This document shows, one piece after another, positions 1 through 64,000 of a DNA stretch of 64,000 nt. Under the pieces are notes generated by a model. That model was not told the origin of the DNA. It worked only from the letters and a program-made list of their open reading frames with translations, and made no database searches. Every line of letters starts with the position of its first letter. Positions within the stretch are counted from its first letter, which is position 1. This DNA is from Amphiscolops sp. MND2022. Taxonomy: Eukaryota. The stretch covers positions 68,078,001 to 68,142,000 of the forward strand of contig OZ076409.1 of the NCBI GenBank assembly GCA_964187785.1, in the 5' to 3' direction. The translations under genes and the position numbers were made by a program.

Positions 1-1999
1 CAAAGACACCGGATTGACTCAAATATAGACCAAAACAAACAAAAATATCGAAACAGAATTTTATTCTTAGCAAATTTTCAGCAACTTTTCGAGAGATGTT
101 GTATATTAGAACAATAAAAACGTTCAACAAGGAACAAATTTGTAGTTCAGTAGGCTTTTCAGAAAAACTTGCAGTTTGATAAAACAGAATGCTTCAAATG
201 GACATCGAAAAAAAAACAAAATTTAATAATTTTCATGAAGTTTTTGTCAAAATTTCGATGGCGTTTGCGGATTAGAACGTAGACGTTCACCCAAGAAACA
301 ATTTTGTCTGAAAGGAGCTTTTGGCAAGATCAATGATATTCGGTGATGAAAAATTGCCACTGAATGACTGCAAAAGTTCGAAAAACTACGAAACTTTTGA
401 CTTTTTAACCCAATTTTTCGAAAATTTTGTGAGGTAAAACATCGCCTCCGTTCAACAACAATTGTCTTCGTTGTCTAGTAGGTTTTTTGATGGCCTGAAT
501 TCTACTATTCATTGGAAATTTGTCTCACATTGACCACGAAAACTTCCAGTTTATGTCGTCTTTCATGTTTATTTGTGTACAATTGCAAAAATTTTTGTAG
601 ATCAGAAGGTACATAACGTTCAAAAAAGAACAATTTGAAAAATAATGCAGTGTTTTGCTTCAAAAACACTTCGGAAACTCCCCAATGAGTCGAAAAATAG
701 ATGAAATCCACTTTTTGAACTTTTATGCAACATTTATGGTTATTTTGAAAAGTTTCGAGAGTTGTTACAATGGTAAAAAAAACTGAACAACAAGTGGAGT
801 CAAAATCTACTTGGCTTTTTTGAAGAGAACTTTGCCAGATTGTGATTGAAAAAAAAACCTGAAATGGACCTGAAAAACCGAAACAATCAAAATTTTCCAG
901 TTTCAACAAGTTTAGGGAAAAGTTTCAGATTTTCAAAAGTTTCGTGAGTCAGGCGGTTGTAAATGTACTAAACGACTTATTAATCTTTACAGTACGCTTT
1001 TTAAAGGAGAACTTGGTATTTTTCTAGGTAGACTTTTATCTGAATAACACCAACTTCTTTCTTCCGAATTGAGAGTTTTTCAAGAGGAAATGAAAATTTT
1101 TGTGGAATTTCGTTTGTTAGAAAAAGTAACAGTTAGAAAGAACTAATTTAGTAGGATTTTTGAAAGTGAATTACAGCTTTACATTTGTGTCTCAAAATGA
1201 CCTCGAAAACTGTCGAAAAACTCAATGTTTCTTCACATTTTTAGAAATTTTAGAACAATTTGAAACGTTTCTTAATTTAGGTTGTTTGAAAAATTGAAAA
1301 AGAAGAAATAGCTATGCAGTTTGCATTTTGTTGCAAAAATTGTCGCTCTGTGCGTAAATATCCGAATGAACGTAACAAATTCTGATAAGTTCAAACTTCT
1401 CTTTATGAAATTTTTGTGAAACTTCAGAGATTTCGTGAATCAAAGTCTTGAAACACTCAACGACGATTGGAACAGCTGCTATCCTGTAGCAATCTCTGTA
1501 GCGATACTTGCAGTATCAAAAAATGCCTCAAAAGGCCTCCCGAAGTAGTCGAAAAAGTCGAAATTTTCCAATTTTTCGTAATTTGGAATGTTTATAATAA
1601 AAATTTGAAAAGTTGTGTAATTGAGGAGTTTGAAAAAGCTCTATACGATTTAATTAGGTTTGCAAAAAAATGGACTTGACAGTCTTGTATCTAGAAGTTC
1701 CGCATTTTGACCCAAAATAATCGAAAATCGAAAGTTTAGACAGTTTTTGCAAATTTTGGCGCAATTTGCGAGCTACTCCATGAGTAAGAATGGTGTAAAG
1801 ATTCAATAACCACCAAAATTGTTTTCAAGAAGGCATTTCGAAAAAGGTATCTACACTTTCACTAAAACGTGTCTCAAAATGACCCCAAAATAGTCGAAAA
1901 GATCAAAACATTCCGATTTTTGACATTTTAGTATCTTTTGTGCTAAAAACATGGTATGCTAGGTACTGGCATCCCCACAGTTTGACTACATACAATTGG

Positions 2000-2950
2000 A
2001 TATTTTGTGTGGTTTTGAAGTAAGTGTTTCCTTTCGAAATGGGATGAGCTTAATCAAAACGTAAAAACGTTTCTCTTCAAACCTCGATTTCATAGTGCAT
2101 CTGCAACAGTTGAGACTCGTTGCTTGTACAGTTTGGACGGAAAATATCCTGCTGGTCAGCGAGCGTCTTGTTACTGTTTCCACCGTAAATTAGGTAACTG
2201 GTATGATTCGTTTTCTCTTCTTTGTTTTGTAAACCTAATACCATATTCATTTGGGAGATTCATATGGGTATCCCTGATCTTGACCTAGATTCGGCTAAGA
2301 AGTAGTCAAAACTTCCCCTACTAGTCCCTCACGTGCTTTTCTGTGAGAGCAAATGTCTTTTAAGTGCCTTTGTTGACCATTTATTTCGACACATTCGATG
2401 TTGGCCATGGGGTGGACCACCGATGTGCTCCTAACGGAAAGGTTCAAATCTTCATCTAGAATTACAGAAAAACCATGCTTCGAACATGCTTTTGATTTGT
2501 TTGTTTTTATTGAGGTATATTCGCTCTACATCACTGCTCACCGAGCGTTCAGGGACACTCCATGCCGAAACGCGCCATCAATTATACCCTGGGTAATCCA
2601 GAACAACTCAATAATTTTATGTGGAACCAACCCTGTAAGTGTCGTGGATTTCAACTAAATTTCAAAGTTTTAAAACGAAAGCAAATCTTTTAGAATTGAA
2701 GTTTTTCCATAGATGGTTCACTAGTGAACCATCGGTGAATAAGATCTCATCTGAGGCGAATTCGTATCCACTGGTGGCTGGGCATCAGCAGATTTCACTG
2801 GAGTGTCAGTACGGGTGGTACCTCTTGAGTTTCCTACCTGTTAGTCAGATCCAGGGTATCATCGACGCCTGCCTCTGTTGCTTCTGTCTGGTCAGTTGTG
2901 CCAGAAACCACCGATCGGGGTGTGAATTCCATATTTGGTAAGTTGGTGCG
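2000..2950 (-). pseudogene. Possible highly decayed BEL/Pao RNaseH-integrase remnant
   Basis: Fragmentary minus-strand motifs resemble BEL 'ANRVxEIQE...W.H...AD' (~2770-2850), with a CxxC near 2100. No continuous ORF. Confidence 0.25.
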
Positions 2951-5464
2951 TGTCTGGAAAAATGAATCGTTCAAGTTGTTCACCTCCTGAGAGCTGAATT
3001 TAGTAAAAGGCTCACATACATGGTTTTATGCCCAAAAACTTTATTTATTGCCTCATTTGATCTAAAAGTGCTTCCATGGCTTTTATACCAAAACAAATGG
3101 GCTATATTTAGTGTGTCCATTTTTTCAAAATATTCGAGAATGTTAAATCTATTCTTCAGGGGAAAAACTAATTTTCTTCAATATGTAACGGGGTTAACTC
3201 AGGAAAAATGCAATTCATTACTTCAGAGTGTTTTTTCGAATACCCAATCAACTTTTGCGTGAGCCTTTTCCTTGATTTGACACTTTGGCAACAGGCAGTT
3301 GTTAGTAACTATACAAAATGTATTTCAAAGACCCATGTATATAACTATCTGTATAGAAGCTCAACTTTCAACTCAGTCGAGCCGACAGAACACACGCCGT
3401 ATTGACCAATGTATTCGAATACAGTAGATTATTAAAAATGAAAGTATCATAAAAATATGGTAAAAATTATTACATTAGTTGAGATGGCTTACTTTTATGC
3501 CGTGCCATTTTGAAGAGTGTTCATCTGTGTTGTCAGTGTGAGCTGAAACCATTTATTCAATTTAGCGCTCGTTTAAATCGACTTGGTCATTTTGACCATT
3601 TTCGAGAGAGCGAAGCAAAAACGAGCCAAATTAAAGTTCGCTTTAGCTTTTTGCGAAGCTGTGTCAACTTGGCACTATGCAAGCATGCAGCTTCAATTTT
3701 GCTCACATTCAAAAAGTGAATGTTAGTTGGTTTTCGTTCGTGTTACTGGAGAAGAATTTATATGGTAGCTCTTCGATTAGATGGCGTTAAGATAATCATC
3801 CGAATTGGTTATAGAGAAGCCATCAGATTGTTGAGCCAAAAAGTGTACATAAGAGGTACAAAATTTTTATTAACGAGAGGTTGGTTGTATAATATTGAGC
3901 GAAGATGAAATGTAGATAATTTTAATGCATATTTTTCTATTGATAGCGACAATAACGGATCGTTCACATTTACATGAACAGTAGTAATCATTCGGTTTTC
4001 CGATACTTCCATATCGTTCATTTCAATAGACCTAATTCAATTTAACTGGTGTGGAAAAAAACAACGTAAAACGTTAGAAACTTAACCCTAAATGGACGAG
4101 GAAATTTCTGGATTCATCCAAAACTCTGGTGCTTAAACTTTAAACCGGAATATCTCCTAAACTACTCAAGTCCGACAAACGATTTATAGCGCGTTCGAAA
4201 GAAGACAATCATGATTAGGTTGAAATGAACATGAAATTAGGTCTGTTGAAATGAACGATATGGAAGTTTCGGAAAACCGAATGATTACTATTTTTCATGT
4301 AAATGTCCTGCAGGGCTTTCAATTTGATTTTTGAACTGCTGGGCTGGGGCCCACGCTTCGCCGCACTGGCTCCGGACTTTGCGCCACAACTTTGCACTCC
4401 GCGTGTTTTTGACTGCATTTCAGCATGTTTCAAAACATGTTATGGCCACTTTGACCCAATTTTGATACCAGTGGGATAAAGTGGCTATAAACGAAAACGG
4501 AAAAAAACGGAAAATCTGCGCTGATTTTTGTTTTGATTATTTGGTCCGGTTTTTTTGATTTTGGAGACAGCATGCCAATATCCCGTGAAAAGGCATGCAA
4601 TGCTATGTAATATCGTCTGAAAATCTTATTCAAGAGTTTTTTTACCATACGGTCAGCTGGTTCGTTCAGAAGTTTGCAGAAACTAATTGAGACGAATACG
4701 TCCCAATGGTCCATTTAGGGTTAAAATCAAAATTTAACAACCTAAAACTTCGAAAAATCCCGATATTAGGTTTCGAACAATTAATTTATAAGGAACTGCT
4801 TAGTTTATGATTCAAGTTGTCGAAAAGAAAGTTGAAGACTATTGTCTTGAACTTGCCCGCAATTTATAGAGTTGTCTCTATGACTTTGAGCAAGGTTGAG
4901 ATTATTTAAATTAGCTGCGACATATATGCGAGAAATTTATCGATGTATTTCCAGCGTTACGCTCCGGACCTTTGGAGTCCACACACATACTTATTGCTAT
5001 TTGTATCTGCAGTATGACTCTTTGATGTACAGCTTAAGTAATGGCTCTCTGCATTTAGAACTACATAGCGTCTCTCGTTTCATTAGGCCTCAGACTGAAT
5101 TGCTGATCAATTTCGCCACTGATTACTTCAATGTTTCGAAACATTTTTCATAATTTTCTCTGCTTTCTATTGATCTAAATTCTTCTCTGTTTTCTCCTCT
5201 TCACTAGGTAAGTTGGGGGTAATGTCCTTATTTAATTCATGAGATGAACTTTTTTATTCTGGCCTGTCTCTAACATAACTCCCTTGAAGATAATCATTTT
5301 TGCGAACTCTGAAATGATGCCTTTTTTACAATCGGGGTATCAACGTGCAACTTTTGTTTTATCAACAAAATTGTAGTTAATGTGAAGAACGTCCGAATAT
5401 AGTAAGCTGCCCAATCTCAGTATTATTGTTGTCTATCGAATCACCCATGTTGAGCTTTCCTTGG

Positions 5465-5491
5465 TGTCCCAGGCGTCCGCCTGAGATGGCA
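5465..5491 (+). repeat. First 27 bp of the element B 5' LTR, separated from the rest by element A
   Basis: tgtcccaggcgtccgcctgagatggca matches 38200-38226 with one mismatch, and the match continues at 24703. Confidence 0.9.
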
Positions 5492-6224
5492 TGTAACGAC
5501 AAGCTCTCACCATTGTCGCCGTAACCATAAGAGTAGGAGGAACACATGGCATGGGTATTTGCCCGGGACAGGCGCCCATGGCCATGAGTCCATTTTGCCT
5601 CCTTCGGGTAAGAAATGTCCCGTCAGAGGAGGATTCCGCTTCTTGTGAAGTGCTCGCCGGCCTGATCCAGTCTGTAATTGCTATCAGTAGTGCGCATTAC
5701 GCTTTTTCTTCGAAACCAACACTTAGACAGCCTTTAAAAAATGCAAGTGGTGGAAAGGAAAAATCAAATTTTTTCGAAGTTACACAGGAGATCGAAACGA
5801 GTAGCTCACGAGCTGTTACAATAAGAAAATACGAAAATTACTACATAATTAGCACTTTTGAGGCAGCAATTAGCCGGGACACAAGCACGGATGCTTGGTC
5901 AAGCTAATTGACTCATTTTTGGTAATCACAGCGTCTTGTAACGCTTCGCTGAAGAAAGCACTGGTTAGAACAAAGTTCAGTCCGTTTTGGCAGAAATTTG
6001 AGTCTTTTTCTGACAGCGGCTGTATTTTTCTGCAGTCTTCTTGTTCGGTTGGGGTCTCTCTCGAGTCTTTTGCTCAAATTCTCTTCAATTCCGTGGGCAG
6101 GTACTTGAATAAAGACACGCTGCCGTCTAGCGGAATATGACTCTTTAGTAGAGGAGATATAGTCCCTTGAACGAAATTTTCATCGAAATTTTCGAAATCG
6201 TGCACTCGATAGGTAATCGCTACA
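5492..6224 (-). repeat. Element A 3' LTR (733 bp)
   Basis: TGTAACGA...TCGCTACA imperfect terminal inverted repeat. Direct repeat of 23969-24702. Confidence 0.95.
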
Positions 6225-6240
6225 TACACTCCCCGGGGTC
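6225..6240 (-). other. Putative polypurine tract of element A
   Basis: Minus strand reads gaccccggggagtgta immediately before the 3' LTR. The purine run is short. Confidence 0.45.
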
Positions 6241-7235
6241 TAGTCTTGACGTCCCCGTCAAGTGTGGGTTGGCGTCATCGAGTCTGTACCCAGAGTCACC
6301 TGTGTCCCACTGAGGAGGTAGAGTGCACATCAAGTAGCGCTGGGCAGTTCATTGGGACATCGTCAAGTTGGCCTCGTGGAAGTGTTTTTGACCCAGCGTT
6401 GCTGCATTTTGATCAAATCAACACCACTTTGTATACAAATCTTATACGGCAAGGTCATTATTTTTTGTAGCCTGTCGTGAGCAATTCAGGCGTTAAAATT
6501 TCTTTTCGGCCATTCAAGAAAAATTTTTTATTTGCCGTTAGTGTTAAAACTTGTTTTAAGGTCAACGACCATCACATGACTGTTCGAAACTTATTTTCCG
6601 AAGCTCGGGAGCTTCGCACTACTTGGCGTTTGATAAAAGTTCTTTTGGTAAGCAGTTGCCATAAAATCAATCAATTAGTACGGTCAATTTAAAATTTCTT
6701 TTGCGAGACTTACTCTCGATCCTATCAGGTAGCTCAAGAAAAACAATGGTCGAGGTTCATCAATCTTTTTATTCTATCCATTTCTCATCTCTCCCTTTTT
6801 GTTTCCTTTTCCTTCATTTTTTCTTTTTGTCTTTTTCGACAATAGCAACAGTGTAAACAATCACTAGTAACTAAAAGGGTGTAATAGCACCGAAAATTTA
6901 GAGCACGGAGTGCGCACAGCGCATCCACATCTAGCATAAGGTAGCATGAAAAAGCACTAACTGCAAACACAAATTGCAAGTTGAATATTGCATCTAACTA
7001 AGGCAAGGCAAAGACGCAGTTTCATGGTTGGGTTGCCGGTCCCAAAACGGAATAGTAAGGAGGATGAAGCCCGGGGGCTTCATCTCCACTTGGAGATTTT
7101 TACCCATGACCAATTGGCACTTCCATAATCGAAGTTTAGCAACAACAGAGATTGAAACCATGAGATTTCGCAAAAGTTCATCTAGCGTAAGACTATTGAA
7201 GTTAGAAATCGAATGGCGACAATGTTAGGTTTGTT

Positions 7236-10200
7236 TTACTGGGTGGCGGAGGAGTGACGCGCTCTGGGGGAGACGTCGGCCTTTGGTTGCAGTTCGGACA
7301 GGGATCCTCTTCGCGTATTTCCTTCTCGCAGGACTGGCTTTGGTTCGGCGCTGGCAGTTTCATGGGTCCTGGGAGTCGTGTTTGAGCCACTAGGGCCATC
7401 TTCTGCGGCTACGGGAGTTGAGGCTTCTGGCGAATGTTCTTGCGCTGCATTGGCTGAGCCACTAACATTGGCAGAACTTGTGGTCGACGTGGAGATTGGG
7501 ATCTGCACGTCCAATCTACTGGCATTAAACAGGTGCGGTAGATCTAGCGGTCTATTGCGGGTGGCAATGGGTCGTTTCTGCTTGGCGCTGAGTTTCGGGC
7601 GTAGATCAGGTCGGCCCCAGAGCCCGCAGGCTCTGGACCAGTTGTCCCTGTTTGCATGTTCTATAATTTGTCTGGAGGCTTCCCATTCGGGTCCGAGGGG
7701 ATCACTCAGCAATTCCATGACGTGGTAGCAAGTCTCCGCTGGCATGTCGCTTCCCATAGTGACCCTCGCCTCTGGATTCCAAACAGGCATTGTCAGTGGG
7801 GGGATGATCAAACCTTTCAGGCGCCCTTGGCGTTCCTCCAGGGTCCTTGACATCCACACGCCTAGTTTGTAGTGATCGCGATAGGCGTACTGCTCATCAA
7901 AGCCCTTCTCGACCATGCTGATTGGCTTAGACCGGATATAACCGATGGGTCCTCGCCAGTACCTGGCTGGAAGCTTGATCATTTGAAAATTATACTCCTG
8001 ATTTGTGTGACCGCCCATGGTTTGCACGCATTCGGTCACGTACTTTCTGAGGTGTGCGAAACTCCAATTAAATCGCTGTGGGATTCCAAGGTGATCTAGG
8101 GGCGAATTGTACCAATTCACCGGGCCGTATTCGCGAGGTAAGGGGCACGCCTTCTTCGTTCGGGCTTTGAGAATACCGGCCAGGTTTTCGTCTTGCTGCG
8201 TCTCATTCTTTATGGTGGTATACATGCGGGGTACTAGCAGAAACAGCCCACGTTCAAGCATCTGTTGATAGTTGTGCGGTTTTACGTTCTTCAGATAAGT
8301 CAGGATGGATACTGTTAGTGTCTCCGAGGCCAGTCGCAGAGGCTTGGTGGGATAGCGAAGTATCCCGGTTGGGCCAAATATCGGAGTTAGCACGGGTGCT
8401 AACACCGGTACAAGATCTTCGACTTCAGCCAAAGTGAAATCTGCCAGCTGGTTAGGTGTCAAAAATCCAGCTACCTCGGTCACTAGCTGACGTCCGTCAT
8501 ATAATGGTTGGTGCTTATCCACCCCCACGAAAAGTCCCGAGGCAAAGACCAGACTGCAATATATCCAGTGATATAACGAAGTTGTCATGCGCTCCAGGTG
8601 AGCGGGATAATCCTGAGCGTCTTTTCGTTGTAACAGCTTGGCTAAGGCGGTGAGGCCTGAGATATTCCCTCGTGCAATCACTAAATATGAAAATAGCCAT
8701 TCCAGATTACACTCGGTAACCAGGTCGGTCAATATCATCATTGGGCCAGCTACGAAGCGTTTCTGCCCGAAAGTGAGCATCAGTGCAAAGAGTTCGTTTA
8801 CTTGCATGGTACCGATAATCTCGCTGATTTCGATCAACCAGTTCTCGTCTAAATCGAACTCAACTCGAATAACATCGGGACTCCAACCCAATCCCAAACA
8901 GATGGCAAACTGGTCGGTTGACATCCCAAGCTCTTTTGCAGTGTCTGCTACGGTGGTAGTTTTTAGCCGCTGGTACCAGGCGTCGTAGGTGCTGCTGAAG
9001 GCTTGGATTTCAGCCTGAGTCTCGCTCGTCAGTTTTGCAGCAATGTACTTCATTCCCACTGATAATTGGTCAATTGTGAGGTCCTGGGCAAATTGAACTC
9101 GCGGGATGGCTCGTTCTACTTCTCGGTCACTGGGGACTTTGCTCATTATGGCAGTGACTTCCGCAAGATCAGTTTTAATACAAGTCTTTCCACCGGAGGA
9201 GCGCGCGCGCTCTATCCAGTTATTCAGGCGGATTGCCTCACATTCAGCCGTACTGGGTTCTGGGACTCGCCTTTCTCCGTCGTTGTTGAATACTAACAAG
9301 CCCATACGAGTGCCGTGATCAAAATAGATGGCATCATCGATTGTCAGCTGCGCGTTCCCTGTCTTTTCCACTGACTGTAGCACTTTAGACACTGAGGCAA
9401 CATACCCCATGTAGGAAAGCCAGGAGGGACGAAAGTCGTTGGAGCTGATCCGCATATTGGGCGCGCAGATCGCAAAGTCTATTTCTCTACATTTGCAAAT
9501 TTCTGTTACCATGTAGATAAATCTCTGCAAGGCGGGAGGCCACTGGCAGAAACCTGGGGGTGTCACAAACAGGGCTGTCACCTTGAGTTTATCCTTTAAG
9601 ATGTTTTGGGCCTTTTCCATGGCTCGGGCCATGTTCAGTGCTGCGTTGCGTACTGTTGTTCGCTGTGCTGGACTTGGATTTATAATTTCAACGTTCGCGA
9701 TCTGGGCCATTAGTCCTTCACAGGCCATGTGATCGAAAACGTTACTGATGATTACTCTGCGTGGGGGTGGCTCTTTGAAGGTCCCCGTCATCTCAGGGTC
9801 AAACATGGTGACCAACACTTCGGCCATCTCGGGAATACGTGACAGCGGTAGAGTAAAAACCATCACGTCTGACAGCACATTGTCAATGGGGACATTCTTG
9901 AGGAATGTTGAGTCTATAAGTAAGGCGAAGCGCGCACGCTGCAACCTTTCTTTTGGCATTGGTAGCTGGGCTTCGAGGTCACGGGCGTACCGTGGGTTGA
10001 TCTCGAAGGTCTCTCCAGCGTTGAGGAAACATCGATTAGCGAATTGCCCACGAAGGTCAATGTTGAGGGCGTCCAGGTAATTGTCTTCCACGTTTGGCAG
10101 CATATTCATTGCCTTCCCTAGCCATGGCGGCTCATTGGTAGGGGTGTGGTCGGGGCGGATTGGACGATTCATGAATACAGGTACATTCGCCTTCTTCAAT

Positions 10201-10667
10201 TTCGCATGCTCTTCGTCATTCGGAGGACACATGTTCTTCTCAAATAGCCATTCGGGCGATACTATAACTGCCGATTCCCAGATACGTCGGGAGTCCTTGG
10301 TGATCAGTGTGCCCTTTGTGTTTTGCATTGGACTCAGGTACGTCGGTTGTTTCGTAAAGGTCCTCTTAGTTGGGTGTTGAATTGCCTGTTTGCGGAGTGG
10401 GGTTCCAGTTGGACCACTGTTGGTTACCTTCAATCCTGGGTAATCACCCATTATGTCCTTGACAGTTCGCTGAGATTCAGGGGTGCCTTGATAACCCACA
10501 GTTTGCTCCGTTTGTGGCTGTCTTGATGTAGAAGGCTTAGGAGTCGCTCGTTGAGCCAGCGACTCGCGTGTTGTAGACTGCGTGGATGGTGGCTGCGGCA
10601 GTCCTTGTTGTTCGCCTGTTACGTCCGGTTGTGATTGGGGTGAGGGAAGCACGGATGCTTCCGACAC
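7236..10667 (-). CDS. Element A accessory ORF2b (1143 aa; frame open to 10898) with a degenerate SGNH/GDSL hydrolase-like domain
   Basis: Long intact ORF downstream of pol. Motifs LLIDST, FTLPLSRI, RVIISNVFD, LFVTPPG and NDFRPS fall in SGNH block order (~9935-9375). No in-frame ATG at its 5' end, so it is probably continuous with ORF2a. Confidence 0.75.
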   Translation of the reverse strand: MSEASVLPSPQSQPDVTGEQQGLPQPPSTQSTTRESLAQRATPKPSTSRQPQTEQTVGYQGTPESQRTVKDIMGDYPGLKVTNSGPTGTPLRKQAIQHPTKRTFTKQPTYLSPMQNTKGTLITKDSRRIWESAVIVSPEWLFEKNMCPPNDEEHAKLKKANVPVFMNRPIRPDHTPTNEPPWLGKAMNMLPNVEDNYLDALNIDLRGQFANRCFLNAGETFEINPRYARDLEAQLPMPKERLQRARFALLIDSTFLKNVPIDNVLSDVMVFTLPLSRIPEMAEVLVTMFDPEMTGTFKEPPPRRVIISNVFDHMACEGLMAQIANVEIINPSPAQRTTVRNAALNMARAMEKAQNILKDKLKVTALFVTPPGFCQWPPALQRFIYMVTEICKCREIDFAICAPNMRISSNDFRPSWLSYMGYVASVSKVLQSVEKTGNAQLTIDDAIYFDHGTRMGLLVFNNDGERRVPEPSTAECEAIRLNNWIERARSSGGKTCIKTDLAEVTAIMSKVPSDREVERAIPRVQFAQDLTIDQLSVGMKYIAAKLTSETQAEIQAFSSTYDAWYQRLKTTTVADTAKELGMSTDQFAICLGLGWSPDVIRVEFDLDENWLIEISEIIGTMQVNELFALMLTFGQKRFVAGPMMILTDLVTECNLEWLFSYLVIARGNISGLTALAKLLQRKDAQDYPAHLERMTTSLYHWIYCSLVFASGLFVGVDKHQPLYDGRQLVTEVAGFLTPNQLADFTLAEVEDLVPVLAPVLTPIFGPTGILRYPTKPLRLASETLTVSILTYLKNVKPHNYQQMLERGLFLLVPRMYTTIKNETQQDENLAGILKARTKKACPLPREYGPVNWYNSPLDHLGIPQRFNWSFAHLRKYVTECVQTMGGHTNQEYNFQMIKLPARYWRGPIGYIRSKPISMVEKGFDEQYAYRDHYKLGVWMSRTLEERQGRLKGLIIPPLTMPVWNPEARVTMGSDMPAETCYHVMELLSDPLGPEWEASRQIIEHANRDNWSRACGLWGRPDLRPKLSAKQKRPIATRNRPLDLPHLFNASRLDVQIPISTSTTSSANVSGSANAAQEHSPEASTPVAAEDGPSGSNTTPRTHETASAEPKPVLREGNTRRGSLSELQPKADVSPRARHSSATQ

Positions 10668-11593
10668 TTTTGATTTTGTTTGGTTTGGCGTTTTGGAGGT
10701 TGTGGTCTTCTCGTTGGAGATCTTTTTGTCGGGTGGTGGCTTGCTCGAGGGGCTGTCAGTGGTTGTTGAGTCTTTTTTGTTGGAGAAGGGTCGTTGCGTT
10801 TTCTGGAGGCAGGGCGGCTCTCTCCTCCCCCCTTTTGAGAAGAGCGGGAAGGCGAACGACTGCGCTCTACAGTCACGGTGCGGGAGTGTCCTGGCTGTTC
10901 AGACTGAGGATTGATGTGGGGAATAGTGATGACATCTTGACGTGTTTGAGTTGAAGTGACATTGTCGTTGCGAATAGTAACAGTGGGCAGAGCAATTCGG
11001 CGTAGTTCAGGCCAACACTGCTCCATGGATCGCATGAAATCATCGTAATTGGGGTTGACAGCTACTGCTTGCAGTGCTGAGATGACTGCTTGCTCCGCCA
11101 TTGATTGATTAGGCAAGTTAGGCACTATAGGAGCAGGAGTGCGCGCACGCACTACTGCTTGTGGTGTTGATGCAGGAGGTGGCGGTGGAGGTGGAGGCGG
11201 GCAAGAAGGGATCTGTAGAGATCTGGTTTGATGGACTCCGCCATTCGCAGGACTGTATGAGATCGCCGCACGATCATCCGTAAAGTGATGCGTGAGATCA
11301 TGGCCGTGCCACACTCCATCTTGGTATGTCATGGATCGTTGGAACCCAGGAAAGCCTGAAGTAATAGATATCGTCAGCATAGGGGCTTGCAATTGTGACT
11401 CCATCTGGGCTATGATTGCCGCCACCCCGGCAACTGTAGCTGGCGACAGACCTTGGTCGAGTCTGTCTCGAATAAAGGCAATTTGTGGGGTACGTTGGAC
11501 ACGCGCAGTGTCGTAGACGCGTTGCCCCAAGGCAGGAGAGTCATCTGAAGACCTTGGAGGGACGTTGTTGCTTCCATCGTTATCTTGGTTCAT
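10619..11593 (-). CDS. Element A accessory ORF2a (Pro/Ser/Arg-rich; likely N-terminal part of ORF2)
   Basis: ATG at 11593 (MNQDND), preceded by the splice-acceptor-like cactctttcag. Overlaps ORF2b, which is in the -1 frame. Confidence 0.65.
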   Translation of the reverse strand: MNQDNDGSNNVPPRSSDDSPALGQRVYDTARVQRTPQIAFIRDRLDQGLSPATVAGVAAIIAQMESQLQAPMLTISITSGFPGFQRSMTYQDGVWHGHDLTHHFTDDRAAISYSPANGGVHQTRSLQIPSCPPPPPPPPPASTPQAVVRARTPAPIVPNLPNQSMAEQAVISALQAVAVNPNYDDFMRSMEQCWPELRRIALPTVTIRNDNVTSTQTRQDVITIPHINPQSEQPGHSRTVTVERSRSPSRSSQKGGGESRPASRKRNDPSPTKKTQQPLTAPRASHHPTKRSPTRRPQPPKRQTKQNQKCRKHPCFPHPNHNRT

Positions 11594-11603
11594 GACGGTA
11601 ATT

Positions 11604-11620
11604 CTGAAAGAGTGCAGGTC
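11604..11620 (-). promoter_or_regulatory. Putative splice acceptor for a subgenomic ORF2 mRNA
   Basis: Minus strand reads cctgcactctttcAG|aattaccgtcATG, between the pol stop (11818) and the ORF2a ATG. Confidence 0.5.
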
Positions 11621-11817
11621 GATTGTAGCACACTTGATAGTAGGGCAGTACCATAGGTCATTTTGAGGGTAATACCAGGGAAAGTAATAGAATATCACAC
11701 ATTAACATTGAAGAAAAAGGTAACTTATTAGTTTCAAATAAACTCCGTGTCGATTCACTAAACTTAATCGAGCGGACAAAAAACAAAACAACGAAAAAAA
11801 AGAAGAAAGCAAAAGTT

Positions 11818-14800
11818 CTACGGAAAGCTAGCGACGCTTGCAATAGATACGTAAACGCGATCGTGAAGAACGACGGTCAAGGGGGTGTCAGCGAACACGT
11901 CCATCAAACAGGTATAAAAGTCGAAAAGATTACGTATTGGGCGCTCAGGATCAATGATGGCAAAGTGTACTTCTATCGCCTCCAAGCGCTCGAGTAACGT
12001 TTTCAAATGATCAAGACATCCAAAGAGAATATCGGCGAGCATAGGGCAGCGAGGTGTAGCCCGTGTGATTAAAAGATGGATAGTCTGAGGATGGCCGTCT
12101 ATCAAAGATGTGGGTAGCGTTACAATATTGCCGACCTCCGGTCGAAGTTGAAAGATTGCGTCTGCACCATGCTCACGAATGACGTAACGAAGAGCGGCAG
12201 AATTAGTTTCCAGGCTTGCGGGACAACATAAAACAATGTGATGGGGAGTCTGCAGGAAGTCCGTATTGGCATACTGCACATAGTCAACCAATTGAGGTCT
12301 CACGGCTCCATGGTATACTAACTCTCGTCCGGGGTCTTTGGAGAGAGCATCGGTACATGTGTTCGGGAGGAGGCCCTTAATGGCGCCCAAGTCTTGCCAC
12401 ACAGATCGCGGCAACGATTGGTTATCAATGTTAGCCCTGGACCATGTATCCAGTGCGTGCAGGGCTGATTGGAGTGATACAGGGCTAGGAAATGAGTGTG
12501 TCCACTCGTCCAGGAATCTGATTCGTGAAAAGTTCGATAAGACTGCTACGATAAGTTCTAGCCACCATTCAAACTTAATTTTACCACGATATAGGTCTAT
12601 AGTGTGGAAACAAGTGATTCTATCAGGAGAGGCCATCGTCCGCAAACTCTCCAGACAGGTGTTCAAGTCAGTGGGATGAACCAGGTCAGATGCTTGTTTG
12701 GCCGTAACTAGTAGCCACCAGTTGCTTGTAGGCTGATAAACGTCTCCTGGTTTTGCGGTGACGTTGTACTTGTCATATAAGAGGTCAGCAGGAGTACAGC
12801 GTATCATTTGGATAGGCTCTCGTTCATAGTTGAAAGGACCAAAGGCAATATTTGTAGGCAAAGGGGGAAGAGTGATGGGTAAGGTGAACTCCAAACCAAC
12901 AAGATCATAGGTCCACTCCTTGAACCTTGGGCACGGGGCCTTTGCTATCCTAGAATCTTTCATTCTGGATAGGATATAGTCCACGGGATATGGAGTGTCG
13001 CTGCGTTGTAGCCCAGTATATGTCTTCTCGGCTCGAATAACCAAACGGTCAACCGTTCCGCTTGGAAGCGATTTCTCCTGTTCACGTGCTAACAGGACTT
13101 TCTGGGGTTTGATTGGGAAGCCCGCGTGGACCATGTAGTTACATTCGCAGTCTCGTAGGCCACATGTTCCGCAACGATATCTGGGAGTGCGATTGCCTCG
13201 CAGTCCATAACGAGCGTTGGTCGATTCTGGCGGTGTTGCTTGATCTGAGGTTACCGCCGCGCTAGGGGCAGAAGTGTCAGTGTCCATGGATGGAGTGTTA
13301 CGAACACGGGTAGGAGTGTTGGGTCTGGCGTGCGTTATACGAGGAGGTCTTCCTCTGGGACGGCCTCTTTTGCGAGCGCCTCTAATAGCACCTCTCCGTT
13401 GGTGACCACGTGGTAGCGAGGCTCGCGGCCTCGCTCTGCCTGGCTGACGTCCCCGCGGTCCACGCCCTCTAGGAGCATTGGAAAGTTTCGTGGTGGGAGC
13501 TGCGTTATTGTTGGTGGGAATTGTCGCAGGGGGAACAGATCCCTTTTCGTCATTGGTCGTTGGTGTCTCAGCACCGTCGTCGTCTAAGGTTGGGTTGAGA
13601 ACATTGTCATCGATGAGGGGCCAAATGGGAAAGTTACTCAACATATCCGTAAAAGATGGATTTGTCAATAATGGGGCGGATGTACCGGTCAAAGAGGTGC
13701 CGGCACTTTCGGTGGGTACGTGGATAGTAGGATTCGGGGCGATGTCCAATGCGTCGGGTACTGCTTCATTCTCTGAGAATAGAGCCTCCATGGCAGGTAG
13801 TGGTGATATTGGCATTTCGGGAATAGGCGCAGGTTCATCTACATGTGACGACAAGATAGCACTCTCATCAGGACTAGCCTGAACACTCGACAGGAGTACA
13901 TCAGAACGTTCATCGTCAGACTCAGTCGAAGAATAGCCAAATTGTTGATAATGTAGGCGGCTGCCACCTGCGCGCATGCGTGTGCGTAACCGTGTGTCCA
14001 TCCAATGTCTTTGTCGAGAAGGCAAAGAGGCATTACTGGCTTCTGAAGTTGGCTCCTCCGCACGATAAGAAGGTTGCGAAGCATCGTCTCTCACCTCCTC
14101 GTGGGATTGTTCAGGATCAGGGTCCATGATGATAGCAACCTCACCGTTATGCGCAGGAACAGCTGCCCATTCTGTTGGACCACCATGATGCGGTTTCAAT
14201 CGTTCGAAATGTACTTTCTGACCAGTGTCAAGTATGTAGACGCGTCCCTCTTGTAGCACTCGTGCTATCTTGTGAGGACCACGCCACGCTCTCATCAATT
14301 TGGGAGATCCCTTTTGAGGAATGTATCGGCAGAATACCCAAACAGGTTCGCCCACTTCGTAGGCTTTAGCACGAATTGATCTGTCGTATTTCAACTTTTG
14401 TCGTTGCTGGGCTTGATGCGTGTTGCGACGGACTAAGTCATGAATCTCTTGTTGTCGAGCCAGCACATGTTCCACATAGGCTTCGTGTGATTCGAATGAC
14501 TGAGTTGCAAATTCTGGATACAAGAAAGTCAGGGGTATAGCTTTTTCCATGCCTCTAGTCAGCATATACGGGGAGAATCCAGTAGTGGCATGACGTGTGG
14601 AGTTGTATGCACCCATGACTTCATCTAGATACTGATCCCAATCACGCATTCGTCTAGAGCAGAATACACGCAGTAGGGTGAGTAGCGTTCGGTTTTGTCG
14701 CTCTACCAACCCTTGAGTCCTGGGGTGGCCAGCAGTTGAGGTTACTTTGGTCACTTGGGCGGCTTTCATAAACTCAGCGGATACTGCTGCGGTGAAGTTG

Positions 14801-16263
14801 GGAGCATTGTCTGACTGCATTCTCGTCGGCGTTCCATGGCGGGCAAACCATTTCTGCAACAACAATTTTGAAGTGGTGGCTGCATCATATTCATCGTGGT
14901 TGCACGGTACAGCTTCTGCGAGCTTAGAGAAGTGATCGATAATAACCAATATCCCTGTGTTGCCATCATCAGAGGGACAAATCTTCATGTGGTCATATTG
15001 GACTAGCTCGTTAAAATAACCGCTTTGGATATTTTTCAAGTGGAAGCGTACATCACCAGGCTTGTCACGTACTTGTTGACAAGTGATGCATTGGCTGACG
15101 TATTGTCCAATGGTGCGGCGGATACCTGGCCAAGTGTGGCGCTCTTGAATTCTGGCCAAGACTTTCGCGATGCCCTGATGTCCCATCGCGTCGTGGGCCT
15201 TGAATAGTATCTCATGCTGATACAATTGTGGCATCACTATCATGCAGGGGCGTTCATGCAAAGCTCTTTGACTTTTCGAGTACTTTACACACAAAATCCC
15301 GTTGGTGTTTATCAGCAGAAGGTTCTTCTTTTGTTTGTGGTAGTTTTTGGCAAAGGCACGTACATTTTCCGGAAAGATGTCATGATCTATTGATTCTTGC
15401 ATTACTAATTTCTTGATAGCCAATATATGAACGTCACGGTTTTGTGCTAGTAGTAGATCTTTCAACCCGTGGATTGTGTTAGCATGTTCATGCAGTTCCA
15501 TCGATATGCTGTTTACCACAAACGCGGCTTGCTTTACGTGCTCTGGTGCAGTGCTGGTTGCTTGCTTTTCCGTCAGTGGATAAGTGGTTCTTGATGGTAC
15601 GTTAGCAGCATGCGTGGGGAGCAAATAGTCTCGTTGATATTCCTCGGTCAGTTCCAACCAATCCTCGGGATACTCTGAATAAAGTTCGGCAGGCAGTGTC
15701 AATTCTGGTTTTGGCAATGTAGGTAGGGGCGCTCTCATGGCTTCGTCGCGTATGATCGCACTTCGTTTGCTTTGTCCGCTCTTTCGCGTGGGAGCGGCAA
15801 CTGTGGTCTCGGGTGAACCTTGGCTACCCAACCTCTGCAAGTGTGCAGGCAATTCTGGGTGATTTGGTATCACACGTCCGTGGACATCGAACCATGGGGC
15901 TAGCGGGAGTTTGTTGTATTCCTCCTGTGATATGAAGTCCCATTTGTCTGCAATTGCGGGTAAACCCTTTAGTTGCTTTTCGTGTTTTTTGTAATCATTT
16001 GTTCGTTTGCTAAGACCGTCAGCATTTCGGTGTTGCGTTCTGGGTCGGTGCTCAATACTGAAGTGATATTTTTCAAGAGCCATAATCCATCGACCGATGA
16101 TCGCCTGATCCATCGAATATGTTTTTAGCCAGGATAGGGCCTGATTATCTACCCTCAGTGTGAATTTTCGTGGACAGAGATAACTGTGGTTTTTCAAGAT
16201 GAAATAGTATGCAGCATACATTTCCAATTTTGGGGCTCCATACTTTGCTTGCGTAGCGGTCAA
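11818..16263 (-). CDS. pol: Element A pol C-terminal part: end of RNase H, integrase, and a long tail with AT-hook, Cys cluster and macrodomain-like units
   Basis: RNase H end (VDNQAL, NADGLS). HHCC (HDAMGH...CITC). DDE core (YDH, SDN, VERQN). GPY/F-like WRGPHKI. In frame with the upstream ORF across a single TGA at 16273-16275. Confidence 0.93.
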   Translation of the reverse strand: MTATQAKYGAPKLEMYAAYYFILKNHSYLCPRKFTLRVDNQALSWLKTYSMDQAIIGRWIMALEKYHFSIEHRPRTQHRNADGLSKRTNDYKKHEKQLKGLPAIADKWDFISQEEYNKLPLAPWFDVHGRVIPNHPELPAHLQRLGSQGSPETTVAAPTRKSGQSKRSAIIRDEAMRAPLPTLPKPELTLPAELYSEYPEDWLELTEEYQRDYLLPTHAANVPSRTTYPLTEKQATSTAPEHVKQAAFVVNSISMELHEHANTIHGLKDLLLAQNRDVHILAIKKLVMQESIDHDIFPENVRAFAKNYHKQKKNLLLINTNGILCVKYSKSQRALHERPCMIVMPQLYQHEILFKAHDAMGHQGIAKVLARIQERHTWPGIRRTIGQYVSQCITCQQVRDKPGDVRFHLKNIQSGYFNELVQYDHMKICPSDDGNTGILVIIDHFSKLAEAVPCNHDEYDAATTSKLLLQKWFARHGTPTRMQSDNAPNFTAAVSAEFMKAAQVTKVTSTAGHPRTQGLVERQNRTLLTLLRVFCSRRMRDWDQYLDEVMGAYNSTRHATTGFSPYMLTRGMEKAIPLTFLYPEFATQSFESHEAYVEHVLARQQEIHDLVRRNTHQAQQRQKLKYDRSIRAKAYEVGEPVWVFCRYIPQKGSPKLMRAWRGPHKIARVLQEGRVYILDTGQKVHFERLKPHHGGPTEWAAVPAHNGEVAIIMDPDPEQSHEEVRDDASQPSYRAEEPTSEASNASLPSRQRHWMDTRLRTRMRAGGSRLHYQQFGYSSTESDDERSDVLLSSVQASPDESAILSSHVDEPAPIPEMPISPLPAMEALFSENEAVPDALDIAPNPTIHVPTESAGTSLTGTSAPLLTNPSFTDMLSNFPIWPLIDDNVLNPTLDDDGAETPTTNDEKGSVPPATIPTNNNAAPTTKLSNAPRGRGPRGRQPGRARPRASLPRGHQRRGAIRGARKRGRPRGRPPRITHARPNTPTRVRNTPSMDTDTSAPSAAVTSDQATPPESTNARYGLRGNRTPRYRCGTCGLRDCECNYMVHAGFPIKPQKVLLAREQEKSLPSGTVDRLVIRAEKTYTGLQRSDTPYPVDYILSRMKDSRIAKAPCPRFKEWTYDLVGLEFTLPITLPPLPTNIAFGPFNYEREPIQMIRCTPADLLYDKYNVTAKPGDVYQPTSNWWLLVTAKQASDLVHPTDLNTCLESLRTMASPDRITCFHTIDLYRGKIKFEWWLELIVAVLSNFSRIRFLDEWTHSFPSPVSLQSALHALDTWSRANIDNQSLPRSVWQDLGAIKGLLPNTCTDALSKDPGRELVYHGAVRPQLVDYVQYANTDFLQTPHHIVLCCPASLETNSAALRYVIREHGADAIFQLRPEVGNIVTLPTSLIDGHPQTIHLLITRATPRCPMLADILFGCLDHLKTLLERLEAIEVHFAIIDPERPIRNLFDFYTCLMDVFADTPLTVVLHDRVYVSIASVASFP

Positions 16264-16272
16264 CTTCTTGCT

Positions 16273-19200
16273 TCAGAATACAATCGGTCGCAATTTGCGA
16301 CTCTCAGGTGGTCCTTGCCATTGGTGCAGAATGCCTGATATAGCTACACCACTAGCATCTGTGTCGAGAACAAATTCGCCTTCAGTGTCAGGTTGCGCCA
16401 GAGCAGTGGCTTCCATTAGTGCCACTTTGATGCTGTTAAAGGCTCGCTGCTGCTCCTCCCCCCATAAAAATGAAGAGTCTACGCCTGTTATCGCGTGTAA
16501 AGGGGCAACTAGTTTTGCATGCCACGGGATAAAATCCCGATAGTAGTTGGCAAAACCCAAGAAACTTTGCAATTCAGTCTTGGTTCGCGGGATATCCCAT
16601 TCTTTCAGCTTGGTGACAGCTTTTGGATCTGGCTTGATACCATCTGCGGATACGACCCGGCCCAAATATTTGATCTCCGATTTCATGAAGTCACACTTGG
16701 AGACTCTCATTTTGAACCCGGCCTCACGCAGGCATTGGAATACTTCGCGTAGTCTATCCATGTGGTCCTCGATGGTCTCGGTAGCAATCACAATGTCATC
16801 GATATAGGCCATGACCATGCTTCCTTCACGGTTCACTATTCTTTGTAGCGCTCGCGCTATTGCCCGTTGAAATGTTGCTGATGCGTTACACATACCAAAA
16901 GGCATACGCCGCCACTCAAATAACCCAAGTTCACAAGCGAAGGCAGTCTTTTGACGATCGGCTTTTCGGACAGGAATTTGCCAGAATGCCCACGCCAAGT
17001 CAATACTAGTATAGATTTTGGCTTTGCCCAATCGGGATAGACTCTCATCGATACGTGGCAAGGGATAAGCGTCTTTGATGGTCACTTCATTGAGTGGTCG
17101 AAAGTCACAACAGAATCGCAATTCACCACTCTTTTTTTTGACCATAACAATTCCACTCGCCCAAGGGGATAGGGAAGGTTGTATCATTCCCAAAGCTAGC
17201 AAGTCACGGACTTCTTGGTTAGCACGTTCTGCCTTGTCAGGCGACATTCGTCTTGCACCTTCGCGGTGGGGTACAGCCCCTGGCTCTACTTCCACCGGGT
17301 GCTTAGCGATTTTACACTTGCCAATATCGGCTTTGAATTTCATAAACAAATCATCAAATTCGTTCAAAAGTTTACTAAGCGTGTCGCTGGCGGTCGATCC
17401 CCACAAACCGCGCACCTCGTCGAGTTGTGCTTCCGGGCCCGGTATCGGAGCCATTAACGCCGGATCGGTTCGTTTTTTTACTTCGCGCTCGGACAAGCCT
17501 AGTTCTGACGGTTCGGTAGAGGACAAAAACTCAAATTCAGATGAAGAACTATATTCAGAAGAAGAATCAAGGTTCATCTGTTCGTAAACTTTACAAACAT
17601 AATTTGCATTTGACTGCTGAGTTTCATTTGATTGCCCGGGGACAATTTGGGGGATGGCTTTATGAACCATCGTTACGGGTACTGCGGTTCCTAAAAGGGT
17701 GCCCTTTTTGATCCGCTGCACGTTGCTGGTAAGATTTCCTAAACTGACGTAAAGGAAGCCAGTCTCCCCCACGGTCGCCACGGTGTCCTCTAAAAAGATG
17801 GCGTTTTTTAACATTCGGTTAGGTGTTTGAAAATTGATTAGCACGGTTCGAAACATGAAAGGTTCTAAGTTGTCTACAAGCAATTTAGCGCGTAGTATTG
17901 CGCGTTCAAAAGGTTGCAACACTACGTCCTGTGCAATCGCTACCGACGAATTGAGTGATTCGTTACTTACTTGTGTGTGGGCATGGTACCACACTGGTTC
18001 AGAGGGAGCTCGGACAATGACTTTCATCGCGGTCAAATCTACCAAGACTTGATAGGCTCTTAGGAAATTTCTTCCCAGGAGGAAATCTTCCACTCCCATA
18101 GCGTCATCAACTACCACGAAGTTAGTTTCCAATTCGTAGCCTCCCAATTGGAACTTGACTTTCTCTGCTAGACCAAAAGTCTTGATCGTCTTTCCATTCG
18201 CGGCATATAAGTCAATACCATAAGGTCGTAAGAGTGTCCCAGTGCGCACGGCGACTCGATTGTAGGCTGAGAAGGTGAGGATGGACACTCCTGATCCAGT
18301 GTCTATCAGACCACGTAATGGTACGGGAGCAGCATCGGGAACCACGAATGAAACTACGAGCGACGCACGCTCATCGATTCTCGCCTCACCAGTTGGTTCT
18401 TGAGCATCAATGTTATAGCAGCACAGCTCTTGTGGTCCCAAGCAGATTCCAGGAGGAAACGCGTCAGTAATAATAGTGGCACCAAAACGCATGTCTACAC
18501 CATCTATGCAAACTTTGACTGGAATTGGAGAATAGGCATGATACGTCGAAGTGACACCTTTTACCTGCCATTCTTCCGGTTGGGGCAGGGTCAATTGTCG
18601 GCAATTCTCGTTTGCGGTTATCTCTTCTATCAGAGCGTCTAAGGTGAGTTCTGGGCGGGTTTCTCTCTCAATCGCCAACAGTAGTCGGACAGACATGATA
18701 GTGCGTCCCGAGGGATCAAAAGTAGTTGGCTCTGGGCTCGCTTGGATTTGGATCTTGCCACATGTGACGGTAAGGGGCGTCGTCACGTGAGCGGCTTCAG
18801 CGGGGCGAAGCATGAGTACCATTTCGCTGTCACTCATTGTTTGGGAAGCAGATGGCTGTTCAGCCCAGAGGCTGTAGGCCAAATCCTCATGTACTGGAAC
18901 ATTTTGGCATTGTGATGCAGAGTGTTCGGTCATGCCACAATTAACACAGAATACGGGGCCAGAACATGCAGAGGCCACATTGTTCTCACACAGGTTTACT
19001 CGCTCTTCGGGTGCAGCGCGAGCCGCGGGTTTCCTTGCTAGGTCTCGATTTGGGCATTCCCTTGCAAAGTGACCTGGTAGTCCACAGTTGAAGCATGCTC
19101 CTTGGGGAATCACTCTCGCTGGTTGCTGCTGTGCAGGAGCCTGTTTTACTGATGCAGGGCCTGGTGGAGCTATCTGGGGTTTTGCCTCTCGCTGTCCTTG

Positions 19201-21585
19201 ATTTGGAGGTAGCACGTTTTGCGGTAGGCCTGGTGCTGGGTGAACCAATTTCCCTGGCACGAAAGGGTGAGGCCTCGATTTCATTGCATACCTTGGGTCG
19301 TAAGGCTTTGACGTGTTTGGGCGATGCCGTTGCAATTGTCTCGTGGTGAACCTTAGGGATTCTACAGTTGGCGGCTCGGTCAGATATGCCTCTGCAGCGT
19401 ACACCACGGCCAACTCTTGTCGCAGCGTCGGGTCATTGACGCCATCTATAAAACGTTGCAGGATTTCATAACGACGTGTAGTGATAGGCTCGTCTGGGAA
19501 ACCTTGGGTGCGCAGACCTTCCAATGCATCTAAGAATTGCATCCAATCCTCTTTTTCCTGTTGGACACGAGACATGAAGGTTTGCCTGACGTGCATGCGG
19601 TTCCCACCGGTTCCAAACCTGCTGGCCAAGAGAGAGAATACCTTGTCGGGCTCGTCTCGTTCAGGTTCAGATTTGTTGATTATATAATTTCTCGCCTCCC
19701 CTTCCAGGTGGTCGATGATAGCCCATGCTCTGTCGATCTTTGGGGATTTTGCATGCACCCTTTCTAGAAATCGCTTCATCACTGGGAGCCATCCATCGAC
19801 AGAACCATCTTTAGTGCCTTTGTATACCGTAGGGCGCACCCTAGTTTGATCCCGATTAGCAATCAGCGGCGCTAGTTCCTTGGACATAGCTTTGGATATT
19901 GCCTCGGTGAACCTAAGTTGCTCCGGTGATATAGGCGCTTCTTCAGTGATAGCTGGTGGCGGGATACTGCTGCCTCGCGTTGAGTTGACAGAGTCATCGG
20001 TGCTTTCGGGGAGAGTCACTTCTCGGTGTCTAGTGCTGCTGGCGCATGGGTTGCCCGGGGGCAGTTCATCGTTCGCGGTTTGGAGTTCTGCGGCTGATTC
20101 TCCCAAAGTCGCATTTGCTGTTTGGAAGGTGCTGGTGACTTCAGTTAGTTCGTTTGTGCGTGTGGGCTCTCGCAGGCCGGTGATCCCCATGCTTGAAGTG
20201 TCGATAGTTATCACCTCGCACGTTGGTTCCTTCTTGTGAGTTTTGGTCGTGGGTGGAATATATTTTGTTGATACCGCAGATGGGATAAATTTCGTTGATG
20301 TTGATGCGGCTTCTCCATTTGAGACCAGAGTTTGTGGCAAAGGCGCGTACCTGGTCAAGTGTTGTTTAGAGCCGGATGGGTTTGTTGCGGTCGTCACACT
20401 CTCTTTTGGCTTGAGGGAAACGCTTTTCATGGGTTTTGGCAGTGATATATCGGTGTCTTGCAGCAACTCTTTGATGGTGTTGCCTGCTGGTGCGGGTTGA
20501 GGTTGGATATTTTTCAACATAGTGCCCATTGCTTGTATCTGTGAACATACCTCTTGCAGTTGAGCTTCCATGGGTACTTCTCTTTCGGTCACCATGTCCT
20601 TTATTTCGGCCATTCGATAACCCATGGCATCCATTCGGGCTGCCTGAATTTCATGTCCTTGCGCTTGTCGTTCAGTTGATGTTCGCAGTTCAGTTTGCAC
20701 GGCTTCTATCTCCTCCATTATTGATTGATGCTCCCTATCGCACCTTGCTTTACGTTCAGACAGTTGTGAAGCAGCTTGCTTCACGCCTATTTGAGCATCT
20801 AATAGAGCTTTGCGCGCTTTCGCTGCTTCATGTACGGCTCGGTATGCCGAAGATCGGGCAGATGCAGCCTTTGATGAGGGTGAGGATGAGCGCGAGTCGC
20901 CATGAGGTCCTGTAGTGCCAGTCTGTGCTAGTAGAGCTGGAGGCCGTACTTGCTTACCCTTCCCAGATGCTCGGGGAGCCGTAGCTTCTTGAAGACGTGC
21001 CCTGGCATAATTCATACCCCCGACATAAGACATTTGTTGCAATATCTCTGCCGTGTTCGCAGTGCTCTCGCTTGCCATGCTGGGAGCCTTGAGTTGTCCA
21101 GTGGCATTCAAGCAACTCATTTCAGCTTCTTCCTCAGCGTTTGTCCTGTTGGAGTTGGGCCATGTTCCTGCTTCGTCAGTACCGAAAGGTGTAACGGCTA
21201 CTTTGGTCAGTTCTTGCAACCATTTGGACGTGTGCGCCTGACTTCCTGTTTCGTCTGCTGAACCTCCGATATCATCGGTAGTCTTGGCGATCGGCTTAGC
21301 CTGATATTCCTCCGATGCGTCGTCTGACATAGGGTCTGAAAAATCGGGTTCCATAACGAAACTGTCGTCAGTTGGCCAATCTTCCTCCCTGGGGTCTGAG
21401 GTCAGGTCTGATATTGCACTGAGATTTGTCTCGCACCCCGTTGGGTCTGGTGTCTTTGATGCTTCAGTGCATCGCGAGGTGTCCTTCCTCCCCCCTTTTG
21501 AAAGATTAGAGCATCGCCGGGTGTTCGTGCGGCTTAATGTTCTCGTTATAGAATTCCAAAGGTTACGCAAACTGTTGGTTTTCAT
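16273..21585 (-). CDS. gag-pol: Element A gag-pol N-terminal part: Gag, protease, RT, start of RNase H
   Basis: Knuckles CFNCGLPGHFAREC and CVNCGMTEHSASQC. Protease LIDTGSG...LLGRNFL. RT motifs RFCCDFR, MPFG, YIDD. RNase H LDTDASG. Confidence 0.96.
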   Translation of the reverse strand: MKTNSLRNLWNSITRTLSRTNTRRCSNLSKGGRKDTSRCTEASKTPDPTGCETNLSAISDLTSDPREEDWPTDDSFVMEPDFSDPMSDDASEEYQAKPIAKTTDDIGGSADETGSQAHTSKWLQELTKVAVTPFGTDEAGTWPNSNRTNAEEEAEMSCLNATGQLKAPSMASESTANTAEILQQMSYVGGMNYARARLQEATAPRASGKGKQVRPPALLAQTGTTGPHGDSRSSSPSSKAASARSSAYRAVHEAAKARKALLDAQIGVKQAASQLSERKARCDREHQSIMEEIEAVQTELRTSTERQAQGHEIQAARMDAMGYRMAEIKDMVTEREVPMEAQLQEVCSQIQAMGTMLKNIQPQPAPAGNTIKELLQDTDISLPKPMKSVSLKPKESVTTATNPSGSKQHLTRYAPLPQTLVSNGEAASTSTKFIPSAVSTKYIPPTTKTHKKEPTCEVITIDTSSMGITGLREPTRTNELTEVTSTFQTANATLGESAAELQTANDELPPGNPCASSTRHREVTLPESTDDSVNSTRGSSIPPPAITEEAPISPEQLRFTEAISKAMSKELAPLIANRDQTRVRPTVYKGTKDGSVDGWLPVMKRFLERVHAKSPKIDRAWAIIDHLEGEARNYIINKSEPERDEPDKVFSLLASRFGTGGNRMHVRQTFMSRVQQEKEDWMQFLDALEGLRTQGFPDEPITTRRYEILQRFIDGVNDPTLRQELAVVYAAEAYLTEPPTVESLRFTTRQLQRHRPNTSKPYDPRYAMKSRPHPFVPGKLVHPAPGLPQNVLPPNQGQREAKPQIAPPGPASVKQAPAQQQPARVIPQGACFNCGLPGHFARECPNRDLARKPAARAAPEERVNLCENNVASACSGPVFCVNCGMTEHSASQCQNVPVHEDLAYSLWAEQPSASQTMSDSEMVLMLRPAEAAHVTTPLTVTCGKIQIQASPEPTTFDPSGRTIMSVRLLLAIERETRPELTLDALIEEITANENCRQLTLPQPEEWQVKGVTSTYHAYSPIPVKVCIDGVDMRFGATIITDAFPPGICLGPQELCCYNIDAQEPTGEARIDERASLVVSFVVPDAAPVPLRGLIDTGSGVSILTFSAYNRVAVRTGTLLRPYGIDLYAANGKTIKTFGLAEKVKFQLGGYELETNFVVVDDAMGVEDFLLGRNFLRAYQVLVDLTAMKVIVRAPSEPVWYHAHTQVSNESLNSSVAIAQDVVLQPFERAILRAKLLVDNLEPFMFRTVLINFQTPNRMLKNAIFLEDTVATVGETGFLYVSLGNLTSNVQRIKKGTLLGTAVPVTMVHKAIPQIVPGQSNETQQSNANYVCKVYEQMNLDSSSEYSSSSEFEFLSSTEPSELGLSEREVKKRTDPALMAPIPGPEAQLDEVRGLWGSTASDTLSKLLNEFDDLFMKFKADIGKCKIAKHPVEVEPGAVPHREGARRMSPDKAERANQEVRDLLALGMIQPSLSPWASGIVMVKKKSGELRFCCDFRPLNEVTIKDAYPLPRIDESLSRLGKAKIYTSIDLAWAFWQIPVRKADRQKTAFACELGLFEWRRMPFGMCNASATFQRAIARALQRIVNREGSMVMAYIDDIVIATETIEDHMDRLREVFQCLREAGFKMRVSKCDFMKSEIKYLGRVVSADGIKPDPKAVTKLKEWDIPRTKTELQSFLGFANYYRDFIPWHAKLVAPLHAITGVDSSFLWGEEQQRAFNSIKVALMEATALAQPDTEGEFVLDTDASGVAISGILHQWQGPPESRKLRPIVF

Positions 21586-23950
21586 GATTTCGCACGTCTC
21601 GAAAAGTCAAAAATCGATCTAGGGGTCGTACCGGCGTGAAACTTACACAGCGCGTTGATACCGTGGTGTGGGGCCGGAAACCGTGCGTTTGGGGCTTGCG
21701 GAACAGCTGATTCGCAAACAATTGAGTTTTTAGACAATTTTTGAGTTTTTTAGATTTCTTTATAAATGACTAAGATGCTTCGGACGCAACGCGTAATCAT
21801 CGGAAACACTTGAAAATTGGCCACCTGACCTTGTGGTAGGTGTACTACGCGATAGCAAAATCAAATCTAAGCTAAGGTTTTTATTTCAAGATTCGGGCTG
21901 ATCCGGACGTTCGGTACCCTTAGTCATCAAGATACATCAATTTTCATGCTTATTTCAAGATTATGCTTTACTGAAAAAAGCTAGCGGGCTCAAAATTTGC
22001 AAAACAACGTAGTATCTGGTACAAATGATAGAAACGAACGGCAATTCAACCTCGCTTTTTAATTAAGGTACTCGGATCACTCAGGAAAACTTTGAAAAAT
22101 TTCCCTTTATGCCCAACTTTTTGAGTGGTACGTTTTTTTTTTATTTTCTCACCAAGTACCGGTTGGATTGATACGAAACCTTGTAGCTACAGTCGATGAG
22201 CGTATACAATGCCGGTGAAACCATCAATTGAAAGCGCGGACGCTTGTTTGAGGTTCCGACCTTACTTGGATAACACTAAAAATTTTGGACTACTTTTTTT
22301 TTACAAATTCGCTAAGAGGGTCACCTCAAAAAGTGGTAGGGCTGAAAAAATGGGACCTACGTGTTGCCCCACTACTCGTAGTACTAGGATAAACCCTCGA
22401 TTAGGTGTGCCCGTTAAACACGAGGCACCGACAGTTCGTCAGTTTTGGATTATTTCGGCAGTTTTATAGTCCCCTGAAGTTGAAACGTTAGAGAACTTTT
22501 TTTGACTTTGGTGAAAGTTACGTTCACCAAATTTTCGGCACTAGCGTTATTTTTAGTGGTGGTTGTGAAAATACAACCACCTTTTCGCTAAGGTCCAAGG
22601 ATCAATGACCCGACCTTAGCTCAGAGACAGTCCGGATTTTAGGAAAATGGAGGCTTTTCAGTGCATTTTTCTACTTTTCTCAGCACTGAAAAGGAATTTT
22701 GGGATGCGGTCTTCACTATAGATCGTTAAATTTACTGAATAAACTGAAAATAATAGCCCGGGGGCTATTCTAACCGTAAAAGTGTTCGTCAATAGTCAAA
22801 TTGTGTTTCTTCTAAAAGTACTATAGAAAAACCTCAAATTCACAGTTCTCGTAACTTTTTTTAAGAAGTAGTGGTTATAATTACCAAAATGGGTATTGTT
22901 GGGTACCGGCAGGTGTGCCCCAACCTAATTGCAACCATACGGGGGTGTTTGAAAGCTTCTATACAAGTTTCCCCACAAATTCAAAGTGCTAAAAATGTTC
23001 AGTCTTCCAAAAACGGGGTTTTTTCCTCACAAAATTTATACTAAGTGCCTTTTCGGGCAACTTTGAGTAGTTCGTCGCGTTTTTTTGCGAACTCATTAGA
23101 GTCCTGAGCTACTTTCATTTAATTTCTGCAGGTGTGTGGCTAGCACCAAGAGCGCTCGCGCTCATGTAAGTGTTTCGCCTCAAAATGGCCAAATTTGGCA
23201 CTTTTCGTCGAATATACATGAGAAAACGCACTTTTTTCGCACAAAACAGGTGCAAAAGCACACACTTAGTTACAGAAGGCTCGTAAAAACATTGGCAAAT
23301 GGTTGTACATAAAATTTTGAGCAACCCAAAAAATTTTTTCAACCTGACTCAAAAATATCATACAACCCGGACTGACGAGTCGTGTCTTCTCGTTCTTTTT
23401 GCTCATCACCCAGAACAGCTAGAGACAAACGGGTTGCACCATTAGACACGTCAGCATTTGTAGTACGTCTCCACCAAATTTCATTTCTCTAGGTTGCCTG
23501 TACGGGAAATGGGATCGGTGAGTCGTATAACTCGTTTCGGCAGATTGTAAGATTCCTTTGAGCAAGGATCGTCCTCTTCTCAACACTCACTTCATTGGTC
23601 ATAAAAAGCTGAAAAAGGCTAGAAAACACCTGTTAACACTTCTAGCAGCCTTCCAACGGCTTGCTGGACCAATTTGCGAGTGACCCGTCAAGAGGGTAGA
23701 CTATTTCGATCGTTACCTGTCAACTACTAAAAAAGCATAAAAATTACAACATACAGCGCTTTTTTGCAAGATTTACCTATATCCACCGGGCTTGAAGTCT
23801 TCAATAACACATACAGGGTAAAAACGTGGAAAAACTCTGCTTCTCTCCTCTTTCCATCAGAGTCGGGTCGTACTTGGCGTTAATCACCAGAGTGTCGGCT
23901 ATTTTAAAACCATTAAGGGAAGCACTTCGAAGCGATCCCTCTGTGGTCGC

Positions 23951-23968
23951 CATAAAATGTGTTCTCCA
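23951..23968 (-). other. Putative primer-binding site of element A
   Basis: TGGAGAACACATTTTATG directly follows the CA end of the 5' LTR on the minus strand. The tRNA is not identified. Confidence 0.6.
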
Positions 23969-24702
23969 TGTAACGACAAGCTCTCACCATTGTCGCCGTA
24001 ACCATAAGAGTAGGAGGAACACATGGCATGGGTATTTGCCCGGGACAGGCGCCCATGGCCATGAGTCCATTTTGCCTCCTTCGGGTAAGAAATGTCCCGT
24101 CAGAGGAGGATTCCGCTTCTTGTGAAGTGCTCGCCGGCCTGATCCAGTCTGTAATTGCTATCAGTAGTGCGCATTACGCTTTTTCTTCGAAACCAACACT
24201 TAGACAGCCTTTAAAAAATGCAAGTGGTGGAAAGGAAAAATCAAATTTTTTCGAAGTTACACAGGAGATCGAAACGAGTAGCTCACGAGCTGTTACAATA
24301 AGAAAATACGAAAATTACTACATAATTAGCACTTTTGAGGCAGCAATTAGCCGGGGACACAAGCACGGATGCTTGGTCAAGCTAATTGACTCATTTTTGG
24401 TAATCACAGCGTCTTGTAACGCTTCGCTGAAGAAAGCACTGGTTAGAACAAAGTTCAGTCCGTTTTGGCAGAAATTTGAGTCTTTTTCTGACAGCGGCTG
24501 TATTTTTCTGCAGTCTTCTTGTTCGGTTGGGGTCTCTCTCGAGTCTTTTGCTCAAATTCTCTTCAATTCCGTGGGCAGGTACTTGAATAAAGACACGCTG
24601 GCGTCTAGCGGAATATGACTCTTTAGTAGAGGAGATATAGTCCCTTGAACGAAATTTTCATCGAAATTTTCGAAATCGTGCACTCGATAGGTAATCGCTA
24701 CA
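23969..24702 (-). repeat. Element A 5' LTR (734 bp)
   Basis: Direct repeat of 5492-6224. I found only one 1-bp indel and one substitution by eye. Confidence 0.95.
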
Positions 24703-26181
24703 GCAACTTGTATTCTATTTGCCATAACTATCAAAAAGCCCTACCCAACACGATCCATTTGAATTGAAACATTTGAAATAAACTGCATTTATACCTTAGA
24801 AGTCATGTAATTTATCTATTCTGAATGTAAAATATCATTTAGTGATGATTTAATATTACGTAATACTAGTGTTAATTTGTACGTTTCTAGCAAATTGGAC
24901 ACCAAGGCGTACAGGTAAAGGAAACGAGTTCAAATGTTTCCTCGCCTGTCGCCTTGGACAGCAAGTCTAAATGAATCTTGACCAATCAGAGCGCAGTATT
25001 TGAATAACCAGTGCTCTCATCAAACTGTACGCGGCGCTTTAATTAAAGGACTTGACGGCCATATGCCGCCTGTCGACAAACAAATAAGGACTGCCGTGTC
25101 CATTGGACGCTGAGACCACTTTTGAATTAAAGGTGCTGAATGATGAATACAATTACTCAGAACTTAGAAAAGCCTTTAATTTCTCATGAAATGGATACAT
25201 AGTGTCCAAAGACCGCATGGTAATGAAATGTTGCGTGCTGTTAATAAGTCTCATGCAAGATGATGGGACGCATGTAATTTGCTTATGTATATGTGTGCTG
25301 TTAATATGCTTTCTAGACGCAAGGGCTTCCCGCCAACAGGTTACCTGTCGGGAAACCTCCTTTGAAGTCACTTGCATCATAATGATGTCAATAGCTAGTT
25401 GTTGCTATTTTTAGAATTGTTACTCTTTTTAGAAAGCCCTTAAGGCTATTTGTAGAATATGACAACTCATATTCTGACTGTCATGTAGTTTTTAATATAT
25501 ATAGCCGGGACATTCAGTCCCGGGGACACAGGTTGTGAAAAGCTACATGTTAAAGTTACTTGTTACAGTAATATCACGTTGTATTTGCAAGTTAAAAGAT
25601 AATTAACATCTTTACCTTGTGACAATTTCTTATGCCTTCCACAAGAAGACGAAAGGCAAAGGCCAGGAAATCTAGAGAAATGGACATGATGTCCGACTTT
25701 GAAAACATAGACGTAATGTTGGGAAATATCAACAATAACCCCATAGAAAGGGAATTAGCTGAAGCAATAGATCAGTCGTCGACCCATGAGGACGCTGATA
25801 CAAACGCATACCAAGAAAACGAGTATAAAAATTACTTGCATGAAAATGACCTGCTAAGACAAAATGAGGTCAGGCAGTCCTTTGAGACTTTCTCAAATGA
25901 ATTCAATCTTAGACTATCTCAAGAGATGGATTCAATGATGTCTATGATGCATAGTCAAATAAATAGAGCTGTTACGACAGCTATAGCTGAAAGAGTCATT
26001 CCAGAAATCCAAAACATTGTTAGTTCAATGTCATCTTCAGGGAACAGGGACACTGAGGCCAGCATGTCTCCTGGTAGTCAGGAAAATAGGGAAAGTTCAT
26101 CCGGGTTGAAATCGAAGGTAACAAAAAAGAACTCAAGGTCTGTTGGTGATTTGAGAGACACCGCGCCTAGTAGTCATTACA
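24703..26181 (+). repeat. Remainder of the element B 5' LTR
   Basis: Matches ~38224-39696. Ends ...cattaCA, followed by TGG. Confidence 0.9.
25454..25523 (+). promoter_or_regulatory. Putative LTR core promoter of B: TATA-like run flanked by two perfect inverted repeats
   Basis: agaatatga-caac-tcatattct (25454-25475), TATATATA (~25496-25503), ccgggac-attca-gtcccgg (25505-25523), ~110 nt before the gag ATG. Conserved in all three LTR copies. Confidence 0.55.
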
Positions 26182-27459
26182 TGGTGACAGGAGCTAACGA
26201 AACCCAACAGCAAATTCCCGAACTTCTGAGAGGACGAATCCACTCAATCCCGAACCTGGAGAGACAGCAATCCAACCACAATGTCTCTTTGGATACCACT
26301 CTGCCAGCCCCAGAACCACAGGTTCCGGCAACCCCACAGGATCCATTGAATAGACTAGCAGACGTCCTGGTCAATCTGAAAATAAACCACAAACGATGAC
26401 CATCCGACCAGTCCAAACCACACCAATGACGTTTGATGGCAAAAGCGAGAAATTTGAACTTTTTGAGGACTTGTTCCACACAATGATCAAAATGCAACCG
26501 GCCATGACAGAGCAAATGAAAATCAACCATTTTCATTCCTTACTCAGGAAAGGGGCCCTGCAAACTTTCAGGAACATAAACTCAATTAACCGTCAAACAC
26601 TTGAGGACGTGCTGATCATATTCCGGAGAAAATATGTTAAACCGGAATCCCAAGCAACTGCAAAACACAAATGGCATCGGTTGACATTCGACCCAAACAC
26701 CATGAAACTGCCGGATTTCTTGGAGGAACTCAACCAGGGGGCAGAAAAAGCATTTGGTGAAAATGCGAAAAGCATGATTGACAGCTTATTGTACGCAAAA
26801 CTGCCTCCAAAACTCAAACGATCTGTCAACATGGCCCGCCTGGAGAACGGTACATATGAAGAAATTGTCGCTCATCTTGAAAGAGAGCCCGAACTCAATG
26901 CATGGAAGAACCAGATGACTTACCAATGGCCACAATGGCCTCTGCATCCACTAGTAATAACAACCTACTGTCTAACGGAATAAAGACCAACAAGGACGCA
27001 CAATGCTCTTATTGTAAAGCCACAGGCCACTTCTATAAGAGCTGCCCCAAATTGAAAAAGAAGAAAGAAATGGAGGACAAAAAGGGCAAAAAGCCCCAAC
27101 GCCCAGCATACACAGAATGCCCCACTTGCAAGAAAACGAATCACCCTGCTGAGCGGTGCTGGAAAGGAGCTGGGGCACACTTACGTCCCAAAAGGACACG
27201 ACCCGAAGATAAAGCCGATGAAACCTCCGGGGACGAAAAATCGTCCAAGAAGTCACCTAACTCTGAGACCACATCTTCAGGCCAATCAAGTTCACGTCAA
27301 CCCGATTCAAAAAACTCATTTCGCCACGACTCCAAGTTTCCAACCAGATGTCAGTGCGACAAAATGTCATATCTGACCCACCAAACATTATTTATAAACA
27401 AACTCAAAACGACACCACAGGAATGCCATCGACTGTCTGGGGAATACGAGAGGACGTAG
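25632..27459 (+). pseudogene. gag: Element B gag, copy 1 (frameshifted)
   Basis: MPSTRRRKAK... then FDGKSEKFELFEDLF, knuckles CSYCKATGHFYKSC and CPTCKKTNHPAERC. 1-nt frameshifts at ~26380 and ~26900. Confidence 0.88.
26182..26195 (+). other. Primer-binding site of B (TGGTGACAGGAGC), duplicated at 28658
   Basis: Directly follows the LTR-terminal CA. The same TGGTGACAGGA occurs after the LTRs of D (57220, minus) and E (61183). Confidence 0.8.
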
Positions 27460-28120
27460 AAACTAGACCGATTGAGGTCAATGTCCAATCAGCTGGCGTG
27501 TCAGAGGAAGAGCAAAATTTCTTCAATGAGGAGGATAACGAAACGGAAGAACAGATTTGGGAACGGAAAAAACAATCCAAAAAGGGACTCATTGGACGCT
27601 GATTCCACTTTTGAATTAAAGGTGCTGAATGATGAATACAATTACTCAGAACTTAGAAAAGCCTTTATTTTCTCATGAAATGGATACATAGTGTCGAAAG
27701 ACCGCATGGTAATGAAATGTTGCGTGCTGTTAATAAGTCTCATGCAAGATGATGGGACGCATGTAATTTGCTTATGTATATGTGTGCTGTTAATATGCTT
27801 TCTAGACGCAAGGGCTTCCCGCCAACAGGTTACCTGTCGGGAAACCTCCTTTGAAGTCACTTGCATCATAATGACGTCAATAGCTAGTTGTTGCTATTTT
27901 TAGAATTGTTACTCTTTTTAGAAAGCCCTTAAGGCTATTTGTAGAATATGACAACTCATATTCTGACTGTCATGTAGTTTTTAATATATATAGCCGGGAC
28001 ATTCAGTCCCGGGGACACAGGTTGTGAAAAACTACATGTTAAAGTTACTTGTTACAGTAATATCACGTTGTATTTGCAAGTTAAAAGATAATTAACATCT
28101 TTACCTTGTGACAATTTCTT

Positions 28121-29936
28121 ATGCCTTCCACAAGAAGACGAAAGGCAAAGGCCAGGAAATCTAGAGAAATGGACATGATGTCCGACTTTGAAAACTTAGA
28201 CGGAATGTTGGGAAATATCAACAATAACCCCATAGAAAGGGAATTAGCTGAAGCAATAGATCAGTCGTCGACCCATGAGGACGCTGATACAAACGCATAC
28301 CAAGAAAACGAGTATAAAAATTACTTGCATGAAAATGACCTGCTAAGACAAAATGAGGTCAGGCAGTCCTTTGAGACTTTCTCAAATGAATTCAATCTTA
28401 GATGGATTCAATGATGTCTATGATGCATAGTCAAATAAATAGAGCTGTTACGACAGCTATAGCTGAAAGAGTCATTCCAGAAATCCAAAACATTGTTAGT
28501 TCAATGTCATCTTCAGGGAACAGGGACACTGAGGCCAGCATGTCTCCTGGTAGTCAGGAAAATAGGGAAAGTTCATCCGGGTTGAAATCGAAGGTAACAA
28601 AAAAGAACTCAAGGTCTGTTGGTGATTTGAGAGACACCGCGCCTAGTAGTCATTACATGGTGACAGGAGCTAACGAAACCCAACAGCAAATTCCCGAACT
28701 TCTGAGAGGACGAATCCACTCAATCCCGAACCTGGAGAGACAGCAATCCAACCACAATGTCTCTTTGGATACCACTCTGCCAGCCCCAGAACCACAGGTT
28801 CCGGCAACCCCACAGGATCCATTGAATAGACTAGCAGACGTCCTGGTCAATCTGAAAATAAACCACAAACGATGACCATCCGACCAGTCCAAACCACACC
28901 AATGACGTTTGATGGCAAAAGCGAGAAATTTGAACTTTTTGAGGACTTGTTCCACACAATGATCAAAATGCAACCGGCCATGACAGAGCAAATGAAAATC
29001 AACCATTTTCATTCCTTACTCAGGAAAGGGGCCCTGCAAACTTTCAGGAACATAAACTCAATTAACCGTCAAACACTTGAGGACGTGCTGGTCATATTCC
29101 GGAGAAAATATGTTAAACCGGAATCCCAAGCAACTGCAAAACACAAATGGCATCGGTTGACATTCGACCCAAACACCATGAAACTGCCGGATTTCTTGGA
29201 GGAACTCAACCAGGGGGCAGAAAAAGCATTTGGTGAAAATCCGAAAAGCATGATTGACAGCTTATTGTACGCAAAACTGCCTCCAAAACTCAAACGATCT
29301 GTCAACATGGCCCGCCTGGAGAACGGTACATATGAAGAAATTGTCGCTCATCTTGAAAGAGAGCCCGAACTCAATGCATTGGAAGAACCAGATGACTTAC
29401 CAATGGCCACAATGGCCTCTGCATCCACTAGTAATAACAACCTACTGTCTAACGGAATAAAGACCAACAAGGACGCACAATGCTCTTATTGTAAAGCCAC
29501 AGGCCACTTCTATAAGAGCTGCCCCAAATTGAAAAAGAAGAAAGAAATGGAGGACAAAAAGGGCAAAAAGCCCCAACGCCCAGCATACACAGAATGCCCC
29601 ACTTGCAAGAAAACGAATCACCCTGCTGAGCGGTGCTGGAAAGGAGCTGGGGCACACTTACGTCCCAAAAGGACACGACCCGAAGATAAAGCCGATGAAA
29701 CCTCCGGGGACGAAAAATCGTCCAAGAAGTCACCTAACTCTGAGACCACATCTTCAGGCCAATCAAGTTCACGTCAACCCGATTCAAAAAACTCATTTCG
29801 CCACGACTCCAAGTTTCCAACCAGATGTCAGTGCGACAAAATGTCATATCTGACCCACCAAACATTATTTATAAACAAACTCAAAACGACACCACAGGAA
29901 TGCCATCGACTGTCTGGGGAATACGAGAGGACGTAG
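28121..29936 (+). pseudogene. gag: Element B gag, copy 2 (13-nt deletion at ~28402, frameshift at ~28860)
   Basis: Duplicate of 25632-27459. The 354-aa ORF 28872-29936 carries the capsid-like region and two CCHC knuckles. Confidence 0.88.
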
Positions 29937-32070
29937 AAACTAGACCGATTGAGGTCAATGTCCAATCAGCTGGCGTGTCAGAGGAAGAGCAAAATTTCTT
30001 CAATGAGGAGGATAACGAAACGGAAGAACAGATTTGGGAACGGAAAAAACAATCCAAAAAGGGACTCATGGTCCCAGAGACAGTCATCCACATTGACGCC
30101 ATATCCGAAAAAACAATAGAAGAAATTACCAATTTCACTCAAAAGTTGCGACGAACTAACCAGATACTGCTTGAACAGTCTAAAGACCCGATTTTGCTCC
30201 AATTGAAAGCAAAATTTCAGAAGGAAGAATACTCTGAAGAAATCCTGCAACAGGATATTCGGTATAAGTACTATTTGAACAACATAGACCGAATAGTCCT
30301 TAAGGATGAAATTGTGATAAAGCAGTACTATGACGAAACTGGCCAGATCAAATATCATCAAATTCTTTTACCGAAACACTTGGTTCAAGAACTATTACAA
30401 GCAATACATGGCACAGCACATCGCCACCCAGGCATTTCTAAAATGTTACAGGAAATTCGCCAAAAATACTACTACCCCGGAATTGCAAAACACGTCAAAA
30501 ATGGGTAGAAGGCTGCGAAACATGCGCCAAGGACAAAAGGGTCTCCAACACGGTAATTACCCCAGAATTACTAAATTTGCCTGAATGGGACCTAGGCCCA
30601 GAAGATGCCATGCAAATTGATTTGTTACCACATTTACCAACCAGTGGCGGATACCAAACAGTGATGACCGCAATAGACGTGTTTTCAAGATACCTTTTTG
30701 CCTACACGCTCATTGAGGCAACAGCCACAAATGTAGCCAAAGTAATTATTGATATAATGACGAAACATTCCTATTTGCCAACAACACTCATCAAGGACAA
30801 GGGGTCCGCATTTACCTCAAAGATTTTAGAAGAAATTACTGAAATACTGGGGATTACACTGAAATGTGCCACTACTAAACACCCGCAAACTATTGGCAAA
30901 CTTGAAAGGACACACGCCTCTTTAAAGACCAACCTGAAGATGGCCTCGGGGGAATATCGTCGTCAATGGCACAAATATTTACCATTAGCTGTGCTTAACT
31001 ATAACACTACTTATCACGCTAGTATTGGTTGTGAACCTAGCAAAGTCTTTCATGGACGAATTCCCTACAACGTCCTTGATCATAAATTGGGAAATAATCC
31101 TAACAAAAATTTCCTACCGACAACTGAATTCGCGGAAGAATTACAGCAGAGGACGCAAATCCTTATTGATCAGACAAAAAAGAACATTATGCAGTCGTAT
31201 TTAAAGTACAAAGAGTACTACGACCGCAAGGCCAAAGCGGCTCCGTTACAGGAGAAAGACTACTGTTTTGTTCTTCAACCGAAAGCGGATAGTCAAGGCT
31301 CTAAAATACCGTTTAGAGACTTCCGATGGATTGGTCCCTTTGTCGTTCAAAAGACTTTACCAAATAACAATTATATAGTGCGTCGTTTAAATACGAATAA
31401 AACGCAGATCTTGCACCGGATCAGACTCAAAAAATTTGTTCCAAATGTCCCATTAGAGGACAAATACAAAGAAGAGAAATTACAGCCCGATGAAGAAATA
31501 GTAATACCGCAAGATGGTTTGTATACCATTTCATGGGAAGCGGACTTCGAATACGAGCTGTTCGATCCGAAGAAAAATGATTGGCCAGACACGGCCACGC
31601 GTCTGCCGCAAGACGCCACGAACGGCGAAGTGGACTATTACGTCACCGAGAATGAAAATACCAGCGTGAATGACGATGAACGCATCAGCGAAAAGAATGA
31701 AGATGACGTCATTAAGAATAAAATTAGGCCGAACACGGCCAATAACCGCGAAACAACGCCTCTACAGGACGAGACGCCAAAGCAGTTGCGAGATGAAGCT
31801 GACGTCACCGAAGATGAAATAGGGACGCAATCGGCCACAAGCCGAGATACGTCGTCCCCGCTGAGCGAAACGCCACGTGGGACGAAAAATCAAAATGATG
31901 TCACAAATGATTTAGGAAACGCGGAAATTGCTTCAAAAGGAGGCGTAGATATTACCGTGCTCGGAATATCAGAAAAAGGGAAAAATGAAGAAAACTCTAG
32001 CCCTAGAGGAAGGAAATATAACCTTCGACCTAACCCCACCCCCAACTTTACTGATGAATACAGATATTAG
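29786..32070 (+). pseudogene. pol: Element B pol reduced to integrase (PR-RT-RH deleted; one frameshift at ~30500)
   Basis: HHCC (HGTAHRHPG...CETC), core (QIDLL, KDKG, LERTH), WIGPF, acidic tail ending KYNLRPNP. No DTG, YxDD or RNase H motif between gag and IN. Confidence 0.9.
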
Positions 32071-35000
32071 TCAGATATGTAAATTAATGTCCCGGAAGTC
32101 CCTTGGACTAATATGAAATTTCCTTTTACTGGGACTATTCTGACTCAGGATCTTTTTATACAAATATACTGAAAACAACGAAAGAGACCTACTGGCCAAC
32201 AAACAAACTACAAAATAAAATAATAAACAGGAAGAACATTGAACAGTGTATGACAAATTACAAAATAACAGACTAAAGAACAAATGTACAATATGTACAT
32301 TTAAGATTCTGAATAGCTCCACTCCCTTTCGAAGTTCCAGATCCATCAAAGGAGACTTGCGCCGGCTACCAGTTATGGGAGAACCAGACCGGGACCCAGA
32401 TCGACTCGAAGAAGCAGATTTAGGGGACTGATGCAAAGACTTGTAGGTACTCTGGAGGATCTTGTAAATTCCTGCTCTTCCAAATGTATCAACATGAGAC
32501 CAGGGGTCAGCTGCCACGTTCCCAGAGTTAAACTGCGCCTCCAATTCGCGATACTTGATTAAGGCATCCTCATTATTGCAAACGGTAATAGCATCGGGGA
32601 CTCGAGCCAAATAAGACTGGGCAGGCATCAGTACATCGGCCAATCTACACCGAGGACTTTGAGCATCCACATCTTGAAAACGTATTGGCGGCAGCATAGC
32701 AGTATCTTCTGTGAGGCACAAGCAACTCAAGCGAAACAACCGATACAAATGGTATCGACTTCGAAGTTCTGGCATTTAGGACAACACTTCCACCATGTCC
32801 GTAAACCCTTCGGGAGAGTCCTTGAGGAAAGCATAATGCTGACGAAATTGGTCCACAAATTCAGTGTATTCATCCCTGCAGTCGTCCTCTGAAGACCCTT
32901 CAAGCCAACCACGAAGGCTGAAGCTGTTGTATAACGCGGTGAAACAATAGGTGGCCTGCTCCATGGGGAGGGTGAGTAATACGTGGGGGTCGAAACTTGC
33001 AAGGCCCCTGACGATCTCGCCATTTATGCTGTGATGGCTCAAGAACTTCTCAAGGAGAAATACCAAGTAACCTCTCGCTTTGCCAACGAATTTCTCCTCG
33101 CAGTCTTCAATTAACTTGGCCAGGTTGGGTAATGGTCCCTCCTTGTCGCTGTTGTCCCGTTCGACCTTAGCAGTTGCGGCTTGCTCGAGATCCTGTTTGA
33201 GCTTTAGCCTCACTAGAAAATCTCGCGATGAAAGCTGACGAAGGGTCTCGGTGCGTAAAATTGGTAACTGCGTCCAATCAGTGTCCTTAGGTAAGAACTT
33301 CGGCAAAAGGGAACGGTAGCAAAGTTTTCGGACGAAGCTGTTTAATTGCCCGAAAGTGAAGAATCCGGTATCCCTGTGACCCACGAGGCTCCTCTCGAAA
33401 CACTTTTTGTCTAAACAAAGCAAATCACTTGAAAGTACTGTTCACTTAAGCAGGGTAGTCGACTAAGTCTCCAAGGACACGAACACCCTTTTAACTCAGC
33501 AACTATACTTACAGTCATGGATAATCTTGCCGTAGAACTCAAGCTTCACACAAAAGAAATCGTCGCTGATAACCAGCCATTCCAGGCTCTGGGGCTGAAA
33601 GGAAACAACACCCTCATTGAAGTCCGAACTATGCCATTACGAAAAAAGAGATTGGGATTAATAAAACAAAGTGACTTATTACCTTGTTCTTGACTCCACT
33701 CATCTCATAGCTGGGGGCAATTTTATTGATGTGGTCAAGGAATGGCTGCCAGTTTGTGATGATTTCTGAGCAAAGGGCCGGGAGGGAGCGGATTTGCAAC
33801 TCACAATTGGATATGGCCTAGAAAGAAGAATAGGGAGTTAAAATACAGCTATAAAAGTAATGGGCACACGAAAGTTTGCTCCGTTCCGTACCTTGGTCAA
33901 TTCAGGGCAGCTGGCCATCCAGGGCTCATCACGGCTATTGTTTAGGAAAGCGATGAGGTACTTGAGCTGGGTGTAGAAGTCTATACGTCCGAACACGCAA
34001 CCCTCCTTCTGATGCATAACTTCGGGTAAGGACAAGGCCTTGAACCTAAAGGGATACTCGACCCCCTTTTTGAAGATAGGAGCCTGCTCAATCGTCTGAA
34101 GTACTTCTGACGTACAACCCGAGAGGCACGCAATTTGGGGCTCTGCAGACAAGAAGGAGATGAATTGTGCCACAAGTAGCAGTTGACTGGGGCCTGGGTC
34201 AGAAGTCATAGAATATCTGCTCAGCTGTACTTTGACAAGTTTGTCTAATTTCCAATATCGTATGGACAACACACATTGGGTCCCGTGTGGCTCAAATTCC
34301 AATGAGTATGCCCCAGTCCTGTTAACTGACTGCGCGATGTCTTCCATGCCGCGCAAGAAGACATGATGGAAAATCGCCTGAAATGCATACGTACCCTCAA
34401 AGTGATACAAGTCTCGAAAACACATGGTACCTATGCCAATCTGTTAGGAAATGCAGACTACTGATGCGTTTAACTGCTTAGTTGATTCGACAAAAAAAGT
34501 ATGAATCTTATACTCACAGTTAAGGTGAGGGAACTCCAGTCAAGTTGCCGAAAGAGGTCCTGATGGTTGGTAGAGTTGCCGACCTCCGCCCACAGTCCTT
34601 CGAGTACTGTGAGATTGCCGAAATGTGGGATGAGGCGTCCAATGAGGGAGATTTGTGTCGCTAGCCGCACATCCTCAGGGTCTTTCAGTCCGCCAATCCC
34701 GGCCATACAGTCTTCATAAAAAAGGAAACGAGGGCCAATGTCGACTAGGGGATCAGTCATGAACCGGGGCTTCTCCTTCTCCAAATCGCGTGCTGACAAT
34801 ATTCGCCCATCCTTCCCCGGACTGCATGGGTCATAAGACCGGTGTGTTTGTCGATCTGTCCCAGGTGTTCAAACCTCCACCTTTGGTCCTTGCGAAGATG
34901 CGCTTCTGACTGGTAGTGGCGGATTATCTCCCGAGCTCCCTTGGAGTAAATGGAGACGTTCGTTTTACAGATCTGGCAGTAAAATTTGTGTTTATTGTGA

Positions 35001-36244
35001 ACTGGATCAAGAGGTCCAGTTACGAAGATCTTTGTCCATTGTATGCCTTTGAAATATGCGGGCTTCATAATCTTTCCGGGCTTGCTAGCTAACTTCCGCT
35101 TCTTCTTGGGAGGGCTGGACCCTGAAGGGTACTGATGGGAGTCAGAGTGCATTTCGCTTAAGGGCATATAATCACCCTCACTGTATCCAGGACTTGGAAC
35201 GGTATTACAAGCAGTGCTTGTACTAACACTGACTTCCAGTTGTCGCGCCTCGGAAAAACCTGGCCCTGGTGTGGCACTCCGGCTTTCAGTCTGAAGGGTC
35301 GCATCCTCATCTGATGTAATGGCCCCGCTGGTGTATTCATCGGTGGAACACCCACCATTTTCAGGCTCTCCCTCTGAACTTGTGGAGGCCCCTCGTGCTG
35401 GCTTAGCCCCTCGTATCATGCCCTTTCTGAATTGGCTGGGTGTCTGCCTCCCTCCTCCATAAACTGCATGCAAAACTAGAGACCTCATGGCGTGGATTGA
35501 CGATCTGACTGTCTCATCTGAGATGGTCTTTAACACAGCATGTACTTGTGGTTCACTAAAAGAAACCGTCAAGTGGCCCTTTGGGAGCGCTATTGGAGGG
35601 GCGGTGGCAAAATGCTTCCTTAGCTCAGCTCGTCCATTCGCAGAAAATTGTTCGGGTAGTTTTGGATCTTTCACAGTTGGCCCGACAGGAGTTTCTTCGG
35701 TGGCTTTCTTACTGTTACCGGGGGTGTCATTCGGAATTGAGAAGAGTTCTGAGTTGACGATACTGGATGTTGGCCTGTTCTGCACCCCCTCAGCTCCCAT
35801 GCTGTCGTACAACTCCTCAACCTCACTCGCGTCAGTGCTAAAGTAGTCCTTACCATTGTTTGGTGTTGGCTTCTTGATGGCAAAACTGCTTGAGGTTCCT
35901 TGTTTCATTGTTAGGTCAGGTTGTGTTGCAACCAACTCTTTCTGCGGAATATCAGAAGAGGGTGCATCTTGCTGTTCGTCAGTTACCTTTTCAGTTTGGA
36001 TGCTTCCAGCAGGGGGCGGAAGGAACGTAATGTCTAGAGAGGGATCATTGGCAGCTAAGGTCCGCAGTGTTTTGTCGGCATAGAAAGTGAGGCTTCCCTC
36101 AGTATCGCAACTGCTGTTCGACTGGTTCGAAGAAGGACGCTTGTCAATCTGCTCACCAACCGCCTCAGTATGGACTGGTTGGTCGGCCCAAACAACACTG
36201 TTTTCGAACTGTGGTACTTCAGTTGTTGATTCCTCAGTGGTCAT
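32071..36244 (-). pseudogene. Antisense, intron-containing gene in B encoding a BED-type Zn finger / hAT-transposase-like protein (~1200 aa spliced)
   Basis: FYCQIC...RHYQSEAH. GT-AG introns at 34517-34378 (or 34441), 33891-33818, 33682-33595 and 33512-33411 all preserve the frame. One frameshift (~34815) and one in-frame TAA (32776-32778). The 3' end is uncertain. Confidence 0.8.
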
Positions 36245-37465
36245 GTCTAAATAGACAGAAATGAAATCTAGCGGCAAACTTCCTGAAATAAAATCCATTT
36301 ACCGCACTTAAAATCTTCCGGAAGTAGATTTGATTGAACACTTGTGAACACTCGTGTTTGTGGACAGGAAGTACGTGAACTAAATGAGAGCCCTGATCAA
36401 GCCTCAGCTTAGTTCAAAATCGAAACATTCATTGATGAAAAATACGGGATCAACTGACCTGTTTGAAATTCAGAGAATGGGGAATAAGACAAGTAGGTTG
36501 CAGCGAAGTACTGTTGTGAGCTGATTGCTGATTGTGAGGTAGACGAAGAAGGGACTGGATGTCGATTTTCCGTGGTGATCCAGAGAAATCCACAGGGATG
36601 AGGACGTACGGACACTGAGTCCAGGAACGGAGACGGGATGTAATTAGATAGAAAATATAAATAGAAGAGACTTAGAGACTAACTATTGGATAAATACGAG
36701 ACGAATCAATACTGTGATGATCAAACACTGGGTAATATGGAGTAAAGAATTGAAATTGAGCAAGTGAAGAGGTGAATCGGCAAGGTGACAAAATGTCAAA
36801 ATTGGAGTTCGTGGCTATACAGTTTGGTGTCAAATTTGTTGTTATTTACAATTTACGACGTTACGTGGATAGAGTCTGCCAGCGATATCTACATTTCCTT
36901 ATTTATTTCGAAAACTTTGTTATTTTTACAAAATTATTTCATGATTTTATCTTATTTTATTTTTTTTATTGTATTTTCAAGGTCATTTCATATTATTCTT
37001 TATATGGATTTACGACCTTGGGAAGCCATTTTGGCTAGGAAAGTGTTTTACTGTATTCCTATTGGTTGATCAAATTTTTGGTGGACGGCGTGGCCGACTG
37101 CCATAGCTTTGCCCTCTTGAAACCTTCAAGTGTTCGATGAGTGCTAATAAACACTTGAAGTGACACTCTTAATTTGGAGGTGTTGACAAAACTGATATAA
37201 GCCAACAAGGCCGTTGTGGGCGTTATCAAAGAAGGCAAGGCGGATAGATGAAAGATATTACCAAGATGGAATTTGTTGTTGAAAAATTATCCTTCTTAGG
37301 AGACGTAAAACTCCGGGAAACTGAAACGAAGACTCCCGCGAATCGACGGAAGGGGAGACCGCCATTGTTTCACAATCATTCACGACGACCAGTTGGCTAT
37401 TTGAATTAAAACTCAAAAAACTTCTCAAAAGAAATCTCTCAAAAAAAATTGCAAAGAAAATAATT

Positions 37466-38288
37466 ATGGACAGGTTCCTATCAAGTCATTTTGACTCGGA
37501 GTCCCCTGAATACTACCCAGAAGACTTTCAGGGAGCAGCCCCGGGAGACGGGATAATTTGCATATCCAGTGACGATGAAATGGAATGTGCGAGGAGCGCT
37601 TCAGTAGACGACCTAGAATCTCTGTCCGACGATGGTGAAGTGGCCCTACTGGCGGAATGCATCGAAAGACAAATGGAACTCCCATTGGCCTCAGAAAGCA
37701 TTCCGGTACCCTCTTGCTCAAACCAACAAAGAGAAAATCGCGCTGGGACCCCCAGGCTTTCATACATCGCCGGATCTATGTTCGACGCCGGATATTTGAT
37801 CTAGGGATGAGGGCCAGTTGCAAGGGACCCAAGGCTCAGAAATGATCACCCGATCAATATTTGCAGCCAATTAATCCCAATGGTGGACACACCAATGTCG
37901 CCCCCTGCTATGGACAAATACCCTACTGACGACTGGGGGGCAATAGCGGAATCAGCTCCTAGTGATAAACAACAATGCCCAAGTGGAATCCACTTTAAGG
38001 GCCCTAGCGACTTACATCACGGGCTGCACAGACTGCCTCATTTGTGGAAAGTATGTAGAACAGATTCAGGATGAAGCAGTGATCGACTACCTTCATAAGA
38101 CGGCTGTCCGAGGAGAGTCCCCAGAACAATTTAATGCCAGGAGACTAGCATTCTTAGAAGGGATGAAGGTGGGCTGCTTCATGCTAATTCCAGGGGGAGT
38201 GTCCCAGGCGTCCGCCTGTGATGGCAACTTGTATTCTATTTGCCATAACTATCAAAAAGCCCTACCAAACACGATCCATTTGAATTGA
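37466..38288 (+). pseudogene. Element B sense accessory ORF3 (~270 codons, disrupted), running across the PPT into the 3' LTR
   Basis: ORFs at 37466 and 37880 are in the same frame, separated by two stops. A frameshift then leads to 37962-38288 (GCTDCLICG). Acidic N-terminus. Confidence 0.55.
38192..38199 (+). other. Polypurine tract of B
   Basis: agggggag immediately before the TGTCCC of the 3' LTR. Confidence 0.75.
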
Positions 38289-39696
38289 AACATTTGAAAT
38301 AAACTGCATTTATACCTTAGAAGTCATGTAATTTATCTATTCTGAATGTAAAATATCATTTAGTGATGATTTAATATTACGTAATACTAGTGTTAATTTG
38401 TACGTTGCTGGCAAATTGGACACCAAGGCGTACAGGTAAAGGTTCAAATGTTTCCTCGCCTGTCGCCTTGGACAGCAAGTCTAAATGATTCTTGACCAAT
38501 CAGAGCGCAGTATTTGATTAACCAGTGCTCTCATTCAAACTGTACGCAGCGCTTCAATTAAAGGACTTGACGGCCATATGCCGCCTGTCGACAAACAAAT
38601 AAGCACTGCCGCGTCCATTGGACGCTGAGTCCACTTTTGAATTAAAGGTGCTGAATGATGAATACAATTACTCAGAACTTAGAAAAGCCTTTGATTTCTC
38701 ATGAAATGGATACATAGTGTCGAAAGACCGCATGGTAATAAAATGTTGCGTGCTGTTAATAAGTCTCATGCAAGATAATGGGACGCATGTAATTTGCTTA
38801 TGTATATGTGTGCTGTTAATATGCTTTCTAGACGCATAGGCTTCCCGCCAACAAGTTACCTGTCGGGAAACCTCCTTTGAAGTCACTTGCATCATAATGA
38901 TGTCAATAGCTAGTTGTTGCTATTTTTAGAATTGTTACTATTTTTAGAAAGCCCTTAAGGCTTTTTTTAGAATATGACAACTCATATTCTGACTGTCATG
39001 TAGGTTTTAATATATATAGCCGGGACATTCAGTCCCGGGGACACAAGTTGTGAAAAGCTACATGTTAAAGTTACTTGTTACAGTAATATCACGTTGTATT
39101 TGCAAGTTAAAAGATAATTAACATCTTTACCTTGTGACAATTTCTTATGCCTTCCACAAGAAGACAAAAGGCAAAGGCCAGGAAATCTAGAGAAATGGAC
39201 ATGATGCCCGACTTTGAAAACTTAGACGTAATGTTGGGAAATATCAACAATAACCCCATAGAAAGGGAATTAGCTGAAGCAATAGATCAGTCGTCGACCC
39301 ATGAGGACGCTGATACAAACGCATACCAAGAAAACGAGTATAGAAAATACTTGCATGAAAATGACCTGCTAAGACAAAATGAGGTCAGGCAGTCCTTTGA
39401 GACTTTCTCAAATGAATTCAATCTTAGACTCAAGAGTTGGATTCAATGATGTCTATGATGCATAGTCAAATAAATAAATAGAGCTGTTACGACAGCTATA
39501 GCTGAAAGAGTCATTCCAGAAATCCAAAACATTGTTAGTTCAATGTCATCTTCAGGGAACAGGGACACTGAGGCCAGCATGTCTCCTGGTAGTCAGGAAA
39601 ATAAGGAAAGTTCATCCGGGTTGAATTCGAAGATAACAAAAAAGGACTCAAGGTCTGTTGGTGATTTGAGAGACACCGCACCTAGTAGTCATTACA
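38200..39696 (+). repeat. Element B 3' LTR (~1.5 kb; contains the gag N-terminal coding sequence from 39147)
   Basis: Homology with the 5' LTR ends exactly at ...cattaCA, followed by the TSD CTTGG. Confidence 0.92.
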
Positions 39697-40149
39697 CTTG
39701 GGAATCTGTACACATCTGTAAGCCAATTTTCCTTGAGAATCTGTAACGATCGTGCCACTGCTACGTAAGGAAAACTGCAGATCTGTAAGGATCTTTAAAG
39801 ATTTTCAAAGTTTTTCTGTACAGATTTTTCAGGTAAATTTTTCCAGAACTTCTAGTGTAACTATGTATTTCATCTTTGAGCTTCTTCAAGAGTTATGTTC
39901 GCTGACCAAGGGTCAGTCAGTTGAAACTCTCCATCACTCAAAATTCTCTAACAGGAGAGCTTGTCCCCATCACGGTAATTTTGGTATTTGGGGAATGTTC
40001 GGTTTAGGTTATACAGAGTAATTTACTAAAATCACTTCAGAAGTGGTTGTTCAACTACGAGAGGCTCGTTTGCCATATTGACTTAGTTTTGGATGTTTTG
40101 GATGATTAGACATGTGGCCACCGTGTGGGTTGATAGAGGTGTTAAAATG

Positions 40150-40660
40150 GCTGCTTTTGGCCAATTTTGGGTTAATTTTGGCTATTTTTTTTACATCCCA
40201 GCAATACGAATTTGATGAAATTGCACATAAAGGACCATAATATAGCGTAAAAAAACTGTAGAAAATTTCGTTCGAATCGTATGGACAGTTTTTGAGAAAA
40301 TCGGAAAAAATCGAAAAATGACTTTTTTTGTCCATTTTTGGGCTCACTTTGGCTACGTTTCTCACATCCCAGCCGTACGATTTTGATGCCATTGCACACA
40401 TAGGACTCTAATACGGTGTAGAATGGCTGTAGAAAATTCCGTTCGAATCGTATGGACAGTTTTTGAGAAAATCGAAAAAAAGTCGAAAAATGACTGTTTT
40501 TGGGCTAATTTTGGCCATTTTTTGATCTAATTTTGGCTATGTTTCTTACATTCCAGTCATACGATTTTAATGCCTTTGCGCACGCAGAGGCCCCTTTGGG
40601 TGTAGAATGACTGTGCAAAATTTTAGGAAAATCGTATGGACAGTTTTTGAGGTATTTAAA
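40150..40660. repeat. Diverged ~170-185-bp tandem repeat, about 3 units
   Basis: aatcgtatggacagtttttgag recurs at 40275, 40446 and 40630 with similar flanks. Confidence 0.75.
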
Positions 40661-42049
40661 ATTTTCATGAAAAGGTCGGGAGAAAAAAAAAAAAAAACGA
40701 GACGATTGCATAAGTAGTCAAAAATTTTTTCGACTCCTAAAAATGCAAGGGGGTCCCTTTGGTAAGAAAATTTTCGATTAAAGTCCCATAATACCAAAAA
40801 AATAGAAGGGGACCCTTTAGTCTCTCCTGTATTGTATGGTACTGGGAAAAAAGGAAAAACTTTTTTGGCTAAGCTCGGGCCAAATGGTTCAATTTGACAC
40901 CATAAAATTTTGTGGAACTTTTAAGAACTATTCTGGTCAGTTCGTGTGGATTGAAAAAAAAGCCACTAGTATAGTCGCGTTTCACTTCATGAAACGCGCA
41001 CTAAAAAAGACTAAATAAACTAATTGTTACATGATTGCGTTTAGGGCAATTCGTTATAATAGCGTAAAATGTCCCCCTCCAGTTTTTCTGAGCGACTTTT
41101 TTGAAGAAAAATAGATTATAGTTGGTTCCATTTTGCTTCTTGATGTTTTGAGTAGGCCAAAAATTGTTTCCGAGGCTCCTTTTGGGTATCTTTGCTCTAT
41201 TAAAAAGTGAGATTTTCTTTCTGAAAACGCCCTGAGCATTTTTCAAAGAATTTGCTTACTTGAGACATTCCCGTCTTGTTCAACGCAAACTAGTCAGATC
41301 CAACAGTAAACCATGTAGTGAAAACATGTTGCTTCAGAAATTGCAAGCGAATTAAACTGCTTTCAACAATTTCCACCAAAAACTTCTTCTGAACGTTGTC
41401 ACCGAAAGTAAAAGGAAACCAAATATAGATGGAATGAAGTCTCAAGAAGTCTCTAAAGGACGGTTTCCATCATGTAAGCAGGTTCGACGCCTCTTTGAAA
41501 GTTCAAAGAGAGTTATGTGTTTTAGAGATGCGAAAGAGCACTTTTATGAAAATTTTTATCGCATTTATTGTCGTGCGAAAAAAACTACTTTCCCCCTAAC
41601 TCGAAACATCAAAACACCAAGCATTTTGTAAAGAAACGATTTTTTCGAAAAAGTTTCAGAGTGCTGAAAAAGTCAAAAAAGATCCCGTTTTAGTTTGCAA
41701 AACGTTTTTTCCAAGCCAAACATTTTTAACGAATGAAGAGGATGCTCTCGGACATCCTGGAGAAATTTCTTACACAATTTTCGAGAAACCTCTGACCAGT
41801 CACACAGGCCAAAAAATAACCAAATAGGTCACTCTTAACACTCAGAGAATTGTGGCCAAGTGGCGGGAACCAGCTCGAATTTACTGAGTCAACTTATAGA
41901 GTTCGCAGGTCTTTAAAAAACTACTTTTATACTAGGCTTTTTCTTGCGAAAAAAATTCTTCAATTTTTTCGATGAAGTGTTTGACAAATTCACTCGACTC
42001 TAGCAACTTTTGAAACGTTTTACTATTGACAGATTCCTGGCAATACGTG

Positions 42050-45000
42050 TCGTGAAACTAATTTTTTAAAGGATCTACCAAAGGAATAAATAATCATCAA
42101 CACTCAATATTCAATCGCCTTACCCTGTTGAACAATGCCTGAAAAAGGCAATGCTTTTCCGTATCAAATCGTCGGAGGAACTGGAGAAAAACTTCCCACA
42201 AAAGCGACAGAGTGTCGAAGAAACCACCTGAGGCTGATGCCGTTTTTGTTGGTTTGGTGAAAGTGATAGAGAAGTGAAAGTGACCGAACCGTAACCATTG
42301 AATCATGGCTGCCAACGCGGGGATTGTACAAAAAGTACATTCATATGTTCAGTCTAAACTCTAAACCTTCAAAGTTATGTTAGCTTCTTGCACTTTTTGA
42401 TTTTGTTCACACTTAATTATACGTTACTTTAAAGTCACGTTTTACTAAACCAATTTTGGTGGCCAATGTTAACAACTCTCATTCGAAAGAAAAACGAACC
42501 AATGCTTTTCGGAAAAAAGGCTTGCTGAACTACCTCAAAACAAGCTTATAAAAAAACTGCTGATGTTCTAAGAATATTTGAGTTCTCGGAAAAAAACAAA
42601 AGGTACATATTTTCCTTGATTCCTACTCGAACAATCAAAGCTCAAAGCAAAGTGATAACTTGAATCAGTGAAAAGTCAAGAAGTGAAAGTCAAGAATTCC
42701 ATTCTTTCAAAGTATTTCCGCTTCTTCGAAAAAATTGCAGTTCAAAGATCTGTCTCGTGACGAACAACCTTGACCTGAAAGTTTTTAAAGTATCCAAAGA
42801 TTGGTAATTGCTGTTGGCTAGGGATCCACCAACTCGGATAACTTGGTTTTCTTTGTCGAAGAAAGGAACTAGGGAATTTGGTGAGCCCTTGCAGGGCGAA
42901 GTTTTACCTTAACGAAGGACTTCAAATTCCGGTATATGATATCTTTGGACGGTTCGGAAGATCGAAAGTCTAGCTTTTTCAAGTTCGTCGACAGATTGGG
43001 TTATTATTGGGTTTGTGAGGGATGGACGGCGAGGTCTTCTTTCTTCTTTTGGCTGTTTTGTTTGTGTCACACCGTAAACAAACCGAAGGACAAATGCGAA
43101 CACTTTGCTGCCATGACAATGGGAAGGTCGGCGGTTTTTCAAACCTCCAAGATTGCGGGTCAACTGGTTTGCTGGTGAGGTTTCAATGCAGTTGATGGTT
43201 CTTCTTCTTCTTCTTCTTCTTCTTCTTCTACTTCTCCGTCGTCTTCTTCTTCTTCTTCTTCTTCTTCGTCTTCTTCTTTTTTGTTTTCTTCAACAGGGTG
43301 GCCGTTGTTGTCGAGTGCGTGTTGCAGTTGAATCGAAAAGTTTTCAGTCATCTTGTTGTTCGCAGGCTGGCAGGCTAACAACCGTATGTAGTTCGCTGTT
43401 TGGCCCCTTGTATGTTTCATTGCTTACAATCGTTTGCCTGTAGTACTCATCATCTTCATGGGATCATTGGAGTCTCTGAGGCTTTCTTTTGGCAGAATTA
43501 TGTCTTATTTGGGACACGCTGAAGCTTGCATGCGCAGCCATTTGGGTCTTTGCCACACGAGTTGGTGATCTTCAAGATTTTGAAGCGACATACTTCTGCT
43601 GGCGCAGTCGGAAGTGTTCGAGTCGGAGGGAACGTGATTCCATTTTTCTGCTGAGACTGGTGTTTGGATCTTCGCCACGCGGTTGCCGACAAACGTTTTG
43701 CAACAACTCGAATTTTTATCCGAGCCATATTGACAGTGGAACCAGTCAAAGCAAAGACTTCAACAATCAAAACCCTTTCGTCGTCGAGAGCGTTGCTGGT
43801 GGATTGAATCAATTATGCTCTCCAAAGAGCTGCACAGAGGTCTAGTCTAGGAACCAAATGGCTTTGATAGGGGCCACTCTGGTTTTGGCCACGAGGAGTT
43901 GACACCTGAAGTGTCCTTGAAAGATGGGTTGCCGGATGTATGCGGTTGCGGCGTAGGCGGTTATTGAGGCGTCACAAAGGATGTGAAGTTGTAGAGGTTT
44001 TTCTTATAAAAGCGTGTTCTTATCCCAGAACGCAGCTCAGGATATGGACATCTTCGATTGACTTGAGATTGTGACGGAGGTTCTAAAACTGTTGCGACAA
44101 TTTCTGATTGGTGGGACATCCCGGAGCGGTTGATTCACCAAAGTGCTTGGGTAAATGAGTTCAGTTGGATGTTGATTGGCGAGGGGAGTTACAAAGGGTC
44201 ACTTCGGGCAGAACTTGTCTATTGGTTTGTGGGGATCCTTCTGATGGTTTGACGTTGCAGGTAAAGTGTCGCGTTTGGATTCCAGTCGACACCCGCATGT
44301 GTTTTGATGAAATATTCTTTGGCTTGTATGTGCTTGGTGTCTGCTGTTTCCCGATAGCTTTCGGGGAAAGCGATCGACGAGTGAAAAATCACTGGAGGAT
44401 CACCTGAGAAGTGGGAAACCAGCTGGAGCAAGATGTTCGAAACGAGCAGCTTGCAATCATTTGGCTACCATCTGGGAGGACGCTCCGGTTTGTAGGTCGT
44501 CGACATACATGTCGAAATTCACGGCGAAAGAGGCAGGAAGGTGCTTGATTGTCTTGGCTAGCTGTAAGAGGAGTAGCTTGGCATGAAATCCGGCATGAAA
44601 TGTAGCATTTGGCGGTACATTTTGACGATATCAGCTGACAAAGCCACCTTGTGGAATCAGAATCTGGTCAAGGTCTGAAAAAGATCCTTTTGGACCTTTG
44701 GACCGAGCATCAGATTATCGTCGAGTGACACTCCGGAAGTCGAATTCGCCGCAGCGTCGGAAACATTGTCAAAAAGAAGCAGGGGTGTGGCAGATAAAAC
44801 CTTTTCGATGGGGATTTCGGAGTCTGGAATACTCTCCATGTGTCCCAGATCCAGGAAATTTTTGATAGAGGCTGCGTTTCTGGCGTAAAGACTTTCATTT
44901 CAAATAAGTTGGCAGAGAAGTGTGTAGAAGCGGCGTTTTGCTTGTTGGAACGAATCGCCGAGAGGTGTGGCGTTTTCCTTGAACGTTAGTTTGACAACGA

Positions 45001-46900
45001 ATTGTCCGTCATGATTACGTATGGTCGTTCTCTGCAAGTGTTCTTCACAGGCTTGTTCTTCCTTGGTGAAAAGGCGACCTTGTGGAAGCTCTTCTATCTC
45101 CCAAAATTTCTTCAAGGTATCTTCTGGAATCAACTTCATTGAGCTGAAGCATGTTGTGAGCAACTAAATCGGCACAAAAGTTGAACCTTCAATGAAAACC
45201 CAACCCAACAAAGATTGCAGATAGTGATGTTGTTGTTTTCCTTTATTCGGTCATCCAACATGGTGGTTTTGTACAGCTCTTCTCCAAGGTTGATCTGATT
45301 TCCTGATAATGTGCTATATGTTGGGTCGGCAAGTCAGAGGTTAAGGAGGTGCTTCCAAGACGTTGTTCGAACTGTGCATGGAGGCAGAACAATAGTGAGC
45401 TTTGACATTACAAAGGCTCGCACTGGGATGCCTGTCTCGTTCATTGGCGTGAGGAGGAATCCAGTTGTTCCTCGATGATGTAGCTCATCCTTTACGACCA
45501 GTCCAAAAATTCGTGTTTGATGTTTTCGAAGCGGTAGACGTAGTCGCTTGACTAGATTATCAGTGATCAGGTTGCTTTGTGAACCTGAATATAGGAATAC
45601 TCGACAAAAGGTAGTTTCACCATTTGCCAAGATGGGAATTCTTGCTGTTTTCAGGATTTCCGGTTTTTTGTCGAAAAATCGAAGTGACAATGATTTGATT
45701 TTCCGGCGGCGGCGGCGCAGTTGCAACGGGAGCTTCTTCAGTGGCGCGGATCGGGTTGTTGTCTTCAACTGTATTGTTGAAGGATCTAGTTGGTCGAGGG
45801 GATTGCAGATGAAGAAGTGTATGATGCTTCAATTTGCATTGACGGCAGTTTGTTCCTCTGCAGTCTTAATGTTGATGACCTGCTTTCAAGCAATTAGGGC
45901 ACAGTTGGGCACAACCGCTCGATTAGGGACAGTAAGAACCTTGAACTCTGGGCAGAGGTGTAGCTTGTGAGTGCCATTGCAACACTCACATTTCATTTCG
46001 GATGTTGCGACGTTTATGTTGTAGCTGCGTTGTGATGATTGTGAATGTTGACTGTAAAGCGGGGTTGTGTTGCAGTTGTCGGCGTTGGGAGCGTAGCTAC
46101 TTCCTAGGCCTGGCATCGAGAATTTTCTGGAGGTGGTCATATGCCTGCTGTTCTGTTCCAGGAGTTGAAAGTGCCCTTAATTTTTGTGTTTCTGTTGTCA
46201 GTTTCTCTGTTAAGGGATAAACCAGAAAATCGTCTTGTTGATTGACTGGTCGTCCCAAATTTTGCAGGAATAGGCTGTGTTCTTCTACTGTTTCCAAAAG
46301 TTGTCGAAGGTCTTGGTTGATTTCTTGGTGAGTGGCTCCTGGACAACAATTGCGTTCACATGAGCGCGGCAAAATCATGCGATCGTTTTGGTAGCGGTCT
46401 CGTAACATTTTTAGAGCGACTGTTGTTAGCATCAGTAATTGTTACTGATGATATTAATTTTGCTGCGTCGGCCTCCAAAAACGCTTTGGGATTTTGCCAT
46501 TCTGGCTGTCGAGAAGTCTTCATTTGTTGTGAACTGCTCCTTTGAAGAGGCCGAAAAACAACGTCCAGTCGAGGTAATCTCCAGAGAATGTCAGCAGATC
46601 CAAATCGGGTAACTTGTTTATGTTGAGGAAGGGGGAGACGATCTTGAGGTCGATGCGGCTAAGGTGTTGCGTTTGATGAAGCGATCTATTTGGTCGAGTC
46701 GAGTTGTTGAACCAACTTGTCATGATACTTTCTGACTGTGAGGGTTGCTTCGGTGTGGAACTTGTCTTGGATTTTGACGTTGAGATCACTAAGGACGTTG
46801 TTTCCTGGCGAGGTGTTTGTGAAGTGGATCCAAGTGGATAAAGGCAACCTCAACCGACACCGAACGAGTCGGCAGAATCAATGATCCAGTCTTTTGCGGC
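42050..46900 (-). mobile_element. Element C: degenerate BEL/Pao LTR retrotransposon internal region
   Basis: Gag LPDLDLLTFSGDYLDW, CECCNGTHKLHLC and KHHTLLH. Protease-like LYSGSQSNLIT, then KKFWEIEE. RT motifs DDNLMLGPKVQKDLF and MYVDDL (~44500), and RNase H remnants. Many frameshifts. LTRs not identified; ends approximate. Confidence 0.85.
43199..43278. repeat. Imperfect (TTC)n/(GAA)n microsatellite inside element C
   Basis: Run of ctt/ttc triplets that reads as poly-Glu/Asp on the minus strand. Confidence 0.9.
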
Positions 46901-47029
46901 TACCGCGTTGTAACAAGCACGTTTTTTCCTTTGCATTTCAATTTGTGTCCTACTCTACAAGATTGGATTTTGCTTTATAACCTTTTTGCTTCAGGGTTTC
47001 TGTTTTATTTCTTTATTTTTTTGTATAAA

Positions 47030-47994
47030 ACGGCCTCAGATTTTCTCCGCAACGAATTTTGTGGTAGAAAGTGACCTACCGACACCCACTCATTTCGTGG
47101 AACAAGCGCTGTGCTTCTGGAAGAACATCTGTGCCTTATTGCTTAGCCACAAGGTTTGCAAGTCTAAATTGGTCCGAGGGTTCTCCATCTTTGATGAAGC
47201 CATTGTACGTCATGGTGAGGAGGAAGATTACTCCCGAGAAGGTGAGATGGTCTGTGATTTCCTCGTTGGGAACGAATGGGTTAGCTGCAACACCATGCCT
47301 TTAGTTTACAGCGAGGATCGCTCATTTGTTGCCTAATTCAGATCTCACAATAATGATTACGATGGGGAGTGGATAGATATCTTGCCCGGTTATTACCGAG
47401 ATGCACTGTCGAGACAACTTGTTTTTTGTGGATAAATTATGTTGCTTTAGTCGTGCCAATTATTCTTCAATCCTTCCTCATTTCGCTCTAACTCTTCCTC
47501 GTTTGGTCTCTGATATCGATGAATTCAAATCATCAAATCGAAGTGTCCCGTCTTCTTTGTCAGGTATCCCCAAGGTCTCTGGATTGTTTTCGAATCCGCG
47601 TACAATCTCTCCGATCTTCTCATTACTTGGGAAAGGGAAAAACCTCCTTGATGACGCAACGTTTTCAGTTTGGGACATTACTTCATCATGCTCTTCCTGA
47701 CGTTTGAATCATGTTTTACGTGTACCATTTCTGATGGAGAGACCCTGTGGACATCTGTTGTAGTCAGTGTTCAGCCATCTGCCATCTGCACCAGGGCCTT
47801 CCAGGTCAAGTGGGAAGTTTGTACAGCCAACGCCCTTTACTACTAAGTCTACAGAGGCAGACTCTTCTGCCAAACGCAAGGGTTCCAGTCCGAAACTCTC
47901 AACGGCTACACTTTCTGTTCCCCGAGTCAGTGCTGATGTTCCGCTTCTTCCAGATACAAGTTCCAATCAGGTTAAAAAACTCATGATCAAGTAG
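47030..47994 (+). pseudogene. C-terminal remnant of an antisense gene in D, homologous to the antisense gene of B
   Basis: FVEQALCFWKNICALLLSHKVCKSKLVRGFSIFDEAIV aligns with B's FVGKARGYLVFLLEKFLSHHSINGEIVRGLASFDPHVL. CRDNLFFVDKLCC aligns with SRYHLYRLFRLSC. Both end in a Ser-rich tail and lie convergent with IN. Confidence 0.7.
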
Positions 47995-48214
47995 AAGAAC
48001 AAGAAGAATTCTAGTGACAAAGGAACTCTTTACTGACAATTCTTGCTGCTTTGATGTAATTGCCAGTTTTTATCATAGTACTTAGCTGTTATTTCTTTAC
48101 TTTCTGACGTCTGATCTTGAGTATTTGTCCAATTTTACGAAAAAAATTAGGCTCTCGGCCTCGGTTGGAAGTGAAAAAAGAAAAAAAGAAAAAATGAATG
48201 AGGCTGTCATTTAG

Positions 48215-51200
48215 TTAAAGTCTTCGAGTCTCTTGATTTGTTTTTAATATCTCTATGAGTCTGAAAATTAGGATTTGGATTTGGGCGTAGGTTGTACTTT
48301 TCATCTCTTGTGTTAACTGTTTTTTGTATTTCTTGTGTATCAATTTCTGGGTTATAATCGGGAGTTTTTGGTAACTTTTGGGTTGGGGTGTCTTCTGAAA
48401 GTTCTGTTTTTCTTGAAATTTCTGGTATGGGCTCGTGATTTGCATTTTCAGTAGAGTTTTTTTCTTATTGTTCGGGGCTCTTCATCGTTCTCAGCATGTT
48501 GTTCTGCTGGGATCCTCCCACTGATTAAAAACTTTCGTGGGAGGGAGGGCGGTATCTTTCAGGTTGAGGAATAGGTTCATACTCAACTGTGTCGTCTTGT
48601 TGATCATTAGTTTCGTGTTCAGCATCAAATGGGGTCGATCCGAAATTGGTGTCCCAAGTGTGTGCATATAAATCATCTTGGGTAATAAGTGTTTCTTCTT
48701 TTTGCCAATCAGTTTCTCTTACAAAATCATCTGCCAGCGCTTGCGGAATGTATATTCGTAGTCGAATACGATGAAGTAGCTGGTTTTATTTGTGCCCAAT
48801 TTGCGGACAATGTAGTAATTGTTCAGTAGGACTTTCTCAACTTTATAAGGGCCAACCCATCCAAATTCTCGGAAGTGTATTTTGGTCGCTTGCGTGTTGG
48901 CTTTCGGATTCAAAATAAAGCAATAATCCTTTGTTGTGAGAGGTGCTGCTTTTGTGTTTTGGTCGTAGTATGCTTTGTATTTAAAGTAAGATTGAATTAT
49001 GTTTTTATTTGTATGATCATGGAGTAATGCGATTCGTCTTTGGACTTCTTCGGCTACGTCGGTTTGAGGTTGATTGCGAGGATTGGGGTGGAACCCAAGT
49101 TTGAAATTTAGTATATTGTGCGGAATTCTTCCATGAAAGACCCGTGTAGGTTCGCATCCGAGTGTTGCATGGTACGTTGTGTTATGGTTTAGGACTGCCA
49201 ATGGTAGAAACTTGTGCCAGTTATTTCTGAATTCTTCAGTGGCTGCCTTGAGATGAGCTTTAACTGATGCATGAGTACGTTCTAACAGTCCAATGGTTTG
49301 GGCGTGTTTTGTTGTGGCGTGTTTCAGTTCAATATTTAGGACTGCAGCTATTTCTTTCGTAAACTGAGAATTGAATTGTGTCCCCATATCAGTAATGATT
49401 GTTGTGGGCAGATATGTGTGTTTTTCATAAGATATCCATGATAATTTTGCTACTGCCGGGCAGTGATTCTTGTTACTGGATATGCAAACAAGTAGCGTGA
49501 GAACACGTCTTTTGCTGTGACGTAGTTGTCATATCCTCCGCTTGACGGAAGGTTAGGAAGAATATCCATTTGTAAAATGTCTTCCGGCCCAAATCCCATT
49601 CTGGGCAATTGAGTAGTTCTGTTTTAAGACGGTCATTATTGATCCGTTCATTTTGAAAACACATTTGGCACTTTGTTACGCAAGTTTGAATGTATTTGGC
49701 TATGCACGGATAAGAGTACTTCTGTTGTGCTTCTTGGATCATCTTTGTTATTCCTGGATGATTAGCAATATGTCAGTGAAGTGCATGTAGAAAATCATCT
49801 AGGAGTTGTTTGGGTAAGAGAATCTGATAATGGGATATCATACCAGTGTCGTTGTAGTACTTTATCATCAGAACATCCTGCTTGATCTCAATCCTCATTA
49901 TGTTTCGTAGGTAATGCTTGTATCGATAATCCAGGGTGAATCAGTTTCGTCGTAGGATTCGCCTTCGATTTTAAATCGACGATTTCTTAGAACTTGGTCA
50001 TTGTTTTGTACTAATCAAATTTTTGCATTATCTGTGAAGTGTTCTTCTCTGTAGTCAATTGTACCGGCTGTGGGTTCATGAAAAATTTGGAGTTTTGAAA
50101 CTTCGTTTTCCGGGTCACTGTGAGTATCCGTTTTTGCCGTAATACGTAATGTGTTTTTCTCTTCCCATAGTTGTTGTTCTGTGGGTGCTTCTTCAGGAAG
50201 TAGGTAGAGGGTTTCTTACGGAGCGGATATCTGAAAAAACGATAACAGGAAAGGTGCTTCCACACATAAGGTGTCCAAATTCGGAAAACGCGAAATAAAT
50301 TGCTATGAATTCTTTCGCATAGATTGACATTTTGAGTTGTGTTGGGTTGAATATTTTTGACCTAAGTGCAAGTGGGGCGTAAAGTTTTACTTCGGGATTG
50401 GAGCTTTTGGTTAGGGTCATCCTAAATCATGATGGCATAACCAGCTGCTGTGAAACTGGCATCAGTCATCAGGATGAGTTGTTTATTCTTCATCGGTTGT
50501 TTAAGGGCTAGGCTGCATGATTTTCCCAGTTGTTGGTTGAGTTCATTGAAAGTGTCCAAGACTGTGTTGGGTATACAGAATTGTGATGTTTCTTTGAGTA
50601 GTTTAAAGAAAGGCGATAGCTCTTCTCACAAACGAGGAATGTAAGTTCTGTAATAGTTGAGAAATCCAAAGTATCGTTGAAGGGCTTTTTTAAATTTCGG
50701 GACTTTGAACTTTTGAAGAAATAATTTGACTTTTTCGGTTTGTGGTGAGACTCCTCCTGGGGTGATGGTTCGTCCCAAGAAGTGAACGTCCTTGACCCCA
50801 AAAGGGCAATTAGCCATTGTAAGTTTGAGGCCTGCTTTTTTGATGCATTCAAAGTTTGTTTTAATATGATGCAAAGTTGGGTTGAATCATTTGCCGCTAT
50901 ACCAATGTCATCAACTTATTGAGCACACTGATCGGCTTTGTTAGCCTTGTCTAGGTATTCTCGCATAAGGGATGAGAAGGCACACAATGAACGGCTAAGA
51001 CCTTGGGCAAGACGTCGGTATGCAAAGGTTCGACTTGCGAAATTGAAAGCCAGCATTTGTACTGACTGGTAGTCCGCCATTTGCAAACAATGGGAGCAGT
51101 CGAGTTTGCAGAAGAGCTTCTTTCCGGCCATGTGCTGAGCTGCATCCGACAGTGCTGACTGGGTGATGAGATACATAGTCTTGTGTGATGAGATTGGTAA

Positions 51201-52940
51201 TTTTGATCAAGTCCATCAAAAGTCGAAGACGACCATTTGGTTTCCTCTGGGCGAAAATGGGGCTTGCTTATTTAGTGAAAGGTAAGGTCGTGACGATACC
51301 ATAACGATGAAGTAGGGCCAGTTCAACAGTTATGTCGTCTTTGAGGTTGATTGGGTAGGGAGATTTGACTGTAGGCAGGCCTATCATCATTAGGAGTCAA
51401 TTTAACCTTAAGTTCGTTATTGGTGCCAATATCGAACCGATGTCTGGCAAAGATATCGTGATACTGTACCAATTTGTCTTCGATGTGTTGTTTTTCGAAC
51501 GGACTAAGGGTGGTGTCTGTCCAATCGAAATTGGCGAGGTTTTTTTCGTGACTGCGTTGTCATTTGGGTTGAGTTGTTCGAGTTGTTTAAGTTCAAGAAG
51601 TTCGTCGTAAATTCGTTGTTGTATTGGTGTATTGGTGTCTGAATCCCCCGGTTGTTCGGGTGTTTGGAACTAGTACGTTTCCTGTTCGTCTGGTGTTTGA
51701 TTGACTTTCATGAGTTGGTTAAGGTATATATCGGTGTTTTCTAAATGCCGATGCATTATGAATGTGAGAATTGATGGGTCAACGGGTTTGATGTGTTTGA
51801 TTTATCTGGTGTAAGAACTCGGAAGTCTGCCATGTGTGTATCTATTGGCAGAGCGTGGGGCATATCCGAGAATTTGATTACATGATAGCCCACTGCATTG
51901 TTGTTGACTGTACTCAATGAAGCCGTAATGAAAATACTTTCATGGTCCTCCATATGTGAAGACGGTGTGACAATGCCTGTGGCATTGTGGTGTATCAAGT
52001 GTGGCATTTTGTTGGAGAGTGCGAGAATTTCTCCAGGTTGGAGTGTGTAGGTAGTTTCTGTCAGCAGAGGTGTTGCTGTTCGTGTGTTTGTTGTGTGTTC
52101 TGGCCGTAGTTGCATCGACAGGTACGGCAATGTTATTATTCCTTGCCGTACATCGAAAAGTGCATTGTGTCTCTGTAAGAAGCACAAGCTAATGGGTGGG
52201 TTAGGTAATATCTTCATCACGATGAAGTTTTTTTGAAACTGGAAATCTGCTATCTCAAATTCAAGAAGGACAGTTCCCATGGGGCGAAATTTGGTACTGG
52301 TCCGGTATCTTTAATTGCTTCATTTGCTAAGAGTTGTATTTCATTAAGATCAGCATCGGCAATCGCGCTGGTAAGAGCGCTTGTATCAAGGAGTCCATCC
52401 AGAGTTAGCTTTTGGAAATCCATGGGGAAATAGTACATAAGGCGTTTCTTTTTGAGGGTAAAGTTTTTGGAGAGGTTCAGATACATGATGTTATAACCTT
52501 CATCTGTGGTTAGATGATTGAAAACATCATTGTCAAGGAATGGTTGTTTTCCAGGTGATGCACTGAAAAAAGTTTTCGTTGATTCTGACGTGGCTTCATT
52601 GTCAGTTTGAGTTGTTGATGTGGATCGGTTTGCGTTCCTTGAAGGTATGAAGTGTTGGGGTGTTGATTTCGTGTTTCTTGTTCGAGCTGAGGCTCGGAGG
52701 TTTGTCGTAGGATGTAGTTATCTGGAGCATTTATGAGTAAGTCATGTAGATCCTCGGTGGGGTTGTGAGGTGTTGTAGTTTGTGTGTCTTATATGTGAGT
52801 CAATTTTGTTGGTCGAGTTGTTATCGAAGACTGTGACTTCTATAGGTTTTGAGCTCGACGGAGGCTGCCAGTCATCTGCTGAGAGTTGTTTTTGTGGTGT
52901 TGTTGTTTGAAGGCGTGGCTTTATTAGATTAAATCCTTCG
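48215..52940 (-). pseudogene. pol: Element D pol (PR-RT-RH-IN), fragmented
   Basis: ORF fragments 52250-52486 (PR), 50916-51176 and 50626-50874 (RT), 50193-50420 (RH), and 49473-49742 and 48719-49387 (IN). Confidence 0.85.
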
Positions 52941-55900
52941 ATGTTGATGGTTTCAAGTTTCGGGGGTTGACGGGATTGTTTGATTTTTTGTAATCGTCAA
53001 TGAGTTTTTGTTGAGTTTCCGTGAGTGTCCGCTTGGGTGGGCGATTTTCCATGTTGGCTTCAAGGCAACAATTGGGTTCTTCATGACCTGTGGTGTTACA
53101 ATGGGAGCATCGTGGTGTATCTGGTTCATTGTCCAAGTTTTGTCGTTTCGCAAGTTTTGGGCATTCTTTCGCCATGTGGCCTTCGTCCTTGCAATAACGA
53201 CATTGATTGTTCTAAAGAGTCTTGTTGGGGACTGTGTTTTGATTCTTTGTCTTTGTTTTTGTGTTTTGTGACGGATTTTTACTGTTAGTTTGCTGTTTTA
53301 CAGCAGTCATCTGCGTTTTAACAAGAGGCTCATCCGCTCCGAGACCGCTGAGCTCCATTTCACGTTCGAGGTGACGTTCAATGTGTTCGTATGTACCATT
53401 TTCAAGGTACGCATGGTCCATTGATTTTTTCAAGTGAGGAGGGATTTTTGCGTATATGAGGTTTTCGATCATTTGTGGCGCTGTTTCCCCAAATGCCTTT
53501 TCTGCGCTCTCTTGGAGATCTTCGAGAAAGTCAGGTGGCTTCTTGTTTTCGAGTTGGAACATAAGCCTGTTAAATCTATGTTTGTCTGAAGCGCTACATT
53601 CGGGCTTGACATACTTTCTGCGGAAGACTACTAGGATGTCTTCAAGTGTTGTCGTAGATGTTCGTTGTATATTCTTGAATGTTTTCAATGCTAGGCCTAT
53701 GAGATGGGCGTGAAAGTGGTTTATTTTCATCTCTTCAGATAGATGTGGCTGCATTTTGAGTAATGTGTGGAAGAGATCTTCAAAGTACTTTGAGTAGTTT
53801 AAAGAAAGGCGATAGCTCTTCTCACAAACGAGGAATGTAAGTTCTGTAATAGTTGAGAAATCCAAAGTATCGTTGAAGGGCTTTTTTAAATTTCGGGACT
53901 TTGAACTTTTGAAGAAATAATTTGACTTTTTCGGTTTGTGGTGAGACTCCTCCTGGGGTGATGGTTCGTCCCAAGAAGTGAACGTCCTTGACCCCAAAAG
54001 GGCAATTAGCCATTGTAAGTTTGAGGCCTGCTTTTTTGATGCATTCAAAGTTTGTTTTAATATGATGCAAAGTTGGGTTGAATCATTTGCCGCTATACCA
54101 ATGTCATCAACTTATTGAGCACACTGATCGGCTTTGTTAGCCTTGTCTAGGTATTCTCGCATAAGGGATGAGAAGGCAGACAATGAACGGCTAAGACCTT
54201 GGGCAAGACGTCGGTATGCAAAGGTTCGACTTGCGAAATTGAAAGCCAGCATTTGTATTGACTGGTAGTCCGCCATTTGCAAACAATGGGAGCAGTCGAG
54301 TTTGTAGAAGAGCTTCTTTCCGGCCATGTGCTGAGCTGCATCCGACAGTGCTGACTGGGTGATGAGATACATAGTCTTGTGTGATGAGATTGGTAATTTT
54401 GATCAAGTCCACCAAAAGTCGAAGACGACCATTTGGGTTTCTCTGGGCGAAAATGGGGCTTGCTTATTTAGTGAAAGGTAAGGTCGTGATGATACCATAA
54501 CGATGAAGTAGGGCCAGTTCAACAGTTATGTCGTCTTTGAGGTTGATTGGGTAGGGAGATTTGACTGTAGGCAGGCCTATCATCATTAGGAGTCAATTTA
54601 ACCTTAAGTTCGTTATTGGTGCCAATATCGAACCGATGTCTGGCAAAGATATCGTGATACTGTACCAGTTTGTCTTCGATGTGTTGTTTTTCGAACGGAC
54701 TAAGGGTGGTGTCTGTCCAATCGAAATTGGCGAGGTTTTTTTCGTGACTGCGTTGTCATTTGGGTTGAATTGTTCGAGTTGTTTAAGTTCAAGAAGTTCG
54801 TCGTAAATTCGTTGTTGTTATGGTGTATTGGTGTCTGAATCCCCCGGTTGTTCGGTGTTTGGAACTAGTACGTTTCCTGTTCGTCTGGTGTTTGATTGAC
54901 TTTCATGAGTTGGTTAAGGTATATATCGGTGTTTTCTAAATGCTGATGCATTATGAATGTGAGAATTGATGGGTCAACGGGTTTGATGTGTTTGATTTAT
55001 CTGGTGTAAGAAATCGGAAGTCTGCCATGCGTGTATCTATTGGCAAGGCGTAGGGCATATCCGAGAATTTGATTACTTGATAGCCCACTGCATTGTTGTT
55101 GACTGTACTCAATGAAGCCGTAATGAAAATACTTTCATGGTCCTCCATATGTGAAGACGGTGTGACAATGCCTGTGGCATTGTGGTGTATCAAGTGTGGC
55201 ATTTTGCTGGAGAGTGCGAGAATTTCTCCAGGTTGGAGTGTGTAGGTAGTTTCTGTCAGCAGAGGTGTTGCTGTTCGTGTGTTTGTTGTGTGTTCTGGGC
55301 GTAGTTGCATCGACAGGTACGGCAATGTTATTATTCCCTGCCGTACATCGAAAAGTGCATTGTGTCTCTGTAAGAAGCACAAGCCAATGGGTGGGTTAGG
55401 TAATATCTTCATCACGATGAAGTTTTTTTGAAACTGGAAATCTGCTATCTCAAATTCAAGAAGGACAGTTCCTATGGGGCGAAATTTGGTACTGGTCCGG
55501 TATCTTTAATTGCTTCATTTGCTAAGAGTTGTATTTCATTAAGATCAGCATCGGCAATCGCGCTGGTAAGAGCGCTTGTATCAATGAGTCCATCCAGAGT
55601 TCGCTTTTGGAAATCCATGGGAAAATAGTACATAAGGCGTTTCTTTTTGAGGGTAAAGTTTTTGGAGAGGTTCAGATACATGATGTTATAACCTTCATCT
55701 GTGGTTAGATGATTGAAAACATCATTGTCAAGGAATGGTTGTTTTCCAGGTGATGCACTGAAAAAAGTTTTCGTTGAGTCTGACGTGGCTTCATTGTCAG
55801 TTTGAGTTGTTGATGTGGATCGGTTTGCGTTCCTTGAAGGTATGAAGTGTTGGGGTGTTGATTTCGTGTTTCTTGTTCGAGCTGAGGCTCGGAGGTTTGT

Positions 55901-56984
55901 CGTAGGATGTAGTTATCTGGAGCATCTATGAGTAAGTCATGTAGATCCTCGGTGGGGTTGTGAGGTGTTGTAGTTTGTGTGTCTGTGGTATGTGAGTCAT
56001 TTTTGTTGGTCGAGTTGTTATCGAAGACTGTGACTTCTATAGGTTTTGAGCTCGACGGATGCTGCCAGTCATCTGCTGAGAGTTGTTTTTGTGGTGTTGT
56101 TGTTTGAAGGCGTGGCTTTATTAGATTAAATCCTTCGATGTTGATGGTTTCAAGTTTCGGGGGTTGACGGGATTGTTTGATTTTTTGTAATCGTCAATGA
56201 GTTTTTGTTGAGTTTCCGTGAGTGTCCGCTTGGGTGGGCGATTTTCCATGTTGGCTTCAAGGCAACAATTGGGTTCTTCATGACCTGTGGTGTTACAATG
56301 GGAGCATCGTGGTGTATCTGGTTCATTGTCCAAGTTTTGTCGTTTCGCAAGTTTTGGGCATTCTTTCGCCATGTGGCCTTCGTCCTTGCAATAACGACAT
56401 TGATTGTTCTAAAGAGTCTTGTTGGGGACTGTGTTTTGATTCTTTGTCTTTGTTTTTGTGTTTTGTGACGGATTTTTACTGTTAGTTTGCTGTTTTACAG
56501 CAGTCATCTGCGTTTTAACAAGAGGCTCATCCGCTCCGAGACCGCTGAGCTCCATTTCACGTTCGAGGTGACGTTCAATGTGTTCGTATGTACCATTTTC
56601 AAGGTACGCATGGTCCATTGATTTTTTCAAGTGAGGAGGGATTTTTGCGTATATGAGGTTTTCGATCATTTGTGGCGCTGTTTCCCCAAATGCCTTTTCT
56701 GCGCTCTCTTGGAGATCTTCGAGAAAGTCAGGTGGCTTCTTGTTTTCGAGTTGGAACATAAGCCTGTTAAATCTATGTTTGTCTGAAGCGCTACATTCGG
56801 GCTTGACATACTTTCTGCGGAAGACTACTAGGATGTCTTCAAGTGTTGTCGTAGATGTTCGTTGTATATTCTTGAATGTTTTCAATGCTAGGCCTCTGAG
56901 ATGGGCGTGAAAGTGGTTTATTTTCATCTCTTCAGATAGATGTGGCTGAATTTTGAGTATTGTGTGGAAGAGATCTTCAAAGTA
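50592..56984 (-). repeat. Head-to-tail ~3.2-kb tandem duplication in D (50592-53787 and 53788-56984)
   Basis: Near-identical gag(C-terminal)-PR-RT copies. Junction aaagtaCTttgagtag has 2-bp CT microhomology. Confidence 0.92.
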
Positions 56985-57776
56985 CTCGAATTTTTCATTT
57001 TTCTTTAGTTTACCGTTAAAAGTAAGTGTGTTTTTCGGGTGGAAGATTGAAGGTTCTGGATGTTTGCGCGCCCGTTTTTCAATTGCTAATGCACTTTGGC
57101 TGACGGGGTCTGATGTTTGAGGATGTTCGAGAAGAGGTTCCGCGTGTGGTCCGGTTGGATTTGTTGTGTTGGAATTAGGAGAACTTTGTCTCCGGATGTT
57201 CTTGGGAGGTCCTGTCACCATGTTGTGATCGGCTTTCTGTCTGTTTTTGTTCAATATTATGGTTTCATCTAGAGTTTCGTTTGCAATTCGAAGAGGAGTA
57301 ATGGTTGTCTTAGTTCACTTTTTTTGGATGGATAGAACCAATCATCCTGATCTCTATCTCCTTCTATTGTTGTGTTTGGGGCGTGTTTACTCCTGAGACC
57401 CATACTTTTTGAGATAGAAGGGACCGGGTTGCCTACTCTCGACATCTAATTTGTCAGTTGTTACATTATGGTTTTTCTTTGTTCTGATTTCGTTAAGTAT
57501 CTCTTCAAATTTGCTATTTAGTTGTTCTTCAATCAGTGTCATAATAGCATATTTTGTTCCGTTAGTCTTTGTGAGATGACCTCTATTTCAGTGCTGATTT
57601 GTGAGGGGTCTGTTAACTCACTACCTAGATTCCTGTCACAGATGTTATTTACATTTTCAGAAACATTAGTTGAAGTCGCATCACCTTGTAGAAGACTTGT
57701 TTCTGAAGTATTTTTGTTTCTATCTGGAGATTGAGATTCTGTTTTCCTCGTACGTCTATTCATTTTATTTCCCATG
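56121..57776 (-). pseudogene. gag: Element D gag (starts in the LTR; frameshifted)
   Basis: MGNKMNRRTRK... then NMVTGP across the PBS, a capsid-like region, and CSHCNTTGHEEPNC. Confidence 0.85.
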
Positions 57777-58630
57777 TTGAAAACAATTTTCGGTTGAGAA
57801 AAATCTTTGAATTTCAAAGATTTTGTTGGAAATGAAAACTTGGAGTAATCTTTACAAAGAAAGAAACTGCAAGGTTCGAAGGTGATGAAAAGTGTTTCTC
57901 TAGTTTGAGTGACTGTGTTTTGTGTGTGATTTCAGTTGAATGAATGTGGGAAAAAATGGTTTTCGGGGTCTTTCCTCAAATAATTTCATTGGGTGGTATT
58001 TTTAGTAGCTTGACCAGGAATTTTATGTAAATCATTCTAACGTCATGTTTCTAGGGTTAGGAGTTAAATTGAAATCATGACATCACATCCCTAGAAGGTC
58101 TAAAGATAGTGTCGAGGTAGCGGCGTAATAATGCGGAATATTATGCAATTTTTGCTGTTTTCCAATATAATTCCGCATATGCAGTTTTGTGAAAACCGCA
58201 TAATGCGGTATAATTGGGTTTTGTTGTGCTGCTGGTGTTCAATACACTGTTTTTGAGTGCGAACATCATGCTGTGTTCCTGAAATTTCCAGATATGCTGT
58301 TTCTGATTTAGACCATCATACTCTTTTTGGGTGATTTCTGTATATGCTGTTTCATCTGCAAGTTAAATCATCATGCTGTTTCTGAGTGATTTCCGCATAG
58401 TACAGCGTAAAGAATAAGCATCAGCATATATGACCTTATCATGCTGTTTTACTAGAATGACCTATATGCTGATTTTTACAAACTGCATAATGTAGCATAA
58501 TCCACTGGTACTTAGAGCGGATGGCTTGTTATGCTGTTTACAAAATGAAAAATAATATTGTTTTTGCACACTTCTTGCATAATCACGATATAAATGGTCT
58601 GTTATGTGGAAATTACGGCTTTGTATGACA
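57221..58630 (-). repeat. Putative 5' LTR of D (outer end tentative)
   Basis: On the minus strand it ends ...acaaCA followed by TGGTGACAGG. TATA-like run at ~58025 and repeated ATGCTGTT motifs at 58260-58540. Confidence 0.55.
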
Positions 58631-59633
58631 AAATTTCCTACCATATAGCTGGAGAGTAAAATTAGTTGTTTGCTTCTGGTCAACTAGTAACATTGTTACT
58701 AATGACTAGTTTATTTGATTAAACGTTTTCTCTTTTTTCTTTTGTATTTTCCAACGGTTAATCCGTTGTTAAAGACAAATCAATCAGGGTATTAAGCCAT
58801 GTGAATCAACATCAACAAACACTTTAACTTGATCAATTATGAAAACAGCAACAAGAACAATTATTAGAGAATAAGAATCTCAGTTTATGATACAGTTTGA
58901 ATGTTTTTCAAAGTTTATAACGTTGGCAACAGTTGGCGTTTGATCTTCGGGTACCATGAAGGGCGTTACAGGGTTGATCTGCTTACCGGTGCTTACCGGT
59001 TGATCTCGGAAGGGTAGCCTGGCGACAACGTCTCGAAAACTGAAAATAAACTTGCCCGAGATGAGACTTTTTTAGTTTTGTTCGAGAAGAATCAAATTTT
59101 CATTGATTGCAAACACACAAGTTTGCGTACATTTTCCACTTGGTTAAGTTGGTGCAGGCATTCGTCCTCTTTGGGTCACGATAACAACCCAGTTTCAATT
59201 GAATAAGACTTTTCCTGGTATCTCTTCTTCGTTAGTTGGTTTGTTTTCCACGATTTCATCTCATTGAATGAAACGTGAAATCCCAAAATGAACGTTCTAG
59301 TCGGCGGACCAAATGTAACAGCTCCTGGAATCCTAGATGCAAATTCAAGGTGTACCGTAGCTCTGGTGCGTACTACTTTGTAACATTTCCGAGTCGGCTT
59401 AAGTTCAAAAGAACTGTATGCATTAGATTTTTCAGTAGAAGTTACTCTTGTACATTCTAATGAATGGTCACGTTTGGAAGAGACCAAGGGCCCTTTGTTT
59501 TTTCCCGATTTCACGGTACAAAGTTTCGAAATAACCAGGTGAATCAAAAGTTTTAGCGAATACATGACCAACAATGAAATTGGGAATCACGTAACAAAGT
59601 TCTCATGAAAACACTTGACACGATTATACACGG

Positions 59634-61182
59634 TGTCGCGTCCCCAAAGGTGCGATGGGTCCGGTGTGCATCTTTAAGAAGATAAACAACGCCTACAATG
59701 TTGTGTCAAACTCTAAAAACTCATCCACTAGTCATGTAACTTGTGTAAATATATTACTTCTAATCAGGGTCTCTTAATTGTTTTACTTTGTAAAAGTAAC
59801 ATCTTGATATACTTTGGGCAATTCCAAAAGCCTTAATGATGATTTTATTAGTTCAAATAACACATGTGCAGTGCTACTAATTTCATTCTGAACGAATGGT
59901 ATTAATTGGATACGTCATCATGCGATATGATTACTATTGAATATGCATCACTGCGCGCATTTGAACTCTCAGTATACGTCATTATGTGTTTCAACCATTA
60001 ATGAGTATACGTCACTATACGTATTTGTGACTTTCATTATGCGTCATTATGCGGTTTATGCAGTGATGAATATACGTCAGTATACATATTTTCTCATCCA
60101 AATTTATATGCGTCATCCCACGGTTCAAGGAGTAGCGAGTACTCGGCATTGTGCGTTTCTCGCTATGTTCCTTTTAATTTGAAGGATTAACTTTATGCTT
60201 CCATATATAGTGTTAAAAGTCCATAAAATATCGTTGTTTAATACTTTTCTAGGGTCTTTTAGACAGCGGAATCGTTTCTGTATGTCATGATATGATGACT
60301 CATAGTATATAAATAGGATGACGACATTCTGACGAGGCGCTATTATTAGGTTTTCCCGGGAATGATGCTAGTAAAATTGCGTGTCATCCTTTTGTAATTT
60401 TTGGATTTTCTTTAGAAATAGAAGGAGCTAACACAATTTGAATAACTTTCCTCAAGTCCAGTCTGTTTTTACTGGACCATAAAGCAATCATTGTAAATCA
60501 TCTTCATATTTGGACTTCCTAAACAACACAGTCTATTTTCATACAAACTTTCATCTCATATTCAAATTCTTGACCCTGCAAATCGATCGTTTTCACTTGA
60601 GAAAGATGGGGAATAAGAGAAACAGGAGATCTAGAAGGCTAGAAACACCGTCTCCAGACAGAAACCCAATTGAGGCACAAGTAGATACGTCAACTCAAGG
60701 TAATGAGACTTTGACTAATTTTAACTCAGTTTTACAGGAGAATTTAGGTGAAAACGTCTCAGAAAACCCAATGGTTGAACCAAGCCAAATTAGTAACGAA
60801 ATCCAAGCTTGGACCCAGATTATAGAACAAAAGAATAATGATAGAATCGAGAGAATGAGAGAAGAAATAGACAACAAGTTTGAAGCAATTCTGAAAGAAA
60901 TCAAGTCAAACAAAAGTGCATCGACAGTAACAAACCCAAGATCAGAGCTTAATGAAAATCAGGAACCCCAAGCGTCGGGGTCTAAAACTAACAAGTCTAT
61001 AGGAGTTCACGCATCTTTAAACAAAAATTCAGATTCAGAAAATGAAGATCATCCTCTAAGAGCTTCTAAAATGAAAGACTTGAGACATCCTGCTAAGCCT
61101 ATGTTTCGGGCTGAATCAGATGTAGATGTAACAATACACTCAGACGAAGAATCTGATGCAGAGTCCTTAGAGGATTATCACA
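59634..61182 (+). repeat. Putative 5' LTR of E (~1.55 kb; start tentative)
   Basis: Starts TGTCGCG and ends ...tatcaCA before TGGTGACAGGAGC. TATATAAAA at ~60307. Size is similar to the B LTR, but the second LTR is outside the window. Confidence 0.6.
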
Positions 61183-62296
61183 TGGTGACAGGAGCCAACC
61201 GCCAACTCCATAGGCAAAGTTCACAAAATCCTCTAAACGACACAACAGGATCCCACGCAAACCAAAATGCATCAAATTCAACAACAACATCACTTGATCC
61301 AGCCAATCAAATCGCACTTGCCATAGAAAAACTGGCGAACAAAAACTCACCACAATCACTGTTTCATCCTAAAAATACACTCTCCTTCAACGGAAAAAAC
61401 GAGAAAAACGAAAAATTTGAATACTTCGAAGACTTGTTTCACACAACACTCCGAATGCAACCAAACCTAACAGAGGACATGAAAATCAATCATTTTCACG
61501 CCCATCTCAGAGGTTTGGCCCTCAAAACCTTCAAAAATATACAGCGAACTCCAAATACCACTTTAGAAGACATTCTGAAAGTCTTTCGCAGAAAATATGT
61601 AAAACCGGAGTCTAGTGCATCTGCAAAACACAGATTTAACAGACTCTCATTTGACCCAGAACACCAAAAACTCCCGGATTTTCTAGAAGAACTCCAGGAA
61701 AGTGCCGAAAAAGCGTTTGGGGAGAACGCCCACCAAATGATAGAGAATCTACTCTATGCCAAAATGCCTCCCCACCTTAAAAAATCCATTAATCAAGCTT
61801 ATCTTGAAAATGGTACTTATGACCAGATTGTTAAACATCTAGAACGAGAAATGGAACTCAATGGTCTCGAGGCTGATGAATCTCTCGTCAAAACTCAAAT
61901 GACTGTTACCAAAAAAGAACAAACAACTGAAAAAACCAACAAAAAACAAGTAGACAAAAACAAAAAACAAACTCCCAAAACAGTACCGGACAAAACCCTC
62001 AAAATGACCAATGTCGTTACTGCAAAGAAGCAGGCCACATAGTAGCTGACTGTCCAAAGTTAGCTAAACGTCGCAAACTTGAAGAGGATCCAGATGCTGA
62101 GAAATGCCAAAACTGCAACACACCTGGACACGAAGAAGAAGACTGCTATTTCGGTGCTAATATGGAAAATCGTCCACTGAAATGGAACCTGACAGAAGCA
62201 CAAAAGAAGACCATAGAAGAATATAAACAAGCCAAAAAACCAATCAGACCAAAACTAGAACGATCTCAACAATCCTCATCGAAGGATTTAAACTAG
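60606..62296 (+). CDS. gag: Element E gag (single 1-nt frameshift in an A-run at ~62002)
   Basis: MGNKRNRRSRR...HMVTGA...FEYFEDLFHT. After the shift come CRYCKEAGHIVADC and CQNCNTPGHEEEDC. Ends KDLN*. Confidence 0.88.
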
Positions 62297-64000
62297 AAAC
62301 GCCACGCCTTTACACAAAACCACCACAAAAACCAAACTCATCTGATGACTGGCAGCATCAGTTGAGCCCAAAACTCACAAAAACAACACTCGTACAAACA
62401 GAATCAAACACCCAAACTTCTCAACACTCAACGGATAACCACTCAGAAGACTTATACGAACTCTTATGTGATGCTCCAGACAACTACTTCACAAAACAAC
62501 AAACCCATCCTGAAATTGACCCAGACTTCAATATTCACCACGATTCACCTATTAAAAATCATGTCACTATCAAAACTTCTTGCAATGATCAAAAACAACC
62601 CCTTCTAATTGAAGACCTAGCTGAACACCTACAATTTGACAAAGAACGCAACTTGTCATACCTACCAATTTCAACATCCTTGACATTGAAGCGCAAACGA
62701 CACATGTACTACATTCCAATGGACTTCCAAAACCTCACACTTGATGGTCTTATTGACACAGGAGCTCTCACAAGTGCAATCTCCGAACAAGACCTCAACA
62801 AAATCAAATTGCTCGCAAACGATGCGATAAAAGAAACTGGTCCTCCACCAAACTTCCAAATTATGGTGGCAAATGGACAACTAGAAGTCCCCATTGGTAC
62901 AGTATTACTAGAGTTCGAAGTCGCAGACTTCATGTTAAAGGAAAACTTCATCATCATGAAAACCCTACCAAACCCGCTCATCGGATTGTGTTTCCTTCGC
63001 CGAAACAATGCAATTTTCGATGTCACACAAGGAATCTTAACCTTTCCTTACCTCTCAATGCAACTGAAACCCGATACCCAAACAGCAATACGGCAAGCAA
63101 CACCATTGTTTGCAGAAAATACCTACACACTCAGGCCAGGCGAAACACTTGCTATAGCAAGCAAAATGCCTCACCTGATGGACCATAATGCAACCGGAAT
63201 AGTCACTCCATCACAACAATTTGAAAACCACGATAGTATTTTTATTACAGCATCACTTAGCACAGTTAATAATAATGCTATCGGCTACCAGATCATCAAT
63301 TTTTCAGAATTGCCATATACAATAACCATTGACACCCATTTAGCGGATTTCAAAATTCTGACCCCAGAACAAATCAAACACATCCAACCAGTAGACCCAG
63401 CAGTACTATCGTTTATGATACAACATGAAGAAACCATAGAAGTCTACATCAACGAACTCCTCAAAGTACCACAATCAACTCCTGAACAAGAATCGTACTG
63501 GTTCCCTACCCCAGAAGACCCAGGCGATCCCGCAACATACACTCAGATACAACAACGTATATATAACGAACTCCTCGAGTTAAAGGAACTTGAAAAACTC
63601 AACCCACATGACAATGAATCATCCAGGAAAACTTTCCTCTCAAATTTCGACTGGTCTGACACAACACTCAGCTCAGACGAACAACAAGAGATTGAAGAAA
63701 TTCTCGTCGAATTCCATGATATTTTCGCCAGACACCGTTTTGATATCGGTATAAACCGCGAATTCAAAGTGAAATTAACACCCAACGACGACAGACCAGC
63801 TTACAGCCAGAGTCTGCCAACTCCAATCAACCTCAAAGATGACATCACAGGAGAACTTGCGCTTCTACACAAGTACGGTATAATCACAACTCTACCGTTT
63901 TCCAAATATGCAAGCCCGATTTTTGCACAACGCAAACCAAACGGGCGCCTTAGACTCCTAGTCGACCTCCGGAAAATCAATAATCTTATCACTGAAGATT
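62287..64000 (+). CDS. pol: Element E pol (partial): protease and N-terminus of RT, in the -1 frame
   Basis: Open frame from the slippery TTTAAAC (62287-62293), with GLIDTGA, LIGLCFL and YASPIFAQRKPNGRLRLLVDLRKIN at the window end. Confidence 0.9.

Follow-up and report, generated by a model that had tools for sequence, protein, structure and literature searches.

Does the open reading frame in the env position of a 19-kb LTR retrotransposon encode an envelope protein, a membrane-binding remnant of an enzyme, or something else? We considered this question for ORF3, a minus-strand frame in a window of 64 kb, the whole stretch of DNA that was analyzed.

Organization of the element

ORF3 is carried by an LTR retrotransposon of 19,211 bp on the minus strand (5492–24702). 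The element has paired LTRs and the domain order of Gypsy, with CCHC gag, protease, RT, RNase H and integrase recognized by Pfam, and is a Ty3/Gypsy LTR retrotransposon. Coordinates are listed in Table 1. The insertion is young, since its LTRs differ by only one mismatch and one gap column. The probable primer-binding site presumably matches the 3′ end of tRNA-Arg, and the 5′ leader (21590–23968, minus strand) is unusually long at 2.4 kb, without a long ORF. Gag-pol is a single frame interrupted by a stop codon at 16273–16275. This position was read through in one frame by 48 of 48 long gag-pol relatives, and by this comparison the stop is specific to the window copy.

Following the integrase, pol continues for ≈430 aa (11818–13100, minus strand) that are 42–52% identical in sister gag-pol proteins. 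The two halves of this extension are weakly alike (hhalign E = 0.004). It had no match in Pfam or the PDB; we take it to resemble degenerate macro/TARG1-type domains.

Target-site duplications of Ty3/Gypsy LTR retrotransposons are 4–6 bp. Comparison of the flanks (5489–5491 and 24703–24705) with an empty paralogous site (38190–38256) and a contig joint showed only 3 bp (GCA) duplicated, which is short for an LTR element; this is a single case, in which one insertion was set against an unoccupied copy of the host repeat elsewhere in the window and a base may have been lost. Elsewhere, the window contains a broken BEL/Pao-like element with DUF1759, an integrase and a tandem duplication of ≈2.5 kb (25000–32070, plus strand), whose BEL/Pao-type gag (DUF1759) points to an animal as the host, broken ORFs with a zinc-finger-like motif (32071–36298, minus strand), which we take to be possibly a hAT/BED-type DNA transposon, and more Gypsy-like remnants (48700–64000), of which one contains a tandem duplication of 3.2 kb and another is an inverted relative at ≈70% identity.

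Table 1. Features of the element and of ORF3, in window coordinates.
Feature	Position	Strand	Remarks
5′ LTR	23969..24702	−	734 bp, TG...CA; one mismatch and one gap column relative to the 3′ LTR
Probable primer-binding site, TGGCGACC...	23935..23952	−	16 nt inside the 5′ LTR end
Two splice-donor-like sites, AG|GTAA	23716..23780	−	In 5′ leader; pattern match only
gag (CCHC knuckles), protease, RT, start of RNase H	16273..21606	−	Pfam; ends at in-frame stop
Remaining RNase H, integrase, conserved ≈430-aa C-terminal pol extension	11818..16272	−	Pfam and relatives
Splice-acceptor-like pyrimidine run ending TTTCAG	11603..11625	−	Just upstream of ATG 11593
N-terminal part of ORF3: conserved N-terminal domain, helical hairpin, RKR motif (10804–10796)	10760..11593	−	80–90% identical to N-termini of full-length relatives; conserved across four families
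ORF3 frame break of the window copy	10745..10760 (near 10755)	−	Comparison with one-chain relatives P0002/P0188
SPxS[KR]PPxDK[KR] motif in disordered linker	10722..10754	−	Conserved; putatively NLS-like
Predicted SGNH-fold pseudo-esterase domain, aa ≈244–436	9360..9938	−	Structure comparison; Ser253 codon 9911–9909, Arg413 codon 9431–9429
Acidic motif GNxQLTxDDAxxFDxG	9288..9359	−	Highly conserved; directly after SGNH-like domain
All-helical domain (aa ≈530–710), confidently predicted	8538..9080	−	Model of aa 490–1030, pLDDT > 90
Conserved C-terminal region, aa ≈730–1030	7578..8480	−	Poorly modelled
Disordered tail	7236..7550	−	Conserved RRxS and terminal RxR[RH]xSx(1–2)Q
3′ LTR	5492..6224	−	733 bp; compared with 5′ LTR

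ORF3 is a single chain in its relatives

The sequence-only reading of this locus had described an intact ORF of 1143 aa 3′ of pol. An open frame of 1143 codons is indeed present at 10667–7236 on the minus strand, with pol upstream by Pfam. However, it is not intact: it begins at an internal GTG within a stop-to-stop frame of 1220 codons (stop codon 7238–7236), and ≈300 N-terminal residues, overlooked in that reading together with the frame break, lie in the overlapping frame 10619–11701, which contains ATG 11593. The representative of the nearest cluster (657 members) is 1456 aa long; its first ≈300 aa match frame 10619–11701 and the remainder matches the frame originally reported. Among the 15 members listed for this cluster, eight match both window frames in one chain and the other seven are fragments. 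Four of these eight are full-length, as is the cluster representative (1456–1493 aa). Because one-chain relatives span both frames, we place a frame break near 10755 in the window copy and the true start of ORF3 at about ATG 11593.

At least four close families (P0002, P0450, P0009 and P0010/P0367) include full-length ORF3s of 1426–1521 aa, and distant relatives of 1140 and 1187 aa are 24–29% identical over 600–800 aa. A total of 430 representatives were related to ORF3 at E ≤ 0.001 among 1.84 billion proteins; details of the relatives rest on the best 150 of these 430. Nearly all are ENA proteins, read as proteins alone, and the linkage to gag-pol was seen in the window copy. The motifs quoted in the sequence-only reading are conserved columns among the relatives, and with 430 relatives the conservation of ORF3 is, by sequence comparison, beyond chance. 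Copy numbers are high, with clusters of 657, 581, 491, 237, 173 and 164 sequences. A small conserved N-terminal domain, GLSPxxVAGVAA...WxGHDLTH (11204–11521, minus strand), is traceable even in the distant P0217. One distant relative (L012:3-815) comes from a contig of 816 bp that was assigned to a bacterial MAG, and is probably eukaryotic carry-over.

The SGNH-like domain and its active site

Five motifs had been proposed to follow the order of SGNH esterases. All five are present in that order: ALLIDST (aa 248–254), VFTLPLSRIPEM, PRRVIISNVFDHM (containing N309, D312 and H313), ALFVTPPG (P370–G372) and NDFRPS (R413). The domain is predicted to have a three-layer α/β/α fold with SGNH topology, and comparison of the domain model with known structures agreed with the SGNH assignment made earlier. 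The top 50 rows all belonged to one superfamily rather than to a mixture, and the conserved motifs DS[TS] and [LF]RP coincided with blocks I and V whichever end the register was counted from. Both observations argue against another flavodoxin-like α/β fold with a convergent resemblance to SGNH, which we regard as very unlikely. Foldseek returned no match to the domain at E ≤ 0.001. No SGNH family in Pfam or NCBIfam matched any of 16 ORF3-family members, a PDB sequence search with the family gave no match, and hhalign against a TesA-like profile built from 10 sequences gave no significant alignment (E = 0.26–0.52).

In the register of ten E. coli TesA rows, Ser10 corresponded to Ser253 in seven and His157 to Arg413 in nine, where the ten chains are near-identical and the registers were taken from the range ends, assuming no gaps. 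Ser253 is thus predicted to occupy the nucleophile position, in a part of the model (domain residues 21–55) with pLDDT < 50, and Arg413 the position of the catalytic His. Residues were counted in 246 aligned domain hits from the relatives. At position 253, 153 of 160 aligned relatives have Ser; at position 413, Arg is found in 168 of 180 (Cys in five, His in three, others in four) and in all 29 proteins of at least 1100 aa. Hence the block I nucleophile of SGNH proteins is present and the catalytic His of the block V DxxH is absent; the Asp of this motif (position −3 to Arg413) is variable. The His to Arg replacement, already noticed in the window copy, is therefore family-wide and no lesion of that copy, and the structure comparison points the same way. 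N309 is kept in 175 of 179 relatives, D312 in 171 of 179 and H313 in 167 of 178, with H313 replaced by Asp in the full-length distant P0217 and by Tyr in P0167. By motif reading, the block II position of the oxyanion Gly is L275 (Leu in 156 of 173, Gly in three), and block III reads NxxD, with D312 in the place of the Asp and a hydrophobic residue where Asn is canonical; the conserved N309, two residues earlier, might substitute for the oxyanion Asn.

ZfL2-1 loses its hydrolytic activity when the block V His is mutated, as reported in PMC3905857. Since this His is predicted to correspond to Arg413 throughout the ORF3 family, the domain is likely to be a pseudo-esterase that cannot run the normal esterase reaction.

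The remainder of ORF3 and the lack of envelope features

The confidently predicted helical domain begins with two helix-turn-helix-like patterns, recognized by eye (TxAxxAxELG... and xxxLAxxxxL; 8900–9000, minus strand). Four fold searches with the model of aa 490–1030, including PDB and viral libraries, and an Atlas search returned no match, using a single 541-aa model that is partly of low confidence. The partly hydrophobic character noted for this region holds for the stretch LYHWIY..., which has a GES value of 1.61; it is unlikely to span a membrane, however, because it carries Asn, His, Lys or Glu in five of five distant relatives and lies within a long predicted helix. The highest Kyte–Doolittle 19-mer in ORF3 (1.73) lies in a proline-rich stretch.

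Hydropathy and pattern scans bore out the reported lack of Env features. No signal peptide was found by hydropathy; the shared start (MNQ/MAH/MAD) is polar, and a hydrophobic upstream extension is present only in some called proteins (P0188) and is out of frame in the window. Likewise, no C-terminal membrane anchor was found by hydropathy, the tails being polar and disordered, and the pattern scan gave no furin site (R-x-[KR]-R) in the window family. No viral or PDB fusogen was among the fold matches, with aa 490–1030 covered incompletely. These features support the conclusion, as far as sequence can tell, that ORF3 is not Env. A divergent envelope or fusion glycoprotein, for which the position of ORF3 speaks, would be highly improbable.

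The linkers and tail carry short conserved motifs. The linkers are otherwise only 12–17% identical between families, yet both RKR and SPxS[KR]PPxDK[KR] were present in all 11 close-family proteins of the first set; in 10 further proteins with an N-terminus, RKR was found in all 10 and SPxS[KR]PPxDK[KR] in eight. Neither of two distant full-length proteins had them. In three of four pairs, none of 100 shuffles came up to the best shared linker 11-mer; in the remaining pair, 4 of 100 shuffles did as well. Complete tails end in RRxS...RxR[RH]xSx(1–2)Q, a pattern defined post hoc that appeared in none of 10,000 shuffles. We take the linker motifs to be NLS-like and the tail motifs (RRxS/RxRxxS) to be of kinase (PKA) or 14-3-3 type. 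Together, these motifs point to the cytosol or nucleus. Across 12 lineage representatives, the net charge of the SGNH-like domain ranges from −4 to +7; the helical domain is mostly acidic (−1 to −8 in 8 of 10 rows).

Possible functions of ORF3

Our tentative reading is that ORF3 is a Gypsy accessory protein of ≈1,450 aa, which may act inside the cell, probably in the nucleus, as a non-catalytic scaffold for element RNA rather than as a substitute for Env. It would be translated from a spliced subgenomic RNA in which a leader donor is joined to an acceptor before ATG 11593; the TTTCAG candidate acceptor is weak, since it falls outside the 12 most pyrimidine-rich of 472 YAG sites. The linker motifs (RKR...PPxDK[KR]) may import the protein into the nucleus, while the tail motifs may act as kinase or 14-3-3-type switches. 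The remodelled pocket, with Ser kept and Arg added, could bind an anionic ligand such as RNA phosphate, compare OSK, and the helical domains could multimerize or recruit host factors, compare CERV of Cer1. Under control by phosphorylation, such a scaffold might protect or export unspliced element RNA. Several findings count against it: the near-neutral SGNH-like domain and acidic helical domain are atypical of an RNA-binding surface, the NLS-like and tail motifs are absent from P0212 and P0217, and the strong retention of Ser253, Asn309 and His313 fits an enzyme too.

The charge weakens the membrane and RNA models alike. The sequence-only reading had favored a lipid- or membrane-binding pseudo-enzyme, which would target particles to membranes or aid cell-to-cell transfer in place of Env. 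ORF3 is in the right position, and its conserved Arg might contact a phospholipid head group. The ORF1 esterase of ZfL2-1 is known to bind anionic phospholipids (PMC3905857), and the GDSL ORF3s of rotifers have been suggested to help in membrane passage (PMC5408684). However, the ORF3 domain is not strongly basic, compared to the pI of 10.8 of the lipid-binding ZfL2-1 esterase (PMC3905857), the LINE esterases retain all catalytic residues that the ORF3 family does not, and the rotifer authors judged their GDSL ORFs unlikely to do the job of Env (PMC5408684). With no secretory signal or anchor and with motifs that point to the cytosol or nucleus, we found no support for this role and consider it unlikely.

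The conservation of Ser253, Asn309 and His313 makes a non-canonical enzyme conceivable, such as a deacylase or acyltransferase whose substrates are host proteins, lipids or RNA, with Ser253 as the nucleophile, His313 or the acidic motif in place of the lost base and Arg413 binding an anionic substrate. The counts at positions 253, 309, 312 and 313, the conserved LTxDDAxxFDxG motif and the existence of SGNH members with altered triads (PMC9487903) agree with such an activity, but His313 is replaced in P0217 and P0167, the oxyanion Gly position is apparently Leu by motif reading, and ZfL2-1 loses hydrolysis with its block V His (PMC3905857); we doubt that it is an enzyme. Less probable still is that ORF3 works in the cytoplasm as a counter-defence or RNP-condensate protein, protecting element RNA against piRNA or other silencing, and not as a nuclear exporter. 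This would fit the combination, as in Oskar, of a dead SGNH fold, helical domains and long disordered linkers, and the recent success apparent from very high copy numbers and near-identical LTRs. A high copy number identifies no cause, however, and the NLS-like motifs point to the nucleus.

Relation to other retroelement proteins

The SGNH-type ORF3 of Vesta, a bdelloid rotifer LTR element, also occupies the env position of a Gypsy-like element and has no TM domain (PMC5408684). In contrast to the family-wide Arg413, the rotifer LTR ORF3s retain invariant catalytic residues, and the ≈190-aa domain described here is part of a multidomain protein of ≈1,450 aa; Vesta was compared by its description only (PMC5408684). 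Catalytically altered GDSL derivatives have been described in the Penelope-like elements Athena-L (PMC5408684, PMC6431247), which are of another element class; there the derivatives were grouped with PC-esterases, again compared by description (PMC5408684). The ORF1p esterase of CR1/L2/RTEX LINEs, exemplified by ZfL2-1, has an SGNH fold in a retroelement protein but keeps an active Ser-His-Asp and follows a coiled coil in the gag position (PMC3905857); it fell outside the top 50 structural rows, which does not amount to an exclusion. The non-catalytic OSK domain of Oskar binds RNA (PMC5785220). Oskar is a host germline gene, and the structural score of OSK (PDB 5a4a) was tied with those of active esterases, so no special kinship is indicated. 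CERV of C. elegans Cer1 is similar as a Gypsy accessory protein with a dead-enzyme α/β domain, unassigned domains, and NLS-like and phospho motifs, but it has a pseudo-GTPase fold, is 517 aa long and shares exons with gag, making it a functional analogy only (PMC10309623). A literature search gave no description of a ≈1,450-aa pseudo-SGNH ORF3; relatives may be held in Repbase and in the supplementary alignments of PMC5408684 and PMC3905857. The accessible parts of PMC13524379 and PMC6338049 mention neither SGNH nor esterase.

Third ORFs of LTR elements that do not encode Env have for the most part lacked an explanation, and those with SGNH domains have been read as membrane-passage enzymes. 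Because the fold has been kept while the catalytic His was replaced over deep divergence (24–28% identity between distant lineages), the SGNH fold appears selectable for a function other than hydrolysis. ORF3 also supplies a confidently predicted helical domain of ≈180 aa without a current structural match. It is possible, if rather speculative, that ORF3 represents an old Gypsy accessory family in which a captured SGNH esterase was converted into a ligand-binding Ser/Arg module and joined to a new helical fold. Such a protein might regulate the element in the manner of Rev or CERV, or counteract silencing, and the 19-kb elements would then count as “complex” retrotransposons. This would have come about independently of CERV, alongside the reuse of the SGNH fold by Oskar. 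Whether the esterases of retroelements act as enzymes, as lipid anchors or as scaffolds for RNA can be tested directly in this family.

Follow-up and report, generated by a model that had tools for sequence, protein, structure and literature searches.

The Pol reading frame of a Ty3/gypsy-type LTR retrotransposon (ORF 16272-11818, minus strand) ends, beyond the integrase, in two predicted macrodomain folds of the ALC1/TARG1-like class, a class assignment that is confirmed at the level of structure models. The window, that is, the whole stretch of DNA that was analysed, comprises 64,000 nucleotides of Amphiscolops sp. MND2022. Judged by the residues at their active sites, the proximal domain (D1) and the distal domain (D2) are both predicted to have lost canonical ADP-ribose binding and catalysis. 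Our best explanation, to which we give slightly less than an even chance, is that the tandem tail would act as a non-enzymatic binding module that tethers the integration complex to a host protein or a chromatin feature. What stands out as new is the position after the integrase, the predicted inactivation and the duplication. Among the matches listed in a search of the open-access literature we found no macrodomain after a gypsy integrase, and the word "macro" is absent from PMC4299795, PMC6431247, PMC5408684 and PMC13524379.

The element and its Pol tail

The element occupies positions 5492-24702 of the minus strand (19.2 kb). Its two LTRs differ at 2 of 733 aligned columns, so the insertion is young. 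Pfam and the LTR comparison gave two LTRs and the domain order PR-RT-RH-IN, and we assign the element to the Ty3/gypsy type because of this order. The features are as follows:

23969..24702, minus strand: 5' LTR, TG...CA (LTR-LTR comparison)
16273..21606, minus strand: Gag, which has CCHC knuckles, then protease, RT and the beginning of RNase H (ORF and Pfam)
11818..16272, minus strand: remaining Pol, with the rest of RNase H, the integrase and a long tail with two pseudo-macrodomains (ORF and Pfam)
14170..15216, minus strand: integrase with HHCC zinc domain, D-D(35)-E core and a C-terminal domain that we take to be SH3-like (Pfam PF17921 and PF00665; D-E spacing 35)
13175..14170, minus strand: Pro/Arg/Ala/Ser-rich linker of ~330 aa, probably disordered (composition; low complexity)
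13342..13371, minus strand: double GRP motif, presumably AT-hook-like (motif count)
13141..13173, minus strand: CxxC-CxC (Cys4) motif, a putative zinc site (motif count)
12505..12860, minus strand: D1, proximal truncated pseudo-macrodomain that lacks loop 1 and some of helix 1 (model, alignment)
12370..12474, minus strand: two helices between D1 and D2, predicted with low confidence (AlphaFold2)
11857..12294, minus strand: D2, distal full-length TARG1-like pseudo-macrodomain (model, profile, alignment)
12063-12061, minus strand: Arg of D2 at the Lys84 site (alignment to TARG1)
11952-11950, minus strand: Asp of D2 at the Gly121 site (alignment to TARG1)
7236..11701, minus strand: two overlapping accessory ORFs (360 aa, 1220 aa) that lie after pol and before the 3' LTR (ORF list)
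5492..6224, minus strand: 3' LTR (LTR-LTR comparison)

A single in-frame stop within RNase H separates ORF 21606-16273 from ORF 16272-11818. The junction is open in 79 of the 81 relatives that match across it, which makes the stop a lesion of the present copy. Among named integrases, the nearest are only 28-31% identical to that of the window.

The tail past the integrase is ~780 aa long. The D1-D2 pair starts ~440 residues beyond the integrase C-terminal domain, behind the low-complexity linker, and because of this separation the tail may be cleaved off. The AT-hook-like motif is found in 54/54 tails of the window clade, which carries the tandem pair, as against 0/15 tails of a sister clade with a single domain, and the Cys4 motif in 53/54 as against 0/15, these tails being related copies and not independent events. 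Two GRP motifs occur in 0.24% of 10000 shuffles of the linker. Pfam gave no chromodomain after the integrase; the folded domains of the tail are macro, and the part upstream of D1 has no confident model.

Turning to the rest of the element, the stretch at ~18100-17650 (minus strand), between protease and RT, looks like a degenerate dUTPase-like domain by its pattern, and gave no Pfam match. A primer-site-like TGG stretch lies ~16 nt past the 5' LTR (23969-23930, minus strand), farther than usual, and a second TGG immediately adjoins the LTR. The accessory ORFs 11701-10619 and 10898-7236 share 280 nt that they read in different frames, which is either a frameshift lesion or a programmed shift, and neither has a Pfam match. 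Residues ~320-500 of ORF 10898-7236 (minus strand) weakly match the degenerate SGNH-like repeat of the sister-clade protein P0327 (E 5e-6, 19% identity), which also carries a GDSL_2 domain above the Pfam cut-off. By its sequence, this ORF may be a second dead enzyme of the lineage; a VWA-like assignment was discarded, as the ESM Atlas rows were weak. Rotifer LTR elements have GDSL ORF3s (PMC5408684).

Predicted folds and their relatives

Pfam finds no match in the tail and none for macro in 16 D2-type sequences, and the tail as a single sequence has no match in the PDB. A search with the last 460 aa returned 25 relatives, of which the full-length ones are 38-97% identical; the search of 1.84 billion representatives gave 296 matches at E 0.001, with 150 of the 296 listed. 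AlphaFold2, run on the last 410 aa (19 rows), predicts two alpha/beta domains with a pTM of 0.42, so the mutual arrangement of D1 and D2 is not fixed by the model.

For the D2 model, Foldseek gave TARG1 with E 1.9e-8 and TM(target) 0.81, at rank 2 behind the PARP14 macro1-2 tandem. VIA placed TARG1 best (Z 17.0, rmsd 2.6 A, 140 residues aligned), with DarG (15.5), Bt_1257 (14.1) and Poa1p (13.3) as runners-up. A 16-row D2-type profile that included the sister clade matched TARG1 end to end with E 4.5e-7, its top five matches all being TARG1, and this result is independent of folding; a narrower D2 profile of 27 rows reached TARG1 at E 0.47 only. Thus the macro fold that the original prediction proposed for the last ~145 aa is recovered by both structure and profile search, and the TARG1-like motifs that it quoted are present in the translation.

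The same prediction had placed a second, more degenerate copy at ~12830-12500, and here too a macro fold is predicted. D1 folded alone (48 rows, pLDDT 81.6 in AlphaFold2) gave TARG1 in 8/10 of the top Foldseek rows, with a best E of 7.5e-5. In VIA it matched TARG1 with Z 11.9 (rmsd 4.8, 120 aligned), tied with Bt_1257 (11.8) and DarG (11.2). A D1-only profile did not find TARG1 among the PDB sequences; its weak matches to ABC transporters over ~40 positions were dismissed as chance. TARG1 matches obtained with full-length-row alignments were not accepted as evidence for D1, since both stem from D2.

ESM Atlas gave, for D2, a 0.90 cluster in which 14% of the members carry Macro, which we treat as a lead only. 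BFVD returned viral macrodomains, with no recognisable retroelement among the named rows of the 50 listed. Scans of JGI metagenomes and IMG/VR gave no relatives of the tail and one distant integrase (L001). As to sequencing runs, no RNA run was listed, and one run (0.06 share) gave only short scattered pieces.

An integrase search with 73 matches and a follow-up with 22 led to the sister clade, with 53-54% integrase identity. In the sister clade Pol ends in one such domain and in the window clade in two. In an integrase tree of 33 rows (P0082 and P0099, which have no full integrase, were left out) the tandem clade has support 99/98, the single clade 100/99 and both together with P0301 100/97. 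The tail of P0301 resembles the domain by eye, with a doubtful hhalign E of 0.015-0.02. Profile-profile comparison gave E 1e-21 for D2 and the single-clade domain, 5.5e-6 for D1 and the single-clade domain and 1.5e-5 for D1 and D2, with reversed controls at E 0.075-0.37. These profile matches, and the Asp-x-x-Arg motif that the domains share (see below), suggest a single ancestor, remodelled beforehand, whose duplication took place in the window clade. A D2 profile had no match in 13 outgroup integrases (27-34% identity), a comparison that a divergent macrodomain would escape.

Are the domains still under selection? Four relatives are 68-69% identical to the window in the integrase, 43-45% in D1, 42-45% in D2 and 35-38% in the linker, and the higher conservation of D1 and D2 than of the linker, by a margin of 5-10 points only, suggests constraint. 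Both families are of high copy number, with clusters of 1094 and 2541 sequences. It would be improbable, in our opinion, that the domains are passengers at the Pol terminus, remnants of a formerly active macrodomain that no longer serve a function, even though every catalytic feature has been lost, D2 shares only 22-23% identity with the single-clade domain and the P0301 match is doubtful as noted above. Against decay speak the open frames and the confidently predicted fold in two clades whose integrases have diverged to 53-54% identity, as well as the fixed new motifs and few indels; moreover, any stop could remove a terminal remnant.

Active site and cleft

The tail shares with TARG1/OARD1 and others of the ALC1-like class (DarG, Poa1p, Bt_1257) the fold, the full-length register, the minimal domain and the Asp after strand 1. 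The differences lie in the active site, where Lys84 of TARG1 is mostly Arg in D2 and Ala or Ser in D1, Asp125 is absent from both and both glycine loops are replaced, and in the architecture, which is here a tandem fused to a retrotransposon Pol. Lys84 and Asp125 form the catalytic dyad of TARG1 (PMC9411070 and PMC7050489). In the profile register the changes from TARG1 to D2 of the window are GD to TD, the GAG loop to NSA, ITK(84) to ITR and GCGLD(125) to DPERP.

To quantify these changes, we tallied the sequences left by a 90% redundancy filter, which were 25 of 63 D2, 29 of 82 D1 and 6 of 18 single-clade sequences, many of them decayed copies; the close relatives are ENA proteins that may stem from one or few species. 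At the Lys84 site, D2 has Arg in 24/25 (including the window) and Lys in 1/25, the single clade has Arg in 4/6 and Lys in 2/6, and D1 has Ala in 20, Ser in 7 and other residues in two, with Lys in 0/29. Lys is thus kept, without the glycine loops, by P0335 and P0328 of the single clade and by P0171 of D2, which would be the best candidates for residual activity. The original prediction had stated that the glycine loops and the GCGLD Asp are not conserved, and the tally agrees: the Asp125 site holds Asp in 0/60 sequences, with Pro, Ser, Gly, Arg or a gap instead, and Gly is found at none of the four loop-glycine sites (0/60). Loop 1 is absent in 29/29 D1. The Lys84-to-Arg change, the strand-1 Asp, the single-domain sister clade and the AT-hook-like and Cys4 motifs go beyond that prediction.

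In place of Gly121 we find Asp in 24/25 D2, 5/6 single-clade (one is truncated) and 26/29 D1 sequences, followed three places later by Arg in 21, 5 and 23, respectively. We read Asp-x-x-Arg as a new cleft motif common to D1, D2 and the single clade, which speaks against drift of the cleft. The Asp that follows strand 1, which in macrodomains contacts the adenine of ADP-ribose, is kept in 21/25 D2 and 6/6 single-clade sequences, and in 3/29 D1, where the register is uncertain. Among D2 positions conserved to at least 90% are 9/24 in the cleft vs 20/126 others (p 0.02), and across the clades 6/24 vs 13/126 (p 0.057); the test uses related, often decayed copies and our own definition of the cleft. 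In D2 of the window, Ser replaces one cleft Asp that is conserved elsewhere. The net charge is negative in 21/29 D1 and 15/25 D2.

In coronavirus macrodomains the loss of the glycine stretch accompanies a lack of ADP-ribose binding, as in the SARS-unique domain (SUD) and in IBV Beaudette, where one Gly-to-Ser change blocks binding (PMC2674928). We predict the loss of the canonical functions because of this precedent, the changed dyad and the missing glycine loops. A caution against reading inactivity from a missing dyad comes by analogy from SCO6735, reported as an active ALC1-class hydrolase with neither Lys84 nor Asp125.

SCO6735 also lends some plausibility to the idea that an altered mechanism still lets D2 and the single-clade domain recognise or take off ADP-ribose, so as to counter a PARP-type defence or find ADP-ribosylated chromatin. 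The strand-1 Asp, the basic residue at the Lys84 site (25/25 D2, 6/6 single-clade) and the conserved cleft would fit. We nevertheless consider it distinctly unlikely, and less likely than the original prediction had proposed: all four loop glycines are gone, the Asp in place of Gly121 would put an acid at the diphosphate position, the single IBV substitution already abolishes binding and D1 has no loop 1.

Possible roles of the tail and its insertion site

The tether would have arisen as follows. In an ancestor, the end of Pol would have acquired a TARG1/Poa1p-like domain, whose loops would have been remodelled before the clades split (GCG to Asp-x-x-Arg, Lys to mostly Arg). The window clade would then have duplicated the domain and trimmed the proximal copy, and also gained the AT-hook-like and Cys4 motifs. 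In such a scheme DNA contact would fall to the basic motifs. The pseudo-macrodomains, which are mildly acidic, would use the remodelled cleft for a new ligand, probably a protein. Among the points against the tether are that the protease of the element could release D1-D2 from an integrase ~440 aa away, and that only one insertion site was seen.

An alternative that we regard as rather unlikely is that the tail is a binder unrelated to the choice of target, cleaved off or retained in the particle, and active in particle or RNP assembly, in translation or in blocking a restriction protein. The long linker looks cleavable, the element has other accessory modules, and the ligands of SUD include RNA G-quadruplexes as well as the translation factor Paip1. 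However, no protease site was identified, and the AT-hook-like (54/54) and Cys4 (53/54) motifs that accompany the tandem pair suggest a role facing DNA.

The tandem SUD macrodomains (Mac2/Mac3) show no ADP-ribose binding and bind G-quadruplexes instead (PMC2674928). Like D1 and D2, they form a tandem in a viral-type polyprotein and have macro folds that lack the glycine loop, but they are structurally farther (Z 7.4-8.0), and their origin is probably separate. Since D1 and D2 are mostly net acidic, nucleic-acid binding by these domains themselves is less expected.

Closer in position are the chromoviruses, and as the original prediction had it, the pseudo-macrodomains lie C-terminal to the integrase, in a chromodomain-like place. 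Chromovirus chromodomains are C-terminal to the integrase (PMC13524379) and that of MAGGY targets H3K9me regions (10.1101/2021.11.30.470311). In both cases a host-derived domain of the reader type follows a Ty3/gypsy integrase; here, in contrast, the fold is another one, ~440 aa away from the integrase, with no known mark, and its role in targeting is putative. A more specific version of the tether, which we think unlikely, is that the Asp-x-x-Arg cleft reads a chromatin protein or mark, and that the duplication, the AT-hooks and the zinc site shifted the landing sites.

The capture of a macrodomain by an LTR retroelement has a parallel in fish epsilon-like endogenous retroviruses, which have macro-domain ORFs (PMC4977317, citing Basta 2009). 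These are not Ty3/gypsy elements, their macrodomains are additional ORFs, and the citing literature, in the parts available, describes them without reported catalytic loss, duplication or a post-integrase position.

If the tether is true, an ADP-ribose eraser would have been turned into an integrase tether, the macrodomain counterpart of the chromovirus chromodomain. To our knowledge, most gypsy integrases of animals have no known guide, and descriptions of targeting modules are few. After SUD, the tail would add another independent instance in which a viral-type polyprotein has put dead macrodomains to new use, with a new macrodomain cleft. The module is invisible to Pfam and occurs naturally both singly and in duplicate, in families of high copy number; because both forms exist, a comparison of insertion sites can test its role directly.

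The one site at hand lies ~30 bp into a BEL/Pao-like LTR. The element that this LTR belongs to (window ~5460-39696) has DUF1759 ORFs at 26354 and 28830, and its other LTR starts near 38197. Chance can explain an insertion into a retrotransposon LTR, given a single site in a repeat-dense window. Judged against the uninterrupted target copy at 38224, the apparent target-site duplication at this one site is 3 bp (GCA, 5489-5491 and 24703-24705), as compared with the 4-5 bp usual for Ty3/gypsy elements. Another integrase-bearing insertion is found at ~29700-32070, and there are apparent near-identical tandem duplications at 50592-56986 (~3.2 kb, 98.8%) and 25101-30069 (~2.5 kb, 99.0%).

Follow-up and report, generated by a model that had tools for sequence, protein, structure and literature searches.

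An intron-containing antisense gene, probably descended from a hAT transposase, in a Ty3/Gypsy retrotransposon family of Amphiscolops sp.

The 64-kb window (the whole stretch of DNA analyzed here) contains element B, a member of a Ty3/Gypsy LTR retrotransposon family in the Amphiscolops sp. genome. The features of this copy are listed in Table 1. Its two LTRs are 96.7% identical over 1484 nt, a TGG resembling the start of a primer binding site directly follows position 26181, where the 5' LTR ends, and the first ~185 gag codons fall within the LTR. Compared with a sister element at locus L044, the window copy has lost ~2.9 kb of pol (protease, dUTPase, RT and RNase H) upstream of the integrase. 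The sister locus L044/L043 has a pair of LTRs with TG...CA ends and a 5-bp target duplication, as in the window, and it retains a pol that runs protease, RT, RNase H, integrase, all of the Gypsy type, with a dUTPase between protease and RT. In a young sister element, which also carries the antisense gene described below, the two LTRs match at 1635/1635 nt, the target duplication is 5 bp long, and gag and pol are open. The gag protein matches DUF1759, a family known mainly from BEL/Pao elements; it was the sole match to BEL/Pao-like fragments in Pfam.

Table 1. Features of element B in the window
Feature	Position	Strand	Remarks
Ty3/Gypsy element B, whole span including nested element A	5465..39696	+	TG...CA ends; identical 5-bp target duplication at 5460-5464 and 39697-39701
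5' LTR of B, main part	24703..26181	+	first ~27 nt split off by element A, at 5465-5491
gag of B, broken and tandemly duplicated	25623..29936	+	duplicates 25101-27592 / 27590-30069
Integrase of B	29744..32070	+	Pfam Integrase_H2C2 and rve
Antisense gene, exon 5: predicted all-helical domain and disordered basic tail	32301..33410	-	window copy: premature stop 32776-32778, deletions near 32354 and 32309
Intron 4	33411..33512	-	donor kept in 12/12, acceptor in 12/12 other copies
Exon 4	33513..33594	-	82 nt in 13/13 copies
Intron 3	33595..33682	-	donor kept in 11/12, acceptor in 12/12
Exon 3	33683..33817	-	135 nt in 11/13 copies
Intron 2	33818..33891	-	donor kept in 11/12, acceptor in 12/12
Exon 2: RNase H-like core without catalytic aspartates	33892..34377	-	486 nt in 11/13 copies; from predicted fold and residue columns
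Intron 1	34378..34517	-	donor kept in 12/12, acceptor in 11/12
Exon 1: disordered N-terminus, basic NLS-like motif, C-x2-C-x16-H-x5-H finger	34518..36244	-	frameshift near 34815 in window copy
Probable 5' UTR intron with conserved non-coding block, four GGAAG words	36247..36458	-	conserved up to start codon
Second accessory ORF	37466..38288	+	~280 aa in open copies, broken in window
3' LTR of B	38200..39696	+	

Between the integrase and the 3' LTR, on the minus strand, lies a gene of five coding exons and four coding introns. A sequence-only reading of the window had proposed such an antisense, multi-intron gene, and splice-site conservation across 12 other copies from five subfamilies confirms it. 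Every GT and AG dinucleotide it had named is present, and the antisense ORFs join into one frame as it had described; in the window this frame, with an X at the break in exon 1, runs through and meets no stop other than those at aa 1022 and 1257. The lesions it had seen in exons 1 and 5 are there, and its product length of ~1200 aa is correct for open copies (1192-1213 aa, 3 of 13 aligned); the remaining 10, the window copy among them, carry lesions. It had left two acceptors for intron 1, of which 34378 stands and 34441, kept in only 5 of 12 copies, was rejected. It had also let the frame run to 32071, which does not hold for the family: sister copies stop at the codon aligning to ~32301, and in the window copy the run on to 32071 follows two deletions, of 28 and 22 nt, that are peculiar to it. 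Inside the introns the copies have diverged to 34-51% identity, while the GT/AG sites stay. Across four other subfamily representatives the predicted splice sites were kept in 8/8 cases, as against 3/33 other intronic GTs, 1/24 other intronic AGs, 23/111 exonic GTs and 24/159 exonic AGs. We infer from this conservation that the transcript is spliced. Elsewhere in the window no further copy of the gene was found.

An intron in the 5' UTR had been suggested at 36302-36247. Its acceptor, 36247, is present in 12/12 copies, but its donor is the weaker of two candidates: among 34 distinct loci the 36302 site reads GT in 24 and GC in 9 and is absent in 1, whereas position 36458 reads GT[ACT]AGT in 30 and is more likely to be the donor. 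An upstream in-frame ATG at 36298 is a possible start but is not preferred, conservation stopping at the acceptor and the changes there looking nucleotide-level. Folding of the conserved leader gave no signal of RNA structure (z -1.6 to 1.6; 11 copies, both strands).

The sequence-only reading had named terminal inverted repeats, an 8-bp target duplication and absence from sister copies as the marks of an ordinary nested hAT. Neither such termini nor an 8-bp duplication was found in the window or in L043, where the only exact inverted 11-mers around the gene were three AT-rich ones in the window (L043 had none), and the gene lies at the identical position in 13/13 copies. Since it occupies the same place in every copy, lacks inverted termini and is present in a young element with full gag and pol, it is an integral part of the Ty3/Gypsy family and not a nested insertion: an accessory ORF antisense to the element, between pol and the 3' LTR, found in most copies and conserved like pol. 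Between subfamilies, dN/dS is 0.03-0.10 in the regions encoding the finger, core and helical domain, compared with 0.06-0.10 for the integrase, which indicates purifying selection of integrase-like strength; synonymous sites are saturated between diverged alleles, and in no region does the ratio exceed 1. Among the genomic matches listed, exon 5 had no in-frame stop in 90/108, and in 85/100 with a distant query. The most distant relatives were 34-40% identical. No longer exon 5 homolog appeared among 8000 candidates, and scans of metagenomes (0/369 pattern matches confirmed) and viral contigs (0/8) were negative.

The structure model predicts a C2H2 finger, an RNase H-like core and a helical domain, in that order, after a disordered N-terminus of 390 aa. 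The CX2C...HX5H finger noticed in the window is conserved, its Cys and His residues being kept in 51/52, 50/52, 49/51 and 49/51 rows, and the NLS-like motif proves to be a conserved basic motif just upstream of it. As to a BED-type finger, Pfam returned only sub-threshold C2H2 matches and not zf-BED. Exon 2 is predicted to fold as strand-strand-strand-helix-strand-helix, and integrases top both fold searches with its model (Z 6.1-6.7, modest values for a model that held only the first half of the core). The core spans model residues 243-332, with pLDDT ~66-92 by block, and these results support an RNase H-like transposase/integrase fold. The exon 5 model is all-helical. The DDE positions were assigned from the model and by visual comparison with text on Hermes. 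On this assignment the first catalytic strand carries E, not D (32/36 and 35/36 rows at the two candidate positions), G occupies the second site in 31/37 rows, and the alignment has no acidic column at the third; columns 327-346, after the second aspartate position, hold no conserved Cys-x2-His. The failure to find a canonical DDE triad in the window is thus reproduced in the alignment, which supports loss of the triad from this protein.

The transposase-like identity proposed earlier therefore stands for the predicted fold, and descent from a hAT element in particular is likely, given weak colinear matches to Hermes and a weak match in the Atlas. Hermes (8edg) is the sole entry found in both structural lists (the best 50 of 48,161 chains each) and gives the longest alignment in each. 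Its matches run colinearly over 133-264 and then 368-609, weakly (Z 4.6, 5.2); the helical model scores Z 4.6 over 161 residues. No structural score reaches the level that the tool itself treats as confident (Z of 8), and the N-terminal Hermes match includes 22 model residues (201-222) that come from a read-through intron of the folded database protein. In the Atlas, 23/30 matches share a cluster, at 0.90, in which 60% of members carry PF05699; neighbors carry PF05699 and PF27046, with recognition values of 1997 and 2039, under 2300. A query of exons 1-2 matched other transposase families, only under 0.8. Foldseek found no match at E<=0.001 among PDB and viral models, sequence-profile searches of the PDB with both alignments gave 0 matches at E<=10, and Pfam detected no zf-BED and no hAT dimerisation domain, whether in the query or in 83 relatives. 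Profile-profile and pairwise tests against Ac-type hATs of the host were not significant (best z 2.1 of 21 pairs), a weak test with six shallow loci from one hAT group. The host genome holds many ordinary hATs.

The second accessory ORF is divergent from the antisense gene, and its 3' end lies within the 3' LTR. It matched no Pfam family and has a hydrophobic-then-acidic stretch. The two accessory genes do not co-segregate. The antisense cassette reassorts among integrase and LTR types: the integrase protein is 95-98% conserved across subfamilies, and deeply diverged alleles of the antisense gene persist, swapped onto nearly identical integrase backbones. Because the cassette reassorts freely with LTR types, the sequences argue against an allele-specific pairing of protein and LTR.

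At a probability of roughly 40%, the reading we prefer is that the antisense gene encodes a dead, hAT-derived DNA-binding regulator that promotes or protects transcription of the element, as an activator or an anti-silencing factor. An ancestor of this Ty3/Gypsy lineage would have acquired the gene of a DNA transposase, most likely a member of the hAT superfamily, in reversed orientation between pol and the 3' LTR. The gene would have its own internal promoter and a spliced transcript, and its introns would persist through every retrotransposition because the genomic RNA is the other strand. The catalytic residues would have disappeared, whereas selection preserved the zinc finger, RNase H-like scaffold and helical domain. 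The gene is presumably expressed. Its product is most likely nuclear, oligomeric and sequence-specific in DNA binding, with nuclear DNA binding itself probable, and it may act in trans on conserved element DNA, either the leader block or LTR islands (near 38410-38480) common to all subfamilies. That its effect is positive we put forward only tentatively; the evidence is the same for activation, repression or targeting. More speculative still is the full scenario, in which a retrotransposon lineage would have permanently domesticated an entire hAT transposase gene together with its introns, eliminated the active site, and put the product to use as a DNA-binding factor, acting in trans and exchangeable, that protects the family against silencing by the host or steers its integration; the cassette would have radiated into many backbone-swapping alleles.

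The same anatomy would be seen if the dead DNA-binding protein repressed its own family or limited copy number so that the host is spared. Passages of PMC5418596 describe a transposon-related domain, also present in Gypsy elements, that acts in silencing once domesticated by the host, and antisense transcription converging on the 3' end of integrase could damp the element (PMC7264820). The reading frame is nevertheless kept open in subfamilies that are very young and amplifying. This agrees with a benefit to spread, though tuning is still compatible, and self-restraint seems unlikely. Equally unlikely is a factor for integration targeting or nuclear import, binding cDNA ends or integrase and tethering the pre-integration complex to chosen chromatin. 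The basic NLS-like motif and transposase scaffold suit it, and the near-uniform integrase would let one interface serve all reassorted alleles, but the integrase has its own C-terminal extension and the antisense gene would have a transcript of its own, for whose packaging there is no sign. Slightly less probable is an effector directed at host genes or silencing proteins, perhaps together with the neighboring sense ORF, whose hydrophobic-then-acidic stretch presumably resembles a SUMO-interacting motif. Its alleles would reflect an arms race, in keeping with their deep, backbone-swapping divergence; against it, dN/dS nowhere exceeds 1, the finger is nearly invariant and the two accessory genes segregate separately. 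Nuclease or recombinase activity retained through a non-canonical active site is improbable: the two first-strand glutamates are highly conserved, further acidic columns exist and selection on the core is strong, yet a glycine holds the second aspartate position, there is neither a CxxH motif nor the third acidic residue, no TIR substrate lies nearby, and Hermes itself is impaired by changes at D180, D248 and E572, according to passages of PMC2533014. An ordinary nested hAT insertion or decaying passenger, to which the lesions in most aligned copies and the abundance of hATs in the genome might point, is already refuted for the subfamilies examined by the shared position, the lack of inverted termini and a catalytic triad, and purifying selection, leaving it a negligible probability.

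Transposase domestication is well known with the host as the new owner, and hAT derivatives such as DAYSLEEPER, ZBED and FAM200/GTF2IRD2 are examples; here the new owner is apparently another class of mobile element, a retrotransposon, and selection on the gene matches that on integrase in strength throughout a large radiation within one genome. As modeled, the product shares with hAT transposases such as Hermes a finger, an RNase H-like core and a helical C-terminal part in the same order, but it differs from them and their host derivatives in lacking DDE, CxxH and TIRs and in its long disordered N-terminus. VANC, an anti-silencing accessory protein encoded by VANDAL transposons, acts in trans on its own family, as we propose for the Amphiscolops gene; but each VANDAL family has its own VANC co-evolving with its own target motifs, whereas the Amphiscolops cassette reassorts among LTR types. 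The plant mobile domain (PMD; MAIL1/MAIN) likewise moves among Gypsy elements, MULEs and host genes and is tied to silencing, with an anti-silencing use speculated, but in the relevant passages it travels as a passenger, fused to MULE transposases, and is not itself the transposase (PMC5418596). Large Gypsy elements with accessory genes occur in other invertebrates, including rotifer elements whose ORF3 encodes exonucleases and esterases and planarian Burro, which also has a dUTPase between protease and RT (parts of PMC6431247); in the passages covered these extra ORFs are not transposase-derived, the word "transposase" being absent from the rotifer paper and "antisense" and "hAT" from the review. 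The closest parallel in layout is with the plant Gypsy elements Retand, Grande and RIRE2, which have conserved antisense accessory ORFs (TRP28, gene23) between pol and the 3' LTR (PMC7264820; sections of PMC11963269). The plant protein is nuclear, has its own promoter and is a proposed regulator (PMC7264820). The plant products carry TRP28/SMC-like domains and, as a review states, have no similarity to other transposons (PMC7264820; PMC11963269), and the main text of the Retand survey does not contain the word "intron" (PMC7264820); the Amphiscolops product, in contrast, is ~1200 aa long, has four coding introns and apparently a whole transposase architecture. Repeat annotation misses such spliced accessory genes. 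What antisense accessory genes do in LTR retrotransposons is still under debate (PMC7264820), and the Amphiscolops family makes their function testable, since it offers a recognizable DNA-binding scaffold, candidate target blocks, and both broken and open copies and reassorted alleles that arose naturally.

The antisense feature of element B, a Ty3/Gypsy element in a 1.07-Gb eukaryotic assembly, is real. The window copy of the element is damaged: gag is broken and duplicated, a stretch of about 2.9 kb of pol that spans protease to RNase H in a young sister element is absent, and the 5' LTR, 96.7% identical to the 3' LTR, is interrupted by a second Gypsy element, element A. The sister element (loci L044 and L043) has LTRs identical over 1635 nt with a 5-bp duplication, and is laid out as open gag, pol (protease, dUTPase, RT, RNase H, integrase), antisense gene, sense ORF and LTR. 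The dUTPase-like domain in the family's pol lies between protease and RT (L044 6101-9898). Since gag begins within the LTR, with its first ~185 codons ahead of the primer-binding site (window 25623-26181 and 39144-39696), each LTR includes a gag N-terminus.

Features in and around element B (window coordinates unless a locus is named)
Feature	Position	Strand	Description
Element B	5465-39696		TG...CA ends; identical 5-bp duplication at both flanks
3' LTR of B	38200-39696		
Sense ORF	37466-38288; L043 6741-7631	+	conserved, ~280 aa, leader to 3' LTR, runs into LTR
Element A	5492-24702	-	19-kb, different Gypsy within the 5' LTR of B; LTRs 99.7% identical
Degraded relatives of element B's Gypsy group	48210-57314; 60483-64000	-; +	integrase 61% identical to L043
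Broken ORF pieces	43500-46850	-	Pfam: DUF1759 only
~170-nt unit, three diverged copies	40144-40665		directly outside the 3' end of B

Element A has apparently only a 3-bp duplication and contains two sense extra ORFs of 1220 aa (7239-10898) and 360 aa (10622-11701), neither with a Pfam match. One of the degraded Gypsy relatives has a 3.2-kb tandem duplication, and no trace of the antisense gene was found beside the degraded relative. By their motifs the broken ORF pieces look like a BEL/Pao element.

Searching the genome at DNA level gave at least 52 matches, among which nine are full-length copies (73-92% identity), and 13 copies from five subfamilies, including three more distant ones, were aligned. 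The coding introns proposed in the sequence-only reading held up well, with each of the eight splice sites conserved in at least 11 of the 12 other copies. Four representatives of other subfamilies retain all eight predicted sites, far above the control dinucleotides, both intronic (GT 3/33, AG 1/24) and exonic (GT 23/111, AG 24/159). Among the three most distant copies exons are 63-77% identical, compared with 34-51% for introns; exons 2 and 3 measure 486 and 135 nt in 11 of 13 copies each, and exon 4 measures 82 nt in all 13. Since such conservation of splice sites is otherwise not expected, we infer that the antisense strand is transcribed and spliced. The spliced frame is open, at 1192-1213 aa, in three of the 13 copies, while the other ten, the window's among them, carry private lesions; in the window copy the reported lesions, a frameshift near 34815 and a stop at 32776, are both present. 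An alternative acceptor suggested at 34441 did not hold, being kept in just 5 of 12 copies. The reading frame does run to 32071 in the window copy, where window-only deletions of 28 and 22 nt extend exon 5, but this is not the gene end, as the stop codon of sister copies aligns with ~32301. For the suspected 5' UTR intron the acceptor at 36247 is solid, but the donor at 36302 (GT in 24, GC in nine and absent in one of 34 distinct loci) is less well kept than one at 36458, which has the donor consensus in 30 of the 34.

The gene is an integral, selected and exchangeable part of the element. It occupies one and the same site in 13/13 copies, tail-to-tail with integrase, and a search for exact inverted 11-mers around it returned none in L043 and three, all AT-rich, in the window; the constant site, the integrase junction and this lack of meaningful inverted repeats rule out a nested insertion for the subfamilies examined. 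Nei-Gojobori dN/dS between natural copies, a check that the sequence-only reading had proposed, is 0.03-0.07 (window versus locus L008) and 0.05-0.10 (L043 versus locus L046) for the finger, exon 2, exons 3-4 and exon-5 core, similar to integrase between subfamilies (0.06-0.10), and 0.14-0.30 for the disordered ends. In several more distant pairs synonymous sites are saturated (pS 0.71-0.94 versus pN 0.07-0.26 in the folded part), and between close pairs the ratios are larger and more scattered (0.12-0.89), in line with expectation once copies have inserted. Searching with the exon-5 protein produced 7553 first-look candidates, 90 without internal stop among 108 matches listed, and two distant exon-5 queries each listed at least 100-108 matches at 33-40% identity, these listings not being copy numbers. 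In a sequence library 445 relatives reached E<=0.001; the ten looked up were ENA records.

Exchange is apparent between loci L045 and L046: their integrase DNA is 98% identical and their sense ORFs 96%, against 68% in exon 5. A single antisense allele was found beside two sense-ORF types ~54% identical to each other, and the finger and sense-ORF trees of 17 copies are incongruent; constraining either gene's groups, picked from the identity table, in the other's tree was rejected (p-AU 5e-26, 4e-67, 2e-55). The leader segregates with the antisense allele. This reassortment likely proceeded by template switching in conserved spacer islands. The sense ORF itself has no Pfam family, its types share just 42-57% protein identity, and it has conserved Cys/His residues and a hydrophobic-plus-acidic stretch, which we take to resemble a SUMO-interacting motif.

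The antisense product is a finger-plus-scaffold protein. Exon 5 was modelled as a confident all-helical domain (pLDDT 82.8), and the finger and exon 2 were modelled from P0178, a database protein with in-frame read-through of intron 1 (mean pLDDT 63, core higher), exon 2 having the topology three strands, helix, strand, helix. Foldseek returned nothing at E<=0.001 for either model; for P0178 the best-ranked structures were retroviral integrase cores, at E values from 0.011 upward, and Hermes came 22nd and 47th. In a wide structural search integrases led the list for P0178 (Z 6.3) and Hermes ranked 23rd (Z 5.2, rmsd 7.6, 123 aligned, Hermes 133-264, 22 residues of the range being intron-derived), and for exon 5 Hermes ranked 46th (Z 4.6, rmsd 6.3, 161 aligned, Hermes 368-609), each Hermes score by itself lying under the tool's confidence line. 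The two matches weigh more jointly, since the hypothesis was prior, Hermes is the sole entry common to both top-50 lists (chance would give ~0.05 among 48,161 chains), its alignment is the longest in both, the ranges are colinear, and the 103-residue gap between them fits the ~120 residues of remaining exon 2 plus exons 3 and 4. In the Atlas, a separate weak line, exon 5 fell close to clusters carrying PF05699 (0.90, 60% of members) and PF27046, and P0178 had matches only below 0.8. The claim of a hAT-like protein gains these weak colinear fold matches, but no relationship emerged when Ac-type hATs of the host were compared by profile and in pairs, and Pfam gave only sub-threshold C2H2 matches. 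We regard an RNase H-like transposase origin as highly probable and a hAT origin as probable.

Hermes is reported to require D180, D248 and E572 (PMC2533014). In our alignments both candidate catalytic positions on the first strand are glutamate (32/36 and 35/36), the fourth strand ends in glycine (31/37, with a single aspartate), the second catalytic position is not followed by Cys-x2-His, and the stretch matched by eye to the E572 region has a conserved L-P-x-V-x-F and no acidic column. Loss of the canonical DDE triad, which the sequence-only reading had not found, is thereby supported, and the protein is most likely no longer a transposase. Each finger ligand is conserved in 49-51 of 51-52 rows.

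We tentatively favour over all rivals, at a probability of roughly 0.42, that the protein acts in trans as an activator or anti-silencing factor. An internal promoter lying upstream of that conserved leader would drive expression independently of the LTR; the protein, which carries a basic NLS-like motif, would enter the nucleus and bind DNA as an oligomer. With alleles moving freely among LTR types and a finger that hardly varies, the protein's target would be expected either to be common to every subfamily or to move with the cassette. There are two candidate binding targets. The non-coding leader block (36247-36458) is 65-96% identical across subfamilies, with flanking coding DNA far more diverged, and contains four GGAAG words; an RNA-folding signal was looked for there and none was found. 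The LTR island near 38410-38480 is short and nearly identical between LTR types that are otherwise unalignable. Self-restraint by the protein and integration targeting are both unlikely, and a host-directed role is less likely again. Residual catalysis is improbable, the conserved acidic residues leaving a small chance of some other activity, and a passenger gene can practically be dismissed.

Our searches of full-text literature turned up no antisense gene built on a disabled DNA transposase that combines four conserved coding introns with allele swapping across a large radiation: judged by title and start of abstract, none of the papers listed describes a hAT-derived antisense gene in an LTR element, and a prior annotation in subscription journals, Repbase Reports or supplements is possible. 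Antisense accessory genes of LTR elements are known already. Plant and some fungal Gypsy elements have antisense ORFs of unknown function between pol and the 3' LTR, which according to the review have no similarity to other transposons (PMC7264820). TRP28 is reported from 97% of Retand clusters (PMC11963269), and the plant mobile domain is described as connecting Gypsy, MULE and host silencing (PMC5418596). In contrast to the gene of element B, the extra ORFs of invertebrate Gypsy elements described in PMC5408684 and PMC6431247 are other enzymes.
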